Shown here in pieces: positions 1-64,000 of a stretch of DNA of 64,000 nt. Source of the stretch: Bacteroidales bacterium (GTDB lineage Bacteria; Bacteroidota; Bacteroidia; Bacteroidales; VadinHA17); contig JBEKWS010000008.1 of assembly GCA_049512815.1 (NCBI GenBank), forward strand, positions 7,013 through 71,012, written 5' to 3'. How positions within the stretch are numbered: the stretch's first letter is position 1; every line of letters starts with the position of its first letter. The notes beneath the pieces were generated by a model. It had not been told where the DNA came from and made no database searches. It worked only from the letters and a program-made list of their open reading frames with translations. The position numbers and the translations under genes were made by a program.

Positions 1-1226
1 GATGACTGGTAAAATCGGTATCCTTTATATTTGAGGATATTATTCATGAAAATCATAAAAGGTTTTTCAACATTTTCTCTCTTATCAAAAAGAACAACAT
101 CGCTTTTGTAACCTGAAGGGCTCGTAGAACCAGGGTATCTCTCGAGAATGAAATGATTAAGTTTAATAGCAAAAGGAAGCATTATTAACTTTGAGCCATA
201 GCTGATCTCAAATGTGTTCCCATCTAATACACAGAAACCTGAAGCAATTTTTTCACCCTCTCTGTCCCATAAATAAACTATTGCCGATTCTTTGCCGCTA
301 AAAAGATGAAAAATAAAAGCATTCAGCCCTGTATTCTGTTCAGCAGGTTTTACTGCAACTGCTTTAATAACACCGGCAACCGACATCTGTTGAGGTACAA
401 TTTTTATATCATTTATTGTTAAAATCTGCATCTTTCTTAATTCAACCCGTTTGCCTGGCGCTGTTGAAGTTACTGACTGCGTCATCATGCTCATCTCACC
501 AAGGATGAATCTGGAGGTAATAAAAAACCTCCCTGAATCAACTGAAATATTTACATCAGCCGGTTGTGGTGAATCAAACCCGAAAGAAATTCCATTTGAA
601 GTTTTCGTAAAACCCTTTTTAAGAGTAAGAATTTCTTTTGACATCATATTTTTCGTTATAAGCATGGAAACAACAGGTTCTCCTTCAGGGCTATCAGACA
701 AAACTTCAGAGGCATTCGGGATGATCTTTGCTAGTACCAGTTCATAATCCTTATTATTGATTTTAAGTACTTTTTTAAAATTATCGGCTGAAACTGAGGT
801 CATTGAATATTTTTCGGAATGGCTCGTAATGATAGTTCCATTAATATCTTTAACCGAATAGCCAATATATTTTTCATTCGAAAAGCACTCTTTCTGTTCT
901 TCTCCTTCGCGAATATGAATTGAACCTTCCCATCCGAAATACCTTGTTATCCCGGCACCAATAATCATAAGAATGAATGAAAGGTGAAAGAGAGCCACAG
1001 GTAGTTTTGATCTCCTGAAGAGTTTAAATATAACTAACTGCCCTACAAGGTTCACAGAAAGAAGTAACAAGATCAACTCGAACCATTTTGTATTATAGAC
1101 CATACTGTAAGAAGCAAGTGAACCAAAATCATTCTCGATAAATGTGGCCACTGCCATGGCAAAGGCAAATAATACAAAAAGGATCCCCATTAAAACCGGA
1201 GAAAAAAGAAATTTAATATATTTCAT
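1..1226 (-). CDS. Cytochrome c biogenesis protein, ResB/Ccs1 (CcsB) family. The N-terminus is in the window and the C-terminal part runs off the left edge.
   Basis: The minus-strand frame is open from the ATG at 1226-1224 to position 1, so it is absent from the ORF track. My translation begins MKYIKFLFSPVLMGILFVLFAFAMAVATFIENDFGSLASYSMVYNTKWFELILLLL, a ResB-like hydrophobic N-terminus. It sits next to many cytochrome c genes. Confidence 0.6.
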   Translation of the reverse strand, partial: MKYIKFLFSPVLMGILFVLFAFAMAVATFIENDFGSLASYSMVYNTKWFELILLLLSVNLVGQLVIFKLFRRSKLPVALFHLSFILMIIGAGITRYFGWEGSIHIREGEEQKECFSNEKYIGYSVKDINGTIITSHSEKYSMTSVSADNFKKVLKINNKDYELVLAKIIPNASEVLSDSPEGEPVVSMLITKNMMSKEILTLKKGFTKTSNGISFGFDSPQPADVNISVDSGRFFITSRFILGEMSMMTQSVTSTAPGKRVELRKMQILTINDIKIVPQQMSVAGVIKAVAVKPAEQNTGLNAFIFHLFSGKESAIVYLWDREGEKIASGFCVLDGNTFEISYGSKLIMLPFAIKLNHFILERYPGSTSPSGYKSDVVLFDKRENVEKPFMIFMNNILKYKGYRFYQS

Positions 1227-1325
1227 ATTATTATTCTGTTACATATTTAATCTAATAAGTCGGAAGTCCTATGACCGAAGTCCGTGTCGCACTTCTTCAG
1301 ACTTCTGGCTTCTGACTTCTCAACA

Positions 1326-2093
1326 TTAACCCCTTTCTGATATCTGAATAAGCTTTTCCCTGTCCAGTATTTTTATCTTTGACGAATCAGAATAAATAAC
1401 TCCTGAAACCTCAAGTTTCTTCAGTATTCTTACAACACATTCCTTGGCCATATTTGTCATCTCGCCAAGTTCTTGACGTGATAGGATCATTTCATATTCG
1501 TCTTTGTGGAACACCTGATCTGAAAAATACAATAATGCGTCTGCAAGTCTGCCGGACATTTTCTTTTGTGACAGGTTGACCATCCTGTTAAGTGACCCAA
1601 GCGATTTTGCACTGATATCTTCGAGGAGGCCCTCTGCAAATGGTCCGTTCACCCTTACCAGATGTTTGAAAATCTCAAAATTTATAAAACAGGCCTGAAC
1701 AGCAGTTATAGCAGCAACTGTATAGGTATGTCTGGAATTTACGTATGCACCGGGACCCATTATCAACCTTCCGGGTAAAGCAATACTCATTATAAAATTT
1801 TTCCCGTTTAATCCCTCAATATATGTTTTTGCCATTCCGGATGCCAGAAACAAAGCATTAGATGTGGGAGAGCCCTGTTTCATCATAATCTCACCAGGTT
1901 TAAATGTGGCTTCATACCTGTTGTCGTTTACCAGTCGAAGCTCCTCTTTTGTCAGATGCTGAAAGTTTTTCCATCGGCGGGTGCAGGTCTCACAACTACT
2001 TATTAAATTGACCACTGACATATTTCCGTTTTTAAAGGGGTTCAAAAATAGGTTATTAATAACATAAGAATCTACAAAACTAACAAATATCAC
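1326..2093 (-). CDS. Crp/Fnr family transcriptional regulator. The likely true start is M25 at 2021.
   Basis: A cNMP-binding-like beta-roll is followed by a C-terminal HTH (SRQELGEMTNMAKECVVRILKKLEVSGVI). An N-terminal CETC motif is present. Confidence 0.8.
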   Translation of the reverse strand: MIFVSFVDSYVINNLFLNPFKNGNMSVVNLISSCETCTRRWKNFQHLTKEELRLVNDNRYEATFKPGEIMMKQGSPTSNALFLASGMAKTYIEGLNGKNFIMSIALPGRLIMGPGAYVNSRHTYTVAAITAVQACFINFEIFKHLVRVNGPFAEGLLEDISAKSLGSLNRMVNLSQKKMSGRLADALLYFSDQVFHKDEYEMILSRQELGEMTNMAKECVVRILKKLEVSGVIYSDSSKIKILDREKLIQISERG

Positions 2094-2101
2094 CCTATTA
2101 G

Positions 2102-2115
2102 TTGATATATATCAC
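2102..2115. promoter_or_regulatory. FNR/CRP-like imperfect palindrome TTGAT-ATAT-ATCAC
   Basis: Read directly from the sequence. It lies in the divergent intergenic region between the Crp/Fnr gene and the multihaem lipoprotein gene. Confidence 0.35.
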
Positions 2116-2228
2116 TCAGAAACACTATATCTGTCAATTATATATATCGCAAATAGCATATTATCTGCTAATAAAATAACAGAGCTTTTTAGTACATTGC
2201 AAAACGAAATTTCATAAATAAACCATAC

Positions 2229-3536
2229 ATGAAAAACCTTTTCAGATTATTTTCATTTTTATTTTCGGCTGGATTTCTGCTCACAGCTTGTGAAGGTCCT
2301 ATGGGCCCTGCCGGGACTGCCGGAACAGATGGGAAAGATGCGAATGCGACCTGTACCCAATGTCATAATTCAACCGGTGTTGATTCGGTAAAAACCCAAT
2401 TTGCATATTCAAAACATTCCTATGGCGATGCAAATTTCGAGGAAGTCGGTAGTACAGGTTGTTCCCCTTGCCACGAATCAGAGGCCTTTAAATATGTAGT
2501 TGAAAACAATGTATCAACGGTCTTCTCAATTGTACCTCCTGCAACTACTTATTCCAATCCTTATGCTTCATCTCCTGATAAATCCTACGGCCCTATGCAG
2601 TGCAATATGTGCCATAGCAAATTACATACTACATATACCTTTGCTGATTTCATGCCTCTGACAACTACTGCAGCCGTGCCAATGACCTTTTTCGGTGGTG
2701 CAAAAACCATTGACCTTCCACAGGATGATAGCAAAAGCAATTTATGCGCTAAATGCCATCAACCTCGTCCTTTTACAAATTCAAACACAAATAAGAATGT
2801 ATTGAATTACGCCTTATTAGTAAGCAATCCGACTGCTGTATTCTACGATGCAGCTCAATCCAATAGTCTGAATGTTCTTAAACCCAGTTTCAGAACAAGT
2901 ACACATAATGGTACTACCGCAGCAATATTTGCCGGTATTGGTGGTGTGGAATTCGGAACAGGTTACACCAATTCACAGCATACAACTGTTGCATCATGCC
3001 AGGATTGCCATATGGCACCAATGACAGGAAAAGCCGGGGGACACACATTTTCTGCCCAGGGAAACTTTAACGGATGTAATGTTGCAGGTTGCCATTCGGC
3101 CAATCCTATATCTTCAGCAACTACATCAAAATACTGGAAACAGACCAGAGACGGGGTTAAAGCACAACTCGACCAGTTAGCAGCAAAATTACAGATCGGG
3201 GGCATTGATATTCTAAATAGAAATAGTGATGCGACTTCAAACCTATGGGCCGGACTCACAACAAATAACTATGACGGAAATCTGAATATATATGACCCTG
3301 TCAATAATCCTACCGGCATTGTCTATAATACAACTATGTTTCAGAATACAAGCACTACAGGCTTTACTGCTGAGCAGATCGCAGCTAATAATTTATTACC
3401 AAAAATTACCTTGACGAATGCACAAATGGGAGCTGTTATCAACTTCCAGTTATGCCTCAGAGATTTTAGTTTAGGTATTCATAATGCTGCATATACAACA
3501 ACTTTGTTAGCTAACTCAATAGCAGTACTTCCATAA
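2229..3536 (+). CDS. Multihaem c-type cytochrome lipoprotein with a short collagen-like GXY tract
   Basis: Signal peptide plus lipobox (LLTAC). Five CxxCH sites (CTQCH, CSPCH, CNMCH, CAKCH, CQDCH) plus one CX4CH (CNVAGCH). A GPMGPAGTAGTDGKD tract follows the lipid cysteine. Confidence 0.8.
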   Translation: MKNLFRLFSFLFSAGFLLTACEGPMGPAGTAGTDGKDANATCTQCHNSTGVDSVKTQFAYSKHSYGDANFEEVGSTGCSPCHESEAFKYVVENNVSTVFSIVPPATTYSNPYASSPDKSYGPMQCNMCHSKLHTTYTFADFMPLTTTAAVPMTFFGGAKTIDLPQDDSKSNLCAKCHQPRPFTNSNTNKNVLNYALLVSNPTAVFYDAAQSNSLNVLKPSFRTSTHNGTTAAIFAGIGGVEFGTGYTNSQHTTVASCQDCHMAPMTGKAGGHTFSAQGNFNGCNVAGCHSANPISSATTSKYWKQTRDGVKAQLDQLAAKLQIGGIDILNRNSDATSNLWAGLTTNNYDGNLNIYDPVNNPTGIVYNTTMFQNTSTTGFTAEQIAANNLLPKITLTNAQMGAVINFQLCLRDFSLGIHNAAYTTTLLANSIAVLP

Positions 3537-3615
3537 TCTATTTACATTAAATAAAGAATAATTTATTCAATCCTCAGAGTTATGCCTTTGGGGGTTGTTT
3601 TTTTGGAGCCGGCAT

Positions 3616-3642
3616 AAAAAAAGCTGAACAATTCAGTTCAGC
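3616..3642 (-). terminator. Intrinsic terminator for the 3672-4067 cytochrome c gene
   Basis: The minus strand reads gctgaac-tgaatt-gttcagc followed by ttttttt, 30 nt after the stop codon. Confidence 0.55.
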
Positions 3643-3671
3643 CTTTGATTTTGAAGAAATACTATCTTCCT

Positions 3672-4067
3672 TTACTTCTTCAATGTTCTCAAGTAGTTGA
3701 CAACATTCCAGATATCATTATCTGATAATTTGCCTTCATACTTTGGCATTTCGCTTCTTCCGGTTTTTGTTTTATAAAAAAGATCGCCATCAGCAAGATT
3801 CTGGAATTCAGCTTTAGAAAAATCACCCGGGAATGTTTTAAGAGCCCTGGCTTTTACGCCATCGCCAAGACCAGCTTTCCCATGGCAGGATGCGCAATTC
3901 TTTGTATAAAGATCCATCCCGGTTTTGGTACTTGCGGCACTCTGAGCAATAGGGTTCTTCATTGAACTGGAGTTAGCCGGTACAACCCATGGCTTAGGCT
4001 GTGCCATCAATGTTGCGCTTAACATCAAAACCGAAGCGCTGGCAAATAAAAGTTTCAAAGTTTTCAT
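3672..4067 (-). CDS. Monohaem class I cytochrome c, secreted (paralog A)
   Basis: Signal peptide, a single CASCH site and a distal MPKY methionine. About 71 percent identical to the 7411-7806 product by hand alignment. Confidence 0.85.
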   Translation of the reverse strand: MKTLKLLFASASVLMLSATLMAQPKPWVVPANSSSMKNPIAQSAASTKTGMDLYTKNCASCHGKAGLGDGVKARALKTFPGDFSKAEFQNLADGDLFYKTKTGRSEMPKYEGKLSDNDIWNVVNYLRTLKK

Positions 4068-4581
4068 AAATATTATAGTATTAATTAAGGTGATAAATAC
4101 AATTATCGTGCAAAAGTTAGTTTAAATTTCTGAGTTCATCCTTCGCTATTTTTCAGCAAGGATATTTTTCCTTATAAGGCTGATTAAAACAAAGATATTA
4201 TGATCCAAGACAACGGCAAACAAAATTTGCATTAATTATTTCCTCATTTTTAGCGCTATATCTGATAATAGGTAAAGAATAGTTACAATTCTAATGTAAA
4301 AAACCACGGATTCAATTTGTAAATTTTAAACGTCGAATTAATAAATAACTACCAAAAATATTTGGGAGAATAGAAAATTAAAGCTATTATTGCTTTTACA
4401 CTTGTTATTATTCTTTTCTTGGTTATTGCCAATAAATTAGTTCCGAAATCTTTTTTAGAACACAGGCATTTAAGGACAATTAGCAATAATTGAAAACGAA
4501 TCACAAAATCTTCAATTTGATTTAATAAAGAAGGTTCTTTTCTACAACGCTTAAATTTTTTATTTGAAAAGTTAATTTAAT

Positions 4582-5163
4582 ATGAAGTATAAATTTTACG
4601 AAAACATTAAATTACCCCTTATAATAATAACACTTTTTCTTGTTTTGTTGTTTGGCTGTAAAAATAATGAATCAGACAATAATGGAATAAATAAAATAAA
4701 TAATGAAAAAGAAGAAATTAAAAGTACTGAACAATACAATGAATATGCTGTAGAACCACCTCCCTTCAGCGATGGTATATTTCCCTGCACTGATTGTCAT
4801 AAAAATTTAACTCCGAATCCTGTAAGAAGGGTATTAGTAGATTGGCATAACGATATTTCTGCAATGTTTAATCATGATAGTGAAAATCGTTGGTGTCTTG
4901 ATTGCCATGATCTTAAAAACAGAGATTCTTTAAGGCTTGCAAGTGGAAAATTATTAGATTTTAAGGAATCATATAAACTTTGCGGTCAGTGTCATGGGGA
5001 AAAATACAGAGACTGGAAAGTTGGGGTGCATGGAAAGAGAACTGGTGAATGGAACGGGAAAAAAGAATATTTGCTTTGTGTTAGTTGTCATAATCCTCAC
5101 TCACCAAAATTTAAAGAACTAAAGCCCGAACCGCCGCCAGTTATGCAGGAAGATATTAAATAA
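4582..5163 (+). CDS. Tetrahaem cytochrome c (c3-like) lipoprotein
   Basis: Lipobox LFGC. Four CxxCH sites (CTDCH, CLDCH, CGQCH, CVSCH). First gene of a three-gene plus-strand operon. Confidence 0.85.
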   Translation: MKYKFYENIKLPLIIITLFLVLLFGCKNNESDNNGINKINNEKEEIKSTEQYNEYAVEPPPFSDGIFPCTDCHKNLTPNPVRRVLVDWHNDISAMFNHDSENRWCLDCHDLKNRDSLRLASGKLLDFKESYKLCGQCHGEKYRDWKVGVHGKRTGEWNGKKEYLLCVSCHNPHSPKFKELKPEPPPVMQEDIK

Positions 5164-5189
5164 CTAGAATTATTGAATATTCAGCAAAA

Positions 5190-6080
5190 ATGAAAAACAA
5201 GAATTCAAGAAGATCGTTCATAAAAAATATTTCATTAGCAACATTTTCGGCACTTGCACTTTCAGGTTGTAATTCGGTAGTATTTGATGAATTTCTTCAG
5301 CGAAATTTTAAAACATTATCAAAAAAGGAAAAGGATAAAATAATTAAAAATCTGGAAACTAAATACAAAGAAAAGTACGGTAAAGAATTTCATGTGTCTG
5401 ACAAACCTGCGATAGATGGAACCTTATTTGGATATGCCCTCGATTTATCCAGATGTGTTGGATGCAGGAGATGTGTTTATGCATGTGTTAAAGAAAACAA
5501 TCAGTCGCGTGAGCCTCAAATTCATTATATAGAGGTGCTTCAGATGGAAAAAGAGAAAGGGATAGATTTTGCTCATTCCACTGCTCAGTATAATCCGGAA
5601 AAAGTTCCGGAAAAAGGATATTTTTATGTGCCAGTACAATGCCAGCAGTGTCAAAATCCTCCATGTGTAAAAGTTTGCCCGGTGAAAGCCACATGGCAGG
5701 AACCTGATGGTATTACTGTGGTTGATTACAATTGGTGTATCGGATGCAGGTATTGTATGGCAGCCTGCCCCTATGGAGCAAGGCATTTCAATTGGGGCGA
5801 GCCAAATGTGCCTATTGAAGAATTAAATACTGAAGTGCATTATTTAGGTAACAGGCCAAGAATGAAGGGTGTAGTAGAAAAATGTACTTTTTGTGTTCAA
5901 AGAGCCAGAGAAGGTAAATACCCGGCATGTGTTGAAATATGCCCGGTAGGAGCAAGAAAATTCGGAAATCTTTTGGACCCCGAAAGCGAAATCAGATACA
6001 TATTAGAAAACAAACGAGTAATTGTACTGAAACAGGAATTGAACACACAACCTAAATTCTACTATTTCTTTGGTATCTAA
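5190..6080 (+). CDS. Tat-exported 4Fe-4S ferredoxin-type subunit (NrfC/HybA/PsrB-like)
   Basis: Twin-arginine motif SRRSFIK. Four Cys clusters (CVGCRRCVYAC, CQQCQNPPCVKVCP, CIGCRYCMAACP, CTFC...CVEICP). Confidence 0.85.
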   Translation: MKNKNSRRSFIKNISLATFSALALSGCNSVVFDEFLQRNFKTLSKKEKDKIIKNLETKYKEKYGKEFHVSDKPAIDGTLFGYALDLSRCVGCRRCVYACVKENNQSREPQIHYIEVLQMEKEKGIDFAHSTAQYNPEKVPEKGYFYVPVQCQQCQNPPCVKVCPVKATWQEPDGITVVDYNWCIGCRYCMAACPYGARHFNWGEPNVPIEELNTEVHYLGNRPRMKGVVEKCTFCVQRAREGKYPACVEICPVGARKFGNLLDPESEIRYILENKRVIVLKQELNTQPKFYYFFGI

Positions 6081-6138
6081 ATAAAAGTTAATATTAAAGA
6101 AGCATTTAAAGTAGTTAAAAAAATAAATAGAATTTAAT

Positions 6139-7392
6139 ATGAATTTTATTCGTTTTATAACAGGCAGTATAAAAATAATTTTCCGCGGGAGCAAAACATA
6201 TTATACATGGCTGATCTTTTTGTTATTATTAATACTTTGGGGAGGCTTTGGTTATTCGGGTCAGTTAGCTCACGGGTTAATTAAAACCCACATGCGGGAT
6301 TCTGTATCCTGGGCTTTTTATATTGGAAACTTTACCTTTCTTGTCGGAGTCGCTGCAGCGGCTGTTATGTTAGTCATTCCAGCTTATATTTATGATTGGA
6401 AACCAATTAAAGAAATTGTAATTTTTGGTGAATTGCTGGCTGTCTGTTCTGTTATTATGTGTCTTTCATTTATTATGGTAGATATTGGAAATCCACTCAG
6501 ATTCTGGCACATGCTACCTCTGATAGGCACATTGAACTTTCCATCTTCTATGCTCTCCTGGGATTTTTTCGTTCTTAACATCTATTTATTTCTTAATTTA
6601 TTTGTTGTAACCTATTTATTATATTGTATTTTTTATAAAAAAGAATATAATAAATCAATTGTTTTACCGCTTGTTTTAATCAGCATTCCAATGGCTGTTG
6701 CTATCCATACAACGACAGCATTTCTTTATAATGCCTTACCTGGACGTGCATTCTGGAATAGCGCTTTACTTGCTCCAAGATTTTTAGCATCAGCTTTTTG
6801 CTCAGGTCCGGCTATTCTTTTGATTCTGTTTCAAATACTTAGAAAAACTACTAAGTTCGAAATAAAAGATGAAGCTATTTGGAAAATTGCTGAACTTATG
6901 GTCTATGCCATGTTCATTTACCTGTTTTTTACTATTGCTGAACTTTTTAAAGAGTTCTATTCCGGAACTGAGAATATCTTGTATTGGAAATATTTACTTT
7001 TCGGGATAGGGGAGCACAAAGAAATCGTTCCTTACAGCTGGTCGTCAATTATTATGGGATGTATCGCTTTTATACTTTTCTTAATTCCCAAAACCCGAAA
7101 AAATTTTCTGACTCTTAACATTGGGGCAGTTCTTATATATGGAAGCGTTTATGTAGAAAAAGGAATTGCTCTGATTATTCCTGCATTTACCCCGGATGTT
7201 TTAGGACAGATATATGTATATACCCCATCTATGACTGAAATCAGAACTGCGGTGATGATATTTTCAATTGGATTTTTACTTTTTACCTTTTTATCAAAAA
7301 TTGCTATAGCTATTGTATTTGAAAATTACAATATTGAGAGTCTAAGACCAAAAAAAGAGGCTGCCCAAATTAGTACAGCCTCGAATCTTTAA
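6139..7392 (+). CDS. NrfD/PsrC family polytopic membrane quinone-interacting subunit
   Basis: A 417 aa, highly hydrophobic multi-TM protein directly after the NrfC-like gene. This is the typical NrfCD gene order. Confidence 0.75.
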   Translation: MNFIRFITGSIKIIFRGSKTYYTWLIFLLLLILWGGFGYSGQLAHGLIKTHMRDSVSWAFYIGNFTFLVGVAAAAVMLVIPAYIYDWKPIKEIVIFGELLAVCSVIMCLSFIMVDIGNPLRFWHMLPLIGTLNFPSSMLSWDFFVLNIYLFLNLFVVTYLLYCIFYKKEYNKSIVLPLVLISIPMAVAIHTTTAFLYNALPGRAFWNSALLAPRFLASAFCSGPAILLILFQILRKTTKFEIKDEAIWKIAELMVYAMFIYLFFTIAELFKEFYSGTENILYWKYLLFGIGEHKEIVPYSWSSIIMGCIAFILFLIPKTRKNFLTLNIGAVLIYGSVYVEKGIALIIPAFTPDVLGQIYVYTPSMTEIRTAVMIFSIGFLLFTFLSKIAIAIVFENYNIESLRPKKEAAQISTASNL

Positions 7393-7410
7393 GAAAAAAG
7401 ATTTTCTTCT

Positions 7411-7806
7411 TTACTTCTTCAAAGTTCTTACATAGTTAACAACATTCCAGATATCATCATCTGATAATTTTCCTTCATATTTTGGCATGTCACCTCTTCC
7501 TGTTTTGGTTTTGTAGAAATGTTCTCCATCTGTCTGATTCTGTGATTCTGCTTTTGAAAAGTTCGTTGGGACGGTTTTAAGTGATTTTGCTTTCGGTCCA
7601 TCACCAAGACCAGTTTTTCCATGACATGCAGCACAGGTTTTTGCATAGAGAGACTGTCCTGCTATCGTGCTGGCATCGCTCATGGCAATAGGATTCTTCA
7701 TTGTTTTGAAGTTAGCCGGTACAACCCATGGTTTTGGTTGTGCAACCAAAGAAATGCTCAGAAACATAACTGCTGAGCAGATAAAGATCAATTTAAGAGT
7801 TTTCAT
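7411..7806 (-). CDS. Monohaem class I cytochrome c, secreted (paralog B)
   Basis: Signal peptide and a CAACH site. Same length (131 aa) as the 3672-4067 product and collinear with it. Confidence 0.85.
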   Translation of the reverse strand: MKTLKLIFICSAVMFLSISLVAQPKPWVVPANFKTMKNPIAMSDASTIAGQSLYAKTCAACHGKTGLGDGPKAKSLKTVPTNFSKAESQNQTDGEHFYKTKTGRGDMPKYEGKLSDDDIWNVVNYVRTLKK

Positions 7807-7877
7807 AATCCTCGATTTTAATTTATGTATAAAGATAACAATAACCGTGCAAATAATAATTTCAAAATTATTTAAAA

Positions 7878-8495
7878 TTATTCGTCATCCGAAACATTGT
7901 AGCCCGTTATGATTCCCCTGAAAAGAGAAGTCGGCTTAGTTCCAAGTGTGCAGGTATAAACATGGATTATCATAAATATCGTAAGGAAGAAACCCATTGT
8001 GATATGCAGTATGTCGGTAAGAATAAGACCACTAATGCCAAAAAATGTTGTAATGGTTATTTCAGGTAGCAACAGACCGATTCCTGATATAATAAGTAAA
8101 GGAAAAGCCACATACATGGCGAGTACATAAGTTAACTTTTGAAGTGGATTAAATTTGCGTTCTTCAGTTACAGGAAACGGATGTTTTTCACCTTTGAACA
8201 TTCCACTTGAATAATATTTAAATTGCTTCCGCAGATTTAACAAAAAATCTTTTCTGCCAATTCTGTAATACCTTCCATTATTTGTCAGAAGGTTTCCTGT
8301 AACAAATAATATATAGTTTAAAACCAATACCATAGCAGCAAAATTATGCCATCTTACTGCTTTGGCAAACCCGACAACATAAGAGGCATTTTCTTTATCA
8401 GTATACTGCATACTTAAACCAGTAACAATAAGAATAAGAAACATTATTGCGTTTATAACATGCCAGATCCTGATCCATTTTGGGTAGAGATACAT
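7878..8495 (-). CDS. Membrane b-type cytochrome (cytochrome b561 / HydC-FdnI-like family)
   Basis: About 4-5 TM helices with conserved His in the helices (WHVINAIMF, RWHNFAAMV, DILHITMGFF). Lies 12 nt downstream of the heptahaem gene. Confidence 0.7.
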   Translation of the reverse strand: MYLYPKWIRIWHVINAIMFLILIVTGLSMQYTDKENASYVVGFAKAVRWHNFAAMVLVLNYILFVTGNLLTNNGRYYRIGRKDFLLNLRKQFKYYSSGMFKGEKHPFPVTEERKFNPLQKLTYVLAMYVAFPLLIISGIGLLLPEITITTFFGISGLILTDILHITMGFFLTIFMIIHVYTCTLGTKPTSLFRGIITGYNVSDDE

Positions 8496-8506
8496 CTTCG
8501 TTTCCT

Positions 8507-9508
8507 TTAATAATTATTGTCTTTCTTTCTTATCCGTAATATGATGTGAATGATTATGACACCGATTACAAGAACAAAAATAACCAAACTTATAAGGTTC
8601 AGATATTCATTTCTGTTTGCTCCAATAACATATGATGCATTTAAAATTATTCCGTTAAAGAATCCGTCGCGGCGTTGTTTTTTTGATTCAAATTTATAAA
8701 GTGAGGCCATAAGTATTGAGTTTTTCGAATGACATTCATTACAAAGTTTGATAGCTTCTTCTTTGGGTTTAATCAGATGCGATACAGGAACATTATTGTT
8801 GATTTGAGTGTGGCATTCGATGCATCGTACGTTTGCAAAATGTGAAGTCTGATTAGGCAGCCATTCATGCTTTTGAATAATATTTATCTCTTTTTTATCA
8901 CTCAGAAGCTGAAAACGGCTGAAGTCCGAGTGACAATTCAGACAGATAGCGTTGTCATAAGCAATAGTCTCCTTGAGATTATTATTGTTTCGGACCGAGA
9001 TCTTGTAAGTGTGAGGATTATGGCATTTCCAGCATGAGAATCCATCTCCCTCCATTTTAAAGTGAGTGCTCTTCTGATATTCAGCTTTTATCTCTTCAAA
9101 ATGATATTTCGCAAATTTCTCATCACCACTATGACAATCTATACAATTATACTTTTGCTCCATTCTCAGTTCTCCCGAATGAGGAAATTTTACATACTCT
9201 GCTGAATGACAGTCGGTACAACTGAAGCTCCTGTGATTTGATCTGTAAAATTCATTCTTATGTATAATCAATTCCGAACACATTTGGGCTTTGACCTGTC
9301 TTCCAAGAGTTGCATTAGAGTATTCATACTTCTCCTGTCCGTGACATTTAAAACAGCGGTTGTTATCAGCATCAAAAGGAGAGACAAAGGAAGTTGTGTC
9401 CAAAACTTTACCATTATCTGTTTTGAAACGGAAACTTCCGGCAGAAGGGAGAGAAATTAAATTGATAAAAGCATACAGGATAATTATCCGGAACATAAAT
9501 AATTTCAT
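8507..9508 (-). CDS. Heptahaem c-type cytochrome with a C-terminal membrane anchor
   Basis: Seven CxxCH sites (CFKCH, CTDCH, CIDCH, CWKCH, CLNCH, CIECH, CNECH). N-terminal signal and a C-terminal TM segment LISLVIFVLVIGVIIIHIIL. Confidence 0.85.
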   Translation of the reverse strand: MKLFMFRIIILYAFINLISLPSAGSFRFKTDNGKVLDTTSFVSPFDADNNRCFKCHGQEKYEYSNATLGRQVKAQMCSELIIHKNEFYRSNHRSFSCTDCHSAEYVKFPHSGELRMEQKYNCIDCHSGDEKFAKYHFEEIKAEYQKSTHFKMEGDGFSCWKCHNPHTYKISVRNNNNLKETIAYDNAICLNCHSDFSRFQLLSDKKEINIIQKHEWLPNQTSHFANVRCIECHTQINNNVPVSHLIKPKEEAIKLCNECHSKNSILMASLYKFESKKQRRDGFFNGIILNASYVIGANRNEYLNLISLVIFVLVIGVIIIHIILRIRKKDNNY

Positions 9509-9527
9509 TCCTGATTACTTCATTGAA

Positions 9528-10394
9528 TTAGAATCTGACATGAATATTAAACCCTATCAGCCATTGGCTTTTTTTGAAATCATTCGTGTTGAACACGAGA
9601 TTCCGCTGATTAATAATCTGATCATAGTTGGTTACAAATATCTGGAAAGAATGTGTTGCCGTACCAATTTCCCAACCGAGCGAGAGATTTGGTTTTGGCT
9701 GTACAGCAATACTTTGCTTTGTAAGTAGTTGATCATATTCAATTATCAGCGATTGGGAACCGAATAAATTTGCACGTGCTCCTGCTGAAAGTCCTATGTT
9801 AAGATTCTTATAACCTGCTGTAGAATCTATATTTTGAGGTACGGAATTGAAATATGCCAGCGAAGGAGCTATCTGAACCGAAAACATATTGTTTATTTTG
9901 CGGGCCACAATCAGTTGAGTGAAATAAGATAACCTGTGAATTTGCCTGAAGCTTTCGGCTGGTCCGAAATCTCCTGCCTGTTGTAAATTAACTACGATAT
10001 TGCCATAATATGAAAGTGAAACAGGCATTTTATTATCTTCTGTCTGCCGCAGGATAAGATACTTCCACTGAATATCCTGAAGCTGATAATTCTTTGTTGT
10101 CCCGGCGCCGATCATTAACCTGTCGGTGATGCCATAATTAAGACCTATCCGTGTATTTGCCGAACCATAAATGCCAAAAAGATCATGATAATTTTCAATC
10201 GGGCTGAATCTATGACTTATTTCCAGTTCCAGACCGCCTTTATATGGTGTTTCAACTGTATTAATATCAATAAGAGTGGTCGTTCCAAAAGTAAACCGAA
10301 CAGGTTTTGATGTTACCTGTTTCAGAGTATCTTCCTGCGCGAACAAAGGAGAAATGAATAACGATAAAGTTAAAAAGATAAAAAAGTTTTTCAT
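9528..10394 (-). CDS. Putative outer-membrane beta-barrel protein (resembles DUF5777-type barrels)
   Basis: Signal peptide ending LFAQ, an alternating amphipathic strand pattern and a C-terminal aromatic residue (HVRF). Confidence 0.55.
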   Translation of the reverse strand: MKNFFIFLTLSLFISPLFAQEDTLKQVTSKPVRFTFGTTTLIDINTVETPYKGGLELEISHRFSPIENYHDLFGIYGSANTRIGLNYGITDRLMIGAGTTKNYQLQDIQWKYLILRQTEDNKMPVSLSYYGNIVVNLQQAGDFGPAESFRQIHRLSYFTQLIVARKINNMFSVQIAPSLAYFNSVPQNIDSTAGYKNLNIGLSAGARANLFGSQSLIIEYDQLLTKQSIAVQPKPNLSLGWEIGTATHSFQIFVTNYDQIINQRNLVFNTNDFKKSQWLIGFNIHVRF

Positions 10395-10424
10395 GTTATT
10401 TAGTTTTAACAGGTTAAGATATTT

Positions 10425-10808
10425 CTAATTATTATGGGCTCCCTGGTTGATCCAGTAGAGAACTTCAAGTTTGTCTGCTGCGGTTGACCTTGGAATATGG
10501 GCAGAATTAGTGGTCATTTGATGATACAGTATGCTTGTCGCTCCGGGAGGAGTAATATAGCCCCCACTGCTAAGCGATGTATAAGATTTACCACTCCTGA
10601 GGTCAGGGAATTGAGTCTTTCCATTATGACAAGTGATACAAATGGAGTTGAATATTGGCTGAATATCTGTTTGAAAGTGCCAGGTTTGATTCGGGTCAAC
10701 AGAAGGTGGAGAATATGAATACTTTTCACACGAAGAAAATCCTTCTACTGCCGCAATCAGAACTAATGCAGTTAGTATCTGTCTGATCCTGTTTAATTTC
10801 TGATTCAT
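10425..10808 (-). CDS. Small lipoprotein with a PSCyt1-like monohaem cytochrome c domain
   Basis: Lipobox GFSSC. The motif IQPIFNSICITCHNG...PDLRSG...GGYITPG...LYWINQGA matches the planctomycete-type cytochrome C pattern as I remember it. Confidence 0.65.
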   Translation of the reverse strand: MNQKLNRIRQILTALVLIAAVEGFSSCEKYSYSPPSVDPNQTWHFQTDIQPIFNSICITCHNGKTQFPDLRSGKSYTSLSSGGYITPPGATSILYHQMTTNSAHIPRSTAADKLEVLYWINQGAHNN

Positions 10809-11043
10809 GTTTTTGATATTGTTAATTCGTTCACAAAGATATCTGATTATCCTGATTAATAGTTTTTTATCAGCAACAAATTTGATGCTTACACATGCTC
10901 TTTATCATGTCCAAAATTGATCTTTATCACTCACTCTGATGATATTTATTTTGCCTGAATTTACAAAAAGGATGGTGTAATGAGTGTAGAATAAAAAAAG
11001 GCTTCCTAAAAAGCCTTTTCCCCAATCTTCATTAATACATATT

Positions 11044-12822
11044 TCAGAACTTATAAGCATTATCTTCAATAAGTTTATCAGCGATACGGCGCCTTGCATC
11101 TTTAACATTTACACATTCTACCCGTGAAAGATTTTCAATTGCCTTAATAAGTATCGGGCAGTTTTCCGGTGTTGAGAATGAGCCGATTGCATCAAAAGCC
11201 GATTTTCTGATGATGCTGGCTGTGTCAGACACATTAACGTCAAGCATATCTTTATAAAGTGATACATTCCCTTTCAGTGTTGACATTTTTTCAACTCTTA
11301 GAGCAAGTGATTCAGAGACATATGTTTCCATAATCATTTCAGCTATATTGTTGAGAACCTCCTGTTCTTTTATCAGGTCCTTATCAAATCGTTTTGTTGC
11401 ACCGTGAATACAAATCAGGATAGCCTTTTTGAAGTTCTTGATATATCTTGTTTTTTCCTGAAAATAACTTTCACCTGCTTTTTTACTATCGGTAATAATA
11501 CTTATACCTGAGTAGAGTTTCTCGGCTTCTCCGAACAGGTCAAATTCACCTTTCATTGCACGTTTCAAAGCTGTATCAACAACAAGCAGGCGGTTTATTT
11601 CATTTGTACCTTCAAAAATTCTGTTGATCCTGGAATCACGATAACCTCTTTCCACTGCCATTTCAGCTGAGTATCCCATACCGCCGTGTATCTGAACTGC
11701 CTCATCAGAAACATAATCAAGCATCTCAGATCCCACCACTTTCAGAATTGCTGCCTCAACAGCATAGTGACTGATTGCTTCAATTGAAGCCCTGCCATAA
11801 TCACCGCAATCAACTGTCAGTCTCTTCATCAGAATATCGATATCAAAACTTACTCTGTAAACAGCTGATTCTGAGGCAAAAAGACGAATAACCTGTTCAG
11901 CCATTTTGTGCTTTAATGCTCCAAATGTTGAAATTAAAACTCCAAACTGTTTTCTCTCGTTGGCATATTTAACCGAATCATTAATCGCTTTTTTAGCAGC
12001 TCCAATGACATTAGCTCCAAGCTTAAGACGACCCATGTGAAGGATACTAAGAGCAATCCTGAACCCTTCTCCTCTTTTACCAAGCAGGTTTTCTACCGGC
12101 ACTTTAACATCATTAAAGTAGATCTGGGCCGTTGAAGATCCTTTAATTCCCATTTTGTGCTCATCGGGACCCACAACTACACCCGGGTACTTACTTTCTA
12201 CAATAAACGCACTAAGGACCCTGTCGGTATCAATTTTTGCAAATACCACCAGTGTATCTGCAAATCCGGCGTTTGTGATCCACATCTTCTGTCCGTTAAG
12301 GATATAGAATTTGCCGTCTTCACTTAATTTAGCATTAGTTTTCCCTGAGTTTGCATCGCTTCCGGCACCCGGTTCGGTAAGACAGTATGCTCCGATAAAT
12401 TCACCGGAAGCCAGTTTTGTAACGTAACGCTCCCTTTGATCCTTGTTTCCATAGTACATGATTGGTAAGGTACCAATACCACAATGTGCCATATATGCTA
12501 CGGAAAATGAATAGCCGGCACCTGTTGTTTCAGCCACAAGCATCTGTGTAATGAATGATTGTCCGAATCCGCCAAACTCTTCCGGAATTGATATTCCCAT
12601 TAATCCAAGTTCACCTGACTTTTTAAGTATACTTTTCATCAGTTCCCTGTCACTCTTCTCAACTTTTTCCAGATTGGGATATACTTCAGTTTCAAGAAAG
12701 TCGCGGCATGTCTGAGCAATCATTTTTTGTTCTTCATTGAATTCCTCCGGAATGAAAATATCTTTCGATTCAACTTCGTTTACAAGAAATTCACCGCTTT
12801 TCAAAAGTTTATTGTTTTCCAT
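11044..12822 (-). CDS. Long-form acyl-CoA dehydrogenase (592 aa)
   Basis: Hallmarks of the acyl-CoA dehydrogenase family (CLTEPGAGSD, QIHGGMGY, IFEGTNEI). Last gene of the etf operon. Confidence 0.9.
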   Translation of the reverse strand: MENNKLLKSGEFLVNEVESKDIFIPEEFNEEQKMIAQTCRDFLETEVYPNLEKVEKSDRELMKSILKKSGELGLMGISIPEEFGGFGQSFITQMLVAETTGAGYSFSVAYMAHCGIGTLPIMYYGNKDQRERYVTKLASGEFIGAYCLTEPGAGSDANSGKTNAKLSEDGKFYILNGQKMWITNAGFADTLVVFAKIDTDRVLSAFIVESKYPGVVVGPDEHKMGIKGSSTAQIYFNDVKVPVENLLGKRGEGFRIALSILHMGRLKLGANVIGAAKKAINDSVKYANERKQFGVLISTFGALKHKMAEQVIRLFASESAVYRVSFDIDILMKRLTVDCGDYGRASIEAISHYAVEAAILKVVGSEMLDYVSDEAVQIHGGMGYSAEMAVERGYRDSRINRIFEGTNEINRLLVVDTALKRAMKGEFDLFGEAEKLYSGISIITDSKKAGESYFQEKTRYIKNFKKAILICIHGATKRFDKDLIKEQEVLNNIAEMIMETYVSESLALRVEKMSTLKGNVSLYKDMLDVNVSDTASIIRKSAFDAIGSFSTPENCPILIKAIENLSRVECVNVKDARRRIADKLIEDNAYKF

Positions 12823-12849
12823 CGTTTTCAGATAATTATTTGGACTAAT

Positions 12850-13644
12850 CTATAATTCAAGTGATTGTACAATTAGTTCTGCAATGTCAAGATTTTTGAT
12901 CACTTCTTCTCTGTTTTTATACTTAAGACCATCAGTCAGCATTGTCATACAAAACGGACAGGCAGTTGCAATTACCGTAGCATCAGTCTTAAGGGCATCT
13001 TCAGTTCTCTCTATAAAAATTTCCTTGTTGCCTTTTTCTGCCTCCTTAAACATTTGAGCACCACCGCCTCCACAACATAATGCGAAACTTTTGTTTCTGT
13101 GCATCTCAACCAGATTACCAGTCAGCTTTTTAAGTATAATTCGTGGTTCGTCATATATATCATTTGCTCTTCCGAGATAACATGGATCGTGATAAGTAAT
13201 TGATATATTATTTAATGAAACAGAATCAATTTTTAAATTACCTTCTTCGATATTCCTGTTAAGAAACTGAAGGTAGTTAATAACTTCGTATTCACCGCCG
13301 AGATCAGGATATTCGTTCTTAAAGATGTTGAAACAATGCGGGCAAATGGTAATGATCCTTTTCACATCGTACATTCTGAATATCTCAATTAACCGCAGCG
13401 CCTGCATCTGAAAAAGCATTTCGTTGCCGGCACGTCTTGCAGGATCACCGTTGCAAGTCTCTTCTTTCCCAAGAACAGCATAACTGACATTCAGATACAT
13501 GAGGATTTTCGCAAATGCCCTGACAACCTTTTTGTACCTGTCATCAAAAGCTCCTGCACAACCTACCCAGAATAGGTATTCAGGCTTTTCTCCTCGTGCA
13601 AAAAGGTCTGCCATAACAGGGACTTCAATTTTCCGGGTTTCCAT
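12850..13644 (-). CDS. (Fe-S)-binding protein with CCG domains (HdrD/GlpC-like C-terminal half of an ETF-linked oxidoreductase)
   Basis: Two cysteine-rich CCG-type motifs, including ALCCGGGG. Confidence 0.8.
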   Translation of the reverse strand: METRKIEVPVMADLFARGEKPEYLFWVGCAGAFDDRYKKVVRAFAKILMYLNVSYAVLGKEETCNGDPARRAGNEMLFQMQALRLIEIFRMYDVKRIITICPHCFNIFKNEYPDLGGEYEVINYLQFLNRNIEEGNLKIDSVSLNNISITYHDPCYLGRANDIYDEPRIILKKLTGNLVEMHRNKSFALCCGGGGAQMFKEAEKGNKEIFIERTEDALKTDATVIATACPFCMTMLTDGLKYKNREEVIKNLDIAELIVQSLEL

Positions 13645-13712
13645 TTTTTATCTTTTCTTTAAACTTTTAATTACACAGAGAGCCACAGAAGGTTCACAGA
13701 GGTACACAGAGG

Positions 13713-15032
13713 TTAATGAATATTTAGTTCCAGATCTTTTGCCCAAAGCAGCCTGTCCTCAGCTGAGTATTGCCACGGTGCACCGTTATTTTCTATATTA
13801 TTGAAAACTGTTTTAAGTTCGCCCGGAGCAGATGCTTCCTCCATTACAAGATACCTGCGCATGTCTAAAATCAATATGGGATGGTTAATATTAATAGGGC
13901 ACTCTTTTGCACAGGCATTGCATGTTGTGCAAGCCCAGAGCTCTTCCTCAGAAATATAATCCCTTAACAGAGACCGGTTGTCATTGAAATCTCTTCCGTT
14001 TTTAACCATTGCAGGACCCTTCTCTTTCATTCTTGCTCTCAGGTCCATCATGACTTTCCGGGGGGACAATTTCTTACCGGTGATATTTGCCGGACAGACG
14101 GAAGTGCACCTGCCGCATTCCGTACATGCTAATGAATCAAAATAGTTTTTCCATGAAGTATCTTCTGCGTCTTTCACTCCAAACCGTTCAGGAGGAACAT
14201 CAGAAGCGGTTGCAGTGAAGACTGCATTCGCATCAAGCATGAGTTTTACTTCCCTTGTAATACTGTCCATATTCGGAAGCTTACCAAGCGGATCTAACCT
14301 TGATAGAAACACATTCGGTATTGACATGAACACGTGGAAATGCTTTGAATAGGGTAAAATGTTTGCAAATAGAAATATCAGAAGTATATGGGTCCACCAT
14401 GATGCTTCATACATAAGTCTGAAACTTTCTGCATGACCACCCGTAATGAAACCTGCAATCACTGAGCTGACCGGGAAAAGGCCGACTGAAACATCGCCTG
14501 TAAGTGACTTATATTCAATATACCCGGTATTCATTGTAAGCAGCGAAATCATTAATAGCAGGATTATTGATAATGCAATATTTGCATCAATATGAGAAAT
14601 CCTTTTCATTTCAATACCTTCAAATCTCTTTATATGGAAGAAAATTCTGCGGCTCATGAAAATAATTATTGAAATGGCAACCAGAAGCGCAAAGATATCG
14701 CCGGAAGCCATTATTATTTTATATACAGGTCCCAGGAACTGTAAAACCCTCTCTGTACCTGTAAGTCCGTCAATGACCATTCCTAGACTCCCGAAAATTA
14801 TTACACAAAATCCCCAGAAGACCAGCGCATGAAATAATCCGATTATGGGTCTCCGGAAAATTTTTGTCTGACCAAAGGCAACTGTAAGCATGACTTTTAT
14901 TCTCTTTCCGAAGTCCTTTACCTGGAATGCCGGTCTGGTAAATCTGAAAAACCTGATAATCCTGTTAATTGTGTAAGAAAATGTCCCTATTGTTATCAGG
15001 AGAATGGTTGTAAATACTATCTGTTTTGTCAT
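13713..15032 (-). CDS. Membrane-bound 4Fe-4S dicluster protein (N-terminal half of an ETF-linked Fe-S oxidoreductase)
   Basis: About 5-6 N-terminal TM helices, then CTECGRCTSVCP and CTTCNACAKECP. Confidence 0.8.
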   Translation of the reverse strand: MTKQIVFTTILLITIGTFSYTINRIIRFFRFTRPAFQVKDFGKRIKVMLTVAFGQTKIFRRPIIGLFHALVFWGFCVIIFGSLGMVIDGLTGTERVLQFLGPVYKIIMASGDIFALLVAISIIIFMSRRIFFHIKRFEGIEMKRISHIDANIALSIILLLMISLLTMNTGYIEYKSLTGDVSVGLFPVSSVIAGFITGGHAESFRLMYEASWWTHILLIFLFANILPYSKHFHVFMSIPNVFLSRLDPLGKLPNMDSITREVKLMLDANAVFTATASDVPPERFGVKDAEDTSWKNYFDSLACTECGRCTSVCPANITGKKLSPRKVMMDLRARMKEKGPAMVKNGRDFNDNRSLLRDYISEEELWACTTCNACAKECPININHPILILDMRRYLVMEEASAPGELKTVFNNIENNGAPWQYSAEDRLLWAKDLELNIH

Positions 15033-15039
15033 AGTAAAC

Positions 15040-16011
15040 CTATGTCTTTTTAACTTTTTTTATTGCTTCAACAAGTTTTGGAAGAACTTTCATAGCATCG
15101 CCAATTATACCATATTGGGCCACTTCAAAAATAGGAGCATTTTTATCGGTATTGATAGCAACAATATATTTCGATGAACTGATACCTGCAAGATGCTGTG
15201 TTGCACCTGAAATACCTGCAGCAATATAGAGGTTCGGGGCGATGATCTTACCCGTCTGTCCGGTATGTTCTTCGTGAGGTCTCCAACCTTCATCAGACAC
15301 CGGACGTGAACATGCTGTTGCAGCTCCGAGTAAAGCAGCCAGTTCTACAAGCGGAGACCAGTTGTCGGGCGACTTCATACCCCTTCCGCCAGATACAACA
15401 ATATCTGCATCTGTCAGAAGTATTTTACCTGATTGTTTCTGAACCTCCTTTACCACTGTTTTCAGCAATGACACATCCACGGGCGTATTCAGATTCTCAA
15501 TCGTAGCATTATTGGTTGTTTCAATCAGATCGAAAGAATTCTGAGCCAGTGTGAGTATTTTTACATCGGATTTGATAACCAAATGAGCAAATGCATTCCC
15601 GGAATAAATCCTTTTATAAACAGTGAAAGGATTCAGATTCAAAGGAAGTCTGCTTACACCTGAACCGACACCGGCTTTCAGACGCACAGATAACCTGGGA
15701 GCAATTGCTTTCCCTGTATTATTATTCGATATTAAAATAACTGTGGCGTTTTCTTTCCAGGAGAGCTCAGAGATGACACTTGTATAAGCCTGACTATCAA
15801 GGGTTTTAAACTGATCATTATTAACATTAATGATCTTGTTTGCACCATAGTTCCCAAGCTTATTTAATTCGCCCTCATGAACCTTCCCGATTGATATTGC
15901 GGTTACTGTAGTACTTAGCATTTTTGCAACACCAGATGCATAAGAGACCAGTTCAAAAGAAAGTTTTTTAAATTTCCCATCCCAATTCTCGGTATATACT
16001 AATACTGACAT
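15040..16011 (-). CDS. etfA: Electron transfer flavoprotein alpha subunit
   Basis: EtfA C-terminal FAD-binding signature (PNLYIAAGISGATQHLAG) and position after etfB. Confidence 0.9.
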   Translation of the reverse strand: MSVLVYTENWDGKFKKLSFELVSYASGVAKMLSTTVTAISIGKVHEGELNKLGNYGANKIINVNNDQFKTLDSQAYTSVISELSWKENATVILISNNNTGKAIAPRLSVRLKAGVGSGVSRLPLNLNPFTVYKRIYSGNAFAHLVIKSDVKILTLAQNSFDLIETTNNATIENLNTPVDVSLLKTVVKEVQKQSGKILLTDADIVVSGGRGMKSPDNWSPLVELAALLGAATACSRPVSDEGWRPHEEHTGQTGKIIAPNLYIAAGISGATQHLAGISSSKYIVAINTDKNAPIFEVAQYGIIGDAMKVLPKLVEAIKKVKKT

Positions 16012-16042
16012 ATCGTAGTGATTTATTGTTTTTATCTAATTA

Positions 16043-16792
16043 TCATATAACTTTTGCTTCATTCTGTAAAAGATCAATAAGCTGCGCCGGATTATCCGGA
16101 TCAATATATTTACAGGCCGCACGTGCTGTCGGTTTTTCAAATACAACAATCTGGGTCAATGAATCAATTGCGACTGGTTCAACCAGTTTTACAGGTTTTG
16201 ATCTCGCCATCATAATACCACGCATAGCTGCGATTCGGGGTTCTTTGGCAATACCCTTCTGGACAATAGCAACAAATGGAGCTGGTACTGTTACAACTTC
16301 TTTGCCTCCGTCTATTTCCCTGGTCATAACCGGCTGTCCGTTTTCAATTCTAATACCTGAAACAGCTGAAACTGAAGGAATCCCGAGAAATTCAGAGATC
16401 ATCCCTCCTACTAAGGACCCGTTAAAATCGCTTGATTCAATACCGCACATGATGACATCAAACTGTTCTTTTTTAACCACTTTAGCAATCTGGGCTGCAA
16501 CAAACCAGGCATCAGATGATTCTGCATTTACCCTGATTGCATCATCAGCGCCAATAGCCAGGGCTTTACGGATTGTTGGCTCCGATGTTGCGGGACCAAC
16601 ATGGATGACAGTAACAGATTTTATTCCACTTGCCGTATCCTCTTTAAGTTCAAGGGCACGCGTAAGAGACAATTCGTCCCATGGGTTAATAACCCACTGA
16701 ATACCTGTAGTGTCAATTGAGGCATTTCCTTCGGCAAATTTAATCTTTGTCGTTGTGTCGGGAACATTACTGATACAAACCAGAATTTTCAT
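16043..16792 (-). CDS. etfB: Electron transfer flavoprotein beta subunit
   Basis: EtfB-like N-terminus MKILVCISNVPDTTTKI. 249 aa, upstream of etfA. Confidence 0.9.
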   Translation of the reverse strand: MKILVCISNVPDTTTKIKFAEGNASIDTTGIQWVINPWDELSLTRALELKEDTASGIKSVTVIHVGPATSEPTIRKALAIGADDAIRVNAESSDAWFVAAQIAKVVKKEQFDVIMCGIESSDFNGSLVGGMISEFLGIPSVSAVSGIRIENGQPVMTREIDGGKEVVTVPAPFVAIVQKGIAKEPRIAAMRGIMMARSKPVKLVEPVAIDSLTQIVVFEKPTARAACKYIDPDNPAQLIDLLQNEAKVI

Positions 16793-16870
16793 CTAAACAT
16801 TGATATTAGTTAATTAACTTATTCAGAATATTTATAGAATCAATATTGTATTTTTCAACCTTTGAGGCGG

Positions 16871-16878
16871 CAAATATA
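16871..16878 (-). promoter_or_regulatory. Candidate Bacteroidota -7 promoter box TATATTTG for the etf operon
   Basis: Exact TAnnTTTG match on the minus strand, about 80 nt upstream of the etfB ATG. Confidence 0.3.
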
Positions 16879-17093
16879 ATAATTTATGCTTCACAATCAA
16901 ATCACATAAATATCATTTCTTATGTATATTCGAAATAAAACATATTCATAACTGCCTATATTACTTATTATTAGACTGCCCTTCTATCAACGAAATTAAT
17001 TACAGTCGAAAGCGATTTAACTAATAATCTGAAATCATATGACCGCTCCGGTTATTAATTTCTATTGCCAATATTTATTACCGATTTTCTTAA

Positions 17094-17257
17094 CCCTTCC
17101 CCGACCCTTCCCTGCAGGCAGGCTTCGCTAAAATTGCCTGCCAGGCAATTTTTTTAACACTAGGCCCTCTCAAACAATAAGGGAAGGGCGAACATACTAA
17201 TAAATAATTAGTTACTCACCTTCCCTTAGACTTAATGGAAGGGGTTGGGGGATGGGT
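17094..17257. repeat. GC-rich hairpin cluster, including a terminator-like hairpin with a T-run
   Basis: ggcaggc (17117-17123) pairs with gcctgcc (17136-17142), followed by caggcaa and ttttttt. cccttccc (17105-17112) is complementary to gggaaggg (17181-17188). ccttcc pairs with ggaagg at 17219-17242. Confidence 0.5.
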
Positions 17258-17451
17258 TCTTAATATGTAGGAAAGGGTCAGGAAAATGAGAATGGTTCAG
17301 TGTTTTAGTAAAATCAAAGGGGAGGCATATCAGGGAATAAGGCATTGGCTATAATTCTAACCCAAAAATTGTCGGATATATATCAAATTATACCATTTTT
17401 AAATATAAATTCGCAGCGCCGGAAAAACACGACTTCATAAAATTTTTCAAA

Positions 17452-18375
17452 TTGAACAAACAAGTAAAAACATATGTGGCAGTAGTGTTGTCAATGATCT
17501 TCTGGTCCTTTTCATTCATCTGGTTCAAGGTTGCAAACAAAACATTTCATCCCATCACTATTGTCTTTATAAGACTTTTGTTTTCAGCAATTCTCCTGAC
17601 AGTTTATCTGAGTGTTACAAAGAATTATATGAAGATAATAAAAGGCGATTGGAAACTATTCCTTATGCTTTCTTTGTTTGAACCTTTTTTCTATTTTCTC
17701 GGCGAGAGTTTCGGACTAACTTATGTATCGGCAACTGTTTGTTCAGTACTGATTTCCACGATACCTGTTTTTGCTACTATAGCCTCATGGTTGATCTTTA
17801 AAGAGAAGCTGAAGCCAGTAAATTATGCAGGAATAATCTTATCTTTCATAGGAGTTCTTGTGTTTATACTTAACAGCGATGGAACTATTTCATTCAACAT
17901 TAAAGGATTGGGGCTTCTTACTCTTGCAGTCTTTTCAGCTGTCGGTTATAACCTGACTCTTAGTCGTCTGGTTGGAATATATAGTCCGGTTTATATTGTA
18001 AATGCTCAGAATTTAATCGGAGCAGTTTTCTTTCTTCCCCTTTTTTTAATACTCGATTTTAAACATTTTATCAGTACTCCATTCACTTTTAGTATGTTCA
18101 AACCAATAATCGAGCTTTCTTTCTTTGCATCATGTGGCGCTTTCATTCTCTTCGCATACTCTGTCAGAAATATGGGAATTACTAAGGCAAATGTTTTTTC
18201 AAATTGTATTCCTGTTTTCACGGCACTCTTTTCTTTCATTTTAATAGGTGATAAGCTGACTGTTCAGAATATAATTGGGATGGCCATTGTGATTGCCGGT
18301 CTTTTTATGTCACAGATTAATGGATTGAAAAAGAGCATAGGTGAAGCGCTTACACTTACCGGGAAAACTGCCTGA
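17452..18375 (+). CDS. DMT superfamily (EamA-like) transporter
   Basis: Ten predicted TM helices in two EamA-like halves, 307 aa. Confidence 0.8.
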   Translation: MNKQVKTYVAVVLSMIFWSFSFIWFKVANKTFHPITIVFIRLLFSAILLTVYLSVTKNYMKIIKGDWKLFLMLSLFEPFFYFLGESFGLTYVSATVCSVLISTIPVFATIASWLIFKEKLKPVNYAGIILSFIGVLVFILNSDGTISFNIKGLGLLTLAVFSAVGYNLTLSRLVGIYSPVYIVNAQNLIGAVFFLPLFLILDFKHFISTPFTFSMFKPIIELSFFASCGAFILFAYSVRNMGITKANVFSNCIPVFTALFSFILIGDKLTVQNIIGMAIVIAGLFMSQINGLKKSIGEALTLTGKTA

Positions 18376-18470
18376 TCTTCTCCAGATGCATATATCCTAT
18401 TCATTAATACTAATTTACATAACCACTCCGTTTAGATAAATCATACTATATTTGGTGTGTATTGACAGTT

Positions 18471-19505
18471 ATGAAAAAAAAGGTCCTGAGTTTTCTCTTC
18501 TTCATTATTATTTTTTTACCTTCTTTCTCACAAACCGGAGGGGATAATGTTTATGAATTCTTAAACCTCACACATTCCGGACTTGTTGCATCACTTGGCG
18601 GTACAAATGTTTCCTTACAGGGAAACAATCTTAATCTTGCATATCACAATCCGGCTCTTCTTAATTCCGGCATGAATAATAGTCTGGCATTAAATTATGT
18701 AAATTATTTTGCCGGTATCAATTATGGGCTTGCCATTTATTCAAGATCATATCCGGGGACAGGAAACTTTGCTTTAGGTTTAACCTACCTGAATTATGGT
18801 TCTTTTACCGAAACTGATGCTTCCGGAATAATAACAGGCGATTTTACAGCCGCTGAATATGCATTTTCTATGATTTACTCGCGTGAAATTGATTCGCTTT
18901 TCACAGTAGGTGTTAACTTCAAACCCGTATTGTCACATCTTGAGAAATATACTTCATTCGGATTCGCATTTGATTTGGGTGCCTCATGGCACACTAAAAG
19001 CAATCTTTTTTCAGCAGGTATGGTAATTAAAAATGCAGGTTATCAGGTTACTACATATGCCGGCGAACCACATGAAAAATTACCTTTTGAGATACAGGCC
19101 GGTATTTCACAAAGGCTGGCCCATGCTCCTTTTCGTTTCTCATTGACCCTGAGACATCTTGAAAAATTTGATCTTACTTATCAATATAATGATACTGTTT
19201 CAGCAGGAAATAATACTAAGTTATCATCTGACTTTATGGAGAATATCATGAGACATGTCATTCTGGGGGTTGAATTGATCCCTCATAAAAACTTCTATTT
19301 CAGTGCCGGGTACAACTATCAGAGAAGAAGAGAGTTGCAGGTAGATTCAAAAGTTTCAACAGTTGGATTTTCGTGGGGGTTCGGAATAAATACATCAATG
19401 ATGAATATTGAGTTCGGAAGGGCAACATATCATCTGGCAGGATCTTCAAGTAGTATCTCCTTAATTTTAGAACCGGATCTTTTTTATAAAAAGTATCGGA
19501 ATTAA
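18471..19505 (+). CDS. porQ: PorQ-like type IX secretion outer-membrane protein. ATG at 18471; the track starts at a TTG at 18462.
   Basis: Signal peptide, GGDNVYEFLNL...ASLGG N-terminus, beta-barrel-like sequence and synteny with cmk. Recognised from memory and not verified. Confidence 0.5.
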   Translation: MKKKVLSFLFFIIIFLPSFSQTGGDNVYEFLNLTHSGLVASLGGTNVSLQGNNLNLAYHNPALLNSGMNNSLALNYVNYFAGINYGLAIYSRSYPGTGNFALGLTYLNYGSFTETDASGIITGDFTAAEYAFSMIYSREIDSLFTVGVNFKPVLSHLEKYTSFGFAFDLGASWHTKSNLFSAGMVIKNAGYQVTTYAGEPHEKLPFEIQAGISQRLAHAPFRFSLTLRHLEKFDLTYQYNDTVSAGNNTKLSSDFMENIMRHVILGVELIPHKNFYFSAGYNYQRRRELQVDSKVSTVGFSWGFGINTSMMNIEFGRATYHLAGSSSSISLILEPDLFYKKYRN

Positions 19506-19661
19506 ACATTTCTTGTTAAATAATGGTTTATTTATAACCTTTGTGACATCTTTGCACGGAGCGCAGAACACAGGGCACAGAGTAAAGAGCAAGGTGCATA
19601 GAGCACACCCTGAGCCCTGGGCAATGAAAATAGTAAGAAAAACAAGGGTAAGAAGACATGT

Positions 19662-20357
19662 ATGGAGAAAAGACTAATTATAGCAATTGACGGTTATTCT
19701 TCGTGTGGAAAGAGCACATTTGCCAGATTAATTGCTAAAGAACTGAATTACATTTTTATTGATAGCGGAGCGATGTACCGTGCAGTGACACTCTATTGCA
19801 TGAGGAAAAGTTTTATTAGTAATGTGGGGTTGAATACACCGGGAATTCTCTCGGAACTTAAGGATATTCACATAGATTTTGTTTTTAATCCTGACATTAA
19901 CGAATATGAGACTTTCCTAAACTCCGAGAATGTTGAAAAGGAGATAAGAAATATGGTAGTTACAGCTCATGTAAGCAGGATAAGTCAGATACCTGAAGTA
20001 CGGGCCCGATTGGTTGAGTTGCAAAGGCAGATAGGTGTTACCAAAGGAATTGTAATGGATGGCAGGGATATTGGTACAGTTGTTTTTCCGGATGCGGATA
20101 TAAAAATCTTCATGACAGCCTCAGTCGATATCAGGGCTAAAAGAAGATATGATGAGTTGAAAGGGAAAGGTATAGTCATTGATTTTGAAGAGATTAAAAG
20201 AACTATAATAGCTCGCGATATTGCTGATGAAAACAGGGATATAAGTCCGCTCAGAAGAGCTGAAGACGCTGTTATTCTCGATAACAGCAGAATGACAGTA
20301 GAAGAACAGATGTCATGGGTAAAAAAGATCATCGAAAAGAAGAGAGATGGTTGTTGA
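19662..20357 (+). CDS. cmk: Cytidylate kinase
   Basis: P-loop IAIDGYSSCGKST and the DSGAMYR motif. Confidence 0.9.
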   Translation: MEKRLIIAIDGYSSCGKSTFARLIAKELNYIFIDSGAMYRAVTLYCMRKSFISNVGLNTPGILSELKDIHIDFVFNPDINEYETFLNSENVEKEIRNMVVTAHVSRISQIPEVRARLVELQRQIGVTKGIVMDGRDIGTVVFPDADIKIFMTASVDIRAKRRYDELKGKGIVIDFEEIKRTIIARDIADENRDISPLRRAEDAVILDNSRMTVEEQMSWVKKIIEKKRDGC

Positions 20358-21222
20358 AATTGATAAACAGTCGGGGTTCTGTTTTGGTGTTCAAAATGCT
20401 GTTGAGATAACAGAAAAAGCTCTTTCAAAAGGGGAAAAGGTTTTTTCACTTGGCCCGATCGTTCATAATGATAAGGAAGTTGATCGCCTTTCATCTCTTG
20501 GTCTGGTATCAATAGATCACGAAGAGTTCAGAAACCTGAAGGATTGTAAAGTCCTTATCAGGGCTCATGGAGAACCTCCTGAAACATATTTAATTGCTGA
20601 AAAAAACAACATTACAATAATTGAGGCTACATGTCCTATTGTAAAAAAGTTGCAATCAAAAATCAGGGAGACCTGGATTAAAACCAAGGAAGGTGAAGGA
20701 CAAGTCGTAATATTTGGCAAGCCAGGTCATGCTGAAGTGGTCGGATTGCTTGGCCAGATAAATAATGAAGGGATTCTTGTCTCCGGGCCTGATGATTTCG
20801 GGAAGATTGATATTTCTAAGCCAGTATATCTTTTTGCTCAAACAACAATGAGTGTAAAAGAATACAGTAACCTTACAGATACTCTGCGTTCAAAAATGGA
20901 AGAAAACGGGATATTGGATCCGGATAAAAGCCTGATAATAAATAAAACAATCTGTGGTCAGGTCTCAAACCGGGAGCCACATCTTAAGGCGTTTGCTAAA
21001 AAACACGATACCATAATTTTTGTCAGCGGCCGGGAAAGTTCCAATGGTAAAATGCTCTATTCTGTATGTAAAAATGTGAATCCGGATACACATTTTGTTT
21101 CTGCTCATGAAGAACTTGAAAAATCATGGTTCAAAGGTAAAAATTCAGTAGGGATCTGTGGCGCAACTTCCACACCAAAATGGCTCATCGAAAACATACG
21201 GGATATCATTTCAAATATCTGA
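20347..21222 (+). CDS. ispH: 4-hydroxy-3-methylbut-2-enyl diphosphate reductase
   Basis: LytB hallmarks (GFCFGVQNAV, HNDKEV, SSNGKML). Overlaps cmk by 11 nt. Confidence 0.9.
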   Translation: MVVEIDKQSGFCFGVQNAVEITEKALSKGEKVFSLGPIVHNDKEVDRLSSLGLVSIDHEEFRNLKDCKVLIRAHGEPPETYLIAEKNNITIIEATCPIVKKLQSKIRETWIKTKEGEGQVVIFGKPGHAEVVGLLGQINNEGILVSGPDDFGKIDISKPVYLFAQTTMSVKEYSNLTDTLRSKMEENGILDPDKSLIINKTICGQVSNREPHLKAFAKKHDTIIFVSGRESSNGKMLYSVCKNVNPDTHFVSAHEELEKSWFKGKNSVGICGATSTPKWLIENIRDIISNI

Positions 21223-21298
21223 CTATTGGAAAGTTCCTTCATTTGTATGGCTGAAAAAATTGTTTTACCTTTGATGCCTTATTTTACAAATATTATTT

Positions 21299-22279
21299 AT
21301 GGGAAGAATTAAAAGAATCGGGGTGCTGACATCAGGAGGAGATGCCCCGGGAATGAATGCAGCTATCCGTGGTGTAGTAAGGACCGCCGTTTATAATGGA
21401 CTGGATGTAATCGGAATTCGTCAAGGCTACCAGGGTATGATAGATGCAAACTTTATACCTCTTCAGTCTTCTAGTGTAAGCGATATTATACAGAGAGGTG
21501 GAACAATACTGAAAACTGCCAGATGTGAGGAATTCAAATCTCCTGAAGGCAGACTCAAAGCATATAATAACCTGAAGGAAGCTCAGATTGACGGAGTTGT
21601 GGTAATTGGCGGAGACGGATCATTTACCGGCGGTAGAATATTCAATGAAGAGTATGATATACCTTTTGTCGGGATACCAGGAACAATTGATAATGATATT
21701 TATGGTACTGACTATACGATTGGTTACGATACTGCTCTGAATACCGTTGTAGAAGCTGTTGATAAGATAAGGGATACAGCCAGTGCTCATAACAGGATGT
21801 TTTTTGTTGAAGTGATGGGCGCAGAAGCCGGGTTCATAGCTCTTTATAGCGGAATTGCTACGGGGGCTGAAGCAATCATCATACCCGAAATAAAGGGAGC
21901 AGAACAAGACATGAAAGCGATGATAGCAGCAGGCAACACGCGCAAGAAATCAAGCAATATTATTATTGTTGCAGAAGGCCACAAGGAAGGAGGCGCTTTT
22001 GCCATGGCCGAAAAAGTGAAAGATGATTTTAAAGAATATGATGTCAGAGTATCAGTGCTGGGACATCTTCAGCGTGGAGGATCTCCTTCAGCAATTGACA
22101 GGGTCAATGCAAGCCGCCTGGGACATGCTGCAGTTGAAGCCCTTATCGATGACCAGAAAAGTGTAATGGTTGGAATAATGAGTGGCGAGATAACACTTGT
22201 TCCATTCCGCAGAGCAGTAAAACTTCATAAAGATGTTAACCACGACCTTGTGGATTTAGCGAAGATATTGTCGGTATAG
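21299..22279 (+). CDS. pfkA: ATP-dependent 6-phosphofructokinase
   Basis: GVLTSGGDAPGMNAAIR, GGDGS and PGTIDND motifs. Confidence 0.9.
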   Translation: MGRIKRIGVLTSGGDAPGMNAAIRGVVRTAVYNGLDVIGIRQGYQGMIDANFIPLQSSSVSDIIQRGGTILKTARCEEFKSPEGRLKAYNNLKEAQIDGVVVIGGDGSFTGGRIFNEEYDIPFVGIPGTIDNDIYGTDYTIGYDTALNTVVEAVDKIRDTASAHNRMFFVEVMGAEAGFIALYSGIATGAEAIIIPEIKGAEQDMKAMIAAGNTRKKSSNIIIVAEGHKEGGAFAMAEKVKDDFKEYDVRVSVLGHLQRGGSPSAIDRVNASRLGHAAVEALIDDQKSVMVGIMSGEITLVPFRRAVKLHKDVNHDLVDLAKILSV

Positions 22280-22292
22280 AAAAATTCATTGT

Positions 22293-23411
22293 ATGTCTGC
22301 ATCAAAAGTTTATTTCACCAACCTCAGGGCAAAACCATCACAAAACCTCTTAAAAAAGCTTGATACACTTATTGTTAAAGCCGGAATCGATAAAATTGAT
22401 TTCCAAAAAAAAATAGTAGCAATAAAATTGCATTTCGGAGAACCAGGAAACCTGGCCTACCTGAGGCCTAACTATGCTGCCCGGATAGTAAAGTTCTTAA
22501 AAGCGAAAGAGGCTATACCGTTTCTGACTGATTGCAATACCCTTTATTATGGAAGGCGTTCAAATGCTCCCATGCATCTTGAGGCAGCTTTTGAGAATGG
22601 ATATAATCCACTGGTTACCAATTGTCCGGTTATAATCGGTGATGGAATTAAAGGAACAGATTACCGTGAAATTGAATTAAACCTTGAATACTGCGACATC
22701 GCAAAGATTGGAAGTGCAATAGCCGATTCAGATGTAATTATTTCAATGACCCATTTCAAAGGGCATGAATTGACAGGATTTGGCGGAGCTCTGAAGAATC
22801 TTGGAATGGGTTGTGCATCAGTTGGCGGTAAGCTATTTCTCCATTCAGGTTCTTCGCCTGAAATTTTTGAAGAGAATTGTACAGGATGCAGGGTGTGCGA
22901 GAAATATTGTGCCCATGATGCCATTGAAGTTGGTAACGACAAGATAGCACATATTGATTATGTTAAATGCGTTGGTTGTGGACAGTGTGTTGCTGTATGT
23001 CAGTATGATTCTGCAAGAGTTGTCTGGCAAAATTCATCTGAAACAGTCTGTAAAAGAGTTGCTGAATATTCTTTAGCTGTTGTTAAGGATAAACCCTCAT
23101 TCCATATTAATTTTATAATGAATGTCTCACCCAATTGTGATTGTTGGGGTTTTAATGATTATCCATTGGTACCTGACCTTGGAATAGCTGCATCATTCGA
23201 TCCTGTTGCACTTGATCAGGTATGTGCCGATATGGTCAAATCAGCACCTGCACTGCCGGGGAGCAGGATTTGCGATGATCATAAAGAAAACAATATGACT
23301 GGTGAAGATAAATTCAAAAAGGCACATCCGGACACATTCTGGCAAGCCGGTCTTGAGCATGCCGTAAAGATAGGGCTTGGAAATACAGAGTATGAATTGA
23401 TAACCGTTTAA
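22293..23411 (+). CDS. DUF362 domain protein with an inserted 2x[4Fe-4S] ferredoxin domain
   Basis: CTGCRVCEKYC and CVGCGQCVAVC motifs within a DUF362-like scaffold. Confidence 0.7.
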   Translation: MSASKVYFTNLRAKPSQNLLKKLDTLIVKAGIDKIDFQKKIVAIKLHFGEPGNLAYLRPNYAARIVKFLKAKEAIPFLTDCNTLYYGRRSNAPMHLEAAFENGYNPLVTNCPVIIGDGIKGTDYREIELNLEYCDIAKIGSAIADSDVIISMTHFKGHELTGFGGALKNLGMGCASVGGKLFLHSGSSPEIFEENCTGCRVCEKYCAHDAIEVGNDKIAHIDYVKCVGCGQCVAVCQYDSARVVWQNSSETVCKRVAEYSLAVVKDKPSFHINFIMNVSPNCDCWGFNDYPLVPDLGIAASFDPVALDQVCADMVKSAPALPGSRICDDHKENNMTGEDKFKKAHPDTFWQAGLEHAVKIGLGNTEYELITV

Positions 23412-23559
23412 TAATTAAGAAGTTAAACTAATTACCACTAAGACACAATGACTCCAAGGTACGTTAGAGCTTAGCTATAAATATTAATTCTTAGTGAAAC
23501 TTTGTGCCTTATTGCCTTGGTGGCAAAAAAAATACCACCGGAAATAACTTAAAGACTTC

Positions 23560-24408
23560 ATGAATGCTAAAGTAAGTATAGCCCGTCTTTCAATAATATC
23601 CAATACTTTGCTGATTTTAATCAAGTTGGCAGTTGGACTGATCAGCGGGTCGGTAAGTATAATATCTGAAGCAATCCATTCTTCAATGGATCTGATTGCT
23701 GCTATAATTTCTTTCCTGTCGGTCAGGGTTTCGGATAATCCTCCTGATTCGAGACATCCTTACGGACATGGAAAGATTGAAAATATTTCAGGAGTGATTG
23801 AAGCCCTGCTTATTTTTATTGCTGCTGTCTGGATTATTATCGAAGCTGCCAGAAAACTCTTTGGCGGGAAAATTGAACTCGATTCTATCCTCCTGGGTTC
23901 AACAGTAATGCTCATCTCAGCAATTGTCAATACTATTGTTTCAAGAAGACTATATAAGGTAGCACGCTTAACAAACTCAGTGGCGCTGGAAGCTGATGCC
24001 CTTCATCTTAAAACTGACATTTTCACTTCACTGGGAGTTGCAATAGGTCTTGGTCTGATTATGGTTACAGGAATTAACTGGTTAGATCCTGTAATCGCAA
24101 TTCTTGTTGCCATGTTTATAATAAAAGAAGCATATCATCTTCTGAGGAGGGCCTTCACTCCTCTTCTCGATGCAGCATGGAGCGATAGTGAGATTGACGA
24201 GCTTGAGAAAACATTAAGCCGGCTAGGGGTGAGTTATCATAATCTCAGGACGAGAGTTGCCGGAAACTACCGTTTTGTAGATATTCATATTCAGATTCCT
24301 GAAGATGTGTCAGTTGGAAATGCCCACAAATACTGTGACAAAATAGAAAATGAGCTTACCGGCAACTATGAAAATCTGACTGTGACAATTCACGTGGAAC
24401 CAAGCTAA
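23560..24408 (+). CDS. Cation diffusion facilitator (CDF) family metal efflux transporter
   Basis: Six TM helices, HSSMDLIAA / HLKTD metal-site motifs and a cytoplasmic C-terminal domain. Confidence 0.85.
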   Translation: MNAKVSIARLSIISNTLLILIKLAVGLISGSVSIISEAIHSSMDLIAAIISFLSVRVSDNPPDSRHPYGHGKIENISGVIEALLIFIAAVWIIIEAARKLFGGKIELDSILLGSTVMLISAIVNTIVSRRLYKVARLTNSVALEADALHLKTDIFTSLGVAIGLGLIMVTGINWLDPVIAILVAMFIIKEAYHLLRRAFTPLLDAAWSDSEIDELEKTLSRLGVSYHNLRTRVAGNYRFVDIHIQIPEDVSVGNAHKYCDKIENELTGNYENLTVTIHVEPS

Positions 24409-24581
24409 AGAACATCATTTGTTTTCTTCCTGTACATTCCTGCCACAGAATTCCTGTCATTTTCACACTCTTTTATTACTGGTATAAGATCTTTACCATC
24501 CAGCTTGAATTTTTCAGGGATGTATCTTGTATCTTTATATCATAATTTTTTCCAACTGTAGAATATTTTAAAACTTTGATT

Positions 24582-25034
24582 ATGTCACTTACCAAGAAAA
24601 TTTCCAGCGATCTTATAACGGCAATGAAAGCAAAGGATAAAGTTGTCCTTGAAGCAATAAGGGCTGCAAAAACAGCATTTACCCTTGCCCGTACCGAGAA
24701 AAGCGGGGATACTGTGCTGAGCGCTGAAGAGGAATTGAAAATCATTCAGAAGTTGGTTAAGCAAAGAAGGGAATCGGCGGCCATTTATAAGGAGCAAAAC
24801 AGACCGGATTTATATGAGAAAGAGATTACTGAAGCAGAGGTTCTTGAGAAATATCTGCCTGCTAAAATGGGTGATGAAGAGCTATTGAATATTATTAAAG
24901 GGATTATTGCCCGAGTAGGTTCGAAATCCCAGGCGGATATGGGCAAAGTTATGGGTGTTGCTGCAAAAGAGCTGGCAGGAAAGGCCGATGGAAAAGAGAT
25001 ATCAGATAAAGTGAAACAATTGCTCGGTTCATAG
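24582..25034 (+). CDS. GatB/YqeY domain protein. ATG at 24582; the track starts at a TTG at 24576.
   Basis: MSLTKKISSDLITAMKAKDK...EAEVLEKYLP is typical of the YqeY family. Confidence 0.8.
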   Translation: MSLTKKISSDLITAMKAKDKVVLEAIRAAKTAFTLARTEKSGDTVLSAEEELKIIQKLVKQRRESAAIYKEQNRPDLYEKEITEAEVLEKYLPAKMGDEELLNIIKGIIARVGSKSQADMGKVMGVAAKELAGKADGKEISDKVKQLLGS

Positions 25035-25119
25035 AGCATCTCTCGATATACCGCTTTGTCTGTGCAAGGTAGCTTCTAACGAAAGCAGGTAAGGAGTAAA
25101 TGACATTCAGGCAGCCAGG

Positions 25120-25455
25120 TTATATAGTCAATATTTTTTCTCCGGATTTAATATAATCAGTCAATGGTTCACCCATATATCTCACACTAATTCCAAGTTT
25201 TGTTAATTTATCTGTAACTTCAAAATTGTCGGAGCATTCTTTACAGGCTTCAATCCGAACACCTTGATTAATCATTTCGATTATCTCGGTTTGTACCTGG
25301 GCATCAGATGCAACTAATTTTGCAGAGGCTCCCCATATAATCACATTAACATTTTGCCACCAATTATTGATTTTAGAGTTAATAGCGTACATCGCTAACA
25401 TATTAATTACGGTATCTTTATTGTCAGTTGTCCAAAGAATATTTAATTTATCCAT
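25120..25455 (-). CDS. DsrE/DsrF-like family protein
   Basis: Size and overall pattern only (111 aa, conserved Cys in EACKEC). Confidence 0.45.
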   Translation of the reverse strand: MDKLNILWTTDNKDTVINMLAMYAINSKINNWWQNVNVIIWGASAKLVASDAQVQTEIIEMINQGVRIEACKECSDNFEVTDKLTKLGISVRYMGEPLTDYIKSGEKILTI

Positions 25456-25472
25456 AGTCTGGTTCTATTATA

Positions 25473-25892
25473 TTATTCTATTGAAATTTTATGCCCTTTG
25501 TCTTCGAGTGCTTTTATTGCATTATTTAATTCTTTTTGTTTAACTAATATATAGTCAGTATCGTAAGTCGATATTGTAAAAATAGAAATTTTTTTCTCTT
25601 TGAGAATTTCAGATATATCAGCTATTATCCCAATGAAAGAAAGATCCAAAGGTCCAACAGTTTTAAAAATTCTCCAGTCTTTACTACAGATAATATCTTC
25701 TGCAATAAAATCAGTTTGGGTAGTAATTACAGATAACTCATCTTTTGTTTTAGTTATTGAGTAAAAATCAGACAAATAAATCCAGTCAGGCAAAACACAA
25801 TCAATCTGAAATTTATAAATTGAATATTTCTTTGCTAATACTATTAAATTCATTGTCATCGATATATTTTTGGCTAAGTTACTATTTCCCAA
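25473..25892 (-). CDS. ACT-domain-like small protein. The true start may be M12 or M14.
   Basis: Weak resemblance to ACT_7-type proteins. No strong motif. Confidence 0.35.
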   Translation of the reverse strand: MGNSNLAKNISMTMNLIVLAKKYSIYKFQIDCVLPDWIYLSDFYSITKTKDELSVITTQTDFIAEDIICSKDWRIFKTVGPLDLSFIGIIADISEILKEKKISIFTISTYDTDYILVKQKELNNAIKALEDKGHKISIE

Positions 25893-25977
25893 TTATTTCA
25901 AGCGCATACCTTATTTCTGCATTGGGGTCAAATTTATATTCTAACAACTTACGGTAAGTGATTAAATAATCCGGGAT

Positions 25978-26997
25978 TTAAACTCCATTTTTAATTTTAT
26001 CGGAAAATGAAGTATAGTATTTGCATGCAACCCATCCGTTTAACCCGGTATTATCTAACTTATAATTTAATATCCAGCCTGCATTGTTTCCCGCCTGACT
26101 TGAAGGTGTCCCGATTAATACTGCCCCCATCTCATGCAGCATTTTCATCATTGTAAAAAATTTTGCCCCATTTAGCTGATACTCATTTTCAAGTCCAACC
26201 AATTCAAAGTTTTCACGGAAACCGCCCATACCGTCAACTTTTAAAATCGCAATTTTAGGATTGTTTTCTAAAAAGCCATAATTAAATTCGCATTTTTCTG
26301 TAGAGGGTAAATTAATTTTTGTCTTGGTTGATATCAGAGGATTGTTCATTTGAAGAATAGTACTTAGCCCAATTTCTTTTTCTTCACCAGATGGTAATTT
26401 CAATTTAACAGTGATGCTATCATTATTTTGCCATTCCGGTATCAAATCCTGTAATTGTTCTTTATACCATAAATAGTCTTTCCCTTCCAAAAGTGTCAAT
26501 CCTCCGTATTCGTTATCGACACCTCTTAAACTGATTACCCGTGTATAAATATCCTGAAATGAAATGTTTTAAACTGATAATAATATTGAGCCAATCAAAT
26601 ATTCATTTTTTGGATCTGTTACACCAGCTACATAAAGAGAATGCTCAATTATTTTAAATAGAAGAGGGATTCCCCCGGGTTGTTTATCATTCCTTTCATA
26701 AGAGACATGAATTCTTGTATGTCCATCACCTACAGATGCTACGAAAGGGAGTAATAATTTTTGAAATTTGCTCTTTGTCATTCCGGAATCAGGAATAGAA
26801 ATCATAAGTTTATGAAGTCTCTCATGGAAAGCTATCTTTCCTCCGCCTCTAATGTATGGATCTGGATGAGATGTTTCTAAAATATCCGACAACTGCCTTA
26901 TATCTTGAATAAGTAAGTCTTTGCTAATTCTTTGTGAATAAATAACACCAATAAAACTGCAAAATAGTAGTGTTATTAAAAAGCTTTTGGGTTTCAT
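25978..26997 (-). pseudogene. Split or degraded secreted peptidase-like gene (S41-like N-terminus), now two ORFs
   Basis: ORFs 26569-26997 (signal peptide, tail-specific-protease-like N-domain) and 25978-26499 are collinear but interrupted. No complete catalytic domain is visible. Confidence 0.35.
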
Positions 26998-27030
26998 ATT
27001 TCCCCTTTTTAAATAATGGACAACCTTTTT

Positions 27031-27297
27031 TTATTTCATTAGTTTGTGTTTTATCAAAAATTCATCAACAAAAGTGAATATATCATCATTGTACATTCTT
27101 GCATGTTTCTTGCATGTTTCATCGAAGAAGTGGCCTTTTCCTTCAAATCTTATCAAGTCCATATGATTTCCGGCTTTTTTTGTATTATAAAGAAATTGTT
27201 CATCTGTCCAGTAAGGAACAATATCATCCTCCGTTCCATGAAATACTAACATAGGCGGCAGCCCTCCTTTAATGTTGTGAAACGGGTCAATGTTCAA
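27031..27297 (-). pseudogene. C-terminal fragment of an alpha/beta hydrolase
   Basis: Only the last 88 aa remain (PPMLVFHGTEDDIVPY ... GKGHFF, a catalytic His region). Upstream sequence reads as an out-of-frame continuation. Confidence 0.5.
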
Positions 27298-27403
27298 TAT
27301 TTCAGATCTGCGATGAATAATTAGCTATTGAACCAGGAATCTTCTGTAACATTATAACATGCAGACCACAAAATAATTGCGTTGGGTTTTGAAGAAATAT
27401 TAA

Positions 27404-27446
27404 AAATGCCGTTCAGATTATGTAGTCATGAATTTCCAAACGGCAT
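27404..27446 (-). terminator. Possible intrinsic terminator after the DUF4097 operon
   Basis: aatgccgtt (27404-27412) pairs with aacggcatt (27438-27446), followed by a T-run on the minus strand. The loop is long (25 nt). Confidence 0.4.
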
Positions 27447-27461
27447 TGGTCAACTAAAACC

Positions 27462-28289
27462 CTATTTTCCGGCTTTTTTCACATAAATATTCCCCTGCAT
27501 GTTTTTCATAAGCATCTCAGGGCCACCGCCATTGATCTTCCCATAAACCCAGTCATCTTTTTTGATTTTATACAATCCGGGTTCAGTAGTCTTATCTATT
27601 TTGGCCGGAGTTTTATCAATATCTACATCGAAATCGCTGAATACATCTCCATTATCTGACTTTAATTTCAGATTGGCTTTTGTATCTGCCGGAAGAGTAA
27701 CATTGACGTCGCCATTAAGAGTTGAGAATGCCATCGGGGCTTTCGGATCAACAGTTTTAAAAGTCACATTTACATCTCCGTTCACTGTATTGGCAACTAC
27801 TGATCCTGAAATATTGGTAAGGGTGATCTTGTCATTCACATTATTCACTTCCAGTTCACCACGTACATTTTCAACTGCTACCTCACCATCGTTTACCGTA
27901 CCTAATTTAAGCTTCACATCCTGTGGAATTTTAAGGTCAAGATCAACAGCCCTGTTGGGATTGCCTGTATTCACTGTGACAGTATTATCGGCCTCCTTCG
28001 CAGTGATTTCAAAGCCGCCGGGTGTCGAAATACGTTTCATACCGTTTTCAGATGTTTTCGATCCTTCCTCGTTGTCGCCCGTCCTGGGAGAAGCATTGAT
28101 TACGATGTCTTTCCCGTCATAGCCGGTAACCTTAATTGATCCTGTTACCAGATGCACTTTTAAGGAGTATGGTTTCCCGGGGCTGCTTAATGGCACAGTT
28201 AATGTTTCAGTTGAACCCGATTGTGCTAGAGATTTTGTTGCGATCATAAGGCTTAGTAATACCAGGCCCGCAATTTTCATGTTTTTCAT
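27462..28289 (-). CDS. DUF4097-like beta-strand repeat protein (putative adhesin fold), secreted
   Basis: Signal peptide and repeated GD/GS-V-x-V strand motifs (NGDVNVT, GSIKVTG). Confidence 0.65.
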   Translation of the reverse strand: MKNMKIAGLVLLSLMIATKSLAQSGSTETLTVPLSSPGKPYSLKVHLVTGSIKVTGYDGKDIVINASPRTGDNEEGSKTSENGMKRISTPGGFEITAKEADNTVTVNTGNPNRAVDLDLKIPQDVKLKLGTVNDGEVAVENVRGELEVNNVNDKITLTNISGSVVANTVNGDVNVTFKTVDPKAPMAFSTLNGDVNVTLPADTKANLKLKSDNGDVFSDFDVDIDKTPAKIDKTTEPGLYKIKKDDWVYGKINGGGPEMLMKNMQGNIYVKKAGK

Positions 28290-28300
28290 AATTGTATGGA

Positions 28301-29167
28301 TTAAGATTGTTTTTTAATATAGACGTTCCCGTTAAGCGTTTCGAATTTAAATATCTTACCTCCCTTGCCAAAACGGACGGAAGTAATTGCGTTGAGTTTG
28401 TAGACTATCCCATCACCTTTCTTTTCCTGGACTTTCGTAACCGTAGCCGGCAATCGTTCCACCTCTTGAAAATCAGTATAGAAATCCCCGTTCATGCTTT
28501 TAAACTGAAGATCTGCTGAAAGACCTGGCTGATAGCTTACACGGATATTACCGTTAATTGTGTAGTAAGATGATTCTTCAGGAGGATTAGTCAGATAATT
28601 GACAGATACATCTCCATTTATGGTATGAGCATAAGTTGTTCCTTTTGCATTTTTAACTGATATTTCTTCGTTCACATTATTTATATTCAGTGTTCCGCTG
28701 ACATTATTTACCGTGATAATCCCATCATTTACAGTTGAGATATGAAGGTTCATGCCGAATGGCACTTTAACCGTAAAATCAACATTATAATCATAATCGA
28801 TTTCACGACGGTCATCATTATATTGCCAACGTCTGCGCGGACGCGAATCATATGGCTCTGCTATATAGGCCATTATGGTATCTGTTCTTTCGTCGAAAGC
28901 AAGTCTGAATTCCTTCTTACCCGTTTCCAGAGTTTTATCATCATCTGCAGTAATGGTCTTATCCATTTCAAGCAAGACCTTATTTCCGGCATAACCTTCC
29001 ACCTTTATAAAACCTGAAATATTATAAATGAACAGTGTACTTCCGGTAGCATCTTTGGAAAGATTAAATTCTTTTCTGATATGCTCTTTAAATTCCCGGG
29101 CATTTGCCTTCTGAATGGCGCATATGATTCCCAATCCCATTAAAAGGGTGATTATTTCTTTTTTCAT
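28301..29167 (-). CDS. DUF4097-like beta-strand repeat protein, second paralog
   Basis: Same repeated NG-D/I-I-x-V motifs and a signal peptide. Confidence 0.65.
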   Translation of the reverse strand: MKKEIITLLMGLGIICAIQKANAREFKEHIRKEFNLSKDATGSTLFIYNISGFIKVEGYAGNKVLLEMDKTITADDDKTLETGKKEFRLAFDERTDTIMAYIAEPYDSRPRRRWQYNDDRREIDYDYNVDFTVKVPFGMNLHISTVNDGIITVNNVSGTLNINNVNEEISVKNAKGTTYAHTINGDVSVNYLTNPPEESSYYTINGNIRVSYQPGLSADLQFKSMNGDFYTDFQEVERLPATVTKVQEKKGDGIVYKLNAITSVRFGKGGKIFKFETLNGNVYIKKQS

Positions 29168-29190
29168 AATCGGTTATGTAATAATTGTTT

Positions 29191-30033
29191 TTAGATCAAT
29201 TTCTGAATGCTTTTTTCGATATTGAGTTTAACCATTTGATTAAGATCTTTTTTATTGAGCAGTTTCTGCAGGGATTGTACTGAGCTTTTTTCCCGTAATT
29301 TTACCATGACGTCTGCTATGGCTGATTGCATTAGTGGTGATTCCTGCAGACTTATACTCCGGACGAGGCCTTCACGAACCTGTGGTTTATCAGATAATTT
29401 AACAAGAGCTTCAAGGGCTGCCAATCTTACATTTACATTCGGGTCCACATTTAATGTTGTAAATAAAGCATCAATTACCTTTAGGTCAACATTGCTCATT
29501 TCATCGGTATAAGAAACAGCGCGTATACGCTCTGAGGCTGAAGGGTCCTGAAGGAGAGAAAACATCATTACTTGTTTCATTTCCAAAACCTGTGAAGCGA
29601 GCGAAGCAATCTGCCTGTTGTACGAAATTGTTGTTTGTGCCGGCTGATGCAATAAATATCCCATAATGAGCCCGATTACAATCAATACAAGACTAAATGC
29701 AAAACGAGGCTTTGCCTGCATGGACCAATGCTCGCGAAGCTTAATTATCAATTCGCCAATCGGATTTTTATTTACAATCAATCCTTCTTTGTAATTTGAG
29801 ATTATAATAGCATTAAAGCCCGACCGCATTGCCTCTGAAGGCTCCGGCTGAGGGATTTCTCCCATGAGATCCCAAATTTTTTTAGTTGCCTCAAATTCTG
29901 TCCGGCAATCTGTGCAACGTGCCAGATGACTTTCGATCTCACTGCGTTGTACCTGATCAAGGGCATCAGTAAGAAGTAAGCCAAATTGTTCTCTGTAATC
30001 TTTGCATTCCATATTAATTTCTTTAATTCTCAA
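29191..30033 (-). CDS. Anti-sigma factor (zf-HC2) with a TM segment and a HEAT-like periplasmic domain. The start may be M8 at 30012.
   Basis: HLARCTDCRTEF zinc-finger motif, a central TM helix, and position directly after the ECF sigma gene. Confidence 0.7.
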   Translation of the reverse strand: MRIKEINMECKDYREQFGLLLTDALDQVQRSEIESHLARCTDCRTEFEATKKIWDLMGEIPQPEPSEAMRSGFNAIIISNYKEGLIVNKNPIGELIIKLREHWSMQAKPRFAFSLVLIVIGLIMGYLLHQPAQTTISYNRQIASLASQVLEMKQVMMFSLLQDPSASERIRAVSYTDEMSNVDLKVIDALFTTLNVDPNVNVRLAALEALVKLSDKPQVREGLVRSISLQESPLMQSAIADVMVKLREKSSVQSLQKLLNKKDLNQMVKLNIEKSIQKLI

Positions 30034-30574
30034 TTTTTAAATAATTGCTTTTCAACTGGTTCAACGCACGATGTACTCTCACTTTTACTGCTCCTTCGGT
30101 TGTATTAAGTATCTGTGCTATTTCATTATACTTTAGCTCCTGGAAGCGACATAAGATCAGTAATTCCCGGTTTTCATCGCTTAAATTCCCCATAGCTGTT
30201 TGAAGGGTTTTTAATTCCTGTTCCTTTTCTAAATGTGCATCTGCATACTGCTCCCCTTCTGTTCTTTCTTCGAAATTCTTCAGGTCGGAATGAGAAGGGG
30301 TTCTTTTAACTTTTCTAAAATGATCATACATAGCATTTCTTGCTATATGATACATCCAGGTCTTAAATTCACCAAAGCCCATAAAGCCTTCAGGATACTT
30401 CAACATTCTTAAAAAAATATTCTGAACCATATCTTCACTTAACTCTTTCTGTCTGGTCATATTAAAAAGGAATCTGTATAACTGACGATGGTATCGTTCA
30501 TAAAGCAGGCCCATTTTATCAATGTCACCATTTTTTACTTTCAGCATTAGCGCATTATCCGAGAGCGTATCCAA
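30023..30574 (-). CDS. ECF-type RNA polymerase sigma-70 factor
   Basis: Region 2 (DMVQNIFLRMLKY) and region 4 HTH (LKYNEIAQILNTTEGAVKVRVHRAL). Confidence 0.85.
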   Translation of the reverse strand: MDTLSDNALMLKVKNGDIDKMGLLYERYHRQLYRFLFNMTRQKELSEDMVQNIFLRMLKYPEGFMGFGEFKTWMYHIARNAMYDHFRKVKRTPSHSDLKNFEERTEGEQYADAHLEKEQELKTLQTAMGNLSDENRELLILCRFQELKYNEIAQILNTTEGAVKVRVHRALNQLKSNYLKIEN

Positions 30575-30774
30575 ACTTTGATGTATTAATTTGATGCAAT
30601 TTATACTGAAAACCGCTATAAAAGGAAAAGGTTACAGGGAATCGGTCAATTTTTAATAAAGATACTTTCTTAATGGCAACTCTGAGGAATCACGGAGGGT
30701 GTTGGAAAGTCGTTAAGTCTTGCTGTCTTGCTGTCTTATTTTCGTAGTGTTGATTTGCCTTTTATCTTTTACCT

Positions 30775-31473
30775 CTATTTCTTAACGGGATATCCGACTG
30801 TCTGGCCAAAAAGGACCCGTTGATCAGCGCTCAAATTTAATTTTGCCCTGAGACCGGGTTTATTGCAATTATGAAACCATGATGCCAGACCCTGGGAAGC
30901 AGCAAATAAATATACATTTGCAGCGATGAGTCCTGTATCGACAAAATAATATGACTTTTGAATTTCCGGGTCGAGCAAACCAGGTTCCTGGTAACCGGAA
31001 GTATTGGAAAGTTTATGCAAATCTGCAACGTAGATGAGACGAACAGGAGCCTTATTTCCAAAGTTCGCCTGACCCTTACCAATTGCCAGAGTACGCAGGT
31101 CGCCGGCAACAACCGGAATCAGCCGGTGATTAAATGCGTCATAAGAATAAGTACCTTCCTGAAAGGAAACATAGAGATCAATTTCCTGCGAATTGCTTGC
31201 GGTAGCTGCAGTTCTTCCCGGAATTCCAAATGGACCTTTTTTACGATTTACCCCACATGCTGCCCAGAGGAGATTTGAAAGCATCTGCAAAGGCAGCTTT
31301 TTATCACTTATCTCACGGATAGTCTTACGCTGTTTTAATGCTTTTAATACTGATCTTCTATTATCAATTTCAGGTTTCAAGAGTACAATCGGTTTCAAAT
31401 TCTGTAAAGAAGCATTATCTTTAGATTCAGAAGCTTGCGCCGATACTTTTTTTATTCTTTTCTTAAGCATCAA
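30775..31473 (-). CDS. SagB-type / nitroreductase family protein
   Basis: LLWAACGVNR...GRTAATASNSQEIDLYV is typical of SagB-like nitroreductase domains. Confidence 0.65.
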   Translation of the reverse strand: MMLKKRIKKVSAQASESKDNASLQNLKPIVLLKPEIDNRRSVLKALKQRKTIREISDKKLPLQMLSNLLWAACGVNRKKGPFGIPGRTAATASNSQEIDLYVSFQEGTYSYDAFNHRLIPVVAGDLRTLAIGKGQANFGNKAPVRLIYVADLHKLSNTSGYQEPGLLDPEIQKSYYFVDTGLIAANVYLFAASQGLASWFHNCNKPGLRAKLNLSADQRVLFGQTVGYPVKK

Positions 31474-31540
31474 ATCCTTCTTTCTTTTTCAGGAATTGTT
31501 TATTAATAGAATTCTCATGCTAAAATATCCTTGAAGCCGG

Positions 31541-32695
31541 CTATTTATCAAAATTAATCCTTTTGAAATCAGCTAGTTTCATGGCCTCTTTCCTGTATAT
31601 TTTACGGGTTTGTTTTTCGCCGTTGGCTTCACTAATGCGGCTCAGACCAAAATAAGCATAGGCAGCATATTCATTCCCATACTTACCAAATATTGAAATG
31701 TCACTGATCCCTTTATTATAATATTGTTGAGCCAGTTTATTATCATGATACTTCTTTTCCTGTACTATTCCCTTTAAAATTATAAACTGTGCCTGAAAAT
31801 ATTTATTTCCTTCTTCCTCTGGTGAAGCTGATATCAGTTTTTCAGCTTCGTCATATTTCTTCATGAGCAGAAGATTTCTTATATATGTGATAAGATAAAG
31901 TACATTACCAGGGTACTTTTCATTAAGAGTTTTGCAGTAATATGAACTCTCAGAGAGCTTATTCTCAAAATTTAAATAAATCAATGCAAGCAAAGAACAT
32001 GATTCAGCTCTTAACACAACAGAATTTATGGCGGCTGTCTGCAATTCTTTTAATCCTGTTTCCATATCTCCATGTGGAAATAGAAGGGCCAGAGGTTTAT
32101 ACACCGGATATATTTTGGGATAGGCCTCACGGTAATATTTGTAAACTCCGGTAAAATAGTATAAATCCGTACAGACTGCGGCAAAATCAAAGGCACGCCT
32201 CAAATGTTTATAAGTACTTGTTGTAAGAGGAATAACCTCCATAATAAGATCATTATCATCATAAAACGTCAAAAGCATTCCCCTTGCACACAAATCAGCC
32301 AGCAAATATTCTGCCTTATAATCCGGATTATCATTCGTTTCCGATAGTCTGATGCATTGACGCATATCTTCTTCAAAGGAAACATGAGAAGAAGATGTAT
32401 GAAGCATAGGATAATTCTCCCAGTACGTCATAATTCCTCTCAGAAGGAATACAATCGGATGTCCGGGATATGACCGGATGATCTTTGTGTAAACCTCACG
32501 GGCATTATTAAACTGCAGATTATAAATGTAATCAATATCATTCTTAACCAGGTTAAAAGCAGTCGTATCCTGAAGTAATTGAGCATTTACCGGGACTGAG
32601 CTTAGAAATAATGAAAGCCCCATCCATTTCATGATTATTTTGAACCTTCCGGTCATTGTTAAAGAAAATTTCTGGTATAAATTTATTAAAATCAA
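31541..32695 (-). CDS. Secreted helical-repeat (TPR-like) hypothetical protein. The likely start is further in, at MKWMGLSLFL.
   Basis: Signal peptide ending VNAQ and a helical-repeat-like composition. No catalytic motif. Confidence 0.4.
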   Translation of the reverse strand: MILINLYQKFSLTMTGRFKIIMKWMGLSLFLSSVPVNAQLLQDTTAFNLVKNDIDYIYNLQFNNAREVYTKIIRSYPGHPIVFLLRGIMTYWENYPMLHTSSSHVSFEEDMRQCIRLSETNDNPDYKAEYLLADLCARGMLLTFYDDNDLIMEVIPLTTSTYKHLRRAFDFAAVCTDLYYFTGVYKYYREAYPKIYPVYKPLALLFPHGDMETGLKELQTAAINSVVLRAESCSLLALIYLNFENKLSESSYYCKTLNEKYPGNVLYLITYIRNLLLMKKYDEAEKLISASPEEEGNKYFQAQFIILKGIVQEKKYHDNKLAQQYYNKGISDISIFGKYGNEYAAYAYFGLSRISEANGEKQTRKIYRKEAMKLADFKRINFDK

Positions 32696-32925
32696 ATCTA
32701 AATCGCAAGATCAGGGATCTGCGGTACTGCGGTCTCGCAGTCTTGCGGTCGTTTTGACTTTTGTATTTTGACTTTTTTTACAACGGCGTTATATGGATTC
32801 AAATCTCCCCTTCCCCCATTCTCCTCTGCGCCCACTCTTCCTCTCAAGCTTTTGTGCCTTTGTACTATTACACCATTGCACCTATGTACCATTCTTCCTA
32901 TCTTTGTTTTCCTATTTCCCATGAT

Positions 32926-33348
32926 ATGTATCAGAAAGATTACATCCTCCGTATGATTGAGATGCTAGGTGACCTTATTGCCGGTATCCTGGGACTGATC
33001 AAAAAAGGTGAGTTTGAACATGCTGAAGAAAAACTTGAGAACCTCTATAACAAAATGCTTAAAGAGGATTCTGCCTTCTTCAGGGATATCCCTGAGAACG
33101 ACCTGACAGACAGGCTGCTTCATCAGCATAATTATACCAATGGCCATCTGGAGGTATTGGCAGAGCTCTTCAATGCTGAGGCTGAGCTGTGCCTGGCACA
33201 GGGTAATAAACCCGGAAGTCTTGAGTATTCACACAGGTCATTGAGGCTGTTTGAGTTTATCGATGCGGAATACAGGGTCTTCTCCCGGGAGCGTATTTAC
33301 AAGATGGAGGCAATACGGGAAAGAATAAGAACACTGGAAACCGTTTAG
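32926..33348 (+). CDS. Hypothetical protein (about 140 aa, helical)
   Basis: The track ORF 32761-33348 has an N-terminus that translates the repeat island. The first plausible start is the ATG at 32926 (MYQKDYILRM). Confidence 0.45.
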   Translation: MYQKDYILRMIEMLGDLIAGILGLIKKGEFEHAEEKLENLYNKMLKEDSAFFRDIPENDLTDRLLHQHNYTNGHLEVLAELFNAEAELCLAQGNKPGSLEYSHRSLRLFEFIDAEYRVFSRERIYKMEAIRERIRTLETV

Positions 33349-33423
33349 AGCTGAGCGTTCTGTGTTCAATAAGTCGCATCTTCATAAGTTTCTTTGTTGA
33401 AAAAGATTTTCTTCAGACTTAAC

Positions 33424-34908
33424 TTAATCTTTAGAATTTAATTTTAACATTATCTCTCTAAAGCTTTCTAATCCCGCTTCCATGTTTTCAATAATTTCAG
33501 CTGCCAGAATATCAGGATCAGGCAGGTTGTCGAGATCGGCCAGTGATTTATCTTTTATCCAGGTTATATCAAGACTGGTTTTATCCCGACTGATAATTTC
33601 CTCATAAGTGAATTTTCTCCATTGCCCTTCCGGATTAGTATCTGAATTAAATGTCTCTTTTCGAAGTTGCCTGTTGACCGGATTATAAATTTTGATGAAA
33701 TCTTTAAGGTCATCCATCTTAAGTGGATTTTTCTTAAGGGTGTGGTGAATATTTGTCCGGTAATCATAAATCCAGACTTCTCTGGTCCATGGCTCCCTGG
33801 AAGCCGGTTTGGCATCAAAAAATATGACATTCGCTTTCACACCCTGGGCATAAAATATTCCGGTCGGTAACCTCAGAATAGTATGCAGATCTGTGGTTTC
33901 CAGTATTTTTTTTCTTACGGTTTCTCCGGCGCCTCCCTCAAACAGAACATTATCAGGTACAACAACTGCTGCCTTCCCAGTAGTTTTCAGCATGGTACGT
34001 ATATGTTGTACAAAATTTAATTGCTTGTTACTTGTTGTTGCCCAGAAATCCTGACGATTGTAAGTCAGGTCTTCTTTCTCTTGTTCCCCTTCCTCATTTG
34101 TGAATGTCATGCTGCTTTTCTTTCCGAAAGGGGGATTAGTAAGTACATAATCAAACCTCATCCCGTTATCGGCAACGAGGGAATCGTTTGGAGATATTAC
34201 ATTTTCACTTTCAATATCTCCAATGTTATGAAGAAAGAGGTTCATAAGACACAGTCTTCTTGTGTTGGCAACTATCTCGTTGCCGAAGAAGGTCTTGTAT
34301 TTTAGGGATTGCTTTTGCTCAATGTTAAGTGAATGATTGGCGATCAGATTATCATATGATGCAAGGAAAAAGCCACCGGTTCCACAGGCAGGATCAGCAA
34401 TGGTTTTTTCGGGTTGAAGGTTTAAACATTCTACCATCACTTTTATAAGTGCTCGCGGAGTAAAATATTGCCCGGCCCCGCTCTTGGTATCCTCGGCATT
34501 CTTCTCGAGAAGCCCCTCATAAATCTGACCCTTGATATCTGTTCCCATCGTGCTCCACCTCTCTTTATCTATCAGATCGATCAGTTTGAACAACTTGGCC
34601 GGATCCTGAATTTTATTCTGGCTCTTGGTAAAAACCTGACCAAGAATTCCTTTTTGCTGTGATAATTCCCTGAGTAATACTGAATAATGTAGCTCAAGAG
34701 CTGCACCCGTTTTTGAAGTCAAGCTTTCCCAGTTGTATTCTTTAGGAATAGGAAGTTTACGGTTATAAGGCGGCTTGCTGAATTCATCAGCAAGCTTAAG
34801 GAACAGCAGATAAGTCAGTTGTTCAAGATAATCGCCATAGCTTACACCATCATCGCGAAGGGTGTTGCAGAAATTCCAGACTTTGCTGATTATTGTGGAT
34901 GTATTCAT
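33424..34908 (-). CDS. hsdM: Type I restriction-modification system methyltransferase subunit
   Basis: HsdM N-terminal domain (WNFCNTLRDDG), motif I DPACGTGGF and catalytic NPPFG. Confidence 0.9.
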   Translation of the reverse strand: MNTSTIISKVWNFCNTLRDDGVSYGDYLEQLTYLLFLKLADEFSKPPYNRKLPIPKEYNWESLTSKTGAALELHYSVLLRELSQQKGILGQVFTKSQNKIQDPAKLFKLIDLIDKERWSTMGTDIKGQIYEGLLEKNAEDTKSGAGQYFTPRALIKVMVECLNLQPEKTIADPACGTGGFFLASYDNLIANHSLNIEQKQSLKYKTFFGNEIVANTRRLCLMNLFLHNIGDIESENVISPNDSLVADNGMRFDYVLTNPPFGKKSSMTFTNEEGEQEKEDLTYNRQDFWATTSNKQLNFVQHIRTMLKTTGKAAVVVPDNVLFEGGAGETVRKKILETTDLHTILRLPTGIFYAQGVKANVIFFDAKPASREPWTREVWIYDYRTNIHHTLKKNPLKMDDLKDFIKIYNPVNRQLRKETFNSDTNPEGQWRKFTYEEIISRDKTSLDITWIKDKSLADLDNLPDPDILAAEIIENMEAGLESFREIMLKLNSKD

Positions 34909-34953
34909 TTTATAATTTTTATTTTCTTTCGGAAGAATTTTTCAAACTTTTCC

Positions 34954-35607
34954 AGCTCCGGAGGAGCGGTACATTAATAGTAAATTTAGTTATAAAAATA
35001 CCGAGCTCCGAAGGAGCGGGAAATTAATAGAAGAATTAATCATATCAATGTTGAGCTCCGGAGGAGCGATATCTTTAAATATCATCAAACAGATATTCGG
35101 TTTTATAGACTATATTATTATAATTAAGCAAATTAACATATTCCTCCTTGAAACTCTTCATCTTATGATGTTCTTCCTGGTTTTTAATATAATTGATTAT
35201 TGTATCCAATTCGGCAGGATTACACGTGAAGGCTCCGAATCCATGTTGCCATTCAAAACGTCCTTGAACCCATCTCTGTTCGTTGATAAAACGGGATGAG
35301 TTGGCTTTTATATCTCTGATCAGATCAGATAAAGCTATAGCGGGTTTAATGCTCAACAGAAGGTGAATATGATCGGGCATGCCATTGATTATCATTAGTT
35401 TCTGATCATTATTAGTAACGATACCTGTTATATATCTGTATAGATCATCTTTCCATCGCAGGGAGATGATGTTTTCTCTGCCTCTGACGGCAAAGACTGT
35501 ATGAATGAATAATTTTGTATATGTATCGGCCATGAGGTGTCGCTCCTCCGGAGCTCATAATATTTTATATATCAATAGTTCTATTAATATTTCGCTCCTC
35601 CGGAGCT
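34954..35607 (-). mobile_element. REPtron: a RAYT transposase gene flanked by inverted REP hairpin units
   Basis: Three forward units, (g)agctccg(g/a)aggagcg, at 34954-34968, 35003-35018 and 35053-35068. Two inverted units, cgctcctccggagct, at 35541-35556 and 35593-35607. Three of the five units carry the attaatag tail. Confidence 0.7.
35075..35533 (-). CDS. REP-associated tyrosine transposase (IS200/IS605 Y1 family, RAYT)
   Basis: MADTYTKLFIHTVFAVRGRE ... HIHLLLS (HUH motif) ... a C-terminal Tyr region. 152 aa. Confidence 0.8.
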   Translation of the reverse strand: MADTYTKLFIHTVFAVRGRENIISLRWKDDLYRYITGIVTNNDQKLMIINGMPDHIHLLLSIKPAIALSDLIRDIKANSSRFINEQRWVQGRFEWQHGFGAFTCNPAELDTIINYIKNQEEHHKMKSFKEEYVNLLNYNNIVYKTEYLFDDI

Positions 35608-36955
35608 AATTATAGTTCTCATCCGGTTTAACTAGTTTCCCTTCAAACGCCTGTTTAAGAATCGATTGCCGTAGCGATTCGGATTGTTGCAGGCAGTTTT
35701 CAATTGTCTCCTCCATCTTATCGCAGACTGAAAAACGGGTTTCGATCTCAGAAATAATATGTTGTTGTTCTTCAATTGAAGGAATCAACATTTCAATTTC
35801 CTTGAAATCTTTGATCCCGACTAAATTTGGCATTGCAGTTCCTTGTGATTGATCAAAGATTTTCTTTTGAAAAAAAGCTGTCCTAAAGTGCTGGATAAAG
35901 TATTTGTTTAGGATAATATTATTTCTTAGGCGAATTCTTAGCAACGCCTGATTAATAATGCCTGCTTTCGCATCTTTTGGGATTTCACATATTCTCCCCA
36001 GGGTTACTCCAGAGCAACTTATAATTAAATCATTAGGAATTACTTTGAAATTTTTTAATTCATTGTATTTATCCTCATTAATAAAATACTTTCCTCTGTA
36101 AGGATCATTATTTATTGCATTTCCCTGTTCATAAACCTTATAACCAACCGGTACAAAAAAATCTTTCTTGATAGCGCTCCCAAAGGGTCCTCGTCTTAAT
36201 CCCTCTTTATCGAGTGTGATGTCTTTCAATTTATAAGATTTCCATCCTACTGGCAATTCTTTTCCAGACAGGTCGTGGCCTTTCGTTAAAGTGAATCTAC
36301 CCTCAAAAGCCCACTTTAAAACTGACTGTCGATAGGTTTTCAATTGCAGCTTTACCATTCCGAGTTGCTGTTTACCTTTACCCAACTCGCTGAATAACTC
36401 TTCGATCTTGGATACTATTTGTTGTTGCTCCAAGAGAGGGGGAAGTGGAACATTTATCTTTATGTAGTCAGGGAATTTGAGATTTCTAAGATTATTACTT
36501 CCTCCCTGGTATTTAATTATTTCTCCTGTAGAGTAGAAAAATCGTAAATAATAGTTTAAAAACTTTGAATCATTTTCTTTTAAAGGTCTAATAACTCGTA
36601 AAAAATTGGTGCAAATCTTGGGTATATCTTTCTCAAAACTCAAAGTTGCTTTATCAATTAAGACAGTTCTACCAACAGGCTGCTCTGGACCGCCTCCAGA
36701 AATCTCAACAAGAATATCTCCAACTTCGAGTTGTCTGGTAATGATTGATGATTTTTTAATTTTCCGAAGAGAAGCTGTCATACCTTTTGATATTTCCCAG
36801 TTCCGTATTTCGGAACCTCTTATGCAATAAGCCAATTCATATCCAGGGTCAGAGTAAGTTATTTCTTTTCCCCAATCACCACCAATAGCTAGTTGAATCA
36901 ACTCCCTAAGACTTTTTATTTCCCAATGCTTTGGAATTGTATCTTTATCAATCAT
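35606..36955 (-). CDS. hsdS: Type I R-M specificity subunit. Start taken at the ATG at 36955, 4 nt after the upstream stop.
   Basis: Two target-recognition domains separated by conserved helices (LPPLLEQQQIVSKIEELF and IPSIEEQQHIISEIETRF; ...LKWAFEGRF and ...LKQAFEGKL). Confidence 0.85.
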   Translation of the reverse strand: MIDKDTIPKHWEIKSLRELIQLAIGGDWGKEITYSDPGYELAYCIRGSEIRNWEISKGMTASLRKIKKSSIITRQLEVGDILVEISGGGPEQPVGRTVLIDKATLSFEKDIPKICTNFLRVIRPLKENDSKFLNYYLRFFYSTGEIIKYQGGSNNLRNLKFPDYIKINVPLPPLLEQQQIVSKIEELFSELGKGKQQLGMVKLQLKTYRQSVLKWAFEGRFTLTKGHDLSGKELPVGWKSYKLKDITLDKEGLRRGPFGSAIKKDFFVPVGYKVYEQGNAINNDPYRGKYFINEDKYNELKNFKVIPNDLIISCSGVTLGRICEIPKDAKAGIINQALLRIRLRNNIILNKYFIQHFRTAFFQKKIFDQSQGTAMPNLVGIKDFKEIEMLIPSIEEQQHIISEIETRFSVCDKMEETIENCLQQSESLRQSILKQAFEGKLVKPDENYN

Positions 36956-36959
36956 TATA

Positions 36960-37685
36960 TTAAATTGAACTAACCTTTTGAGGTATTTCTGTGTATTGTT
37001 TCCCTTGAAGTAATTTTCCGTTTTTCTTTTTATTTGTGCCACCCCATTGTTTAAAATAAAAGGTAACATTTGCATTCCGACATTGATCTTTAATATCCAG
37101 GACCCATTCTTCTTTTACAGGGCGCGGTGTCCTGCCGCTTTCTCCACCAACAATAACCCAGTCAATATCTGCAAGATTCATACCGGAGATCTCAGTTAGT
37201 AATGGTTCGCAACTTAGGAATTTGATTTTTGCTCCGGTTTGTCTCAGTAAATCAATGCGTTTTGTAACGGTATTATCTTCAACCGTAACTCCCATCCAGA
37301 TATTATGTGTCCATTCAAGATAACCTTCTTTATCATAATATAAGAGCAGATCAGCTCGCTTTGTAAGTATTTGAAAAACATGGTGAGGGTTCTCCTTCAT
37401 TATCTTAAAGACATCTATTATATATTGTACAGGTATATCTTTATGGAAAAGATCGCTCATTGAGTTAACAAAGATCACTCTCGGTTTCTTCCATGTATAA
37501 GGTTCCTTTAGTGTTTCAGGATGCAAAGTCAGATTGAAACCATTCAGGTATTTCTCCTGTCCCATCGCCTGTAGCCTGCGGGTCATAACTTCGGCATAAC
37601 AGTTCTTACAACCGGCAGAAATCTTTGTACAACCTGTTATCGGATTCCAGGTCGATTCGGTCCATTCTATTTTGGTTTTAGCCAT
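36960..37685 (-). CDS. DUF5131 / phage Gp37-Gp68 family three-Cys-motif protein
   Basis: N-terminus MAKTKIEWTESTWNPITGCTKISAGCKNCYAE (a CX6CX2C triad) and C-terminal WVIVGGESG...FYFKQWGG. Family recognised from memory (PF07505). Confidence 0.75.
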   Translation of the reverse strand: MAKTKIEWTESTWNPITGCTKISAGCKNCYAEVMTRRLQAMGQEKYLNGFNLTLHPETLKEPYTWKKPRVIFVNSMSDLFHKDIPVQYIIDVFKIMKENPHHVFQILTKRADLLLYYDKEGYLEWTHNIWMGVTVEDNTVTKRIDLLRQTGAKIKFLSCEPLLTEISGMNLADIDWVIVGGESGRTPRPVKEEWVLDIKDQCRNANVTFYFKQWGGTNKKKNGKLLQGKQYTEIPQKVSSI

Positions 37686-37687
37686 AT

Positions 37688-38560
37688 TTAAAAATCTAAA
37701 GATAGTTGTTGTTTAACTCTCTGCTGAACCTTAGTAAAGTAATCCTCCCCTCTGGTATGCTTTGAATAGAAAGAAAGATAATATAACGGAAGATTTTTTT
37801 CATTTGACCTTATCTGGTGCATATGTTTTTCAGGCTTGTATCCAAGTTTACACATTTGCGACTGATACTGATCTGCGAGAAATTTTACGAAATCTTTTCT
37901 ATAAATACAACCATTCTGTTCAAATACCTCGCGCCAGCTTTCAAGCCCAAGATAATTTGCTATCCGCTGGTTTTCATCTTTCATATATTTCTCAAAATTC
38001 CTGTTAGCGTCCATGTGTAAAGCCTGTAGTATAAGAAAATCCATAAGGTTTTTACCGAGCTTTGCTATTGTAGAAAAACTTAGATCTAAAGAGAAAGGGT
38101 CAACGAAACAGAAAGGTAAAAGTGTGTTGCCTTTTTTGAAACCTGGAATTGATTTAAGAACAGCTTCTATGCTTTGATTGCTATCACCTAATAGTAGATC
38201 AAAGTTCAGATGATTATAATCTCTTTCAACTCTCTTTTTAAGAGCTTCAAAACGCACAGGGTCCTGTTCACATAAAATATATTTTGTGAAGGGATTAGGA
38301 ACTGACATTGCAATAAGAGCCGAAGATTTATAGACTATCTTAGTTTCCTTTATCCTTGAATATCCGGCTCCGGCAAAAAGATCAATATAAATAAGTTGAT
38401 CCCATTTTCTTTTCATACCTGAAGTAAAAATATCGCAATAACTTCCTGCAAGTTTGTATTTTTCAAGCGACCACGATCTTACTTCCGGAGTAAAAAGACC
38501 ATCATCAGGTACTTTCATCAATGGGTCAAAATGGATAATATTTTGACTGGGTATCCTCAT
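37688..38560 (-). CDS. tcmP: Three-Cys-motif partner protein TcmP-like (Rossmann / methyltransferase-like fold)
   Basis: EVRSWSLEKYKL..., then IDLFAGAG (SAM motif-I-like), ILCEQD and FCFVDPF. Always-adjacent partner of PF07505 as I recall TIGR04474. Confidence 0.65.
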   Translation of the reverse strand: MRIPSQNIIHFDPLMKVPDDGLFTPEVRSWSLEKYKLAGSYCDIFTSGMKRKWDQLIYIDLFAGAGYSRIKETKIVYKSSALIAMSVPNPFTKYILCEQDPVRFEALKKRVERDYNHLNFDLLLGDSNQSIEAVLKSIPGFKKGNTLLPFCFVDPFSLDLSFSTIAKLGKNLMDFLILQALHMDANRNFEKYMKDENQRIANYLGLESWREVFEQNGCIYRKDFVKFLADQYQSQMCKLGYKPEKHMHQIRSNEKNLPLYYLSFYSKHTRGEDYFTKVQQRVKQQLSLDF

Positions 38561-38561
38561 T

Positions 38562-39671
38562 TTAGTTTTTATATAAGTCGGAAATTATCTCCAGTACATT
38601 TTTATTATAAAGAGGTTGGTTTCCATAAGAGACCTTACCATCGTGAGCAAGCTTTCCCACAATAATAGCCGGATGAACTTCATATTTTTCAGCACACTCT
38701 TCAACCTTTGAAGTTGTCAGATAACCGATATAAGGTTCGAGAAACGAAATGATTTCATTGTGATTCAGATGCTTTGATGCAAGTTCATTTGCTTCATTCT
38801 CAAGTTTGTCGATTTGCCCGTTTTTCAGATCGTCAAGAATGAAAGGGGTTTTTTCATTCAGATGTTTTAAGATATGTGCTATTTCATGTGCAACCGTAAA
38901 CCAGAAATTATCGATCCTGTGATACCTGCCGGTATAGACAATTACAGGATTTTCACCAGAATAAAATGCTGCGCCATCGAGATATGTTTTTAACAGGTGA
39001 GGGAGAACGAAGAAGATTACCCCGACCATGTTTAGTTCCTTAATAAAGATGTTTATACCATCAGGTTTAATTGTATACGAATGAAGATCGTCATATAATG
39101 CTATAAGTTTTTCAAGATTATATTTGCTAACCTTTTTTTCGGCAGCAACAATGCAGGCTTTCTGATACCAGGTTAGAGCATAAGAGGCATTGAATTGATT
39201 AAATGCCTCTGACTTTCTGGTAAGGCATGGTAACTGTTTATCCAAAACTGAAAAATCAAGCTTTTTCCAACCCCAAAATTCTAAAACCTGATTTTTTAAG
39301 TCATCTAAATCTCTAAAAGGATTCAACCACCCCTTTTTTACCATATCATTAACAGGCATCCTTTCATAAATAGTGCCTTTTAAATCTGCTGCAATTTCTT
39401 TTTCCGATCTTTCCTGTTCAAGCCATAACCTGTAGCCGGTATCGATGTTAATCCAGTATTGTGCCGATGTATCAAAAACCTCACCCAGTAATCTTGCAAT
39501 TTCGAGAGTTATGGCCTGCTTGTTTTTGAGTATCTTGTTTAAATGTTTTTCTGATACTCCAATAACATCAGCCAGATCTTCCTGTATCCAATGACGTAAG
39601 TCCATCTGTTCCTGAATAAAATATCCCGCACCAAATTTCTTTGCTGCTCTTAGTTGTGTCGTCTGTACCAT
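38562..39671 (-). CDS. XRE-family HTH protein fused to an ImmA/IrrE (M78) metallopeptidase domain (HigA-like antitoxin or regulator)
   Basis: N-terminal HTH (LADVIGVSEKHLNKILKNKQ) and C-terminal HEIAH zinc motif. Confidence 0.8.
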   Translation of the reverse strand: MVQTTQLRAAKKFGAGYFIQEQMDLRHWIQEDLADVIGVSEKHLNKILKNKQAITLEIARLLGEVFDTSAQYWINIDTGYRLWLEQERSEKEIAADLKGTIYERMPVNDMVKKGWLNPFRDLDDLKNQVLEFWGWKKLDFSVLDKQLPCLTRKSEAFNQFNASYALTWYQKACIVAAEKKVSKYNLEKLIALYDDLHSYTIKPDGINIFIKELNMVGVIFFVLPHLLKTYLDGAAFYSGENPVIVYTGRYHRIDNFWFTVAHEIAHILKHLNEKTPFILDDLKNGQIDKLENEANELASKHLNHNEIISFLEPYIGYLTTSKVEECAEKYEVHPAIIVGKLAHDGKVSYGNQPLYNKNVLEIISDLYKN

Positions 39672-39683
39672 AATTCCTGATTG

Positions 39684-39995
39684 TTAATCTCCATAATGAG
39701 ATGAGATCACTACAATGATGAATTCTCCAACTGTATTATCGATGTTTTTCCATTCAATTTCCATTTCGAGTCTGTACTTTCCTGTAAGCCTCATTGAATA
39801 ACGCTTCTTAAATCCTCTTAGTTTTTCAAATTTGAGTCCACTGTCTTTCCAAAAATCATGGATACTGGTTGCTGATTCAATCTTCTGAACTGTTGCAAAG
39901 AATTTGTCAATTACGGTTTCAGGAAGCCTGAGTTTTTTTGAACTCCCTGTTTCGTAAAGTTTAATTAACTCTTTATCATTTATTTGGACATTCAA
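39684..39995 (-). CDS. HigB-like (RelE/ParE superfamily) toxin with a TTG start
   Basis: 103 aa with the pattern ...FEKLRGFKKRYSMRLTGKYRLEMEI...SSHYGD, typical of killer-protein HigB. Directly upstream of the HTH gene. Confidence 0.65.
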   Translation of the reverse strand: MNVQINDKELIKLYETGSSKKLRLPETVIDKFFATVQKIESATSIHDFWKDSGLKFEKLRGFKKRYSMRLTGKYRLEMEIEWKNIDNTVGEFIIVVISSHYGD

Positions 39996-40010
39996 TGATT
40001 AAATGTTTTA

Positions 40011-40045
40011 CAAATATACACCTAATTGGTTAAAATGCAAATATA
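40011..40045 (-). promoter_or_regulatory. Two exact TATATTTG (TAnnTTTG) -7 boxes upstream of the HigB-like gene
   Basis: Plus-strand caaatata at 40011-40018 and 40038-40045. Confidence 0.4.
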
Positions 40046-40048
40046 TAT

Positions 40049-40065
40049 TTTACCTGTCAGGTAAA
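40049..40065. promoter_or_regulatory. Perfect 8+1+8 palindrome tttacctg-t-caggtaaa, a candidate operator for the HTH protein
   Basis: Read directly. It lies just upstream of the -7 boxes in the 90-nt gap between hsdR and the toxin gene. Confidence 0.45.
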
Positions 40066-40085
40066 TATGTGATATAATATTCGAA

Positions 40086-42863
40086 TTATGCAGCTAGCAC
40101 CTCATTAAGTTCGGCTATGATTAATTCACAATCTTCTCCAAACAACTGCCACATCTTACCTTTTCCCCCGAATGCATTGAAAGGAGTATAATCGAGATCA
40201 TCATACTCAATATGAATGCTTGTGGCAATATGATCTTTTATCATTCTCAGCCAACTCATTTGTGATTCACTGAATTTAAGTGTCCCGGCTTGTTTTTTAA
40301 ATACCCACTCCCGGAAATTTTTATCAACTGTTTTGTCATAACTGGTAAGATCCTTGTCAATACCTGTTATTTTCCTGAGTAACGAGATAAGTGCGATCAT
40401 TTCATTTTTTGGTGATCCTGTTACTTTTTCAATCTGGCTGTATGCCTGCCAGATATTCATAGGAGCCAGAAGAGGTTTATCTGAAATCAGATGATCAACA
40501 AGTTCCTTCATCATTTTGAAAGTAATCTCACGTCTTCTGAGCGGTTGATTATAAAATATCTGCAACGCAACAATTTCATTCTTATGAGTTTCGATCCAGC
40601 TTTTGAAACTTTCTACCAGCTCCGCAGCATTTGATTTATTGTCCTTATCCCATCCTGCAAAAATGATCTTGTCGCGGTTAATGTCATCGATTACCTGTTC
40701 ATGTGCTTTTCTGACATTTTCAATGTAAGTATTGAGTTCACCAGTAAAGATCGAAGCGGCAGTTTCAATTAATTCATTATGTCTGCGGGTTAATTCATTC
40801 TCTTTATCAACTGGAGGAGAGGTGGCAAATTCCGATTCAACTTTTAACCTTACCCCTTCAATAATATCAGGATCATAAGCATTCAGAAGTTCTTTTATAG
40901 TCTGATTTATGGTTTTACCTTTGGCTTTCTCTGCAAAAAGATTTTTTTCTTTTTCTGTAATTTGTTTTTCAAGTCTTATTAGTCTGTTAGCAATCGATGA
41001 AAAAAGATCATCATCACGCACCCCCACTGCAATTGCGCCCAGCAAATCCTTCAGCGGAATTCCTGGTTTCTTTTCAAGAGGACGACTGTCGGTCTTCAGG
41101 CTTTTGGTAACACCAACAGAATCAACAATTACAAAATGGTCTTTCGTATATTTAGCTGAAGGGCTGACTTTCCTCAGATCATCTAGCGAGATTGTCCGGG
41201 TTCCCCGACCTTTCATCTGTTCAAAATAATTCCGGCTTTTCACATCTCGCATAAACAGAAGACATTCGAGAGGTTTCACATCGGTACCGGTAGCAATCAT
41301 ATCTACTGTAACTGCTATCCTCGGATGATAGGCGTTTCGAAATTGTGCAAGAACAGATTTGGTATCTTCTTCAGATTTATAAGTCAGCTTTTTACAAAAC
41401 CTGTTCTCTTCGGCAAACTCCTCCCTGACTATTTGAATAATGTCATCCGCGTGTGAATCAGTCTTTGCAAAAATCAGAGTTTTAGGCACTTCAAATTCGC
41501 CATTTTCTGAGAATCTCTCAGGAAACATGTCGGGAAGATGATCTTTAAAGTTTTTGATAATTGTTCTGATCTGATTAGGATTAACAACTTCATCGTCAAG
41601 TTTCTTATTTGAATAGACCAGATCCTCATCCAGCTGATCCCAACGCTTTTTTCGGGTCAGTTTTTCACGATGGTCAACAAATTCTCCTTTCCAGATTTTT
41701 GAGCCCTTCTTAGTAATATCAGTTTCAATGAGGAAAATATTATAGCCGACATTAACCCCATCGACAACAGCCTGCTGGTGAGTGTATTCACTTACAATAT
41801 TTTGTCTGAAATATCCGAATGTCCTGTTATCGGGTGTTGCAGTCAGTCCGACCTGGAAAGAATCGAAATATTCGAGAACCTGTTTCCAGAGGTTATAAAT
41901 ACTTCGGTGGCATTCATCAATAACCACAAAATCAAAAAACTCTACCGGCAGTTTTGCATTATAGACAACAGGAACCGGTTCGCGTTTTTGCCAACTAATT
42001 TCTCCCGGATTTGTTTCTTCAGCTTCTTCAGGAAGTTCCTCTCCTTTTAATATAGAGTATAATCGTTGTATAGTACTGATACAAACCTGGCTGTCAGAAG
42101 CTACGTAACTGCTTCTTAACCTCTGTACATTATAGAGTTCCGTGAACTTACGGTTGTCGTCTGTTGGCGTATAAGCCATAAATTCCTGTTCTGCCTGTTC
42201 ACCCAGGTTACGTGTGTCGACAAGGAACAGTATCCGCCTGGCGCCACTGAATTTAAGTAGCCTGTAAATTGAGGTTATGGCTGTATATGTCTTGCCTGAT
42301 CCGGTAGCCATCTGGATCAGAGCGCGAGGTCTGCTCTCTTTAAAAGATTTTTCCAGATTCCGGATCGCAACAATCTGGCAGTCTCTTAATCCTGTTGTTG
42401 TTAGTAACGGTAAGTCCAATAATCTTTTTCTGAGAGTCTTCTCTTTTTTATTCCACTCACGGAATGTTTCCGGTTTGTGAAAAGTAAAGGTTGGTCTCGA
42501 TCGCGGTTTTGGATCGCGGTAATCTGTAAAACGAGTTAGTTCACCTGTACTTTCATATACAAAAGGTAGAGGATCATTATTCAGATATTTGAGTTTGCTT
42601 TCCGCGTAATCCCTGGATTGTTCTTCATAATCTGTAAGACGGAAACCTTCCTCTACTTTTTTTGCTTCAATTATTCCTACAGGTTGTTTATCGACGAAAA
42701 GTAAATAGTCAGCAGGTCCGGTATCCGTTTGGTATTCCCTTATAGCTATACCGATCCCGGCATTCAGATTAATCTCTTTCTTATTCTGAATTGTCCAACC
42801 ACAGGCAATCAATTGCTTGTCAATATTATCACGAGCTATTTGTTCGGGGTTTTGGTTGGGCAT
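40086..42863 (-). CDS. hsdR: Type I restriction endonuclease subunit R (EcoEI-like, 925 aa)
   Basis: N-terminal nuclease domain, helicase motif I MATGSGKT, motif II DECHR, and a long C-terminal helical domain. Confidence 0.9.
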   Translation of the reverse strand: MPNQNPEQIARDNIDKQLIACGWTIQNKKEINLNAGIGIAIREYQTDTGPADYLLFVDKQPVGIIEAKKVEEGFRLTDYEEQSRDYAESKLKYLNNDPLPFVYESTGELTRFTDYRDPKPRSRPTFTFHKPETFREWNKKEKTLRKRLLDLPLLTTTGLRDCQIVAIRNLEKSFKESRPRALIQMATGSGKTYTAITSIYRLLKFSGARRILFLVDTRNLGEQAEQEFMAYTPTDDNRKFTELYNVQRLRSSYVASDSQVCISTIQRLYSILKGEELPEEAEETNPGEISWQKREPVPVVYNAKLPVEFFDFVVIDECHRSIYNLWKQVLEYFDSFQVGLTATPDNRTFGYFRQNIVSEYTHQQAVVDGVNVGYNIFLIETDITKKGSKIWKGEFVDHREKLTRKKRWDQLDEDLVYSNKKLDDEVVNPNQIRTIIKNFKDHLPDMFPERFSENGEFEVPKTLIFAKTDSHADDIIQIVREEFAEENRFCKKLTYKSEEDTKSVLAQFRNAYHPRIAVTVDMIATGTDVKPLECLLFMRDVKSRNYFEQMKGRGTRTISLDDLRKVSPSAKYTKDHFVIVDSVGVTKSLKTDSRPLEKKPGIPLKDLLGAIAVGVRDDDLFSSIANRLIRLEKQITEKEKNLFAEKAKGKTINQTIKELLNAYDPDIIEGVRLKVESEFATSPPVDKENELTRRHNELIETAASIFTGELNTYIENVRKAHEQVIDDINRDKIIFAGWDKDNKSNAAELVESFKSWIETHKNEIVALQIFYNQPLRRREITFKMMKELVDHLISDKPLLAPMNIWQAYSQIEKVTGSPKNEMIALISLLRKITGIDKDLTSYDKTVDKNFREWVFKKQAGTLKFSESQMSWLRMIKDHIATSIHIEYDDLDYTPFNAFGGKGKMWQLFGEDCELIIAELNEVLAA

Positions 42864-43014
42864 TGTTTAATTCAGGTCTGTATTAATCCGTTAAATTAAG
42901 CAAAATCATTTATATTTTTAAACCTTTCCAATGTTATCTACCTGGGCATACTCCTGCTACGAAGGTTATATGATTTAATACGGAAAGTAAAGTGTTTGTT
43001 ACCCGGGGATGGTT

Positions 43015-43235
43015 GGTTTACAGTTTGCGGTAGGCGTCTCACGACACACGACGCACGATGCAGGGTCTTGCGCTGCGTGCTGTCCTGCTCTCTTCTGTCG
43101 CTTGTCTTGAAGTCTTGGAGTCGTACAGTCTTATGATTATTTTGACTTTTGTATTTTGCATTTTATTACCCCGGAGTTAACTGAGCATCATGGAGTCAGA
43201 TCACCTCTTCTCCTAATTTCCTCTTCGTCCTCGAA
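43015..43235. repeat. GC-rich degenerate tandem-motif island (gtcttg / acgac motifs)
   Basis: It shares a 19-mer with 32752-32770 and a 17-mer with 59163-59179. Confidence 0.7.
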
Positions 43236-43239
43236 ATAG

Positions 43240-44490
43240 TTACATTTTATTTTTAAGCGATAGCTTCCTGAGCGGTTTATTTACCTTAATAGTGGTAAAA
43301 ACAACTGCAAGTGTCATAATACCACCGAAAACTACCGAAGGCACCAGACCCATTAATTTAGCAGTAACCCCCGATTCGAATGCACCTAACTCGTTCGATG
43401 ATCCTATAAATATGCTGTTTACAGATGCAACCCGGCCGCGCATATCATCGGGTGTAAATAGCTGGAGAATGGTTCCTCTGATCACAACACTTATATTATC
43501 GAAAGCGCCACTTAGAATTAACAGCAAACCCGATAAAATGAAACTTGTAGAGAGTCCGAAACCAATCATACAAAGACCGAAACCAAGAACACAAATGAAA
43601 AGTATCTTCCCTGTTTCTCTCATAGGCGGACGGAACATTAGAACGAATGCCATAAGTGTAGCTCCTATGGCTGGACAGGCCCTGAGCAAACCCAGACCCT
43701 GGGGACCGACATGTAATATATCGGATGCAAATACAGGAAGCATCGCAACTGCTCCGCCAAACAGCACAGCAAACATATCGAGTGTAAAAGCTCCAAGCAA
43801 TTCCGGTGTTTTAAAAACAAAACTGATGCCGCTTCGTATCCTGGTAAATACACCTTCGGTTGTTTCAACAACTTTGTGCCTGCCGACTTTTATAAGCATT
43901 ATCATAAAGAACGACAAAGTATATAAACCTAATACCAGTGAATAGGCCGGCACTATTCCCCAAAAACCATAGACCAGTCCTCCGATTGCCGGTCCCATAA
44001 CAGCTGCCACCTGCCAGTTAGCACTGTTCCAGGTAGCCGCATTTGCATATAAATTCCTCGGAACAAGCTGGCCCAATAGTGCAACCTGGGCAGGGCCTAA
44101 TATTCCTCGTGCCAGTCCTGTTAAAAAGATAGTGACGAAAATTGGAATGATGCCGAATTTTTCGGAGAAATAAGTTGCATTTGCACTATAAATCAACAGA
44201 ATCACCGAACCCAGAATAAGTAAAAGAGTGGTATAATTAATAATCTTACGCCGGTTCCATAAATCGATATAATGCCCGGCAAAGAGAGATATACTTACCT
44301 GCGGAATCACCTCAGTCAGGCCAATAAACCCCAGCCAGAGCACATTGTTGGATAAAGCGTATATCTGCCATCCTACAATAACCGACTGCATAAGGGTGGC
44401 CATTGTCATAAAAATTCGATAGAACAGATAAAAACGGAAATTTTTAACGCGTACTGCTGCAAAAGCTTCACCGGAAAACCAGTACTTCAT
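43240..44490 (-). CDS. MFS transporter
   Basis: 12 predicted TM helices, 416 aa, and an MFS-like loop 2-3 motif (GHYIDLWNRRK). Confidence 0.8.
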   Translation of the reverse strand: MKYWFSGEAFAAVRVKNFRFYLFYRIFMTMATLMQSVIVGWQIYALSNNVLWLGFIGLTEVIPQVSISLFAGHYIDLWNRRKIINYTTLLLILGSVILLIYSANATYFSEKFGIIPIFVTIFLTGLARGILGPAQVALLGQLVPRNLYANAATWNSANWQVAAVMGPAIGGLVYGFWGIVPAYSLVLGLYTLSFFMIMLIKVGRHKVVETTEGVFTRIRSGISFVFKTPELLGAFTLDMFAVLFGGAVAMLPVFASDILHVGPQGLGLLRACPAIGATLMAFVLMFRPPMRETGKILFICVLGFGLCMIGFGLSTSFILSGLLLILSGAFDNISVVIRGTILQLFTPDDMRGRVASVNSIFIGSSNELGAFESGVTAKLMGLVPSVVFGGIMTLAVVFTTIKVNKPLRKLSLKNKM

Positions 44491-44704
44491 ATCAATTTAT
44501 TTTCACAGGCAAAAGTAGCTATTTGATACAGAATTACGACTTAGAAATTATGAATTTGAGTGACGACCGGGTAGGAAGCGAAAGATTAGAAATTGACCCT
44601 TTGTCTGATTTCAGGAAGGAGTCTGAATAAGCACTTGTCCGCAGGAGCAACATTTACTTAACCACCACAACTTTTACACCTTTTTTTATACCATTTTCGT
44701 TAGT

Positions 44705-44960
44705 AGTATTTACGTTTATATTTTGTCATCCAATCACCCTCTATCCATGGATCTTCAGCTGGTTATTGTAATCACCGGTTTGTTCCCATCCGTAATCTTT
44801 TTTATTACTATTAAAACACTCTGTCGGAGTTCCTATAGGATTAAAACTCCTGGAGTCGAGTTCAATACCGTAAATTGGTTTACTATTCGAACATTCGTAA
44901 TAAAGGTAAAGACGGCCATCTTCATCGAGAAATAAACAGGGATCGGTAAGCCCTCGTTAC
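44705..44960 (-). pseudogene. Relic of a GH43 glycoside hydrolase
   Basis: The minus strand reads GLTDPCLFLDEDGRLYLYYECSNSKPIYGIELD...GWEQTG, then a stop, then an out-of-frame PWIEGDWMTKYK. No start codon and no remainder of the gene. Confidence 0.5.
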
Positions 44961-45021
44961 TTTGTGTGGCTCACTTGCCTGTTAAGATCTGGTTGCGCGT
45001 TTATAGGAGGCAGAAGATATT

Positions 45022-45585
45022 CTACTTCTGATGCGTTAACAGGATTGCCCTGCTGAATAATACCTTTGGTCTGCCGACAATTTCAAATCCTGCTTTTTTT
45101 ATTCTGGCAGTCATCTCTTTAAATGCTGCTCCTGTAACATGTATCTTCGGTTCTATGATGTAAATTTTCCCGTCCGGTTTCAAAATTGCCTTCAATTCTT
45201 CAAAAAGTCTGTCATGATCCGGCACTTCATGAACCATCCAGAAAGCCAGAATGAAATCCGCTTTTTCAGTAAGGCCAATACTATTGATCTGGCATTTATG
45301 CAGCTCAACCAGTTGCTCTGACTCTGTACCTTTTATTTTGCGGTCTACTATATCAAGCATTCCCTCTTGTACATCTGCTGCAAAAACCTTCCCTGATTCA
45401 TGAAGCAATTTTGCTATTTCAACAGTGAAAACACCAGGACCACAACCCAGATCAAGAACTGTCATTCCCTTGTTAATGTATGGCTTAAGTATTTTCTGAG
45501 GATTTTGTAACCATCTCCTGAAAAAATTATCAAGACTTCCGGCTAATCCTGCAGGACAAACGTATGGGTTCTTTTTGTTATTCAT
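45022..45585 (-). CDS. Class I SAM-dependent methyltransferase
   Basis: Motif I VLDLGCGPG. Confidence 0.8.
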   Translation of the reverse strand: MNNKKNPYVCPAGLAGSLDNFFRRWLQNPQKILKPYINKGMTVLDLGCGPGVFTVEIAKLLHESGKVFAADVQEGMLDIVDRKIKGTESEQLVELHKCQINSIGLTEKADFILAFWMVHEVPDHDRLFEELKAILKPDGKIYIIEPKIHVTGAAFKEMTARIKKAGFEIVGRPKVLFSRAILLTHQK

Positions 45586-45736
45586 AATCGCTAATTAATT
45601 TGATATTATTCACAATAATTGTGTTGCTTGGTGCTTATTGTTTGTTGCTTTATTAAAGATAAGAAAACAATTAAAATTCCACTAAATAAACCAGATCTCC
45701 CCTCAAACAAAAAACCGGACAAAGCCGGTTCTTTCT

Positions 45737-46036
45737 CTAAGCCTGCTCAGGAGTTGCTATCTTTTCATCCTCACTGCAGGAATGTCTGTATTTATTATTA
45801 AATTTTCTTTTCCAACCTCTCCTGCCACGGTCATGTGAACCCGGGGCTACCCCGGTAAGAAGAATTTTCGAAAGAAGAAACAGCCCTGCTGTCTGCCAGA
45901 AGGTGAGTACCGGTCCGTGGAACAATAAGGGAATAAGCGAGTTCCATAGACACATTACGATATAAATTGTCAGGGTGATGAAACCTAATCCGAGTATACC
46001 AAATCCTACATACTTTAAAATTCTTAATGTTTTCAT
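45737..46036 (-). CDS. Small two-TM membrane protein with a basic tail (possible partner of the ECF sigma)
   Basis: Its start is 1 nt after the sigma gene stop. Two hydrophobic helices. Confidence 0.45.
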   Translation of the reverse strand: MKTLRILKYVGFGILGLGFITLTIYIVMCLWNSLIPLLFHGPVLTFWQTAGLFLLSKILLTGVAPGSHDRGRRGWKRKFNNKYRHSCSEDEKIATPEQA

Positions 46037-46037
46037 A

Positions 46038-46598
46038 CTAGATATTTTTTAAAAGTTTATATAAATCAATTAATCTCCCCCTTAAGGCAAGGACAGCATA
46101 TCGTTTCCGCGAGATGAGGGTATTGACTCCAATACCGGTTTTTTCAGATATATCTTTGAAACTCATATCCTCAAACTCGTTTGCCACGAATACATAACTT
46201 TGCTCTTCGGGTAGTTCTGAAAGAGTCTCTTCAATGGCTTCCCATATCATCTCCTTTATCTCATCATCTTCGTGTGTCGATCCAAGCGAAGGGAGTATCT
46301 CTTCGAGTGTTAATGGGCCTTCGTCATCATCATTTGCGTTTTCTTTGTAGTTGATGCTGATTGGTTTCTTTTTACGGAAGAGGTCGGTGATACGGTTATC
46401 GGCCACTTTATAGAGCCATGCTGTCAGGTTTTCAATCCTCCTGATGTCCCTGAAGCCGACGGTAAGCTGGTAGAAGACATCCTGCAGAATATCTTCAGCC
46501 TCTACCCTGTCGGAAATTCTGTTTCTTATATAGCCGAGCAGACGTTTCCGCTCGTCTTTATAGACAGCTCCAATTTTTTCTGACTCTTTAGGACTCAT
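46038..46598 (-). CDS. ECF-type RNA polymerase sigma factor
   Basis: Region 2 (EDILQDVFYQL) and region 4 HTH (MSFKDISEKTGIGVNTLISRKRYAV). Confidence 0.85.
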   Translation of the reverse strand: MSPKESEKIGAVYKDERKRLLGYIRNRISDRVEAEDILQDVFYQLTVGFRDIRRIENLTAWLYKVADNRITDLFRKKKPISINYKENANDDDEGPLTLEEILPSLGSTHEDDEIKEMIWEAIEETLSELPEEQSYVFVANEFEDMSFKDISEKTGIGVNTLISRKRYAVLALRGRLIDLYKLLKNI

Positions 46599-46921
46599 TT
46601 AAGAGGTTGTTTAGTTCCATAGACGAAAGAGGTGAGCAAATATTTTAAATATTTAACTTATTTTTTGAATTCGTTTATTAAAAGTTAAAAATAAAGATTA
46701 ATAGTTAAAAGAGGTTGGCTTGTGATAAGCTGGGCGTAGTCCAAAAGTATTTTGCCTACGGACCGCTGATTATAGAACTTTTGCAAGTGGTATATAACCC
46801 CCTCTGTCCCGCCGAAGTGTTTGAAAAAATTTGTACAACCGGACTCTTTTATTTACTTTGCACGAATTAATCTACAATCTCAAATTAGATTTTTACTTTA
46901 ATCATCCTTAATAATGTGCTG

Positions 46922-48151
46922 ATGACAAACTTTTCACTCGATAAAAGCAAGATCAAAGTTCTACTGCTGGAAGGGATCCATGAGAATGCTATGCATTTCT
47001 TCAGGGAAAAAGGCTATACCGATGTTGAATGCCTGAATGGAGCTCTATCAGGTGATGAGCTGGAAAAAAAATTACAGAATATCCACATAATCGGGACCAG
47101 AAGCCGTACGGAACTTCGTAAAAGCCTGCTTTTCAATACTCCTAAACTGTTTGCTATAGGATGTTTCAGTATAGGTACAAATCAGGTGGATATCCATGAT
47201 GCCAAAATGCTTGGCATACCTGTATTTAATGCCCCTTTCTCAAATACACGCTCAGTAGCGGAACTGGTTATAGCCGAGTGTATTATGCTTATGCGGGGTA
47301 TTCCTGAAAAAAATGCCCTGGCTCACAGGAAAATATGGATGAAATCATTTAATAACTCGGTGGAAATAAGAGGTAAAACCCTTGGGATCATAGGTTACGG
47401 ACATATAGGTTCACAGGTTTCCATCCTTGCCGAAAGCCTTGGTATGAGAATTATCTATTATGATATTGAAAAGAAACTCAGTCTGGGTAATTCGAAACAT
47501 GTAGCAAGTTTGAATGACCTGTTAAAGATCTCTGATACAATAACTATTCATGTTCCTCTAACAGAATTAACAAAGAATATGATCTCAAAGGACCAGATTG
47601 CTATCATGAAAAAGGGAGCATGCCTGATCAATGCATCTCGCGGAGATGTTGTTGATTATAAGGCTGTTGCTGATGGACTCAGGTCGAAACACCTGGCCGG
47701 AGTAGCCGCTGATGTTTTTCCGGTGGAACCGGCCTCAAATGATAAACCATTCGAAAATGATCTCCAGGATTTTAATAATGTAATACTTACACCTCACATT
47801 GCCGGCAGTACTCAGGAAGCACTGGCCAATATCGGACTTGAAGTAGCTGAAAAACTCGTAAGATACAGTGATACAGGTTCAACAATCGGGGCTGTAAACT
47901 TCGTTGAGATTGCTCTTCAGCCTAACGCCGCCAAACAACGCTTTTTACATATTCATAAGAATGTTCCTGGTGTTCTGCGCGAATTAAACCAGTATTTTTC
48001 GTCAAGGGGTATCAATATTTCAGCCGAATACCTGCAGACTGACCCTGACATAGGTTATGTTATTATGGAAACTGACAGTGACCTTGATCCTTCAGTTCTT
48101 AAGGACCTGAAGAATATCCCATACACAATACGGGTAAGGATTTTATATTAG
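46922..48151 (+). CDS. serA: D-3-phosphoglycerate dehydrogenase with a C-terminal ACT domain. ATG at 46922.
   Basis: Collinear with E. coli-type SerA (SLDKSKIKVLLLEGIH; GIIGYGHIGSQ NAD motif; C-terminal HIHKNVPGVL ACT domain). Confidence 0.9.
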   Translation: MTNFSLDKSKIKVLLLEGIHENAMHFFREKGYTDVECLNGALSGDELEKKLQNIHIIGTRSRTELRKSLLFNTPKLFAIGCFSIGTNQVDIHDAKMLGIPVFNAPFSNTRSVAELVIAECIMLMRGIPEKNALAHRKIWMKSFNNSVEIRGKTLGIIGYGHIGSQVSILAESLGMRIIYYDIEKKLSLGNSKHVASLNDLLKISDTITIHVPLTELTKNMISKDQIAIMKKGACLINASRGDVVDYKAVADGLRSKHLAGVAADVFPVEPASNDKPFENDLQDFNNVILTPHIAGSTQEALANIGLEVAEKLVRYSDTGSTIGAVNFVEIALQPNAAKQRFLHIHKNVPGVLRELNQYFSSRGINISAEYLQTDPDIGYVIMETDSDLDPSVLKDLKNIPYTIRVRILY

Positions 48152-48235
48152 AGTATTTGTTCATTTGACTTCGTCGAGCTCGTCCCCCTAAAGCGTTCCT
48201 CGGTTCTTTGTATCAAGACAAAGAAAGTAACATGA

Positions 48236-48751
48236 TTATCTTCCCCCATGTGGGCAATACATTCTTAAATAATATGTATAAAGTGTTCTCAAATTTTCTG
48301 TAGGATATTTTTTCAGAGGGTTAAAATTTATAGGTTTTACCATCCAACCTGATGTGGTACAAATATTTCTGTGTGGCATTATCAGGAGAAGCCATAAAAT
48401 AGACATGCCTTTTTTGCTGTCGATATATTTCAGGTCTATTATATCAAAATTACCTTTAGTTACCAGTTTTTCCGGCTTCCCTTCCAGAAAAACCTGGTAA
48501 TAATGTAACCAGCCATCTTTATCAGATGCCCACAGAATGCTCCTGGTTTCATTTAGCCATATAAAACTATTGATAAAGTCTATAGTATAAGGGTTTCCTG
48601 CCTGATAGATATCAATCCAGGTATTGTCAGATTCTTCCTTAATTACCCTAGAACTACCCGCAACAACTCCACAAATAAAAAGTTTGCTTTGATTCTGTTT
48701 ACGGTTTAACTGCTGAATAAGCAAATTGTCAGAAGAAGGAATAAACTCCAT
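48236..48751 (-). pseudogene. Fragment resembling the beta-propeller N-domain of a DPP-IV / S9 peptidase
   Basis: ILWASDKDGWLHYYQVFLEGKPEKLVTKGNFDI is propeller-blade-like. No catalytic domain follows. Confidence 0.35.
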
Positions 48752-49109
48752 CCTGACAAGATAGTTTTGGGTAGGATCACCAGGAATATTAAAGCTTTCT
48801 GCAGGTCGTTTGTGAAAGCGTAATAACTGAGCTCAAGAGGAGTTGTGCTTCCTTGTGGGGTAAGTTGTTGTTTGGATATGATTACTCTCTATTTATTCTC
48901 AGGCAGGGTGTACTGAAAACTAATGAGCATAGAAGGAAATTTTTAAAAAAGATTATTGATAAAAAGAATCTTTACGAAACAAAAACGGAATGTGATTGTT
49001 TGTTAATTACAAAGTGTAAGAACTGATTTTATTTGAAAATCAAAAAGTTGAAATGGGGAAAGTTCCCCGGAATATTTGTATTAGTAATAAACATTTAAAA
49101 ACTTTAATT

Positions 49110-49388
49110 ATGATCTCGGGAAAAGTAGTTTTAGGCGCATTGGCTGGCATTGCTGCCGGTGCGTTGATCGGGGTCTTATTTGCTCCCGATAAAGGTTCTG
49201 AAAGCCGGAGTAAAATAGTTAAAAAAGGAGAAGACTATTTGGATTCCATAAAGGGAAAATTCAATTCGCTTCTTGACAGTATCTCCGGAAAATTTGATGG
49301 GGGAAGAGTAGAAGTCTCTGACATTGGCGAAAATGGAAAAACCAAATCAAAAGAAGCTAAAAGAGATATGCAACCTTCCGCAGGTTAA
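49110..49388 (+). CDS. YtxH domain protein. Start at MISGKVVLGALAG.
   Basis: GALAGIAAGALIGVLFAPDKGSESR is the YtxH signature. Confidence 0.7.
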   Translation: MISGKVVLGALAGIAAGALIGVLFAPDKGSESRSKIVKKGEDYLDSIKGKFNSLLDSISGKFDGGRVEVSDIGENGKTKSKEAKRDMQPSAG

Positions 49389-49452
49389 AATATTCATCAA
49401 AGTATTTTAGCAGTGATTCATTCGCAATAACACAACGTTCTTTTAAAACAAT

Positions 49453-49569
49453 AGGGTGTCTCAAAAGGGCACCCTCCTAAACGCTCGGCCCTCCTAAAGG
49501 GCTCTGTTTTGGGACCAGAGCCCCTCTGTCATCCGCCAAATGGCGGATGACATCTCCCCTAAAGGGGAG
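49453..49569. other. Five consecutive GC-rich hairpins between convergent genes
   Basis: Stems: agggtg / caccct (49453-49475), gccct / agggc (49488-49502), gggctctg / cagagccc (49499-49523), gtcatccgcc / ggcggatgac (49528-49551), ctcccc / ggggag (49554-49569). Confidence 0.7.
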
Positions 49570-49613
49570 CTAATTCTGTGGTATTTAGGTAAATTGCTCT
49601 TGGGTGTAGAGTA

Positions 49614-50054
49614 TTATGATTTTGCCGAGTAGTTTACCATCCAATGAATGCCAAATTTGTCAGTAAGTGAGCCATAATAGTCTCCCCAGAACATATCCTG
49701 CATAGCCATTTCTATTACACCAGCTTCCGAGAGCCTGCTGAAAAGGCTGTCTGCCTCCTTCCTGGAATCAGGATGAAGTGAGATATAGACGTTATTGCCA
49801 TTGTTTACTTTGAATCCCATCGATTCAGGAGCATCTGTTCCCATAAGAAGGTGACCTCCAAGTATCGGAAGGCTAACATGCATTACCAGTTTTTTGTCCT
49901 CCTCCGCGAGGGGCGGTATCCCCTCCTGTGCAGGCATATCGCCGAAACGGTTGATTTTTCCATCAACAAAATCACCACCGAAAACCGATTTGTAAAAGTT
50001 AAAAGCTTCCTCGGTATTTCTCTGAAAATTAAGATACGTACTAGTCTTTGACAT
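49614..50054 (-). CDS. VOC (glyoxalase / PhnB-like) family protein
   Basis: 146 aa with the PhnB-like ending FGIHWMVNY. Confidence 0.75.
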   Translation of the reverse strand: MSKTSTYLNFQRNTEEAFNFYKSVFGGDFVDGKINRFGDMPAQEGIPPLAEEDKKLVMHVSLPILGGHLLMGTDAPESMGFKVNNGNNVYISLHPDSRKEADSLFSRLSEAGVIEMAMQDMFWGDYYGSLTDKFGIHWMVNYSAKS

Positions 50055-50538
50055 ATTTGTAAGTATTATTTATTTTTTGAAACATTTCATCAGTTCGTCT
50101 TTGCATTTCTGTATATGAGACATCCTCTAAATGGGTCATTATTGTCCATTTATGTCCAAAAGGATCGGTAAGGGTGCCTGTCCGGTCGCCATAAAACTGA
50201 TCCTTAACTGCCATTTCTCCCATCACTTTTGCTCCTTCCTGAAGGGCCCGGGCAAATACTGCATCAACATTCTCAACATACAAACAAAGGTGAACAGGAG
50301 AGCCTCCAAGTGTTTCAGGACTAAGATTGCCCCATTGTTTATTCTCTTCAGCTATCATAATTTTTGAACTGCCAATATCCATTTCACAGTGACCTACGGT
50401 GCCACTGGGCATAGTAATCCGCCCGGTTTCTTTTGCACCAAATGCTTTTTTGTAGAACTCTATTGCTTTATCTGCATCTATTACAGTGATATAGGGAGTA
50501 AGTGTATTATATCCTTCCGGAATTGGTCTTGTTTTCAT
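50041..50538 (-). CDS. VOC (glyoxalase / bleomycin-resistance) family protein
   Basis: 165 aa with YGDRTGTLTDPFGHKWTI, typical of this family. Confidence 0.75.
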   Translation of the reverse strand: MKTRPIPEGYNTLTPYITVIDADKAIEFYKKAFGAKETGRITMPSGTVGHCEMDIGSSKIMIAEENKQWGNLSPETLGGSPVHLCLYVENVDAVFARALQEGAKVMGEMAVKDQFYGDRTGTLTDPFGHKWTIMTHLEDVSYTEMQRRTDEMFQKINNTYKYVKD

Positions 50539-50755
50539 TGAATTTTCTATTTTGAGTTTAACATTTTATGAGAAATAAAGTTCATCTAAAAAAATATTAA
50601 ACCCAGAGAGATTCGCGTAAATCTGCGTGATCTCCGGGAATAGGATTTCACCATGCACCTTGCAACCAGCAACCTGCAACCAGCACCAAAGAATACCGTA
50701 AACATTCGTATCTTTCTCTCGTATTTTAAAAATAACCCAAGCGGAACAGATTATT

Positions 50756-51499
50756 ATGAGTACTGCTTATTTCCGGTTTTATGAGGAGCTGAATGATTTC
50801 CTGCCTCAGGAGAAGAGAAAAAAACTGTTTCCCTATGAATTCAACGGCACTCCTTCAATTAAAGATGCTGTTGAAGCGATTGGGGTACCGCATGTTGAAG
50901 TTGACCTGATCCTGGTGAACAGTCTGTCGGTCGACTTTTCTTACAAACTAAAGAATGCAGATTCCGTATCCGTTTATCCTGTTTTTGAAAGCTTTGACAT
51001 TGCTCCCGTAACGCATTTAAGGAAAAAACCTTTAAGGGATTTGAAGTTTGTCGCTGATGTACACCTGGGAAAGCTCACAAAATACCTTCGATTATGCGGC
51101 TTTGATACATATTACCGTACTGATCTTAACGATGAGGAAATAATTGATCTCTCACTATCGGATAAAAGAGTTATCCTGACAAGGGACAAAGGATTGCTTA
51201 AGAATAAAAAAGTGACACATGGTTACTATATAAGATCGCGGTACCCCCGTTATCAATTAAAAGAAGTTTTCCTCCGTTTTGATTTAAAGAACCTGATCGC
51301 TTCATTCACACGTTGTATGGAATGCAACGGGCTGCTGAGGAATGTAACAAAAAAGGAAATTCTGGACCGTTTATTACCCAAAACCCGGCAATACTACCGG
51401 AAATTTAAAATGTGTAATGATTGTAACCGTATCTACTGGAATGGCTCGCATTGGCAGAATATGAAAAGAGATATTAAAACATTAATGCTGGCAACCTAA
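50756..51499 (+). CDS. Mut7-C RNase domain protein (ubiquitin-like N-domain + PIN-like domain + Zn ribbon)
   Basis: FVADVHLGKLTKYLRLCGFDT, then CMECNG...CNDCNRIYW cysteine pairs. Confidence 0.75.
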   Translation: MSTAYFRFYEELNDFLPQEKRKKLFPYEFNGTPSIKDAVEAIGVPHVEVDLILVNSLSVDFSYKLKNADSVSVYPVFESFDIAPVTHLRKKPLRDLKFVADVHLGKLTKYLRLCGFDTYYRTDLNDEEIIDLSLSDKRVILTRDKGLLKNKKVTHGYYIRSRYPRYQLKEVFLRFDLKNLIASFTRCMECNGLLRNVTKKEILDRLLPKTRQYYRKFKMCNDCNRIYWNGSHWQNMKRDIKTLMLAT

Positions 51500-51500
51500 C

Positions 51501-51623
51501 GGCGCAATGGCTCAATGGCGCAATGGCGGCTTGAGGTTGAGGTTGAGGTACAGGTTGAGGTTGAGGAGTGATAAACGAAAAACGCGAAACGATTAATCCT
51601 GCACCATGCACCCTGCAACTTGA
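51501..51623. repeat. Composite GC-rich repeat: c(g/t)caatgg x3, then ggcggc, then a gaggtt-type hexamer run, then caccatgcaccctgcaac
   Basis: Read directly. Its junction is a 23/24 nt match to 59573-59596. Confidence 0.8.
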
Positions 51624-51765
51624 AGATGAGATATTAAAATTCCTGATCAGCCTGGCAGATATAAGAAAACATACTGAAGCGGTATTTCCTCTTGCAAGGA
51701 AATTTGTACGACCCGGATTTGATCAATAACCTGAAATATAAAAATTTGTCTTAAGGTCAATATCA

Positions 51766-52572
51766 TCAGTCTTGGTTAGTCTTCTTTATAAGTATTTGAT
51801 CAACCATTTTTGGTGCTATTAATCTTAGCCATAATCCCAACTTTCCTTCAAATGTCATTACGACTTCGCGCTTACGTTTTGCGACCGCTTTTACAATTAT
51901 TTTGGCGCAAGTTTCTGCTGACATTGCACCTTTCTCATGGATTGAGATTTCTCCCGTAGGCATGCCATCTGCTTTAATTGCCCGGCTGGTAATACCAGTA
52001 CTTACCCAACCAGGGTAAATAATTGTCACACTGACCTTACTATCAGCCAGCTCATTTCGAAGAGAAGAGAAAAATTCAGTCATTGCGTGCTTACTGGCAC
52101 CATAACCATCTGCGGTTGCTGATGGCAATTTACCACGGATACTGGAAATTGCCACTAAACGCCCATTGGTTTTTTTAAGATAGGGTAGTGCATAATGGGT
52201 GCAATATACACTTCCGAAAAAGTTCACCTGAATAATCCTCTCAAATAATGTCAGATCATTCAATGCATCAAATTTGGATGCTACAGCAAAACCTGCATTA
52301 TTGATCAGGGCATCAATCTTCCCATATTTCTCAATAGTACGCTTAATCAGGTTTTGACATTGAGATTTTTCAGCAACATCTGTGGGTATAACGATAACTT
52401 TACCACCCAGTTGCTGACATTTTTTTGAAACTTCTTCCAAATGCTCAACATTGCGGGCTGCCAAAACGAGCCATGCACCTTGTTCCGCAAGACGCAACGC
52501 CAGGTGCTGGCCAATACCTGATGATGCACCTGTTATAATAATAACATTTTCAAAAAACGCCTGTTTATTCAT
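51766..52572 (-). CDS. Short-chain dehydrogenase/reductase (SDR)
   Basis: TGASSGIG cofactor motif and the YGASK catalytic motif. Confidence 0.9.
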   Translation of the reverse strand: MNKQAFFENVIIITGASSGIGQHLALRLAEQGAWLVLAARNVEHLEEVSKKCQQLGGKVIVIPTDVAEKSQCQNLIKRTIEKYGKIDALINNAGFAVASKFDALNDLTLFERIIQVNFFGSVYCTHYALPYLKKTNGRLVAISSIRGKLPSATADGYGASKHAMTEFFSSLRNELADSKVSVTIIYPGWVSTGITSRAIKADGMPTGEISIHEKGAMSAETCAKIIVKAVAKRKREVVMTFEGKLGLWLRLIAPKMVDQILIKKTNQD

Positions 52573-53025
52573 CTAATAAATCTTTCTTAAGATGTTTCTT
52601 AACTAAATTAACTTCGAATTTGCAATCTGCCTATACCAGATCTTCGATATAATTTCGAAATCATAATCTACTAAAATACTAATCTGTTTATTGAATATCA
52701 AATAAATAAAAAAAGATTAAGAGGTTATAAACGTTTTTGAAAAGGCAACCTGGTAAATAAATGAGTGATGTGTAAACTGAATATCAAATAGAATCGATGG
52801 CACAACATTCTGATATCGTAAATTCCGTAATAACAATGTTCTATAGGGTTTTGTGTGTTAGGGGTTGACGGAAACTGTGACGGATTTTGTAACGTACACA
52901 TAATCAGGTTAGTACAAAATATATTTCAAGCTTGTTTTTTTCTATTTATTTTGTACTAAAACTCTTTCAGAATAATAAACTTATCTTTTTTTACAATGAG
53001 GTGGTCATAGTATGTTTAAAATATT

Positions 53026-53358
53026 CTAATTCAGGAGTGTCCATAATATCTTCTCTACCTTCTCCTTTGATGGTTGGATTTCAGCTTGATTATTTTCTGA
53101 TTTTAACAAATCATATTTAGACTTTTTAAATTTTTTTGATGAACCATAAATGTCTTCTTTTAAATCCTTTAAGGGCTTTTTCTTTGTATTCAATTCCTTA
53201 AAAGGTTGAACTTCCCAGTGACTGAGAATCTGCGATTTTAATAGATAATGGTATTCTTCATCACTTAACACACCCGACTTATGCAATCTAATTAATTCCT
53301 TAATTTTCGATGAGTCTGATTTTGAATCGTTCTTCATAATATTAAATATTAACGACAC
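53026..53358 (-). CDS. Hypothetical protein with a SHOCT-like segment
   Basis: IKELIRLHKSGVLSDEEYHYLLKSQIL resembles SHOCT. The rest is a Lys-rich tail. Confidence 0.3.
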   Translation of the reverse strand: MSLIFNIMKNDSKSDSSKIKELIRLHKSGVLSDEEYHYLLKSQILSHWEVQPFKELNTKKKPLKDLKEDIYGSSKKFKKSKYDLLKSENNQAEIQPSKEKVEKILWTLLN

Positions 53359-53811
53359 GATTTTTGATAATGTTGTTTAATAGCATATTGATAATTCATA
53401 GCAATTTAAAATAAAAACTTCAAAAATACAAACTTGCAGCATTAATATCATTAAATCTTCTTGTAAAAACCTATATATTTATTATATTATTAAATTAAGA
53501 TGATTATTGAAACCAGTTAACAGTTTGGAGAGTATATTTTAATCATAGCCTGATTCTATAGATGAATGAATGCTGTTTTCATCAATCAACACTTTCCAGT
53601 TATCGGCTTCCCTTAGGATTTTAGATGTTTTTACTAAAAACATTTAAATGGTGTCACACAACTAAACTGAATTCACAGAACTATTAATTATAAACAAAGT
53701 CGACAGAGGAATGCATATACCCCAGATTTAACAGAATGCCGTAAATCGCTTTAAAATGAATAATTTTGCCATTTATGATAAAAGAAGGTAAACCAAATAG
53801 ACTTTAACATT

Positions 53812-54078
53812 ATGAATATGGAAATTTTAATAAGTGAGATGATTCCTATCAGTCAGATTGGTGGTTCATTTGTTATAACAACTAAGAATAAAATAAATGG
53901 TAGAATTATTTTCACCAATATCGAAGGACAATTAAAATCATATTCATTAACAAAATATAATCGTTGCGAATTTAATATTTCTGAAATGATTGAAAATAAA
54001 TTCATGACATTCTATCCTGATTTTGGTGAATTTAGGTCAGATGATGATTTAAAGTCAATAGTAATTGACAATTATTAG
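53812..54078 (+). CDS. Hypothetical small protein
   Basis: ORF only. It lies 85 nt upstream of the nuclease-like gene on the same strand. Confidence 0.3.
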   Translation: MNMEILISEMIPISQIGGSFVITTKNKINGRIIFTNIEGQLKSYSLTKYNRCEFNISEMIENKFMTFYPDFGEFRSDDDLKSIVIDNY

Positions 54079-54162
54079 AACCTTCTGGGAACCAGAAGTT
54101 AGTTTGAGTATTATAGAGATAACAAATGAAAAATCTGGGTCAATCAACTGAAAACAAAGAAA

Positions 54163-55035
54163 ATGGAACAAATTAAACTTTGGAAAATTGAATCAGATGG
54201 CGTAATAAAAATAAGTAAAGTACATCTTGATTACGAACATCGACTTGAAAAATGGCTAATTGAAGATATCGCTATACTGTCTCAAAATTTAGCCATAATT
54301 GGATGTCAGGTAGTTTCACCATACGGCAAAAAGATAGATATTTTGGCTATCAATTCAAGTGGTGATTTAGTAATTATTGAACTTAAACGTGATAAACCTG
54401 ATCATGAAGTTATTGCCCACGTTCTTGATTCGGCTACATGGATAAAAGAATTGTGCTATGATGAATTGACCAATATTTTAAATACATACGGGAAATCAGA
54501 GTACAAAGATATTGAAGAATTTTTTTCTGCAACTTTTCACAAAAATTCGAAAGAGATAGAACTAAATTCTGACCACCAGATGATTATTGTTGGTTCAGAA
54601 ATTGATGAATCGACTATCAGGATAATTAATTATTTAGCAAAAGGACCATATTATCTAAACATCAATGCTGTAAATTTCATTTATTATAAAGATTCTGATG
54701 GGAATGAGTTTTTAGCACAATCATTTGTTCTGCCTGAGAATAATGTTATAGGAGGTGGTGCAACTAAAAGGAAACCTGCAAAATCAATAATAGCGACTTT
54801 ATTCGAATTAGGTAAACTTAAAGTTGGTCAAAAAGTATACTTAAAACCAGCGATAGATAAGGGACATTCAAAGGATAAGGTCAGTGCGACAATAGTAAAT
54901 ACAAAACAAAAATGTCTTCAAAGAGGTAGTGATGATAATTTATACACGTTCAATGGACTTAGATTTATTTTAGCTGAAGAATTAGGATTAAAAAATGTAC
55001 AAAAGTATTGGGAATTTGGAGTCAGATATGATTGA
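54163..55035 (+). CDS. NucS/DUF91-like PD-(D/E)xK nuclease-fold protein with an extra C-terminal domain
   Basis: YEHRLEKWLIEDI...GKKIDILAINSSGDLVIIELKRD matches the D...E-x-K core of NucS-type nucleases. Confidence 0.5.
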   Translation: MEQIKLWKIESDGVIKISKVHLDYEHRLEKWLIEDIAILSQNLAIIGCQVVSPYGKKIDILAINSSGDLVIIELKRDKPDHEVIAHVLDSATWIKELCYDELTNILNTYGKSEYKDIEEFFSATFHKNSKEIELNSDHQMIIVGSEIDESTIRIINYLAKGPYYLNINAVNFIYYKDSDGNEFLAQSFVLPENNVIGGGATKRKPAKSIIATLFELGKLKVGQKVYLKPAIDKGHSKDKVSATIVNTKQKCLQRGSDDNLYTFNGLRFILAEELGLKNVQKYWEFGVRYD

Positions 55036-55280
55036 GTGGTTGAAAACATGAAAAATCTGTCAGAATTACTTGATGAATAGAGTATAAACTTTTGAAAATC
55101 CTGTCAAATAGAGCACCTAAAACCGGAGAAACTGGATAATGTGATTCCGGATGTAACTGAGCATCTTAATTTGAGATTTAAACATCATAATATCAAGGTA
55201 AAAGGGGAAATGAAATTTATCTATGAACTGACTGATTATTTAAGCTGAACAAGGGTGCTCAATAATACTTGAATTTCCAT

Positions 55281-55718
55281 TCAAGTGCTCAACTTAGTTA
55301 ACATTGAGATAATAATTCCGGCTATTATAGCAACCATAGCATAAAGAGACCCTTTCCAGGGTGTACCTACTTTTGTTTTCCTGTAGAGTAAATAATTAAT
55401 CACAAAAAGTCCTGTGCAAAAAATTAATGCTATAACAGGGATTGAATATTTGTAGAACTTATTTTGAATAAAATAATTGATTATAGGAGTGACTAATAAC
55501 AAAATAGATATAATAAGAAATCCAAGACCGGCAAGCCTCAAAAGTGTCAAGATTACAAGTTTTAAAGGATTATCAATCTCATCCCATGTTTTACTGGCTA
55601 CCTTTTCATGAAAAAGCAAAAACTTATTGGAAAATAAACTTTTTATAGCCATAACCATACTGATTACGCCAACAATCATATATAGCATAATTGGCATTAT
55701 TTTAAGTATTCCATTCAT
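55281..55718 (-). CDS. Four-TM membrane protein, unknown function
   Basis: Hydrophobicity pattern only. Confidence 0.4.
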   Translation of the reverse strand: MNGILKIMPIMLYMIVGVISMVMAIKSLFSNKFLLFHEKVASKTWDEIDNPLKLVILTLLRLAGLGFLIISILLLVTPIINYFIQNKFYKYSIPVIALIFCTGLFVINYLLYRKTKVGTPWKGSLYAMVAIIAGIIISMLTKLST

Positions 55719-55807
55719 TTGAAACCTAATGGAAATTGTTTATAATTATCTATATTTCAATGCACTGCTTCCAAACCGTCAGGCCTGTTGCTAATTTGAA
55801 CTAATTT

Positions 55808-56383
55808 TTAATATATTTTTGGAATCAATCTCTTTGTACGCTTTTGATAACCTATATATTTTTCTCCCATTTGTTCAATCATAAATCTTTCCTCTACTTT
55901 TATCCGATAAATAAATCCCAATAAAACCGGAATAATCATAAATAAAACAGATAGCCAATTTGATAATGATATTGATGTTCCTATAAAAATAATCAGTTGT
56001 CCCAAATATCCCGGATGTCTGATACTTTTATATAATCCGGCTTCAATTAACTCATGATTCTCAATCTTAGTAACAGTATAGGTGAAATGTTGTTTAAGTG
56101 TCATTATTGAGGTAATTCTAATTATTAATCCAACAATTATCACAATTGCTCCAATTGCAAAAAATGCATTCCAATGATAAATTCTACCTAATCTTGTTGC
56201 AGCAATACTGAAAGAAAGAGCATAACCAACCGCTATGAGAATAAATAGTAACCAAAAACTCCCTTTATCCCCTGAGTTAACAATATTCCGTTTCCATTTT
56301 CGTCCTTGCCTTACACCCAGGATAATCTCAAAGATTCCGTATAAATATGCAAAAACAATAATTATTATCAATTTTATATCCAT
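55808..56383 (-). CDS. Isoprenylcysteine carboxyl methyltransferase (ICMT/PEMT) family membrane methyltransferase
   Basis: GLYKSIRHPGYLGQLIIFIG...EERFM motif. Confidence 0.7.
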   Translation of the reverse strand: MDIKLIIIIVFAYLYGIFEIILGVRQGRKWKRNIVNSGDKGSFWLLFILIAVGYALSFSIAATRLGRIYHWNAFFAIGAIVIIVGLIIRITSIMTLKQHFTYTVTKIENHELIEAGLYKSIRHPGYLGQLIIFIGTSISLSNWLSVLFMIIPVLLGFIYRIKVEERFMIEQMGEKYIGYQKRTKRLIPKIY

Positions 56384-56764
56384 TTAAGCGACCTTTCTTT
56401 TAATTGTTAACCCGGTGATGTAAGTAGACAAAAATATCAATGAAAAAGGAATCCATGTTCCCAAAATACTTTTAAACAATCCATAACTTTTTTCAAATGC
56501 CGGGGCAACTAATCCTGCATCCATTGCAATTACAAAGAATAAAAAGATAAATGCAGTGCTAATAGGAGATGTATAATTAAATTTCTTATAATAAACCATG
56601 GAAACTAAACAAGCAAAAATCGGAGCACCAATTACATGAATTATTAATGTTAATTCAATTGTTGTGAGAGAACGCCCAACCGCTATTGTCGCTCCACAAA
56701 GTGCCCACACTATAAATGTGTGGCTTAAAATAATAATGATTTTTTTGAAGTTTAATTTGTTCAT
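56384..56764 (-). CDS. Four-TM membrane protein, unknown function
   Basis: Hydrophobic. Its stop abuts the start of the ICMT-like gene. Confidence 0.4.
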   Translation of the reverse strand: MNKLNFKKIIIILSHTFIVWALCGATIAVGRSLTTIELTLIIHVIGAPIFACLVSMVYYKKFNYTSPISTAFIFLFFVIAMDAGLVAPAFEKSYGLFKSILGTWIPFSLIFLSTYITGLTIKRKVA

Positions 56765-56886
56765 GTTTTTATCTCCTTAAAATGGCTACGTTTATGTCAC
56801 TCATTACAAAACTTACTTGCATTAGCTTCCAAGCGAATACTTCTAAAACCTGCATGGTATGAGCCATTGTTGGGCATTCATACATT

Positions 56887-57711
56887 TTATTCACATTTCC
56901 AAGTCATGATATATTGCAAGTCATCAATTGAGTTAATACTCTCTTTTATATGTTTAAGCCAGCTACCTGATAATCCATTTTGCAGTGACGTTAACTCGAA
57001 ATGAGACAAAGCAATGCCCATGTCAATATCATGTAATCCTCGTAACTCGTACCTATTGCTTATCACTTTTTTATAAAAATGAAATTCATTCAAAGTTTCA
57101 TTAAAAAACACTCTCCAGGGTTGAGTATTTCCGGATGATGGTGCTAATCTTACCATCTCTAAAGAATCAGAATATTTCTTTACATAATCAGATGTCAGTG
57201 GTGTTTTCAATTTGTAATTGAAAAACAACTTGTCCCAACTGTTCCTTTTCGGAGCATTAATAGTTAATCTTACAAATTTATTTTGTAATGTTTGTCTTTC
57301 CTCAGAATATCCAACAATTACTATACTTGGTATATCAAAACCATCTTCAATGGATATTTCATTGAAATAATTATAGTCAAAATATCCCACCCAGCAAGTT
57401 GACACGTTCATTTCAGTGGCTTTTAAAACTATTTTTTCCATAAGGTATCCATAGTTTACCCTTGATACTAATGTAGATTTTGCTGTCCCCAGAATATAAG
57501 TATTGTGCCCTTTAATCATTCCTAAGTCAAGTTTCATTTGATTGTCAGTAAATTTTTTTTCAATGATTTTAAAATTAACTGTCTCATTTTCTAAGCCTTT
57601 ACTATTTTCAACAATAAAATTTTCGAGGTTTCCCTTATCAGCAGGTGCTAAAGCAACTTGTTTATATGTTCTGCTTGATTTCCGTTTATTTATAGCCTCA
57701 ATTATGTTCAT
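56887..57711 (-). CDS. Nitroreductase family protein
   Basis: RKSSRTY near the N-terminus and APSSGNTQPWRVFF. Confidence 0.65.
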   Translation of the reverse strand: MNIIEAINKRKSSRTYKQVALAPADKGNLENFIVENSKGLENETVNFKIIEKKFTDNQMKLDLGMIKGHNTYILGTAKSTLVSRVNYGYLMEKIVLKATEMNVSTCWVGYFDYNYFNEISIEDGFDIPSIVIVGYSEERQTLQNKFVRLTINAPKRNSWDKLFFNYKLKTPLTSDYVKKYSDSLEMVRLAPSSGNTQPWRVFFNETLNEFHFYKKVISNRYELRGLHDIDMGIALSHFELTSLQNGLSGSWLKHIKESINSIDDLQYIMTWKCE

Positions 57712-57811
57712 ATTTAGTCATTATAAAATGATACTTTACATTTCAACTATTGCGCCAGGTTTCGTTTAATTGAGTCTGAGACGAAATCAATGTAAGATGT
57801 AAGACCCAATT

Positions 57812-58441
57812 TCATTTCTGTCCGATGTGGACTTTTTGGCTGATTCTGATTATTTTGCGACCTTCATAATTTAAACCTGAATCAACTATTAATTCTTTAA
57901 ACTCTTTTGTACTATACATCTTCACATGTCCATTTTCAAAAAAATGGATTAGTTTATGAATAATTTTAATAGCCCAAATATCAGCAGTCGGGTCGAGTAT
58001 ATAGACTTTCCCTCCTGTTTTGATCAGTCGATACATTTCTTTCAATGCTTTATCAGGATGTAAATAATGATGAAAAGAATTAGTACAAATGATGGCATCA
58101 AATAAATTGTCATCGAGAGGGATTGATTCTGCATTTGACTTTATAAAATGAAAATTCTCTTTTGCTTTAAAATTCTCTTTCGCTCTTTCAATCATTTTTG
58201 CGGATAAATCAACACCGTAAAAAGAACCTTTGTTGTCAATTAATCTTGCAGTTTGTCCTAATGCCCAGCCTGTCCCGCATCCAATGTCAAGAATGCTCAT
58301 GTTTTCTTTGAGTTGCAATAAAGAAATTACATCACTTTGTCCACGTCTTAAGTAATAGTTCCTCCAATTATTATTATCCAGTGAATTTGCCCATTTATCC
58401 CATTTTGCTTCATTTAGTTCAATGTGTTTTGATTCATTCAT
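57812..58441 (-). CDS. Class I SAM-dependent methyltransferase
   Basis: Motif I ILDIGCGTG and a post-I acidic residue (GVDLS). Confidence 0.8.
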   Translation of the reverse strand: MNESKHIELNEAKWDKWANSLDNNNWRNYYLRRGQSDVISLLQLKENMSILDIGCGTGWALGQTARLIDNKGSFYGVDLSAKMIERAKENFKAKENFHFIKSNAESIPLDDNLFDAIICTNSFHHYLHPDKALKEMYRLIKTGGKVYILDPTADIWAIKIIHKLIHFFENGHVKMYSTKEFKELIVDSGLNYEGRKIIRISQKVHIGQK

Positions 58442-59039
58442 GATTAGTTTCTTTATTTAATAAAACTTACAGAAAATGATTACGTTAGACAGTATTATAA
58501 AATATAAAGTGAATTACTACAAGTCAAAACTAATTTGCTTTTGGTCTTTCTTTGGGTGATTCTAAAAACTTAAAATTACGAAAAAGGCGTTACAATGTAA
58601 TTCGCTGCATATCTTATTCTTTTATATGAACGGAGTAAAACAAGTTACTTTAAAGTGGATCCAACAGATTAAATAAAAAGTAAATTGGTATTGGATAATA
58701 AGTAACATATAAAATTTTACCTGCCAAAGAGGATAAAAAGAAGAAAACCATTCATTTAGAAGAAAAAATGCTCAATACTTCGATGTAATTATATAGGCAA
58801 TTTGCACAATGTAATTAAATATGCAGGTAAATGGAAAAGCTTACATCTGTGATAGATCAATAATGAATTTAGTTCAAATAGCACTCGAACTCAATATTCT
58901 AAGATGCATATTTACAATATTATACGAAGTGATAAAAAACCCAGGGTGACGAATCTGCTGATATTTCCAATTTCTAATCCCAAAAAAAGCCTTACATACG
59001 TCTTGGCGAGAAGATTGTTCGTCATGTTGGCGCATGACT

Positions 59040-59180
59040 CCAACCTCCGCTAAAGCTACGGTTGGCAAAGTACAACGTAGGGTCTTGCTCGCGACGCTCG
59101 ATGTCTTGTCGGCTGTGGCCTCCTTTTTTAGCTCTTCGCGCCAGTCTGGTTCGCTTCGCTCCCTTGTCTTGAAGTCTTGA
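59040..59180. repeat. GC-rich degenerate island related to 43015-43235
   Basis: Shares agggtcttgc and the 17-mer cttgtcttgaagtcttg (59163-59179 versus 43101-43117). Confidence 0.7.
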
Positions 59181-59541
59181 AATCTTTTATATTAAAAAAT
59201 ACAGAACATACCAACGCTGCAATGAAAGCATACAGTGTCACATTATCAACAAGAGAAGCATTAAGGTCCAGCCCTGAAAGTCTATCTACGAGATATTTGA
59301 TATATGAGTTAGGCAAATCTGTTTTCCCAAGTTTTTCAAGAATGCTGAAATGCCAGTCTGTCAGCGGACAATAACCTAATGTTCCGACTATCAGTCCAAG
59401 GAATAACCACGATGCGCCTGTTATTATCAGGGTAAACAGGTTGAGGATCCTTGTTCTTTTCCATATCCAGCCGAAAAGATTAAAGAATATCAGGAAGGTG
59501 TGGAACACTACAAAAAATATGTCGAGGAGGCGCCAGATCAT
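59128..59541 (-). CDS. DUF2784-like membrane protein. Start at MIWRLLDIFF.
   Basis: GYCPLTDWHFSILEKLG motif. The track's longer N-terminus (LTSTSTLTSTS...) is a translation of the hexamer array. Confidence 0.6.
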   Translation of the reverse strand: MIWRLLDIFFVVFHTFLIFFNLFGWIWKRTRILNLFTLIITGASWLFLGLIVGTLGYCPLTDWHFSILEKLGKTDLPNSYIKYLVDRLSGLDLNASLVDNVTLYAFIAALVCSVFFNIKDFKTSRQGSEANQTGAKS

Positions 59542-59572
59542 TTTCGAGAGTGTTTTTGTAAAGATCGGAAAA

Positions 59573-59700
59573 ATGGCGCAAAGGCGGCTTGAGGTTAAGG
59601 TTAAGGTTGAGGTTGAGGTTAAGGTTGAGGTTGAGGTTAAGGTTGAGGTTGAGGTATGAGGGAAAGACAAAAGACAAAAGGAAAAAGACAAAAGGCAGAA
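59573..59700. repeat. Composite repeat: atggcgcaaaggcggc, then 11 x (g/a)aggtt hexamers (59591-59656), then agacaaaag repeats
   Basis: Read directly. Confidence 0.85.
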
Positions 59701-59785
59701 ATGTATTATAGGCGATGGGTGTAAGGGCTCAACAGCACAACGACTCAAGGGTGTAATAGTTTGAACGGTTCATTTCAAACCACTG

Positions 59786-60013
59786 CTATAGGAATATCTT
59801 TCTGATAATGTATATCAGTAATGAGAGCAAAAGGCTCAGCAGGATCATAGTAGTTACAGGGAAATAAAACCTTAAATTAGCTCTCTTTATCCGTATATCT
59901 CCGGGTAGATGACCTATCCAGTGCAGCTTATCATGAAAAAAGTAGACTACAATACCGATAACGACAATACAAATTCCGATAAGAATTATCCATTTCCCAG
60001 TGTCACTGTTCAT
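59786..60013 (-). CDS. DUF2905 family small membrane protein
   Basis: GHLPGDIRIKRANLRFYFPVTTMILLSLLLSLL is the family signature. Confidence 0.7.
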   Translation of the reverse strand: MNSDTGKWIILIGICIVVIGIVVYFFHDKLHWIGHLPGDIRIKRANLRFYFPVTTMILLSLLLSLLIYIIRKIFL

Positions 60014-60440
60014 AGGGCAAAAATACTATATAAAATGATATTTGATACAGGCAAAGGTGCGAGGCGTGAGGCGTGAGGTGTACGGTTGTGCGGTTTATTA
60101 AATTCTTCCATGTATTAGAGCCTGAAAAAAATCGATATGATACCACATCTTTGCATAGAAATAGGAAAGAACCAGCAGTGCTGCCAGGAATGTAAATAAT
60201 AATCCAAAGTATTTGCCGGCGACAGACTTTCCCGATTTGATTGCTTAAAATTATCCTTTTATACGGGAATAGCAACTTCCATCGAATGATCACAGGTAAT
60301 GAGAAGAATACGTATATCCTTTAGGTTGCCATTTGATATGAAAACCAAGTCCAATTTAAAAGTGGATCTGAAGTATATTATCTGAATGATGACCTGATAA
60401 GAATCTTATCAAGGTAAATCAGAGGTATTTGGAATATCAT

Positions 60441-60779
60441 TTACAATTTGCTCCAGGAAATAATAGCCTCTCTTACTTCTGCCTGAAAATCTTTAAGGTC
60501 ACTTATAGAAATTACTCCATCAGCAAGCTGGCCAGCCATTACCTCTACCCATCGTGATCCTCCCTTGTCGTTGTATAACCAGGCTATATGCTTGTCATTT
60601 TTTTCTATGCATTTATACAACTCCATATAGGCTTCCTTGTGGTTAGAAAATGCCCCGTTTTGCCAATTCAAAATAATTGACCCAGCTTCTTTGAGCCCTT
60701 TTAAATAATGGTTTTCCAATCCTTTATCCATTACAGTACGGGCAATTTTCTTTTGGGATTTTGAAAGTTCGTAATACAT
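60441..60779 (-). CDS. Hypothetical protein (112 aa)
   Basis: ORF only. Confidence 0.35.
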   Translation of the reverse strand: MYYELSKSQKKIARTVMDKGLENHYLKGLKEAGSIILNWQNGAFSNHKEAYMELYKCIEKNDKHIAWLYNDKGGSRWVEVMAGQLADGVISISDLKDFQAEVREAIISWSKL

Positions 60780-60948
60780 AAAGTATAATGTTTAAGCATT
60801 CGCTAAAATATGAATATTTCTGCTTAAAACCTACCAATCCAGGAGAAGATGCAATTATCATGTCAGAAGCGCAGGATGATGACAAACTTGAAGTTTATAG
60901 GAATTTTAATCGCTTTTGAAGGAACAGATTAAGGAAAGAATAGCCTGA

Positions 60949-61632
60949 TTATATTTTCTCAAGGTAAATTCTGTTCAGAATAAAGCTTCCTTTCCCGGCT
61001 TCTTCAGGATTCTCTTTCAGCACAACCGTTATTGTATTTGTCCCTTCTCTTATGAATAACGAACCAATGTATTCTTTCGCGACAAATGTATTTTCTCCTG
61101 CAAAGGCATCAATTTTACGGTTAATCGGGACTTGCCTCTGGTTAACGGCAAAAGAGCCACAATCCGGCCCCTTAAAATTAGAGAAGTACAATTTATATTC
61201 CCCCTCTCCCGGCACTTCCAGTTCAAACTTCACATAATCGTTCCTGCCAGCTTCCAGTCTGAGTACGGAGTAACTTTTACCACTCTTTGTATCTGTTCTT
61301 GTCTCCTTCGATAGAACCGCCCCGTCACTCATAGCTCTTACAGAAAGCAGTTGAAGAGCATCTTTCTCTTTCTGTGTGAACTGCTCCCGGAAGGAAGATA
61401 TTGACGATCCGTCTTTCATCTTGCAGTATTGAATCTGAATAAATTGCATTGTGCTGCCTCTGTAAATGATTTTACAGGAACTCTTATAAGGTATTGGCAG
61501 ATAAAAATAGTAACCTCCGACCTCATTCCCTGATATTGGCCTAATGAAGGGATAATTGTTTCCCGAAAAGTGGTAAAGAAAAAGCCTTTTATTTGCTATA
61601 ATGTGAGAAGACTGTTCGTCATGCCGGCGCAT
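60949..61632 (-). CDS. Hypothetical beta-sandwich protein, possibly an N-terminally truncated DUF2961-like glycan enzyme
   Basis: GGYYFYLPIPYKSSCKIIY resembles a DUF2961 segment. The annotated N-terminus (MRRHDEQSS) is read from a repeat element. Confidence 0.3.
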   Translation of the reverse strand: MRRHDEQSSHIIANKRLFLYHFSGNNYPFIRPISGNEVGGYYFYLPIPYKSSCKIIYRGSTMQFIQIQYCKMKDGSSISSFREQFTQKEKDALQLLSVRAMSDGAVLSKETRTDTKSGKSYSVLRLEAGRNDYVKFELEVPGEGEYKLYFSNFKGPDCGSFAVNQRQVPINRKIDAFAGENTFVAKEYIGSLFIREGTNTITVVLKENPEEAGKGSFILNRIYLEKI

Positions 61633-61793
61633 GACTCACGGACATTCTGGGGGTGACTTATTGATTATCAAATTTAATTTTTCTACTACTTTTTTTGAAA
61701 CTTAAACTTTTTGTGCTAGTTTTATAACTGAATTGTCCTTCTTATGTGCGTTGTCAGATCTCTTGCCACCTATTAAAAATTAATTTTAGAAAA

Positions 61794-63497
61794 ATGAAAA
61801 TGATTCTTGTGCTATTCCTTTTTATAATTTCTTATTCGTCACAAAATCCTGAAAAAGAAAAGACTTATTGCAATCCAGTGAATCTAAACTACCGTTTTCA
61901 ATTCACCGATGGTAACTCATACAGGGAAGCTGCTGATCCGTCGATGATAAGGTATAAGGATAAATATATTCTGTTTGCCTCTCATAGTGGTGGGTACTGG
62001 TATTCTGACGATATGCTCACCTGGAATTTCCTTCGAATAAAATCACTGCCAATAGAAGACTATGCACCTGACGTGATAACAGTAAATGATACAACATATT
62101 ATGCTGCGTCTGCAGGAGTAAGAAAGCCTCTTTATTATACCATCAACCCCCTGGAAGACAATTGGAAACCAAAAAGTGACACACTTCCCTTTGCGATATG
62201 GGATCCGAATTTTTTCCGGGATGATGACGGAAAAGTTTATCTATACTGGGGATGCTCAAATATTCTTCCTATTTATGGAGTCCGGCTTAATTCAAAAATG
62301 CAGCCGGTAACTGAACCGGCGATCTTTATAAATCATAATCAAAATCGTTATGGGTGGGAAGCTCCGGGAGAATTCAATGAGATTCCCAGGAATGGCTATA
62401 ACGAAGGAGCCTGGATGACCAGACATAACAACCGATATTACCTGCAATACGCTGCTCCGGGAACAGAATTTAAGACTTATGCCGATGGTGTTTATACTTC
62501 CGACTCACCGCTGGGACCATTTAAATATGAGGCTTACAGCCCATATTCTTATAAACCTGGAGGCTTTGCCGGTGGGGCCGGACATAGCTCGACATTTCAG
62601 GATAAGTATGGCAATTACTGGCATATCTCCACAATGTCAATATCCGTTCGTCATATGTTTGAACGCCGTCTGGGATTGTTTCCTGCAGCCTTCGACAAGG
62701 ATGGTGTACTGAGGACCTTCACAACTTTTGGCGATTATCCGACTATTATGCCTGACCATAAAATCAATTTTGAAAAAGAGAGTCTTTTCAGAGGATGGAT
62801 GCTGCTCTCCTATAAAAATAAGGCAGAAGCATCATCCTCAATGGAAAAATATCCGGTTATAAATGCCTTAGATGAAGATATCAGAACCTGGTGGTCTGCC
62901 AGTACCGGGAATGCAGGGGAATGGCTTAATGTTGAACTGGAGGACAAAGTGACTGTGAATGCAATCCAGGTAAATTTTGCGGATAACGAGTCAAATCTTA
63001 AGCCAGACAGTAAAAACATTTATTATTGTTATCGTATTCTTGCCTCCAATGACAAAAAAACATGGAATGTTATTGTTGATAAAAGCCATAATAATGAGGA
63101 TGCCTGTCATGACTATATAGAACTGGAAAAGCCTGTTAATACAAAATATATCAAAATTGAAAATGTAAAGGTGCCTGATGGAAAATTTTCAATTTATGAT
63201 TTAAGGATTTTTGGAATAAAGAAAGGTAAAATCCCCGGGAATATTAAAGATTTTACGGTAGTACGCAATGAGACGGATACGAGAAAAGTTACGATAGAAT
63301 GGCCAAAAGACAATCTTGCCACCGGGTATGTAGTAAACTATGGGACTGACATAAATAAACTATATACTTCTGTAATGGTGTATAATACCAATTCGCTAAT
63401 GCTCACGGGTTTGAATAAAGATGTGACATACTATTTCAGTATCGATGCTTTTAATGAATCAGGAATTGCCAAGGGTACCAAGATCATAAAAAAGTAG
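61794..63497 (+). CDS. GH43 glycoside hydrolase with an F5/8 type C (discoidin) domain and a C-terminal Fn3-like domain. ATG at 61794.
   Basis: ADPSMIRYKDKYILFAS, FFRDDDGKVYLYWG and EGAWMTRHNNRYYLQY beta-propeller blades. WWSA...GEWLNVEL discoidin motif. Confidence 0.8.
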   Translation: MKMILVLFLFIISYSSQNPEKEKTYCNPVNLNYRFQFTDGNSYREAADPSMIRYKDKYILFASHSGGYWYSDDMLTWNFLRIKSLPIEDYAPDVITVNDTTYYAASAGVRKPLYYTINPLEDNWKPKSDTLPFAIWDPNFFRDDDGKVYLYWGCSNILPIYGVRLNSKMQPVTEPAIFINHNQNRYGWEAPGEFNEIPRNGYNEGAWMTRHNNRYYLQYAAPGTEFKTYADGVYTSDSPLGPFKYEAYSPYSYKPGGFAGGAGHSSTFQDKYGNYWHISTMSISVRHMFERRLGLFPAAFDKDGVLRTFTTFGDYPTIMPDHKINFEKESLFRGWMLLSYKNKAEASSSMEKYPVINALDEDIRTWWSASTGNAGEWLNVELEDKVTVNAIQVNFADNESNLKPDSKNIYYCYRILASNDKKTWNVIVDKSHNNEDACHDYIELEKPVNTKYIKIENVKVPDGKFSIYDLRIFGIKKGKIPGNIKDFTVVRNETDTRKVTIEWPKDNLATGYVVNYGTDINKLYTSVMVYNTNSLMLTGLNKDVTYYFSIDAFNESGIAKGTKIIKK

Positions 63498-63610
63498 CTA
63501 ACCTTACCTATTTGAGAGATCTAACAAACCCTTATCATCTGAATAGACAAAGGGCAAGATTCTTGGGCAATTATTTTCTCAGTATGTATTAAAACCTTTA
63601 GTTTACCATA

Positions 63611-64000
63611 TCAACAGAGTTCGCTTGTTCTGAAAGGAGATGCAGGTAACCCTTCTTTGTTGTATAAACTAGCTCCAACAGGATTATTCGCCCATGCATA
63701 TCTTATGGCAACAGGATTAATAACGTTTTCACTCCACACAATAATTTTATCATTCACAATTTTTGCCTTAGCCGGAACATATGCGTTATCACTACCGCAT
63801 ATTTCAAAACACTTTAACTCTTCTCCATTTTTAGAAGTTAAACCACTTCCCACGTCAGTGAAAGATAAGATTACTTCCTTACCTTTTATTTTCATTGATT
63901 TAAAAACAGGACCTGAATATACAATCTGTTTTTCGCCATAAGTTGTTCTCTGAGCTGCAAGGGCAAGACGATAGCCAACATCCTTTTTATTCACCGGATG
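63611..64000 (-). CDS. Sialate O-acetylesterase-like protein. The C-terminal part is in the window and the N-terminus lies beyond the right edge.
   Basis: The ending IRYAWANNPVGASLYNKEGLPASPFRTSE is typical of this family. The frame is open to the window end. Confidence 0.65.
   Translation of the reverse strand, partial: HPVNKKDVGYRLALAAQRTTYGEKQIVYSGPVFKSMKIKGKEVILSFTDVGSGLTSKNGEELKCFEICGSDNAYVPAKAKIVNDKIIVWSENVINPVAIRYAWANNPVGASLYNKEGLPASPFRTSELC

Follow-up and report, generated by a model that had tools for sequence, protein, structure and literature searches.

The gene cluster described here looks like a new way for Bacteroidota to send respiratory electrons to the cell's edge. To our knowledge, no outer-membrane electron-transfer component has been established for this phylum, whose members abound in peat, sediments, guts and reactors and often become enriched on electrodes and where iron or humics are plentiful. 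We tentatively suggest, with rather less than even confidence, that the locus is an outlet, in which menaquinol electrons would pass via cytochromes to haems at the periplasmic mouth of an outer-membrane barrel, where a small soluble acceptor would be reduced. A CbcBA-type menaquinol:cytochrome c oxidoreductase (g4 and g3) would oxidise quinol at its dihaem cytochrome b, g4, and the electrons would climb the seven bis-His haems of g3 into the periplasm. The outer-membrane core would be a 12-stranded DUF5777 barrel (g2) with a dedicated monohaem lipoprotein (g1). A class I cytochrome c (g5 and its paralogue at 3672-4067) would dock on the barrel's periplasmic face, and an outer-membrane-tethered six-haem lipoprotein (2229-3536) probably helps to span the periplasm. 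The last step most likely follows the scheme proposed for Cyc2, because the barrel is too narrow for a cytochrome and both lipoproteins lack a surface-export signal: the haems would sit at the periplasmic mouth, and a small soluble oxidant would come to them at the barrel or through it. Candidate oxidants in a peat fen would be Fe(III) in organic complexes or a small quinone. The whole island is probably under a Crp/Fnr regulator. The scheme is built on observed gene content, cofactor motifs, co-conservation and fusions and on the modelled barrel fold; in it we infer the localisation of the proteins, their partner contacts, the direction of flow and the substrate.

The window, a stretch of 64,000 nucleotides, comes from a Bacteroidales bacterium of a peat fen. 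Five open reading frames on its minus strand were found at exactly the coordinates and with the features that the initial annotation had given them. In order of transcription, they encode a small monohaem lipoprotein cytochrome (g1, 10425..10808; 127 aa, lipobox SSC, one CITCH), an outer-membrane beta-barrel of the DUF5777 family, PF19089 (g2, 9528..10394; 288 aa, signal peptide, C-terminal Phe), a CbcA-like heptahaem cytochrome c (g3, 8507..9508; 333 aa, seven CxxCH, C-terminal transmembrane helix), a CbcB-like dihaem cytochrome b (g4, 7878..8495; 205 aa, PF01292, HydC/FdnI/PhsC type) and a secreted class I monohaem cytochrome c (g5, 7411..7806; 131 aa, PF13442/PF00034), separated by gaps of 30, 19, 11 and 71 nt. 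The block had been proposed to be an operon, and it is indeed framed on both sides by terminator-like hairpins on the minus strand, each with a U-run. The one at the 5' boundary (10985..11045; z -3.09) follows the upstream acyl-CoA dehydrogenase gene, and the one at the 3' boundary (7345..7412; GAGGCUG...CAGCCUC, then U7; z -2.75) follows g5 and is shared with a convergent NrfD-like gene. The same analysis detected no RNA structure in the 71-nt gap between g4 and g5. A putative -7 promoter, TATCTTTG, lies on the minus strand 26 nt before the start of g1 (10834..10841) and fits TAnnTTTG, which we take to be the Bacteroidetes -7 consensus; a second match on that strand precedes g5 (7863-7870). 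Such matches are not enriched within the window (67 found, 81 expected), and the promoter evidence is weak.

The inner-membrane pair had been likened to CbcBA, and its architecture agrees with the published one. The heptahaem protein g3 has seven CxxCH motifs and seven conserved distal His, i.e. seven bis-His haems, and its C-terminal transmembrane anchor carries His321 in 53 of 53 sequences; the cytochrome is predicted to face the periplasm. Its partner g4 matches PF01292 (E 1e-23) and has four transmembrane helices, with His12, His50, His164 and His178 conserved in 57 sequences; its best NCBIfam model is PhsC, at 166 bits, below the cut-off of 204. By its description, CbcBA of Geobacter sulfurreducens (GSU0593/GSU0594) likewise has a seven-haem periplasmic cytochrome c with a His in its C-terminal helix, and CbcB is likewise a dihaem cytochrome b with four helices, of a type that annotations usually call thiosulfate-reductase-like. 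In both systems, the b-type gene has the c-type gene directly upstream. The paper on CbcBA presents it as an inner-membrane bc-type cytochrome, places it among quinol oxidoreductases and mentions homologous clusters in Bacteroidetes; CbcBA is described as working outward. Nevertheless, the two systems differ in three respects. First, g4 itself has four conserved His in addition to the anchor His of g3, whereas the Geobacter protein pair is described as having three plus one. Second, no sigma-54/BccR-type response regulator was found in or beside the g1-g5 operon, which has a Crp/Fnr regulator nearby instead. Third, g3 and g4 lie in a putative operon with an outer-membrane barrel and a haem lipoprotein, both of which are missing from the Geobacter operon.

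The barrel g2 covers the entire Pfam model of DUF5777 (positions 1-247 of 247; 230.4 bits against a cut-off of 23.1, E 2.6e-68), a family spread over Bacteroidota and Rhodothermota in about 1,280 clusters at 50% identity. AlphaFold2 models it confidently (pLDDT 92.2) with 12 strands, whose periplasmic turns are short and whose outer loops are longer, and not as an 8-stranded barrel of the OmpA/OmpW type, a type that the initial annotation had named as counting against its own reading. The nearest folds to the model are the 12-stranded NanC, KdgM, FapF and Tsx (TM ~0.5, ≤10% identity). A profile search found no relative in the PDB, the Pfam search gave no match of g2 to MtrB, OmbB or other known porin families, and no paper in the literature searched names DUF5777. 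Lumen-facing positions of the model are mostly Gly, Ser, Asn and Gln, and many of the Gly are conserved. Moreover, an N-terminal segment of ~34 aa is conserved and confidently modelled, and may plug the lumen; given this possible plug, an open channel through the barrel is putative.

These features bear on whether the locus might be a trans-outer-membrane conduit, in which the barrel would thread or anchor a lipoprotein cytochrome (g1 or the six-haem protein) with its haem on the cell surface. The threading could use the Pro-rich tether of g1 or the Gly-Pro tether of the six-haem protein, for which Mtr, Pcc and Ext conduits and RcsF threaded in porins may be compared; the acceptors could be insoluble Fe(III)/Mn(IV), humics or partner cells. 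We regard such a conduit as improbable. The caution that the barrel is far too small to sheathe a multihaem protein was well placed: the haem domain does not fit a 12-stranded barrel, whose lumen may already hold its own N-terminal segment, whereas the MtrAB barrel, with 26 strands, sheathes a multihaem protein. In comparison with MtrCAB, PioAB/MtoAB and Geobacter Pcc/Ext, the locus offers only 12 strands in 288 aa, and its lipoproteins lack a surface-export signal. The gene set does agree with conduit clusters as they are defined in the literature, namely by a periplasmic cytochrome, an integral outer-membrane protein and one or more redox lipoproteins (10.1101/169086). Furthermore, the six-haem lipoprotein is co-conserved and fast-evolving, the invariant 'SCEKY' and 'CEGP' starts of the two lipoproteins together with the conserved lumen Gly could accommodate a threaded linker, and, in other lineages, DUF5777 adjoins proteins that have redox-type domains and leave the cell through the type IX secretion system (T9SS).

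The lipoprotein g1 argues in the same direction as the size of the barrel. Its lipobox Cys27 is followed by an unstructured, Pro-rich tether of ~18 aa and then by a four-helix domain; C57xxC60H61 is the predicted haem-binding motif and His104 the likely distal ligand. It starts C-E-K-Y-S and thus lacks the Bacteroidota export signal, taken as C-X-K-(D/E)2 or SDDDD; therefore, it probably faces the periplasm. The earlier label 'PSCyt1-like' finds no support for g1, which has no Pfam match at E ≤ 0.1, including to PSCyt1 (PF07635); its relatives score 17.9-20.8 bits against that model, whose cut-off is 22. A Pfam family is recorded for none of the 120 listed homologues. The lipobox and a CX2-4CH haem motif are kept in every lineage examined, and phmmer places the gene beside a barrel gene in 68 of 78 loci, as inspection by eye does for most of the others. 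The second His (H104) is invariant in the Bacteroidales clade, which suggests a low potential, and in aerobic lineages a Met-Pro motif replaces it.

The barrel's periplasmic end is also where gene fusions place a cytochrome. In at least 67 clusters (90% identity), a class I cytochrome c similar to g5 is fused to the N-terminus of DUF5777, so that the fused cytochrome sits at the periplasmic end of the barrel, a further point against a conduit. The N-terminal domain of one such fusion, P0239, is 37% identical to g5 (E 2e-26), and in all four fusion loci examined a g1-like lipoprotein gene comes next. This layout resembles the published model of Cyc2, in which a monohaem cytochrome is placed at the periplasmic mouth of a porin; the resemblance is literal in the fusion clusters, which are found only in relatives, and in the window the layout is split into separate genes. 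In both Cyc2 and DUF5777, the barrel is too small for a haem domain to span, and the substrate therefore must come through the pore. However, the Cyc2 porin is predicted to be 16-stranded and to resemble OprO/OprP, whereas g2 has 12 strands and is closest to NanC, KdgM, FapF and Tsx. In addition, the cytochrome domain of the DUF5777 fusions is a full class I fold (PF13442/PF00034), and DUF5777 nearly always comes with a second, lipid-anchored monohaem partner (g1). No literature linking the two families was found. Fused and split forms offer a natural comparison with Cyc2 of how a single haem beside a small barrel exchanges electrons with the exterior.

The same layout could also be read as a split analogue of Cyc2 working inward, which would oxidise dissolved Fe(II) or reduced humics and pass the electrons via class I cytochromes c. 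The endpoint of such a flow could be a terminal reductase or oxidase, or, uphill, the quinone pool. His/Met class I cytochromes c usually have a high potential, and g5 (haem motif CAACH, Met ligand in GRGDMP) belongs to this type of carrier; its predicted place between low-potential bis-His haems fits oddly with an outward chain. Besides the fusions and g5, inward flow would be in keeping with the Met-Pro motif in g1 of aerobic lineages, with the proximity of the set to alternative complex III (ACIII) in some cases and with the abundance of Fe(II) in fens. Still, we give it little credence: the suggested low potential of g1 in Bacteroidales, the partner modules predicted to oxidise quinol, the outward action described for CbcBA and the lack of oxidase or carbon-fixation genes near the locus all speak against it.

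Comparison of loci shows which parts of the cluster belong together. The order lipoprotein, barrel, heptahaem cytochrome and cytochrome b, whose co-conservation had been proposed as a check, recurs in about 43 of the 56 loci with enough flanking DNA, down to ~40% barrel identity, and the arrangement is thus not due to chance. Conserved adjacency within related Bacteroidales could partly reflect shared ancestry. By gene neighbourhoods, the lipoprotein-barrel pair is the actual core, to which interchangeable inner-membrane modules are added. Three loci have g1, the barrel and a monohaem cytochrome c without CbcBA (L011, L012, L062); in L064 this trio has an ACIII-like set as its neighbour, in L076 it occurs together with FeS/NrfD genes, and a 92%-identical relative (L003) has FeS and NrfD genes and a 297-aa gene inserted. 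FeS and NrfD modules of the NrfCD/DsrOP/NosGH type, or alternative complex III, replace or join CbcBA beside the barrel in related loci, whereas the FeS/NrfD module of the window is convergent and lies outside the five-gene operon. Judged by homology, the CbcBA-like, FeS/NrfD and ACIII-like partners all resemble quinol:cytochrome c modules, in keeping with outward electron flow. Some DUF5777 loci contain cupredoxins, one of them exported via T9SS; an EB_dh/cytochrome c protein is found in L076 and a Reeler protein with CxxCH in L082.

In aerobic Flavobacteriia and Chitinophagia, DUF5777 and g1 are also found, there in the company of YceI-like proteins and without a quinol oxidase close by, and thus the general role of the family may not be respiration. 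One could imagine a redox accessory for uptake or protection, to which CbcBA would merely supply reducing power; a reduction that frees Fe or Cu from chelates coming in through the barrel, handling of lipophilic quinones or isoprenoids, and detoxification of reactive oxygen would be examples. YceI proteins have been reported to bind isoprenoids or quinones, and a YceI-like (PF04264) gene lies directly upstream of the barrel gene in ten distant loci. HupE/UreJ_2 genes near the barrel in L077 and L084, a TonB-dependent receptor in L083 and the wide occurrence of DUF5777 in aerobes that have no evident reason to respire extracellularly point the same way. We consider such an accessory role unlikely for the Bacteroidales locus, where the island exceeds what it would need: two to three quinol modules, carriers in duplicate, a six-haem protein, its own regulator and cytochrome biogenesis genes.

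It is possible, if somewhat doubtful, that DUF5777 and its lipoprotein form a redox module of the outer membrane that is phylum-wide in Bacteroidota and Rhodothermota and has so far gone unrecognised. It would combine with swappable quinol modules and carriers, and may carry electrons over the outer membrane by a mechanism different from those of Mtr and Cyc2. Its carriers would comprise class I cytochromes, cupredoxins, YceI-like proteins and T9SS surface proteins. The lipoprotein tether might then be threaded through the 12-stranded barrel, or electrons might be relayed via conserved His/Tyr residues at both barrel rims. The six-haem lipoprotein, on its collagen-like stalk, might be a length-tunable periplasmic bridge. 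If the outlet that we favour is real, DUF5777 with the haem lipoprotein, optionally with a CbcBA-like pair, would be an easily recognised marker for screening metagenomes, a role would be assigned to two families without a described function (DUF5777 and that of g1), and the cluster could help to explain carbon turnover in methane-emitting fens.

The initial annotation had treated the five genes as the unit; the genes and their order stand, but the functional unit is larger and takes in a six-haem lipoprotein and a second class I cytochrome c, as well as a Crp/Fnr regulator and ccsBA. Between g5 and the second class I cytochrome c (3672..4067, minus strand; 71% identical to g5) lies a convergent three-gene quinone module on the plus strand (4582..7392), which holds the same place in L003, L008, L014, L016, L054 and L068; relatives carry both cytochrome copies in tandem. 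The module encodes a tetrahaem lipoprotein c (4582-5163), a Tat-exported, DsrO-like FeS protein (5190-6080; DsrO score 193, below the cut-off of 200) and a DsrP-like membrane subunit of the NrfD type (6139-7392; 401.9 bits for DsrP, where the cut-off is 350). A DsrMKJOP complex was rejected for these genes, as there is no DsrM/DsrK or catalytic subunit, DsrO is below threshold and the cytochrome has four haems. The six-haem lipoprotein (2229..3536, plus strand; five CxxCH and CNVAGCH) has an invariant 'CEGP' at its lipid Cys followed by a collagen-like (G-X-Y)n tether, and its start, C-E-G-P, lacks the Bacteroidota export signal. It evolves fast (29% identity, against 72-80% for its neighbours) and is found in 38 loci; in L059-L061, L065 and L066 it lies directly upstream of g1 in the same operon. 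The Crp/Fnr-family regulator gene (1326..2093, minus strand) is co-conserved with the cluster in 38 loci, and a fused ResB/CcsA (system II, ccsBA) cytochrome c biogenesis gene, which runs out of the window and has its 5' part at 1..1226 (minus strand), shows 72% identity to its homologue in L001 and is co-conserved in 27. Upstream of g1, an acyl-CoA dehydrogenase, a CCG protein, a membrane FeS protein and ETF alpha/beta are encoded on the minus strand (11044..16792). The adjacency of this acyl-CoA dehydrogenase/ETF block of a heterotroph, which speaks against inward flow, is kept in 48 loci, and the block is a possible electron source for the outlet.

All five minus-strand reading frames of the cytochrome cluster lie exactly where the initial annotation had placed them, and its interpretation, an operon joining a CbcBA-like inner-membrane pair to an outer-membrane barrel and a haem lipoprotein, is partly supported overall. 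Searched against Pfam and NCBIfam, the first product (10425-10808, 127 aa), which carries a lipobox (…GFSSC) and one CITCH motif, belongs to no family; the second (9528-10394, 288 aa), which has a signal peptide and ends in Phe, matches DUF5777 (PF19089, 'membrane bound beta barrel') over the full model length (E 2.6e-68); the third (8507-9508, 333 aa), with seven CxxCH motifs and a hydrophobic C-terminal helix, matches only generic multihaem families; the fourth (7878-8495, 205 aa) is a PF01292 cytochrome b whose best curated model is that for PhsC, a thiosulfate-reductase cytochrome b, scoring 166 bits where the cut-off is 204; and the fifth (7411-7806, 131 aa) is a class I monohaem cytochrome c with a signal peptide, a CAACH motif and matches to PF13442 and PF00034. 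The intergenic gaps are 30, 19, 11 and 71 nt in this order. The boundaries of the unit are directly supported, since the acyl-CoA dehydrogenase gene upstream is followed by a strong hairpin with a U-run (z -3.1) and the class I cytochrome gene by a second one (z -2.75), and the 71-nt gap is without structure in the same analysis; the hairpins thus bracket the five genes as one unit, in agreement with the proposed co-transcription. The class I cytochrome possibly has an internal promoter of its own. TAnnTTTG, the Bacteroidetes -7 promoter consensus, occurs 26 nt 5' of the lipoprotein gene and again 5' of the class I cytochrome gene; it is not enriched within the window, and a sigma-70 promoter scan is uninformative for Bacteroidota.

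The cofactor motifs of the inner-membrane pair are directly supported by an alignment of 53 to 57 homologues from related genomes. In the heptahaem cytochrome all seven CxxCH motifs and seven further histidines are invariant, which implies seven bis-His haems, and H321, within the C-terminal transmembrane helix, is conserved at 100%. The cytochrome b conserves His12 (TM1), His50 (TM2) and, 14 residues apart in TM4, His164 and His178, a pattern that in FdnI/HydC cytochromes binds two b haems. The Geobacter quinol oxidoreductase CbcBA (GSU0593/0594) has been described as a b-type cytochrome that has two haems and four transmembrane helices, together with a seven-haem c subunit whose C-terminal anchor helix supplies one His; its homologues are commonly annotated as thiosulfate-reductase-like, and homologous clusters in Bacteroidetes (Prolixibacter, Marinilabiliales, Labilibaculum) have been known since 2021 (bioRxiv 10.1101/2021.04.15.440034). 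Because our pair matches this description (a seven-haem c with a His-bearing anchor helix and a PF01292 b), the label 'CbcBA-like' is supported, the likeness being one of architecture as described. However, the sigma-54 regulator present in Geobacter is absent here, and the b subunit has four His rather than three. Among PDB sequences the cytochrome b found no match, and the heptahaem cytochrome found none besides a weak one to 28pb_A ('Cytochrome c', 278 aa, E 5e-5), covering five haem motifs.

The barrel fold is directly supported by an AlphaFold2 model built on a 57-sequence alignment (pLDDT 92.2, pTM 0.85), with 12 strands joined by short turns at one side and by longer loops at the opposite side. 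A closed eight-stranded OmpA/OmpW-like barrel, which would have told against the proposed electron route, can therefore be rejected. Nor is the barrel an MtrB-like sheath, and the initial annotation was right to caution that, being much smaller than MtrB/PCC porins, it cannot simply sheathe a decahaem protein. Foldseek found only generic 12- to 16-stranded barrels in the PDB, the nearest being NanC, KdgM, FapF and Tsx (TM ~0.5, identity for these at most 10%), and the DUF5777 profile matched no PDB sequence. Judged from strand alternation rather than coordinates, Gly, Ser, Asn and Gln predominate at the positions facing the lumen, several of the Gly being conserved. The two most conserved His are predicted, from strand alternation only, to face the lipid at opposite rims, so that their joint binding of one haem is unlikely. 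An N-terminal segment of ~34 residues, conserved and confidently modelled, forms isolated beta-bridges and so may act as a plug. The family comprises 1,279 representatives at 50% identity (E <= 1e-3). One protein (P0129, 615 aa) carries two complete DUF5777 barrels in tandem.

The most constant partner of this barrel is the lipoprotein cytochrome, and their strong co-conservation is directly supported: of 78 loci, drawn from the best 80 of 417, phmmer finds a homologue adjoining the barrel in 68, and in most of the remainder one was seen by eye. In their alignment the lipobox Cys, a Cys…Cys-His and a C-terminal W-I-x-x-G-A-x-N-N are retained, the first two invariantly. Members seemingly without CxxCH carry CX3CH or CX4CH instead (CTASCH, CATANCH, CNFDECH, CAVVGCH, CAGGGCH) and span several lineages (e.g. 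L069 6929-7303, L076 3939-4328 and L077 7049-7423), so that, to judge by these motifs, haem attachment is conserved family-wide. The likely distal ligand switches: H104, the second His, is invariant in the Bacteroidales clade, whereas a Met-Pro motif replaces it in that region in the aerobic Flavobacteriia, Chitinophagia and Rhodothermia. The difference suggests ligation by His/His in the one group and by His/Met in the other, and hence different working potentials. No Pfam domain was found on any of 120 homologues among the matches listed; the AlphaFold2 model, from an alignment of database homologues, is of moderate quality (pLDDT 75.5), with a tether of ~18 residues before a four-helix domain that matches only cytochrome c6, weakly and non-significantly.

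Experimentally defined Bacteroidota lipoprotein export signals are C-X-K-(D/E)2, SDDDD or SDFFE-like SDDFE (PMC5080379). In the lipoprotein cytochrome the sequence from the lipid Cys, C-E-K-Y-S, meets none of them, so the protein probably faces the periplasm. A true surface-exposed conduit, in which a lipoprotein would be threaded or anchored, sits poorly with this orientation and with a 12-stranded barrel too small for a haem domain, and we consider it unlikely.

The related loci indicate that the unit is modular. Scanning one genome per species with an 11-sequence barrel alignment gave 417 loci; the best 80, which we kept, are all from Bacteroidota or Rhodothermota, nearly all of them MAGs, and barrels from 'fen' Bacteroidales MAGs are 92% identical to that of the window. 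When window proteins were searched against six-frame ORFs of the 56 loci with enough flanking DNA, the order lipoprotein-barrel-heptahaem-cytochrome b-monohaem c recurred in 18; 13 had the same set with genes for an FeS protein (~320 aa), an NrfD (~440 aa) and a 297-aa protein between cytochrome b and monohaem c; and in nine the monohaem c was missing within 6.5 kb. The proposed co-conservation thus holds in most of the 56 loci, and the window operon looks like the abbreviated version of a modular locus. The insert is illustrated by L003 (10532-13734), which has a 92%-identical barrel: here the FeS protein has 320 aa and is Tat-exported, the NrfD-type protein has 442 aa, and the 297-aa protein is secreted, carries a C-terminal transmembrane helix and belongs to no family. 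Furthermore, L011, L012 and L062 keep lipoprotein, barrel and monohaem c with the CbcBA genes absent, in L064 (Vicingus) this trio lies directly 5' of an ACIII-like set, and in L076 the barrel is paired with FeS/NrfD and an EB_dh/cytochrome c protein. The interchangeability of the quinol modules is therefore directly supported, the inner-membrane partner being swappable, and the constant element throughout these arrangements is the lipoprotein-barrel pair. In L001, an 80%-identical relative, two IS110-family transposase genes separate the acyl-CoA dehydrogenase gene from the lipoprotein gene (5816-8950), with the cytochrome cluster intact.

Fusion of the barrel to a cytochrome of the fifth gene's type is directly supported too. 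In P0239, a DUF5777 representative of 407 aa, the N-terminal part is a class I cytochrome c domain 37% identical to the fifth protein (E 2e-26), and a search with P0239 found PF13442/PF00034-PF19089 fusions in at least 67 distinct 90%-identity clusters (P0239, P0271-P0338; 393-452 aa), one from a Lutibacter MAG. These fusions link the class I cytochrome to the barrel. In all four fusion loci examined (L082-L085) a lipoprotein cytochrome gene follows, and in two of them the neighbours are unrelated housekeeping genes. Since the barrel N-terminus is periplasmic, the fused cytochrome would lie on the periplasmic side. For Cyc2 it was proposed that a cytochrome sits at the periplasmic mouth of a 16-stranded porin, an arrangement that requires Fe2+ to enter the pore (10.1101/228056). 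The DUF5777 fusions share this layout on an apparently different barrel family; the logic is that of porin-cytochrome and Cyc2 systems, but the parts are apparently unrelated and much smaller, and the likeness to Cyc2 is one of layout. A flow of electrons inward, with Fe(II) or reduced humics oxidised as by Cyc2, would suit this layout; set against the recurrent quinol modules, we find it improbable.

The cluster belongs to a wider island. Convergent to the class I cytochrome gene is a tetrahaem-lipoprotein/FeS/NrfD module (4582-7392; DsrP model 401.9 bits, DsrO 193 bits), for which a Dsr complex was rejected, DsrM and DsrK being absent. Beyond it lie another class I cytochrome c (3672-4067), which shares 71% identity with the first, a six-haem lipoprotein (2229-3536, plus strand; five CxxCH and a CNVAGCH), a Crp/Fnr regulator (1326-2093) and the beginning of a fused ResB/CcsA gene, cut off by the edge of the window. 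Co-conservation of the regulator, the biogenesis gene and the six-haem lipoprotein is directly supported, as among the best 80 of 417 loci they occur in 38 (regulator), 27 (ccsBA) and 38 (six-haem lipoprotein). The six-haem gene lies directly 5' of the lipoprotein cytochrome gene, in the same operon, in L059-L061, L065 and L066, and is kept with it and the barrel in L020, where CbcBA is absent. The co-conserved six-haem proteins (e.g. L058 15036-15740, L050 14374-15444) all start C-E-G-P, with ~2 to 11 collagen-like triplets (G-X-Y) separating this start from the first haem motif, and this run of variable length could serve as a stalk or tether of tunable length. The six-haem protein of the window is only 29% identical to that of L001, against 72-80% for neighbouring genes. 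It has no match among PDB sequences; NrfA was rejected, as it has no NCBIfam match and no CxxCK. The N-terminal start of a dihaem lipoprotein in L064 (3215-4126) resembles that of the six-haem proteins. Directly upstream of the cluster, on the minus strand (11044-16792), are genes for an acyl-CoA dehydrogenase, a CCG-domain protein, a membrane FeS protein and ETF alpha/beta, a set resembling the ETF:menaquinone oxidoreductase arrangement of syntrophs. They adjoin the cluster in 48 of the best 80 of 417 loci and are a plausible source of menaquinol, although the adjacency may simply be inherited.

We speculate that the CbcBA-like pair would oxidise menaquinol, and that electrons would pass through the class I cytochrome(s), perhaps via the stalked six-haem lipoprotein, to the lipoprotein cytochrome at the periplasmic mouth of the barrel, where a small soluble oxidant would be reduced. 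This reading as a whole is the best we can offer, but a tentative one. Against it count the possible plug in the barrel model, the His/Met ligation of the class I cytochrome, which suggests a high potential, and the presence of DUF5777 in aerobes too. In the searched literature, no paper contained 'DUF5777' or 'PF19089', the Bacteroidetes extracellular electron-transfer clusters found have gene sets that differ from this locus, and neither the DUF5777 barrel nor the haem lipoprotein obligately paired with it, the fusions of cytochrome and barrel or the collagen-tethered six-haem lipoprotein were found described.

A distant branch of the family hints that its general role may be broader than respiration. 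Ten loci (within L069-L080; e.g. 6929-8798 in L069, from Flavihumibacter profundi KCTC 62290), from Chitinophagaceae, Saprospiraceae, Flavobacteriales, Balneolaceae and Rhodothermia, have the order lipoprotein cytochrome, YceI-like protein (PF04264), DUF5777; in E. coli, yceI has as its partner a cytochrome b561 gene of PF01292, the family of our cytochrome b. L080 encodes a T9SS-exported plastocyanin-like cupredoxin beside DUF5777 (5985-8894) and a lipoprotein cupredoxin too, and T9SS Reeler-domain proteins adjoin DUF5777 at L079 6158-7009 and L082 5457-6245 (the latter with CALCH), the sorting domain of these cupredoxin and Reeler proteins being Por_Secre_tail. Redox carriers are thus a recurring theme near the barrel. 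HupE/UreJ_2 genes lie near DUF5777 in L077 and L084. A non-respiratory role in uptake or protection would accommodate this branch and the occurrence in aerobes; given the large island in which the pair is embedded in Bacteroidales, it seems to us a doubtful account. Elsewhere in the window, the minus-strand region 33424-42863 holds a type I restriction-modification system (HsdM, HsdS, HsdR), accompanied by an HTH/peptidase M78 gene and two ORFs (36960-37685 and 37688-38560, the latter without a family match).

Follow-up and report, generated by a model that had tools for sequence, protein, structure and literature searches.

A Type I restriction–modification locus carrying embedded defence-type modules and a REP-flanked transposase in a Bacteroidales genome

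The DNA analysed here is a 64-kb stretch from a Bacteroidales bacterium (the window), in which a Type I restriction–modification (R-M) locus lies on the minus strand in the order hsdR, HigB-like, HTH+M78 (ImmA-like), TcmP, DUF5131, hsdS, REP-flanked Y1 transposase and hsdM (Table 1). All eight genes were found where the first-pass annotation had placed them, and the two gap sizes it gave are exact, at 90 nt (39996-40085) and 697 nt (34909-35605). On motif inspection all eight ORFs are full length with their catalytic motifs present, and three independent metagenome assemblies carry the same locus, with proteins 98-100% identical. The gene identities and the gene order of the locus are established.

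Table 1. Genes and other features of the locus, listed in minus-strand order.
Feature	Position	Strand	Description
hsdR	40086..42863	-	925 aa; Type I restriction subunit (helicase/nuclease), C-terminal EcoEI_R_C
Promoter and operator of the HigB-like/HTH–M78 module	39996..40085	-	90-nt gap; putative, from sequence reading
HigB/RelE-like	39684..39995	-	103 aa; TTG start; first gene of internal operon
HTH_3 + Peptidase_M78 fusion	38562..39671	-	369 aa; HigA/XRE-type HTH and M78 (ImmA/IrrE) metallopeptidase
TcmP (three-Cys-motif partner protein)	37688..38560	-	290 aa; predicted class I SAM-methyltransferase fold
DUF5131 (Gp37/Gp68 family)	36960..37685	-	241 aa; radical-SAM superfamily, CX6CX2C motif
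hsdS	35606..36955	-	449 aa; specificity subunit, two target-recognition domains
REP/RAYT element	34955..35606	-	Y1 (IS200-like/RAYT) transposase and five REP units
Upstream REP units	35606-35593, 35554-35541		First adjoins hsdS stop codon
Y1 transposase gene	35075..35533	-	152 aa; Y1_Tnp 3.7e-26
Inverted downstream REP units	35068-35055, 35018-35005, 34968-34955		
hsdM	33424..34908	-	494 aa; N6-adenine methyltransferase subunit; final gene of locus

The three Hsd subunits are readily recognised. HsdR matches ResIII (8.9e-40), EcoEI_R_C (2.7e-39) and HSDR_N in Pfam and REase_I (1.5e-48) in PADLOC, carries a Walker A motif (GSGKT) and a DECH box, and has full-length orthologues (60-86% identity) that sit 5' of hsdS and hsdM in related loci. 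HsdM matches N6_Mtase (2.8e-70) and HsdM_N as well as PADLOC MTase_I (PDLC03026, 2.9e-191, full length), with NPPF and DPACGTG motifs, and its orthologues at 75-94% identity are spread over many phyla. For HsdS, two Methylase_S stretches were found with Pfam and a Specificity_I match (1.7e-65) with PADLOC; its identity to relatives is just 25-57% per aligned segment, which is expected, as target-recognition domains are variable. The longest hsdS ORF starts at 37075, but this start was replaced by 36955 following gene calls on identical contigs, which places it 4 nt past the DUF5131 stop. Taken as a whole, the locus encodes an intact Type I R-M system, and the family to which it belongs has been widely transferred.

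The gene order had been described as atypical, but within this HsdM/HsdR family it does not vary. Among 80 genomes with an HsdM 75-87% identical to this one, 57 loci were informative on order, and R→S→M on one strand was found in 57/57, with no other order. The family-wide architecture is hsdR → [slot 1] → hsdS → [slot 2] → hsdM, and 53 of the 57 loci (93%) carry cargo in the R–S slot, the S–M slot or both. Cargo ORFs share the orientation of the hsd genes in 156 of 162 cases (96%) and are very diverse and defence-type, including AAA_21/AAA_15, Schlafen/AlbA_2, GmrSD, McrBC, PDDEXK, PIN_10+DUF433, AbiC, Fic and Piwi. Accessory defence genes probably use both slots as landing pads, in the orientation of the hsd genes. 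The physical separation of hsdS from hsdM was correctly noted, but it is not unusual, as slot 2 is filled with co-oriented cargo in 48/57 loci.

Here, slot 2 holds the REP/RAYT element. The transposase has HIH and YIKNQ motifs and passes the NCBIfam IS200/IS605 model (72.7 bits, cutoff 55), while its score with the RAYT model (31.9) is under the cutoff of 80. The transposase is preceded by two REP units (GCTCCGGAGGAGCG) and followed by three in inverted orientation, five in all against 0.05 copies expected by chance, and none was found outside the element in the 64-kb window. The flanks of the element are strongly folded (z = -5.0 and -3.8), and one REP hairpin with its U-rich tail scores as terminator-like. 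The closest relatives (L004, L084 and L093) have no REP/RAYT element, and their S and M genes lie 10-14 nt apart. Judged from these genomes, the predicted RAYT in slot 2 is a secondary, later and lineage-specific insertion. It could be argued that all of the cargo is selfish baggage, an addiction-type toxin–antitoxin (TA) pair plus an IS200-like element with no defence or regulatory role, in an R-M system that may be decaying: the REP-flanked transposase has parted S from M, hsdR and/or hsdM are frameshifted in two relatives (L093 and L096), and TA modules are classic stabilisers. We consider this very unlikely, given the full-length ORFs with catalytic motifs, the 98-100% identity in the three assemblies, and a family cargo that is overwhelmingly defence-type and 96% co-oriented, as would not be expected of random junk.

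Slot 1 begins with the HigB-like gene, whose TTG start is kept in relatives. Its product matches Pfam HigB-like_toxin at 1.4e-5 and 25.9 bits, narrowly missing the gathering score (27). Among its orthologues, those in L084 and L085 have an unmarked match to this family and those in L094, L095 and L096 a weak one. For the protein itself, PADLOC PD-Lambda-2_A gave no match even at E = 10. The HTH–M78 fusion matches HTH_3 (1.1e-8) and Peptidase_M78 (2.2e-9) in Pfam and PD-Lambda-2_B (2.9e-47, residues 19-345) in PADLOC, with weak matches to CapP (3e-6) and CapH. Its zinc motif is HEIAH (residue 262), and its HTH resembles those of solved HigA-type antitoxins. At the sequence level, the pair resembles components A and B of PD-λ-2 or the RelE–Xre–COG2856 class, a three-component TA class reportedly described by Makarova et al. 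in 2009. The analogy with PD-λ-2 is carried by component B, since the HigB-like match is sub-gathering and neither PD-Lambda-2_A nor PD-Lambda-2_C was matched. In at least seven related loci the pair likewise lies between hsdR and hsdS, and its divergence follows that of HsdM and HsdR across this R-M sub-lineage. This long co-divergence hints at an integration tighter than that of independent, layered defences.

The remaining slot 1 cargo is a TcmP–DUF5131 pair. TcmP matches TIGR04474 (2.4e-35) and PADLOC PDC-M41A (1.3e-20); the best PDB folds for its AlphaFold model (pLDDT 82, pTM 0.83) are RlmJ/DUF519, Trm1 and METTL16 (E ~1e-5, TM 0.46-0.51). Its DLFAGAG motif is conserved, with 5/7 residues invariant and one nearly invariant, and the D-P of a motif IV-like DP[FY] is invariant. 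DUF5131, one of the listed radical SAM subgroups (PMC9477430), matches its Pfam family at 1e-96 and PADLOC PDC-M41B and PDC-M30B at ~1e-121, with the motif CTKISAGCKNC at residue 19. The methyltransferase-fold and radical-SAM proteins together constitute PADLOC candidate system PDC-M41, and we infer that they act on nucleic acid; both this module and the HigB–ImmA pair may function in defence.

The four cargo genes had been treated as one unit, but they form two separable modules, each recurring without the other. The ImmA gene is followed directly by hsdS in L005 and L096, L094 has HigB–ImmA–KAP NTPase–hsdS, and L095 has a standalone HigB–ImmA pair without R-M genes. L008, L025, L031, L067 and L086-L092 have TcmP–DUF5131 but lack the pair, and in other loci TcmP–DUF5131 is found behind LexA or beside HTH–S24 and HTH–M78 proteins. 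An alternative is that the four genes are a single PD-λ-2-like system of A and B, with TcmP–DUF5131 replacing C as effector or accessory. The strong PD-Lambda-2_B match, the requirement of PD-λ-2 for a third component in defence (PMC9519451), an HTH–M78 gene flanking TcmP–DUF5131 in L088, and the contiguity of the four genes (1-12 nt gaps), which are kept together in L004, L084/L085 and L093, would agree with this. As many loci have the first pair but not the second, or the reverse, a PADLOC search detected no resemblance of TcmP or DUF5131 to PD-Lambda-2_C, and TcmP-like>>DUF5131 is a self-contained two-gene candidate in PADLOC, we find a single system quite improbable.

The first-pass annotation had noticed promoter-like boxes and a palindrome in the 90-nt gap, which we read as the conserved promoter and operator of the HigB/HTH–M78 module. 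The boxes are of Bacteroidota type (-33 TTTG, 19 nt, -7 TAnnTTTG): a -7-like box (TATATTTG) has an upstream copy at 40045-40038, the TTTG of which (40041-40038) would be the -33 box of the downstream -7 box (TATATTTG, 40018-40011) at 19-nt spacing. A search of the coding strand from 33000 to 43600 yielded two perfect TAnnTTTG motifs, both inside the gap, where ~0.05 would be expected, and no consensus promoter 5' of hsdR or hsdM. The motif is ~4x enriched 5' of ORFs in the window. An inverted repeat, TTTACC-N5-GGTAAA, lies at 40049-40065 and is unique within the window. The putative promoter and operator are conserved alongside the pair, as L084, L093, L004, L094 and the standalone L095 all retain the -33/-7 boxes together with the inverted repeat; in L095 its arms have undergone a compensatory change to TTCACC/GGTGAA.

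The same gap bears on how hsdS is transcribed. It had been proposed that hsdR is its own transcription unit, but we found no terminator-like site after hsdR and no significant RNA fold in the gap (z = -1.3). In 20 relatives, hsdR and hsdS overlap or are at most 30 nt apart. The cargo and hsdS are therefore likely to be reached by transcripts that begin at the hsdR promoter. The spacings along HigB/ImmA/TcmP/DUF5131/hsdS are 12, 1, 2 and 4 nt, and with hsdS only 4 nt behind DUF5131 its co-transcription with the cargo is predicted almost certainly. Transcription from the conserved promoter would thus run into hsdS. Of the proposed dependence of hsdS on the TA promoter, its fusion to a promoter-bearing cargo operon stands, while exclusive dependence does not, as hsdR read-through is equally likely. 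Transcription would have two entry points, the hsdR promoter and the internal HigB promoter, and at the second the HTH–M78 protein probably represses its own operon through TTTACC-N5-GGTAAA. Both routes would give a polycistronic HigB–ImmA–TcmP–DUF5131–hsdS message that ancestrally ran on into hsdM and would now have to pass the REP/RAYT element.

A regulatory switch on specificity by the XRE/ImmA protein is a plausible candidate. In this reading, phage infection or DNA damage would lead to cleavage or inactivation of the HTH–M78 protein, in the manner of ImmA/ImmR, IrrE/DdrO or CapP/CapH, and derepression would raise HsdS (and HsdM) along with TcmP–DUF5131, making R-M specificity and stoichiometry inducible. 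The fusion of hsdS to an operon under a regulated promoter, the intact M78 zinc motif, the weak CapP (3e-6) and CapH matches, and the LexA, HTH–S24 and HTH–M78 neighbours of TcmP–DUF5131 elsewhere would all fit. The pair also keeps its R|S position through the sub-lineage while the cargo behind it changes, and this, with divergence tracking HsdM/HsdR, suggests selection for retention. A precedent is RptR, which represses a Type I R-M/DarTG island where hsdM is up 15-fold on infection (PMC12255303). We nevertheless think such a switch unlikely. The operon has no terminator shielding it from hsdR read-through, and L095 has the promoter, operator and pair standing alone with nothing downstream, so the element would primarily serve the pair's own autoregulation. 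Moreover, the HTH–peptidase component of PD-λ-2 is itself a toxic effector and not a mere regulator (PMC9519451), and the operator occurs once, leaving out of its reach hsdR and perhaps also hsdM, now that the RAYT has inserted.

The best explanation, which we consider likely, is an intact Type I R-M scaffold with two slots, separable cargo modules and a later transposase insertion. Slot 1 would hold the HigB-like/HTH–M78 module, with its own promoter and palindromic operator, followed by TcmP–DUF5131, and the R-M system and its embedded modules would act as layered, largely independent defences. Nested defence-type modules between subunit genes are normal for this family and such embedding has already been described, making the locus a tidy example and not a surprise.

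Several known systems resemble parts of this locus. Like REP/RAYT elements (REPtrons) and IS200, the slot 2 element has a Y1/HUH transposase between inverted arrays of short GC-rich hairpins; it differs in that its RAYT match is below cutoff, dispersed REP copies are absent from the 64 kb, and it is lodged in a horizontally mobile R-M operon. PrrC in EcoprrI is the classic case of a gene embedded in Type I R-M. Defence genes embedded in Type I R-M operons have been surveyed through “guilt-by-embedding” by Payne et al. (bioRxiv 10.1101/2024.01.29.577857), who defined the PADLOC candidate PDC-M41 on the basis of cassettes nested within BREX, DISARM or Type I R-M systems and whose cassette table gives 75 for PDC-M41 and 104 for PDC-M30, counts that we take as instances. 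Here too, co-oriented accessory defence genes lie between hsd genes and are very diverse among relatives, and TcmP-like>>DUF5131 was itself catalogued from embedded positions as PDC-M41 and PDC-M30. What sets the present scaffold apart is its fixed order, R→S→M, with a slot on either side of hsdS and with cargo in 93% of the members sampled; we found no description of this HsdM/HsdR family or of its order in Payne et al. (bioRxiv 10.1101/2024.01.29.577857). PD-λ-2 is an abortive-infection system (Vassallo et al. 2022, PMC9519451) with a similar gene pair, in which a HigB-like small protein precedes a metallopeptidase that is fused to an Xre/HigA HTH; the component B model matches our locus at 2.9e-47. 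In contrast to PD-λ-2, this locus has neither component C (P4-antitoxin-like) nor a PD-Lambda-2_A match, and the pair sits inside an R-M operon, where unrelated cargo or hsdS itself comes next.

In the damage-responsive HTH/M78 peptidase switches ImmR/ImmA, DdrO/IrrE and CapH/CapP, repressor and peptidase are separate proteins. They share with our locus an XRE-type HTH and an M78 peptidase (intact HExxH) 5' of defence genes, whereas here a single protein combines HTH and M78 and has a HigB-like partner, and in PD-λ-2 such a fusion is toxic, not simply regulatory (PMC9519451). The infection-induced Type I R-M/DarTG2 island of EPEC also has a TA module embedded in Type I R-M, and its RptR is a small DNA-binding repressor acting at a palindrome-containing promoter that drives the hsd genes (PMC12255303). 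RptR is a separate small regulator heading an M–S–DarTG–R island (PMC12255303), whereas in our R–S–M locus the candidate regulator, whose regulatory role is putative, is an HTH–M78 fusion encoded midway along.

By its genes and motifs, the Type I restriction-modification (R-M) locus is real and intact. Listing the ORFs and searching them against profiles recovered eight co-oriented minus-strand genes between positions 33424 and 42863, in the order hsdR, HigB-like, HTH–M78 (ImmA-like), TcmP, DUF5131, hsdS, Y1 transposase, and hsdM, which confirmed the genes and coordinates of the first-pass annotation as well as the exact lengths of the 90-nt and 697-nt gaps that it had described. The features of a Type I system are present, namely SF2 helicase motifs and an N-terminal nuclease region in HsdR, motif I and NPPF in HsdM, and two target-recognition domains (TRDs) in HsdS, whose start follows gene calls on identical metagenome contigs. 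As the spacings from the HigB-like gene through the HTH–M78, TcmP, and DUF5131 genes to hsdS are only 12, 1, 2, and 4 nt, these genes form a tightly packed unit, and because all ORFs are intact there is no sign of decay. The locus proteins are 98-100% identical across three independent assemblies. The flanks consist of ordinary chromosomal genes encoding an MFS transporter, a methyltransferase, sigma factors, and a nitroreductase, and Rfam and tRNA scans of the window gave no match. Between the MFS gene and hsdR, the sequence at positions 43040-43135 (minus strand) is rich in GC and carries short CGTG/GCA repeats (…gcacgcagcgcaagaccctgcatcgtgcgtcgtgtgtcgtgagacgcc…); this stretch, part of a 376-nt region upstream of hsdR, has no Rfam match and may represent an island boundary or a structured element.

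Features of the R-M locus, with REP/Y1 insertions in related loci (handles beginning with L denote loci used for comparison, L004-L083 being those fetched by HsdM)
Feature	Position or size	Strand	Evidence
hsdR	925 aa	minus	ResIII, Helicase_C, HSDR_N, EcoEI_R_C; GSGKT and DECH motifs; PADLOC REase_I
Candidate operator region	90-nt gap	minus	TTTACCTGACAGGTAAA
HigB/RelE-like protein	103 aa, TTG start	minus	Pfam HigB-like_toxin, 25.9 bits vs gathering score 27
HigA/XRE HTH plus M78 (ImmA/IrrE) peptidase fusion	369 aa	minus	HEIAH motif; PADLOC PD-Lambda-2_B, 2.9e-47
TcmP	37688-38560	minus	TIGR04474, 2.4e-35; PADLOC PDC-M41A, 1.3e-20
DUF5131		minus	DUF5131, 1e-96; PDC-M41B, 2e-121; PDC-M30B, about 1e-121; CX6CX2C motif
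hsdS	449 aa, start 36955	minus	Two Methylase_S stretches (two target-recognition domains); PADLOC Specificity_I, 1.7e-65
Y1 transposase	152 aa, within REP element 34955-35606	minus	HIH at residue 55; YIKNQ at residue 115
hsdM		minus	N6_Mtase, 2.8e-70; HsdM_N; DPACGTG and NPPF motifs; PADLOC MTase_I, 2.9e-191
Other REP/Y1 loci	L006:3100-4950; L007:7900-10010; L014:3227-3760 and 8400-10010; L064:8700-9430; L078:9050-10010; L083:3500-4140		

The first-pass annotation had regarded the gene order as atypical. We fetched 80 genome loci whose HsdM is 75-87% identical to that of the window and mapped the eight window proteins onto each; about 100 loci were examined in all. The hosts of the 80 loci include Bacteroidota, Planctomycetota (Brocadia), Acidobacteriota, Ignavibacteria/Chlorobi, Desulfobacterota-type MAGs, Syntrophales/Smithella, Fibrobacter, and Desulfitobacterium, and the HsdM-based locus search identified Rikenella and Rikenellaceae MAGs as the nearest relatives; these and the promoter type point to a Bacteroidota host. 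A same-strand hsdR lies upstream in 61 of the 80 loci, the contigs of the remainder ending too early. All 57 informative loci have the order R→S→M and none has another, so we rejected an atypical gene order. It is true that hsdS is upstream of hsdM and separated from it here, but this is the majority state of the family rather than an anomaly, as the hsdS–hsdM interval (slot 2) is filled in 48/57 loci. The hsdR–hsdS interval (slot 1) is filled in 36/57, hsdS starts no more than 30 nt past the hsdR stop or overlaps hsdR in 20 loci, and four of the 57 are free of cargo. What had seemed unusual is thus how loci of this cargo-carrying Type I family are normally built. The streptococcal and staphylococcal literature also has clusters that go by the name “hsdRSM”.

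Nearly all of the cargo ORFs (156/162) are co-oriented with the hsd genes, and the cargo is very diverse, with 177 ORFs of at least 80 aa falling into 24 small clusters and 83 singletons. By Pfam, it is typical defence material: AAA_21/AAA_15 ATPases and PD-(D/E)XK nucleases, as well as McrBC, GmrSD, Schlafen/AlbA_2 with HATPase_c_4, PIN_10 with DUF433, a Piwi protein, Y1 transposases, AbiC, Fic, RhuM, and OLD-TOPRIM. Within slot 1 of the 80 loci we observed one each of a Piwi-domain protein, a protein kinase, a KilA-N protein, and a DpnII/MboI-type endonuclease. HsdM is 75-87% identical across phyla, whereas HsdS is 25-57% identical per aligned segment; such conservation of HsdM while HsdS diverges implies that horizontal transfer has been intense. 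Bracketing the variable S/cargo region, the conserved hsdR and hsdM genes may provide anchors for recombination when cassettes are exchanged.

One insertion appears to be more recent than the rest of the arrangement. In the 697-nt gap between hsdS and hsdM, the transposase gene has two GCTCCGGAGGAGCG hairpin units to one side of it and, on the opposite side, three more in inverted orientation. These five REP units, against 0.05 expected by chance in 64 kb, all flank the transposase, and no copies were found elsewhere within the 64-kb window. The hallmarks of a RAYT are present (HUH and catalytic Tyr motifs, and inverted flanking REP hairpins, two upstream and three downstream); the protein missed the curated RAYT model NF047646 (31.9 bits vs a cutoff of 80) and passed the IS200 model NF033573 (72.7 vs 55). 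We carried out the comparison with relatives lacking the insertion that had been proposed earlier, and L004, L084/L085, and L093 have the window arrangement minus the transposase, in different chromosomal flanks. Because the S–M gaps in these otherwise similar relatives are 10-14 nt, the REP/Y1 element is, by this comparison, a secondary, lineage-specific insertion at the hsdS stop codon. Ancestrally, hsdM directly followed hsdS.

In at least six other loci, drawn from different phyla, REP-flanked Y1 transposases likewise lie between hsdS and hsdM (once between hsdR and hsdS), in every case in the orientation of the hsd genes. Their REP units follow one design, in which a ..ATnTTnATAG-type linker comes after a GC-rich hairpin and the stem sequences differ. 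RAYT identities are incongruent with those of HsdM: L006 and L007 share 93% identity in HsdM vs 58% in the RAYT, while the RAYTs of L006 and L014 are 80% identical. Due to this incongruence, the elements appear to have entered the same slot repeatedly and independently. The alternative of a RAYT carried as an ancestral cassette passenger was rejected on the same grounds, and because REP stems vary between loci. These repeated co-oriented insertions in the S–M slot are a concrete, testable piece of the biology of this family.

Compared across loci, the four cargo genes are two modules, TcmP–DUF5131 and the pair formed by the HigB-like protein and the HTH–M78 fusion. TcmP and DUF5131 constitute a PDC-M41 cassette by definition, as the PDC-M41A and PDC-M41B models match adjacent, co-oriented genes with a 2-nt gap. 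Two cassettes end in the DUF5131 family (FAM_00989) in the published cassette table, PDC-M41 and PDC-M30, with counts of 75 and 104 that we take as instance numbers (Payne et al., bioRxiv 10.1101/2024.01.29.577857). TcmP belongs to no Pfam family, and PDB sequence searches with TcmP and DUF5131 gave nothing informative. The structure of TcmP, predicted with good confidence (model mf4f7e325d97c, pLDDT 82), has a class I SAM-methyltransferase fold with best matches to RlmJ/DUF519, Trm1, and METTL16, and an alignment (A4) contains a conserved DLFAGAG motif I and a motif IV-like DP[FY] with invariant D-P. RlmJ, Trm1, and METTL16 are RNA m6A/m2G methyltransferases. DUF5131 is a radical-SAM subgroup (PMC9477430). 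Because of the methyltransferase fold of TcmP and the radical-SAM assignment of DUF5131, this module is most likely a nucleic-acid-modifying or repair pair, and it is a defence candidate only: the literature on the function of both proteins holds annotation-level mentions, and we found no anti-phage test of PDC-M41 in it.

The genomic contexts of TcmP–DUF5131 vary. It occurs without the HigB-like/HTH–M78 pair directly before hsdS in L008, L025, L026, L031, and L067, and outside R-M loci in L086, L088, L090 (where it adjoins an integrase), and the defence islands L091 and L092. In L086:7133-13995, a LexA-led operon in which TcmP–DUF5131 lies behind LexA also holds a family-B DNA polymerase, DUF72, and DUF8156. 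In L088:1-10767, the module follows UvrD/PD-(D/E)XK, an N6/N4 DNA methyltransferase, and a TnsA-like protein and precedes another HTH–M78 gene, in a cluster that also has an HTH–S24 protein. The homologues in these two loci are close (about 70% identity), and their neighbours hint at a DNA-damage-linked or DNA-modification role. On viral contigs, no TcmP was detected with the query used, and DUF5131 homologues are distant (26-42% identity) with the exception of one 39-residue fragment at 72%. In every R-M-embedded case seen (the window at 36956-36960, L004, L008, L025, L026, L031, L067, L084, and L093), the module is in slot 1, with DUF5131 immediately before hsdS at a distance of roughly 0-45 nt; the larger slot 2 held it in none of them. 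Common ancestry or a functional tie to HsdS could account for this placement. As an uncharacterised candidate with a methyltransferase-fold and radical-SAM prediction that recurs beside LexA-type and M78-type regulators, the module is worth experimental follow-up.

The HigB-like/HTH–M78 pair also has several contexts. Without TcmP–DUF5131, it immediately precedes hsdS in L005 and in L096, a decayed locus, is followed by a KAP NTPase and then hsdS in L094, lies in slot 2 in L030, and is standalone in an unrelated chromosomal context in L095. We observed frameshifts in hsdR of L093 (3162-5941) and L096 (3797-6566) and in hsdM of L096 (11743-13194), with the pair intact in both; either the R-M scaffold has decayed around a module that was kept, or the frameshifts are errors of assembly.

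The promoter-like boxes and palindrome noted earlier in the 90-nt gap between hsdR and the HigB-like gene are indeed present, and across a seven-locus alignment the region upstream of the HigB-like gene keeps its -33/-7 pair, TTG start, and inverted repeat. The repeat, TTTACC-N5-GGTAAA (40065-40049), is unique within the window. Two TAnnTTTG boxes have the Bacteroidota -33/-7 geometry, with the TTTG of the first box 19 nt before the second box; they are the only perfect matches on the coding strand of a 10.6-kb region (about 0.05 expected in 90 nt). Over the whole window, regions upstream of ORFs are enriched in the motif about fourfold. In the standalone L095 the arms read TTCACC/GGTGAA, a compensatory change. 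Because the element is conserved with the pair, including in L095, it is the promoter and operator of the pair itself, brought in with the module, and the design would be the usual one of an autoregulated toxin-antitoxin (TA)-type operon. There is no second operator copy near hsdR or hsdM.

This conserved promoter heads the cargo operon to which hsdS is fused, and hsdR is not terminator-separated from it. Neither a pattern scan nor folding revealed a terminator after hsdR (RNA structure of the gap, z = -1.3, not significant), so the earlier view of hsdR as its own transcription unit is not supported. No conserved promoter was found upstream of hsdR, where six upstream regions, some with approximate start coordinates, do not align. 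The suggestion that hsdS depends on the TA-type promoter is partly supported, in that transcription from it must enter hsdS, but read-through from hsdR is likely as well. We infer that hsdR promoter read-through and an internal, probably autorepressed, HigB promoter both transcribe the locus, and that HsdS would be made from a HigB–ImmA–TcmP–DUF5131–hsdS message. The hsdM gene now follows REP arrays that fold strongly (z = -5.0 and -3.8), one of which scores terminator-like, and has no consensus -7 box upstream; its expression would most simply occur by read-through, as in many relatives with about 2 kb of slot-2 cargo. A Type I enzyme needs both M and S to cut at all, and weak expression of either would therefore reduce restriction and modification without being lethal. 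The conserved Bacteroidota-type promoter/operator that necessarily feeds hsdS is worth experimental follow-up.

It is against this background that the first-pass proposal of an XRE/ImmA switch controlling R-M specificity has to be weighed. The obligatory entry of transcription into hsdS agrees with it, as does the fact that a sub-lineage has kept the pair at the R/S junction even as the genes following it were exchanged, and the pair diverges in step with the hsd genes (HsdM 94/91/87/80% vs ImmA 83/79/69/68% identity in L093, L084, L004, and L094). TcmP–DUF5131 also recurs beside LexA-, S24-, and M78-type regulators, and a precedent is RptR, a repressor controlling a Type I R-M system with an embedded TA module (PMC12255303). 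However, the cargo operon is not insulated from hsdR, the same promoter and operator accompany the standalone pair, and the operator is single, and on sequence evidence we consider such control unlikely, although if true it would be a new mode of R-M regulation. A fuller version, in which the pair would sense infection or DNA damage and its self-cleavage or titration would derepress the promoter driving TcmP–DUF5131, HsdS, and HsdM, coupling an inducible nucleic-acid-modifying module to a methylase:nuclease shift, seems improbable to us; such coupling, if true, would be a built-in restriction alleviation or boost. We favor the reading of the element as the pair's own autoregulatory promoter.

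Among known systems, the pair resembles PD-λ-2, whose toxic HTH–peptidase is neutralised by the HigB-like protein and whose defence depends on a third protein (PMC9519451). Residues 19-345 of the HTH–M78 fusion match PADLOC profile positions 64-377 of 402 of component B, and a HigB-like gene is its neighbour. Unlike PD-λ-2, the window HigB-like protein and two orthologues have no PADLOC match to PD-Lambda-2_A at E up to 10, and no locus protein matches PD-Lambda-2_C (P4-antitoxin-like), TcmP and DUF5131 following B instead. Because the A and C models are unmatched, we describe the pair as probably working like PD-λ-2 A/B rather than as a PD-λ-2 system. Its toxin-first order fits HigBA, with the fusion at 41.6 bits against the TIGR02607 HigA cutoff of 47.7 and the HigB-like_toxin match likewise sub-threshold. 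At the level of the whole locus, Type I R-M, BREX, and DISARM systems often have embedded genes, from which 145 “PDC” candidate systems were derived (Payne et al., bioRxiv 10.1101/2024.01.29.577857). The locus mainly confirms this published “embedding” biology, and provides a clean natural example of Type I R-M operons as scaffolds that gather and exchange other defence modules.

Follow-up and report, generated by a model that had tools for sequence, protein, structure and literature searches.

What is a gene for a small HUH/Y1 transposase-like protein, bracketed by short hairpins, doing between hsdS and hsdM of a Type I restriction-modification (R-M) operon? The cassette in question spans 654 bp (34954-35607) of the hsdS-hsdM spacer in a Bacteroidales MAG. 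We analyzed a 64-kb stretch of this genome (the window), and all copy counts for the source DNA are limited to that stretch. A preliminary description interpreted the cassette as a REPtron, with a RAYT protein and REP hairpins, inserted into the operon. We propose that it is probably a REPtron-like, domesticated, and locally acting Y1-hairpin cassette, a long-resident passenger that is inherited vertically with the operon rather than a recent insertion sequence (IS).

The operon includes hsdR, hsdM, and hsdS, all on the minus strand and all supported by Pfam (ResIII/EcoEI_R_C/HSDR_N for hsdR, N6_Mtase/HsdM_N for hsdM, and Methylase_S for hsdS). Y1 is on the same strand, with hsdS immediately upstream and hsdM immediately downstream, which is the placement originally described. 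hsdM (33424..34908, minus) encodes the methylase subunit, with 494 amino acids. For hsdS, the specificity subunit, the list of open reading frames gives 489 amino acids (35606-37075), but the gene call on a Logan contig (15 kb, identical in sequence) puts the start at 36955, directly after DUF5131, which gives 449 amino acids (35606..36955, minus). The remaining operon (36960..42863, minus; annotated with Pfam and NCBIfam) contains DUF5131 (36960-37685), TcmP (37688-38560), HTH/Peptidase_M78 (38562-39671), a HigB-like gene (39684-39995), and hsdR (40086-42863), all on the minus strand. Accessory genes are embedded in other Type I R-M operons as well; here, HigB-like/HTH-M78 and TcmP/DUF5131 lie between hsdR and hsdS and the Y1 cassette lies between hsdS and hsdM, and related operons fill the same slots with other cargo. 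Among the 80 closest relatives of hsdM, only two have Y1 in the hsdS-hsdM spacer, one has an uninterrupted junction of 14 nt, and in many the spacer is filled by 1-4 kb of unrelated sequence. The spacer is a slot that often holds other cargo in related operons. Our literature searches found no report of a Y1/HUH gene as cargo inside a Type I R-M operon; searches on Y1 or RAYT in R-M operons, on follow-up of subclass 1.2 (see below), and on Bacteroidetes gave only PMC6006769, PMC3733652, PMC2817692, and PMC5581495 as relevant, and the single match with both RAYT and hsdS was spurious, arising from a reference list.

The hairpin AGCTCCGGAGGAGCG, with up to two mismatches, has exactly five matches across the window, at 34954+, 35004+, 35054+, 35541-, and 35593-. 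Shuffled sequences had a mean of 0.04 matches, and none of 100 shuffles reached five. The Y1 gene (35075..35533, minus; identified by Pfam, NCBIfam, motifs, and fold) encodes a single-strand DNA endonuclease/transposase-like protein of 152 amino acids, and it has two hairpins upstream and three inverted copies downstream. This agrees with the five copies, three in one orientation on the left and two inverted on the right, that had been noted around it. It had also been noted that the rest of the 64 kb lacks this hairpin: we found no further copies outside the cassette at this threshold, and a looser pattern (GCTCCNNAGGAGC, one mismatch) added a single doubtful site in the window, at 5767. The spacing between copies is 50 and 50 nt on the downstream side and 52 nt on the upstream side, and TRF identifies 34954-35068 as a tandem repeat (period 50 nt, 2.3 copies).

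The outer upstream unit (35581..35607, minus) reads AGCTCCGGAGGAGCG-AAAT-ATTAATAG on the minus strand. This unit begins inside the hsdS stop codon (TAG, 35608-35606), whose AG it uses as its first two bases, an overlap that was recognized before. The inner upstream unit (35541..35555, minus) has no tail and ends 7 nt ahead of the ATG of Y1; judging by its sequence, its GGAGGA could be a Shine-Dalgarno-like element that is held in the stem. The inner downstream unit (35054..35068, plus), which is 6 nt past the Y1 stop codon, also lacks the tail and is inverted relative to the upstream units. The middle downstream unit (35004..35030, plus) reads AGCTCCGAAGGAGCG-GGAA-ATTAATAG and has one mismatch, a loop substitution from GGA to GAA. 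The outer downstream unit (34954..34980, plus), AGCTCCGGAGGAGCG-GTAC-ATTAATAG, precedes the hsdM start codon by 45 nt. As first described, three units share a tail: GGAGC-N5-ATTAATAG is common to 34954-34980, 35004-35030, and (on the other strand) 35581-35607. The two outermost units make up a terminal inverted repeat of 27 nt, with 89% complementarity. With these terminal inverted repeats, and without abundant REPs, the cassette is like the TIRtrons of TIRYT proteins, whose repeat families are likewise small or absent in the genome (PMC3733652). However, TIRYTs belong to class 2.1, are long, and have HTH tails, and their TIRs are of the GGGGWSAS type; we see neither such a protein nor such TIRs here.

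The cassette does not contain tnpB, and its hairpins have no GT(A/G)G head. Reading the sequences of the loci by eye, we noticed no direct duplication of a target site at the cassette's borders, and the bases before the outer hairpin vary among loci (ATAATT, TCGGTT, ATTTG, AATAG, ACCCC, or ACCAA). A single hairpin is weak, with a stability of about -4 kcal/mol as DNA or about -7 to -8 as RNA. Only one of the hairpins has a terminator-like T-rich tail, and there is a weak terminator-like match at 35017-35005. Within the cassette we found no strong intrinsic terminator and no strong sigma-70-type promoter (the scan does not cover Bacteroidota promoters). Rfam gave no match in the window above the gathering thresholds and two chance-level matches within 34700-35800.

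The protein is clearly a Y1 protein (92 bits for Pfam's Y1_Tnp), but it is not a canonical RAYT, contrary to what was proposed. It scores 31.9 bits against NCBIfam's REP_Tyr_transpos (NF047646), which is below the cut-off of 80, and 72.7 bits against transpos_IS200 (NF033573), which is above the cut-off of 55. The NP(L/V)(R/K)xG motif next to the catalytic tyrosine, which is specific to RAYTs (Nunvar 2010, PMC2817692), is absent: after Y115, the sequence reads IKNQEEHHK. The protein contains H55-I-H57, W95-Q96, and Y115-x3-Q119-x2-H122-H123, and its signature (DHIH / WQ (EWQ) / YIKNQEEHH) is that of TnpAY1 subclass 1.2 in Table 1 of PMC6006769. Quentin, Siguier, Chandler, and Fichant (2018, BMC Genomics 19:475; PMC6006769) characterized subclass 1.2 by DH[IV]H, WQ, and YIKNQKEHH (Y---Q--HH), a length of about 148 amino acids, and a conserved C-terminal tail of ~30 amino acids. 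They list it as non-IS, low-copy (1.7 per genome, the copies sharing 36% identity), and "REP: no", and its members are from Bacteroidetes or Cyanobacteria, with Bacteroidetes as one of the two main phyla. Our protein has the same signature, a similar length (152 vs. about 148 amino acids), the tail, and a Bacteroidales host; as in subclass 1.2, its copy number is low (a single copy in the 64-kb window) and typical IS200 ends are absent. Relatives of Y1 in Bacteroidetes were already catalogued in that study, a point on which the preliminary description, which placed REP/RAYT biology mostly in Proteobacteria, needs revision. Across 44 homologues, the HUH motif, Y115, and Q119 are invariant or nearly so, and the C-terminal tail (residues 120-152) is conserved.

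Structural comparisons agree with this assignment. A profile search of PDB sequences found only TnpAs of the IS200/IS605 family and did not reach the E. coli RAYT (4ER8) even at E <= 10. For an AF2 model of the protein (pLDDT 88), the top fold matches were the TnpAs of ISDra2 and IS608 (E about 1e-8), which are also the top PDB matches by sequence; the fold search also aligned the full length of the model to 4ER8, with a TMq of 0.64. The protein shares its fold, its active site (HUH plus Y-x3-Q), and its approximate size with the TnpAs of IS608, ISDra2, and IS200, but differs from them by an additional conserved HH and by its C-terminal tail. By sequence, the protein fits TnpAY1 subclass 1.2 of the IS200/IS605 superfamily and not the canonical RAYTs. 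The preliminary description had named an ordinary IS200/IS605 TnpA with IS ends as the finding that would count against its interpretation. The match to TnpA is there, by sequence and by fold, but the ends are inverted and are not of the IS type.

The layout, on the other hand, is that of a REPtron: a Y1 (HUH) gene with inverted hairpin repeats close by on both sides (Nunvar 2010, PMC2817692; Di Nocera 2013, PMC3733652). So the architectural part of the original claim stands, while membership in the family does not, given the failed RAYT model and the missing RAYT motif. Like RAYT/REP REPtrons (PMC2817692; 4ER8, Ton-Hoang/Messing 2012; PMC5581495), the cassette has inverted hairpins very close to the start and stop codons, a single-copy Y1, vertical inheritance, purifying selection, and, in some relatives, BIME-like arrays. 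Unlike them, it has a class 1 protein (the IS200 side) instead of class 2, and its hairpin is short (only 13-15 nt, of which the stem accounts for 5 bp) and, in the window and the relatives' flanks, not dispersed. Also, the stem is conserved across phyla here instead of co-varying species by species.

The hairpin accompanies Y1 in nearly all of the related loci examined. Of 82 relatives' loci with flanking sequence on both sides, 78 have a hairpin of the GCNCC-N3-GGNGC type (with the stem allowed to vary as RYNCC/GGNRY) within 300 bp of Y1, often in arrays, and 58 have RYNCC/GGNRY hairpins on both sides. This contrasts with PMC6006769, which gives no REP for subclass 1.2. Among 84 loci, which come from Bacteroidota, Acidobacteriota, Verrucomicrobiota, Poribacteria, and others, 64 have the exact core, GCTCC-N3-GGAGC, no more than 2 kb from Y1. 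Y1 genes of the subclass 1.2 type occur in Acidobacteriota, Verrucomicrobiota, Poribacteria, Chlorobiota, and Ignavibacteria-like MAGs as well, which is a wider taxonomic range than was described for the subclass. Flavobacterium album (CP029186) is one of the complete genomes that have the gene. Compared with flanks more than 2 kb away, sequence within 300 bp of Y1 is enriched 110-fold in the GCTCC stem and 20- to 350-fold in complementary stem variants (GCCCC, GCGCC, GCCAC, GCACC, ACTCC, and others). Because these enriched variants are perfectly complementary, both arms of the stem must have undergone compensatory changes.

The copies that flank Y1 are inverted in nearly all of the loci. Downstream, the closest copy usually follows the Y1 stop codon by 7-25 nt and has C...T flanks; upstream, the closest copy often precedes the ATG by 9-25 nt and has A...G flanks. 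These distances, with the orientation seen in the window, are found for the inner downstream copy in about 30 related loci and for the inner upstream copy in about 17. Tandem arrays beside Y1 contain up to 18-40 cores (L032, L033, L064, and L089); in arrays of 10-40 copies, the cores have periods of 25 and 50 nt, occur in both orientations, and lie hundreds of bases from Y1. Farther away, the hairpin disappears: more than 2 kb from Y1, there are just 3 cores in 1.05 Mb of relatives' flanks (outside two Poribacteria loci that have several copies of Y1), which is about the chance level. Because the hairpin is confined to the neighborhood of Y1, both in the window and in its relatives, it is probably not a genome-wide REP, although more distant copies may exist in the source genome beyond the 64 kb.

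The preliminary description treated the cassette as an insertion. The sequence comparisons indicate that the cassette is old and long resident at this location, not recently inserted. The window is collinear with a related locus (L003) from inside hsdS, through the cassette, and into hsdM, at 86% nucleotide identity. Between these two loci, the dS of Y1 is 0.48, compared to 0.24-0.62 for the neighboring genes, and its dN/dS is 0.12. Homologues with 88%, 84%, and 80% identity are all arranged as hsdS-Y1-hsdM. In another setting, 12 of 80 loci have Y1 between hemF and hemB, as inferred from the size and strand of the neighboring ORFs (Pfam confirmed hemF in 12 of these and ALAD in 8), and this synteny is kept across genera. 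Exactly one 50-nt unit of hairpin plus spacer distinguishes the cassette of the window from that of L003: the unit that contains the 35054..35068 hairpin is absent from L003. Replication slippage between repeats, without any enzyme, could account for the gain or loss of this unit. The TRDs of hsdS have been swapped between the window and L003. We considered whether the hairpins were the edges of this swap, but the break in homology is at about 35784, inside hsdS, which rules this out.

The location beside R-M genes is not a one-off. We examined 80 genome loci, which are the best matches (of at least 574 genome hits) to a query alignment that included three R-M-embedded sequences; the fraction with R-M genes may be somewhat inflated by this choice of query. 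About one in eight of these sampled relatives adjoins R-M genes, and in 7 of the 80 genomes, the gene directly upstream of Y1 is hsdS or encodes a Type IIG enzyme. The order hsdS-Y1-hsdM is found in the window, L003, L007, L028, L029, L058, L123, L137, L174, the P0008 locus, and L057. (L057 is from an Acidobacteria MAG, and its hsdM is only 34% identical.) Type IIG enzymes (Eco57I/MmeI) are directly upstream of Y1 in L044, L055, and L077, with the TaqI_C specificity domain individually confirmed in L044 only. R-M-adjacent Y1 genes fall into at least five separate places in a neighbor-joining tree, so we rejected their monophyly, although the tree is rough and lacks bootstrap values. Other defense-type neighbors include RhuM, ResIII, HNH_2, TIR_2, and an AbiEii-like AAA_21. 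Yet most members of the family are away from R-M genes, and many adjoin unrelated housekeeping genes. The hairpin can also be found by itself: in L093 and L095, solo hairpins lie immediately after the hsdS stop codon, without Y1. In L137, the arrangement is hairpin-Y1-inverted hairpins-hairpin, and the hairpin's flank is duplicated ahead of hsdM. PMC6006769 does not mention an association of subclass 1.2 with R-M genes.

Might this nevertheless be a canonical RAYT/REP system of the kind seen in Gammaproteobacteria, with REPs dispersed across the genome outside of the 64-kb window? The REPtron-like layout, the whole-length alignment to the fold of 4ER8, the annotation of several homologues by JGI as "REP element-mobilizing transposase RayT", and the 40 cores in 20 kb of L089 (from Poribacteria) would all suit such a system. 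But this seems inconsistent with the low score against NF047646, the failure of the sequence profile to reach 4ER8, the absence of both the RAYT motif and the GT(A/G)G head, and the lack of additional copies in the 64 kb or, beyond chance, in 1 Mb of relatives' flanks more than 2 kb from Y1, and we find it very hard to believe. We also considered that the cassette might be an ordinary and currently active IS200-type IS that landed between hsdS and hsdM by chance. The NCBIfam model for IS200/IS605 transposases, the closest solved structures, and the 27-nt inverted ends could be cited for this, as could L017 and L019, where a truncated rhuM ends 5 nt before the start of Y1, which resembles an insertion scar. 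Many of the metagenome contigs with homologues are only ~1 kb, as would be expected for a repeat, but most contigs in that collection are short anyway. However, at the two ends of IS200/IS605 elements, the subterminal hairpins share a strand and are not inverted (PMC6006769), while the two sides of our cassette are reverse complements of each other, including the flanking bases and the tail. Combined with the absence of tnpB and of multiple identical copies in the window, the dS and dN/dS of Y1, the long-range synteny at hemF-hemB, and the low copy number and high divergence of subclass 1.2, this makes an active IS quite improbable.

A different possibility is that the hairpins are not DNA substrates at all but only control Y1 at the RNA level, by occluding the ribosome binding site upstream and by acting as a 3' stabilizer or attenuator downstream. 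The spacing between the inner upstream copy, which contains GGAGG, and the ATG is short and fixed, the inner downstream copy comes right after the stop codon, and IS200 blocks its ribosome binding site with such a stem-loop (PMC4513863). RNA-level regulation could be part of what the hairpins do. That this is all they do is highly doubtful: it does not explain the long arrays with hairpins in both orientations and hundreds of bases away, or the solo copies at loci without Y1, and RNA control would not need the conserved tail or the inverted arrangement. Finally, the cassette could be a functional R-M accessory, which would tune the relative expression of hsdS and hsdM, as was first suggested for the hairpins, or whose Y1 would promote the exchange or movement of specificity genes. 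This would explain why Y1 is repeatedly placed right after the specificity determinant (hsdS or Type IIG) and in so many parts of the tree, why other defense genes are nearby, and why hairpins lie alone after hsdS or have their flank duplicated before hsdM. On the other side are the many relatives at hemF-hemB or by housekeeping genes, the presence of Y1 in just two of the 80 closest hsdM relatives, the end of the TRD swap within hsdS instead of at a hairpin, and the weakness of the single hairpins, mostly without T-tracts. In general, R-M and other defense loci carry much mobile cargo and also move horizontally, and this alone could explain the enrichment. We judge an accessory role to be unlikely, and the data do not require any role for the cassette in restriction or modification. 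Still, its recurrence beside R-M specificity genes exceeds what is expected of a neutral passenger, and selection or targeting may play a part.

For the domesticated, locally acting cassette that we favor, we propose the following mechanism. Y1 is co-directional with the operon, with no strong terminator after hsdS and no strong sigma-70-type promoter, so it is probably expressed by read-through transcription. The hairpin ahead of the ATG, which holds GGAGGA, may limit the translation of Y1, by analogy to IS200, whose stem near the start codon it recalls. Based on its sequence, the protein is predicted to be a catalytically intact HUH/Y1 single-strand DNA nuclease-ligase of subclass 1.2. Its cognate hairpin would be AGCTCC-N3-GGAGCG, often with an ATT(A/T)ATAG tail. 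As in the homologous TnpAs of IS608 and ISDra2, the enzyme would bind this hairpin, with its 5-bp stem and 3-nt loop, in single-stranded DNA, and would cleave and rejoin the DNA beside it using a metal bound by H55, H57, and Q119 together with Y115. The outcome would be local: as the comparison of loci shows, entire units of hairpin plus spacer are gained or lost, which would lead to tandem arrays around Y1. The comparisons also suggest that the cassette may occasionally relocate or leave solo hairpins behind.

A bolder proposal is that subclass 1.2 Y1 proteins, together with their GCNCC-N3-GGNGC hairpins, make up a REPtron-like system of their own that spans phyla, belongs to the IS200 side of the family, and is coupled functionally or mechanistically to R-M loci. 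The cassette might, for instance, excise and re-integrate at solo hairpins just after specificity genes (as L137, L093, and L095 could suggest), or it might modulate the expression or exchange of the specificity module. This is speculative, and we would be surprised if it were correct in full.

As of 2018, subclass 1.2 was an orphan group, near the IS200 transposases but not part of any IS, and without a known DNA partner (PMC6006769). The simple hairpin that we describe, with a conserved 5-bp stem, a 3-nt loop, and compensatory variation, is a testable candidate for its substrate. The recurrence near R-M genes either reflects cargo that hitch-hikes on mobile defense operons or hints at an accessory role that would be new. 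And REPtron-like organization exists beyond the classical RAYT clade, which bears on how Y1 transposases become domesticated.

The Y1 gene (a 152-amino-acid open reading frame at 35075-35533, minus strand; Pfam Y1_Tnp, 92 bits) lies between two groups of hairpin units in a 654-bp cassette (34954-35607) that separates hsdS from hsdM. A search of the 64 kb for AGCTCCGGAGGAGCG, allowing up to two mismatches, gave five matches, at 34954, 35004 (with one loop substitution), and 35054 on the plus strand and at 35541 and 35593 on the minus strand; dinucleotide-preserving shuffles gave a mean of 0.04. Successive units are 50 nt apart among the three plus-strand copies and 52 nt apart for the minus-strand pair (the period reported by TRF is 50 nt). 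GGAGC-N5-ATTAATAG is common to the three outer units, and the outermost two (34954-34980 and 35581-35607) make up a terminal inverted repeat of 27 nt that is 89% complementary. The hsdS stop codon (TAG, 35608-35606) overlaps one outermost unit, whose first two bases are its AG. These results confirm three claims of the preliminary description: five hairpin copies around the Y1 gene, an outermost unit that overlaps the hsdS stop, and no further copy in the 64 kb. A looser pattern added a single doubtful site (5767).

The other genes of the operon, also on the minus strand, are, in order, hsdR (40086-42863), a HigB-like gene (39684-39995), HTH/Peptidase_M78 (38562-39671), TcmP (37688-38560; TIGR04474), DUF5131 (36960-37685), hsdS (35606-36955, from the gene call on an identical Logan contig), and hsdM (33424-34908). 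The operon is flanked by ordinary chromosomal genes. The interval between hsdR and hsdS (36960-39995) holds two accessory pairs, the HigB-like toxin with HTH/Peptidase_M78 and TcmP with DUF5131. The accessory sets differ among related operons (for instance, DUF3644 in L007, a relative's locus).

The cassette was previously described as a REPtron, that is, a REP-associated tyrosine transposase (RAYT) with inverted REP hairpins. The architecture fits, as inverted hairpins surround a Y1 gene, but the identity of the protein does not. Its active-site signature is intact: H55-I-H57, Y115, and Q119 make up the complete HUH/Y1 signature and are invariant or nearly so across 44 homologues. The protein passes the NCBIfam model for IS200/IS605 transposases (72.7 bits; cut-off 55). 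Sequence and profile searches of PDB matched only IS200/IS605 TnpAs (ISDra2, IS608, and Sulfolobus) and did not reach the E. coli RAYT (4ER8) even at E ≤ 10. With an AF2 model (pLDDT 88), the best Foldseek matches were the same TnpAs (E about 1e-8); 4ER8 ranked 30th (E = 3.6e-6), yet it aligned over the full length (TMq 0.64). The protein is not a canonical RAYT: it fails the NCBIfam RAYT model (31.9 bits, below the cut-off of 80) and lacks NP(L/V)(R/K)xG, which is the hallmark of RAYTs (Nunvar 2010, PMC2817692). The motifs of the Y1 protein (DHIH, WQ, and YIKNQEEHH, with a conserved C-terminal tail) are exactly those listed as the signature of TnpAY1 subclass 1.2 (Quentin et al. 2018, PMC6006769). 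Subclass 1.2 is near the IS200 transposases, is low-copy, is found largely in Cyanobacteria and Bacteroidetes, and was described as having neither IS properties nor REPs (PMC6006769).

The Y1 family is strongly conserved (53–68% identity across phyla), and a representative library contained 137 clusters (50% identity level) at E ≤ 1e-30. Among the top representative matches were proteins of ~290 amino acids with two tandem Y1 domains (P0121-P0124, P0129, P0130, and others); these may represent pseudo-dimers made by fusion, in a family whose enzymes normally act as dimers. In the homologue from Flavobacterium album (P0060; locus L002 of CP029186), H-I-Y replaces H-U-H at the metal-binding motif. 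Despite this, the locus keeps its flanking hairpins, including compensatory ACTCC/GGAGT stems.

To describe the hairpin across relatives, we used 80 loci encoding Y1 relatives (from species-representative genomes) and several metagenome loci. The exact core (GCTCC-N3-GGAGC) was found within 2 kb of the Y1 gene in 64 of 84 loci. With the stem relaxed to RYNCC/GGNRY, a copy was present no more than 300 bp away in 78 of 82 loci, with copies on both sides in 58. Within 300 bp of the gene, the density of perfect hairpins (5-bp stem, 3-nt loop) was 5 times that in flanks lying beyond 2 kb. Enrichment close to the gene was 110-fold for the GCTCC stem and 20- to 350-fold for fully complementary variant stems (GCCCC, GCGCC, GCCAC, GCACC, ACTCC, and others). 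Because each variant stem needs matching changes on both arms, stem pairing is under selection; the loop varies freely. The arrangement is inverted and systematic: the nearest downstream copy usually lies 7–25 nt past the stop codon and reads C-GCTCC...GGAGC-T, and the nearest upstream copy often lies 9–25 nt ahead of the ATG and reads A-GCTCC...GGAGC-G. The ATT(A/T)ATAG tail recurs among Flavobacterium loci. Judging from these sequences, the hairpin is a partner of the Y1 family and not a local accident.

Could the hairpin be a genome-wide REP? The relatives' flanks argue against this: more than 2 kb from the gene, we found only three cores in 1.05 Mb (Poribacteria loci excluded), roughly as many as chance would give for ten specified bases. 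The hairpin is dense near the gene and almost absent away from it; the system thus looks REPtron-like in organization, but its action would be local. The REPtron reading therefore has partial support: the architecture matches, but the protein is no RAYT and the repeat does not behave as a genome-wide REP. Large tandem arrays lie beside the gene at some loci (L032, L033, L064, L072, and L091), with periods of 25 nt, 50 nt, or a composite 145–190 nt. Strict 25-nt-period arrays and 145–190-nt composite repeats occur at L064:946-1160, L042:574-660, and L032:9050-11250; the composite repeats combine the core with other hairpins (such as GGCTGCAnCGCAGCC, AGCCCCATCGGGGC, and a 4-nt-loop variant, AGCTCCGTCAGGAGCG). 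In a Candidatus Poribacteria locus (L089), 20 kb of sequence contains 40 cores and three Y1 copies, and there are two Y1 copies in L052. At no other sampled locus does the hairpin look multiplied and scattered as in a true REP family.

In the nearest relative's locus (L003; Y1 88% identical), hsdR through DUF5131 is collinear with the window at 90% nucleotide identity. Collinearity resumes inside hsdS, spans the whole cassette, and enters hsdM (86% identity). Only the target-recognition regions of hsdS have been replaced, and the break lies inside hsdS (~35784), not at a hairpin. The dS of Y1 is 0.48, versus 0.24–0.62 in neighboring genes, and its dN/dS is 0.12; by these values, Y1 has diverged in step with the operon and is under purifying selection. 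Relative to L003, the window has exactly one additional 50-nt hairpin-plus-spacer unit, directly 3' of the stop codon, and this difference shows unit-wise gain or loss. The hsdS-Y1-hsdM order is also found around homologues that are 84% and 80% identical, but not around one that is 69% identical. As scored by the size and strand of neighboring ORFs, the largest single context was hemF-Y1-hemB, with 12 loci from Flavobacterium, Flagellimonas, and other Bacteroidota (L013-L016, L018, L021-L025, L037, and L051). Pfam identified Coprogen_oxidas (hemF, coproporphyrinogen oxidase) upstream in 12 and ALAD (hemB) downstream in 8. This synteny argues for long vertical inheritance.

Y1 also recurs beside restriction-modification (R-M) genes. 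Of the 80 genome loci, four have a gene for a Type I S subunit directly upstream of Y1 (L028, L029, L058, and L057, the last an Acidobacteria MAG whose hsdM is only 34% identical), three have one for a Type IIG enzyme of the Eco57I/MmeI type (L044, L055, and L077), and two (L017 and L019) have a truncated rhuM that is part of a Type I operon. Among the Type IIG loci, L044 is the only one whose TaqI_C specificity domain was individually confirmed; the neighbor summary has three TaqI_C matches, at unnamed loci, for upstream ORFs no longer than 1300 amino acids. The truncated rhuM genes (L017:9487-9996 and L019:9511-9996) encode 161–169 amino acids (profile positions 1-72 of 252) and stop 5 nt ahead of the Y1 start, within an hsdM...hsdR operon; the missing portion was not found downstream. 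Downstream neighbors of Y1 include ResIII, HNH_2, TIR_2, and AbiEii-like genes. A different Bacteroidota lineage (L007-L012; Y1 65% identical) again has hsdS-Y1-hsdM; here the 3' end of hsdS contains the hairpin, and the ATG of Y1 comes 2 nt past the hsdS stop. In a rough NJ tree, R-M-adjacent Y1 genes occupy at least five separate places. R-M neighbors are far commoner beside Y1 than their share of genomes suggests, although the alignment used to pick the 80 loci as its top matches included three R-M-embedded sequences, which may inflate the fraction somewhat.

From the standpoint of hsdM, the cassette is dispensable. Among the 80 closest hsdM relatives (75–91% identity), only L123 and L137 have Y1 in the hsdS-hsdM spacer, and in L094 the junction is uninterrupted (14 nt). 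Across these loci (L093-L172) the spacer is a variable cargo slot, ranging from those 14 nt up to 1–4 kb of unrelated DNA in many. The Y1 of L123 (1100-1840) is more distant (52% identical), and the hairpins around it have other sequences (GACTGC-AAA-GCAGTC, GACCC-TGAAA-GGGTC, and CGACCCC-TTCG-GGGGTCG). Solo hairpins exist without any Y1 gene: directly past the hsdS stop, with the tail and at the place that Y1 takes in the window, in the closest relative (L093; hsdM 91% identical), and directly past the hsdS stop and again after hsdR in L095. In L137, the hairpin and flank ahead of Y1 recur ahead of hsdM. These solo hairpins and the L137 repeat are consistent with a cassette that is now and then lost or moved at hairpins, but are not proof of it. 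In L093 (6670-6990), a different long palindromic element of ~190 nt follows the solo hairpin, with arms of the type GGAGATCCTTCGC...GTCATTCCGAGCG.

HUH/Y1 enzymes such as those of IS608 and ISDra2 have an established mechanism. By analogy, the Y1 enzyme would recognize the hairpin on single-stranded DNA, and Y115 would cleave beside it, with a metal held by H55, H57, and Q119, followed by religation. Given its position, Y1 is probably expressed by read-through from hsdS, and its translation may be limited, as in IS200, by the GGAGGA-containing hairpin ahead of the ATG. Each hairpin by itself has little stability (-4.2 kcal/mol as DNA, about -7 to -8 as RNA). Adjacent units can pair with each other (-22 kcal/mol as RNA for the upstream pair, z = -3.4), and only one unit has a terminator-like tail. 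Control of hsdM/hsdS dosage by the hairpins, as suggested in the preliminary description, is thus possible but unsupported.

With moderate confidence, we interpret the element as a subclass 1.2 Y1-hairpin cassette that has been domesticated, acts locally, and is carried by the operon as long-term cargo. Relative to the literature we searched, a cognate hairpin for subclass 1.2, which was previously reported as having none, appears to be new, as does the repeated occurrence of this subclass beside R-M genes, in many cases with the specificity gene immediately upstream.
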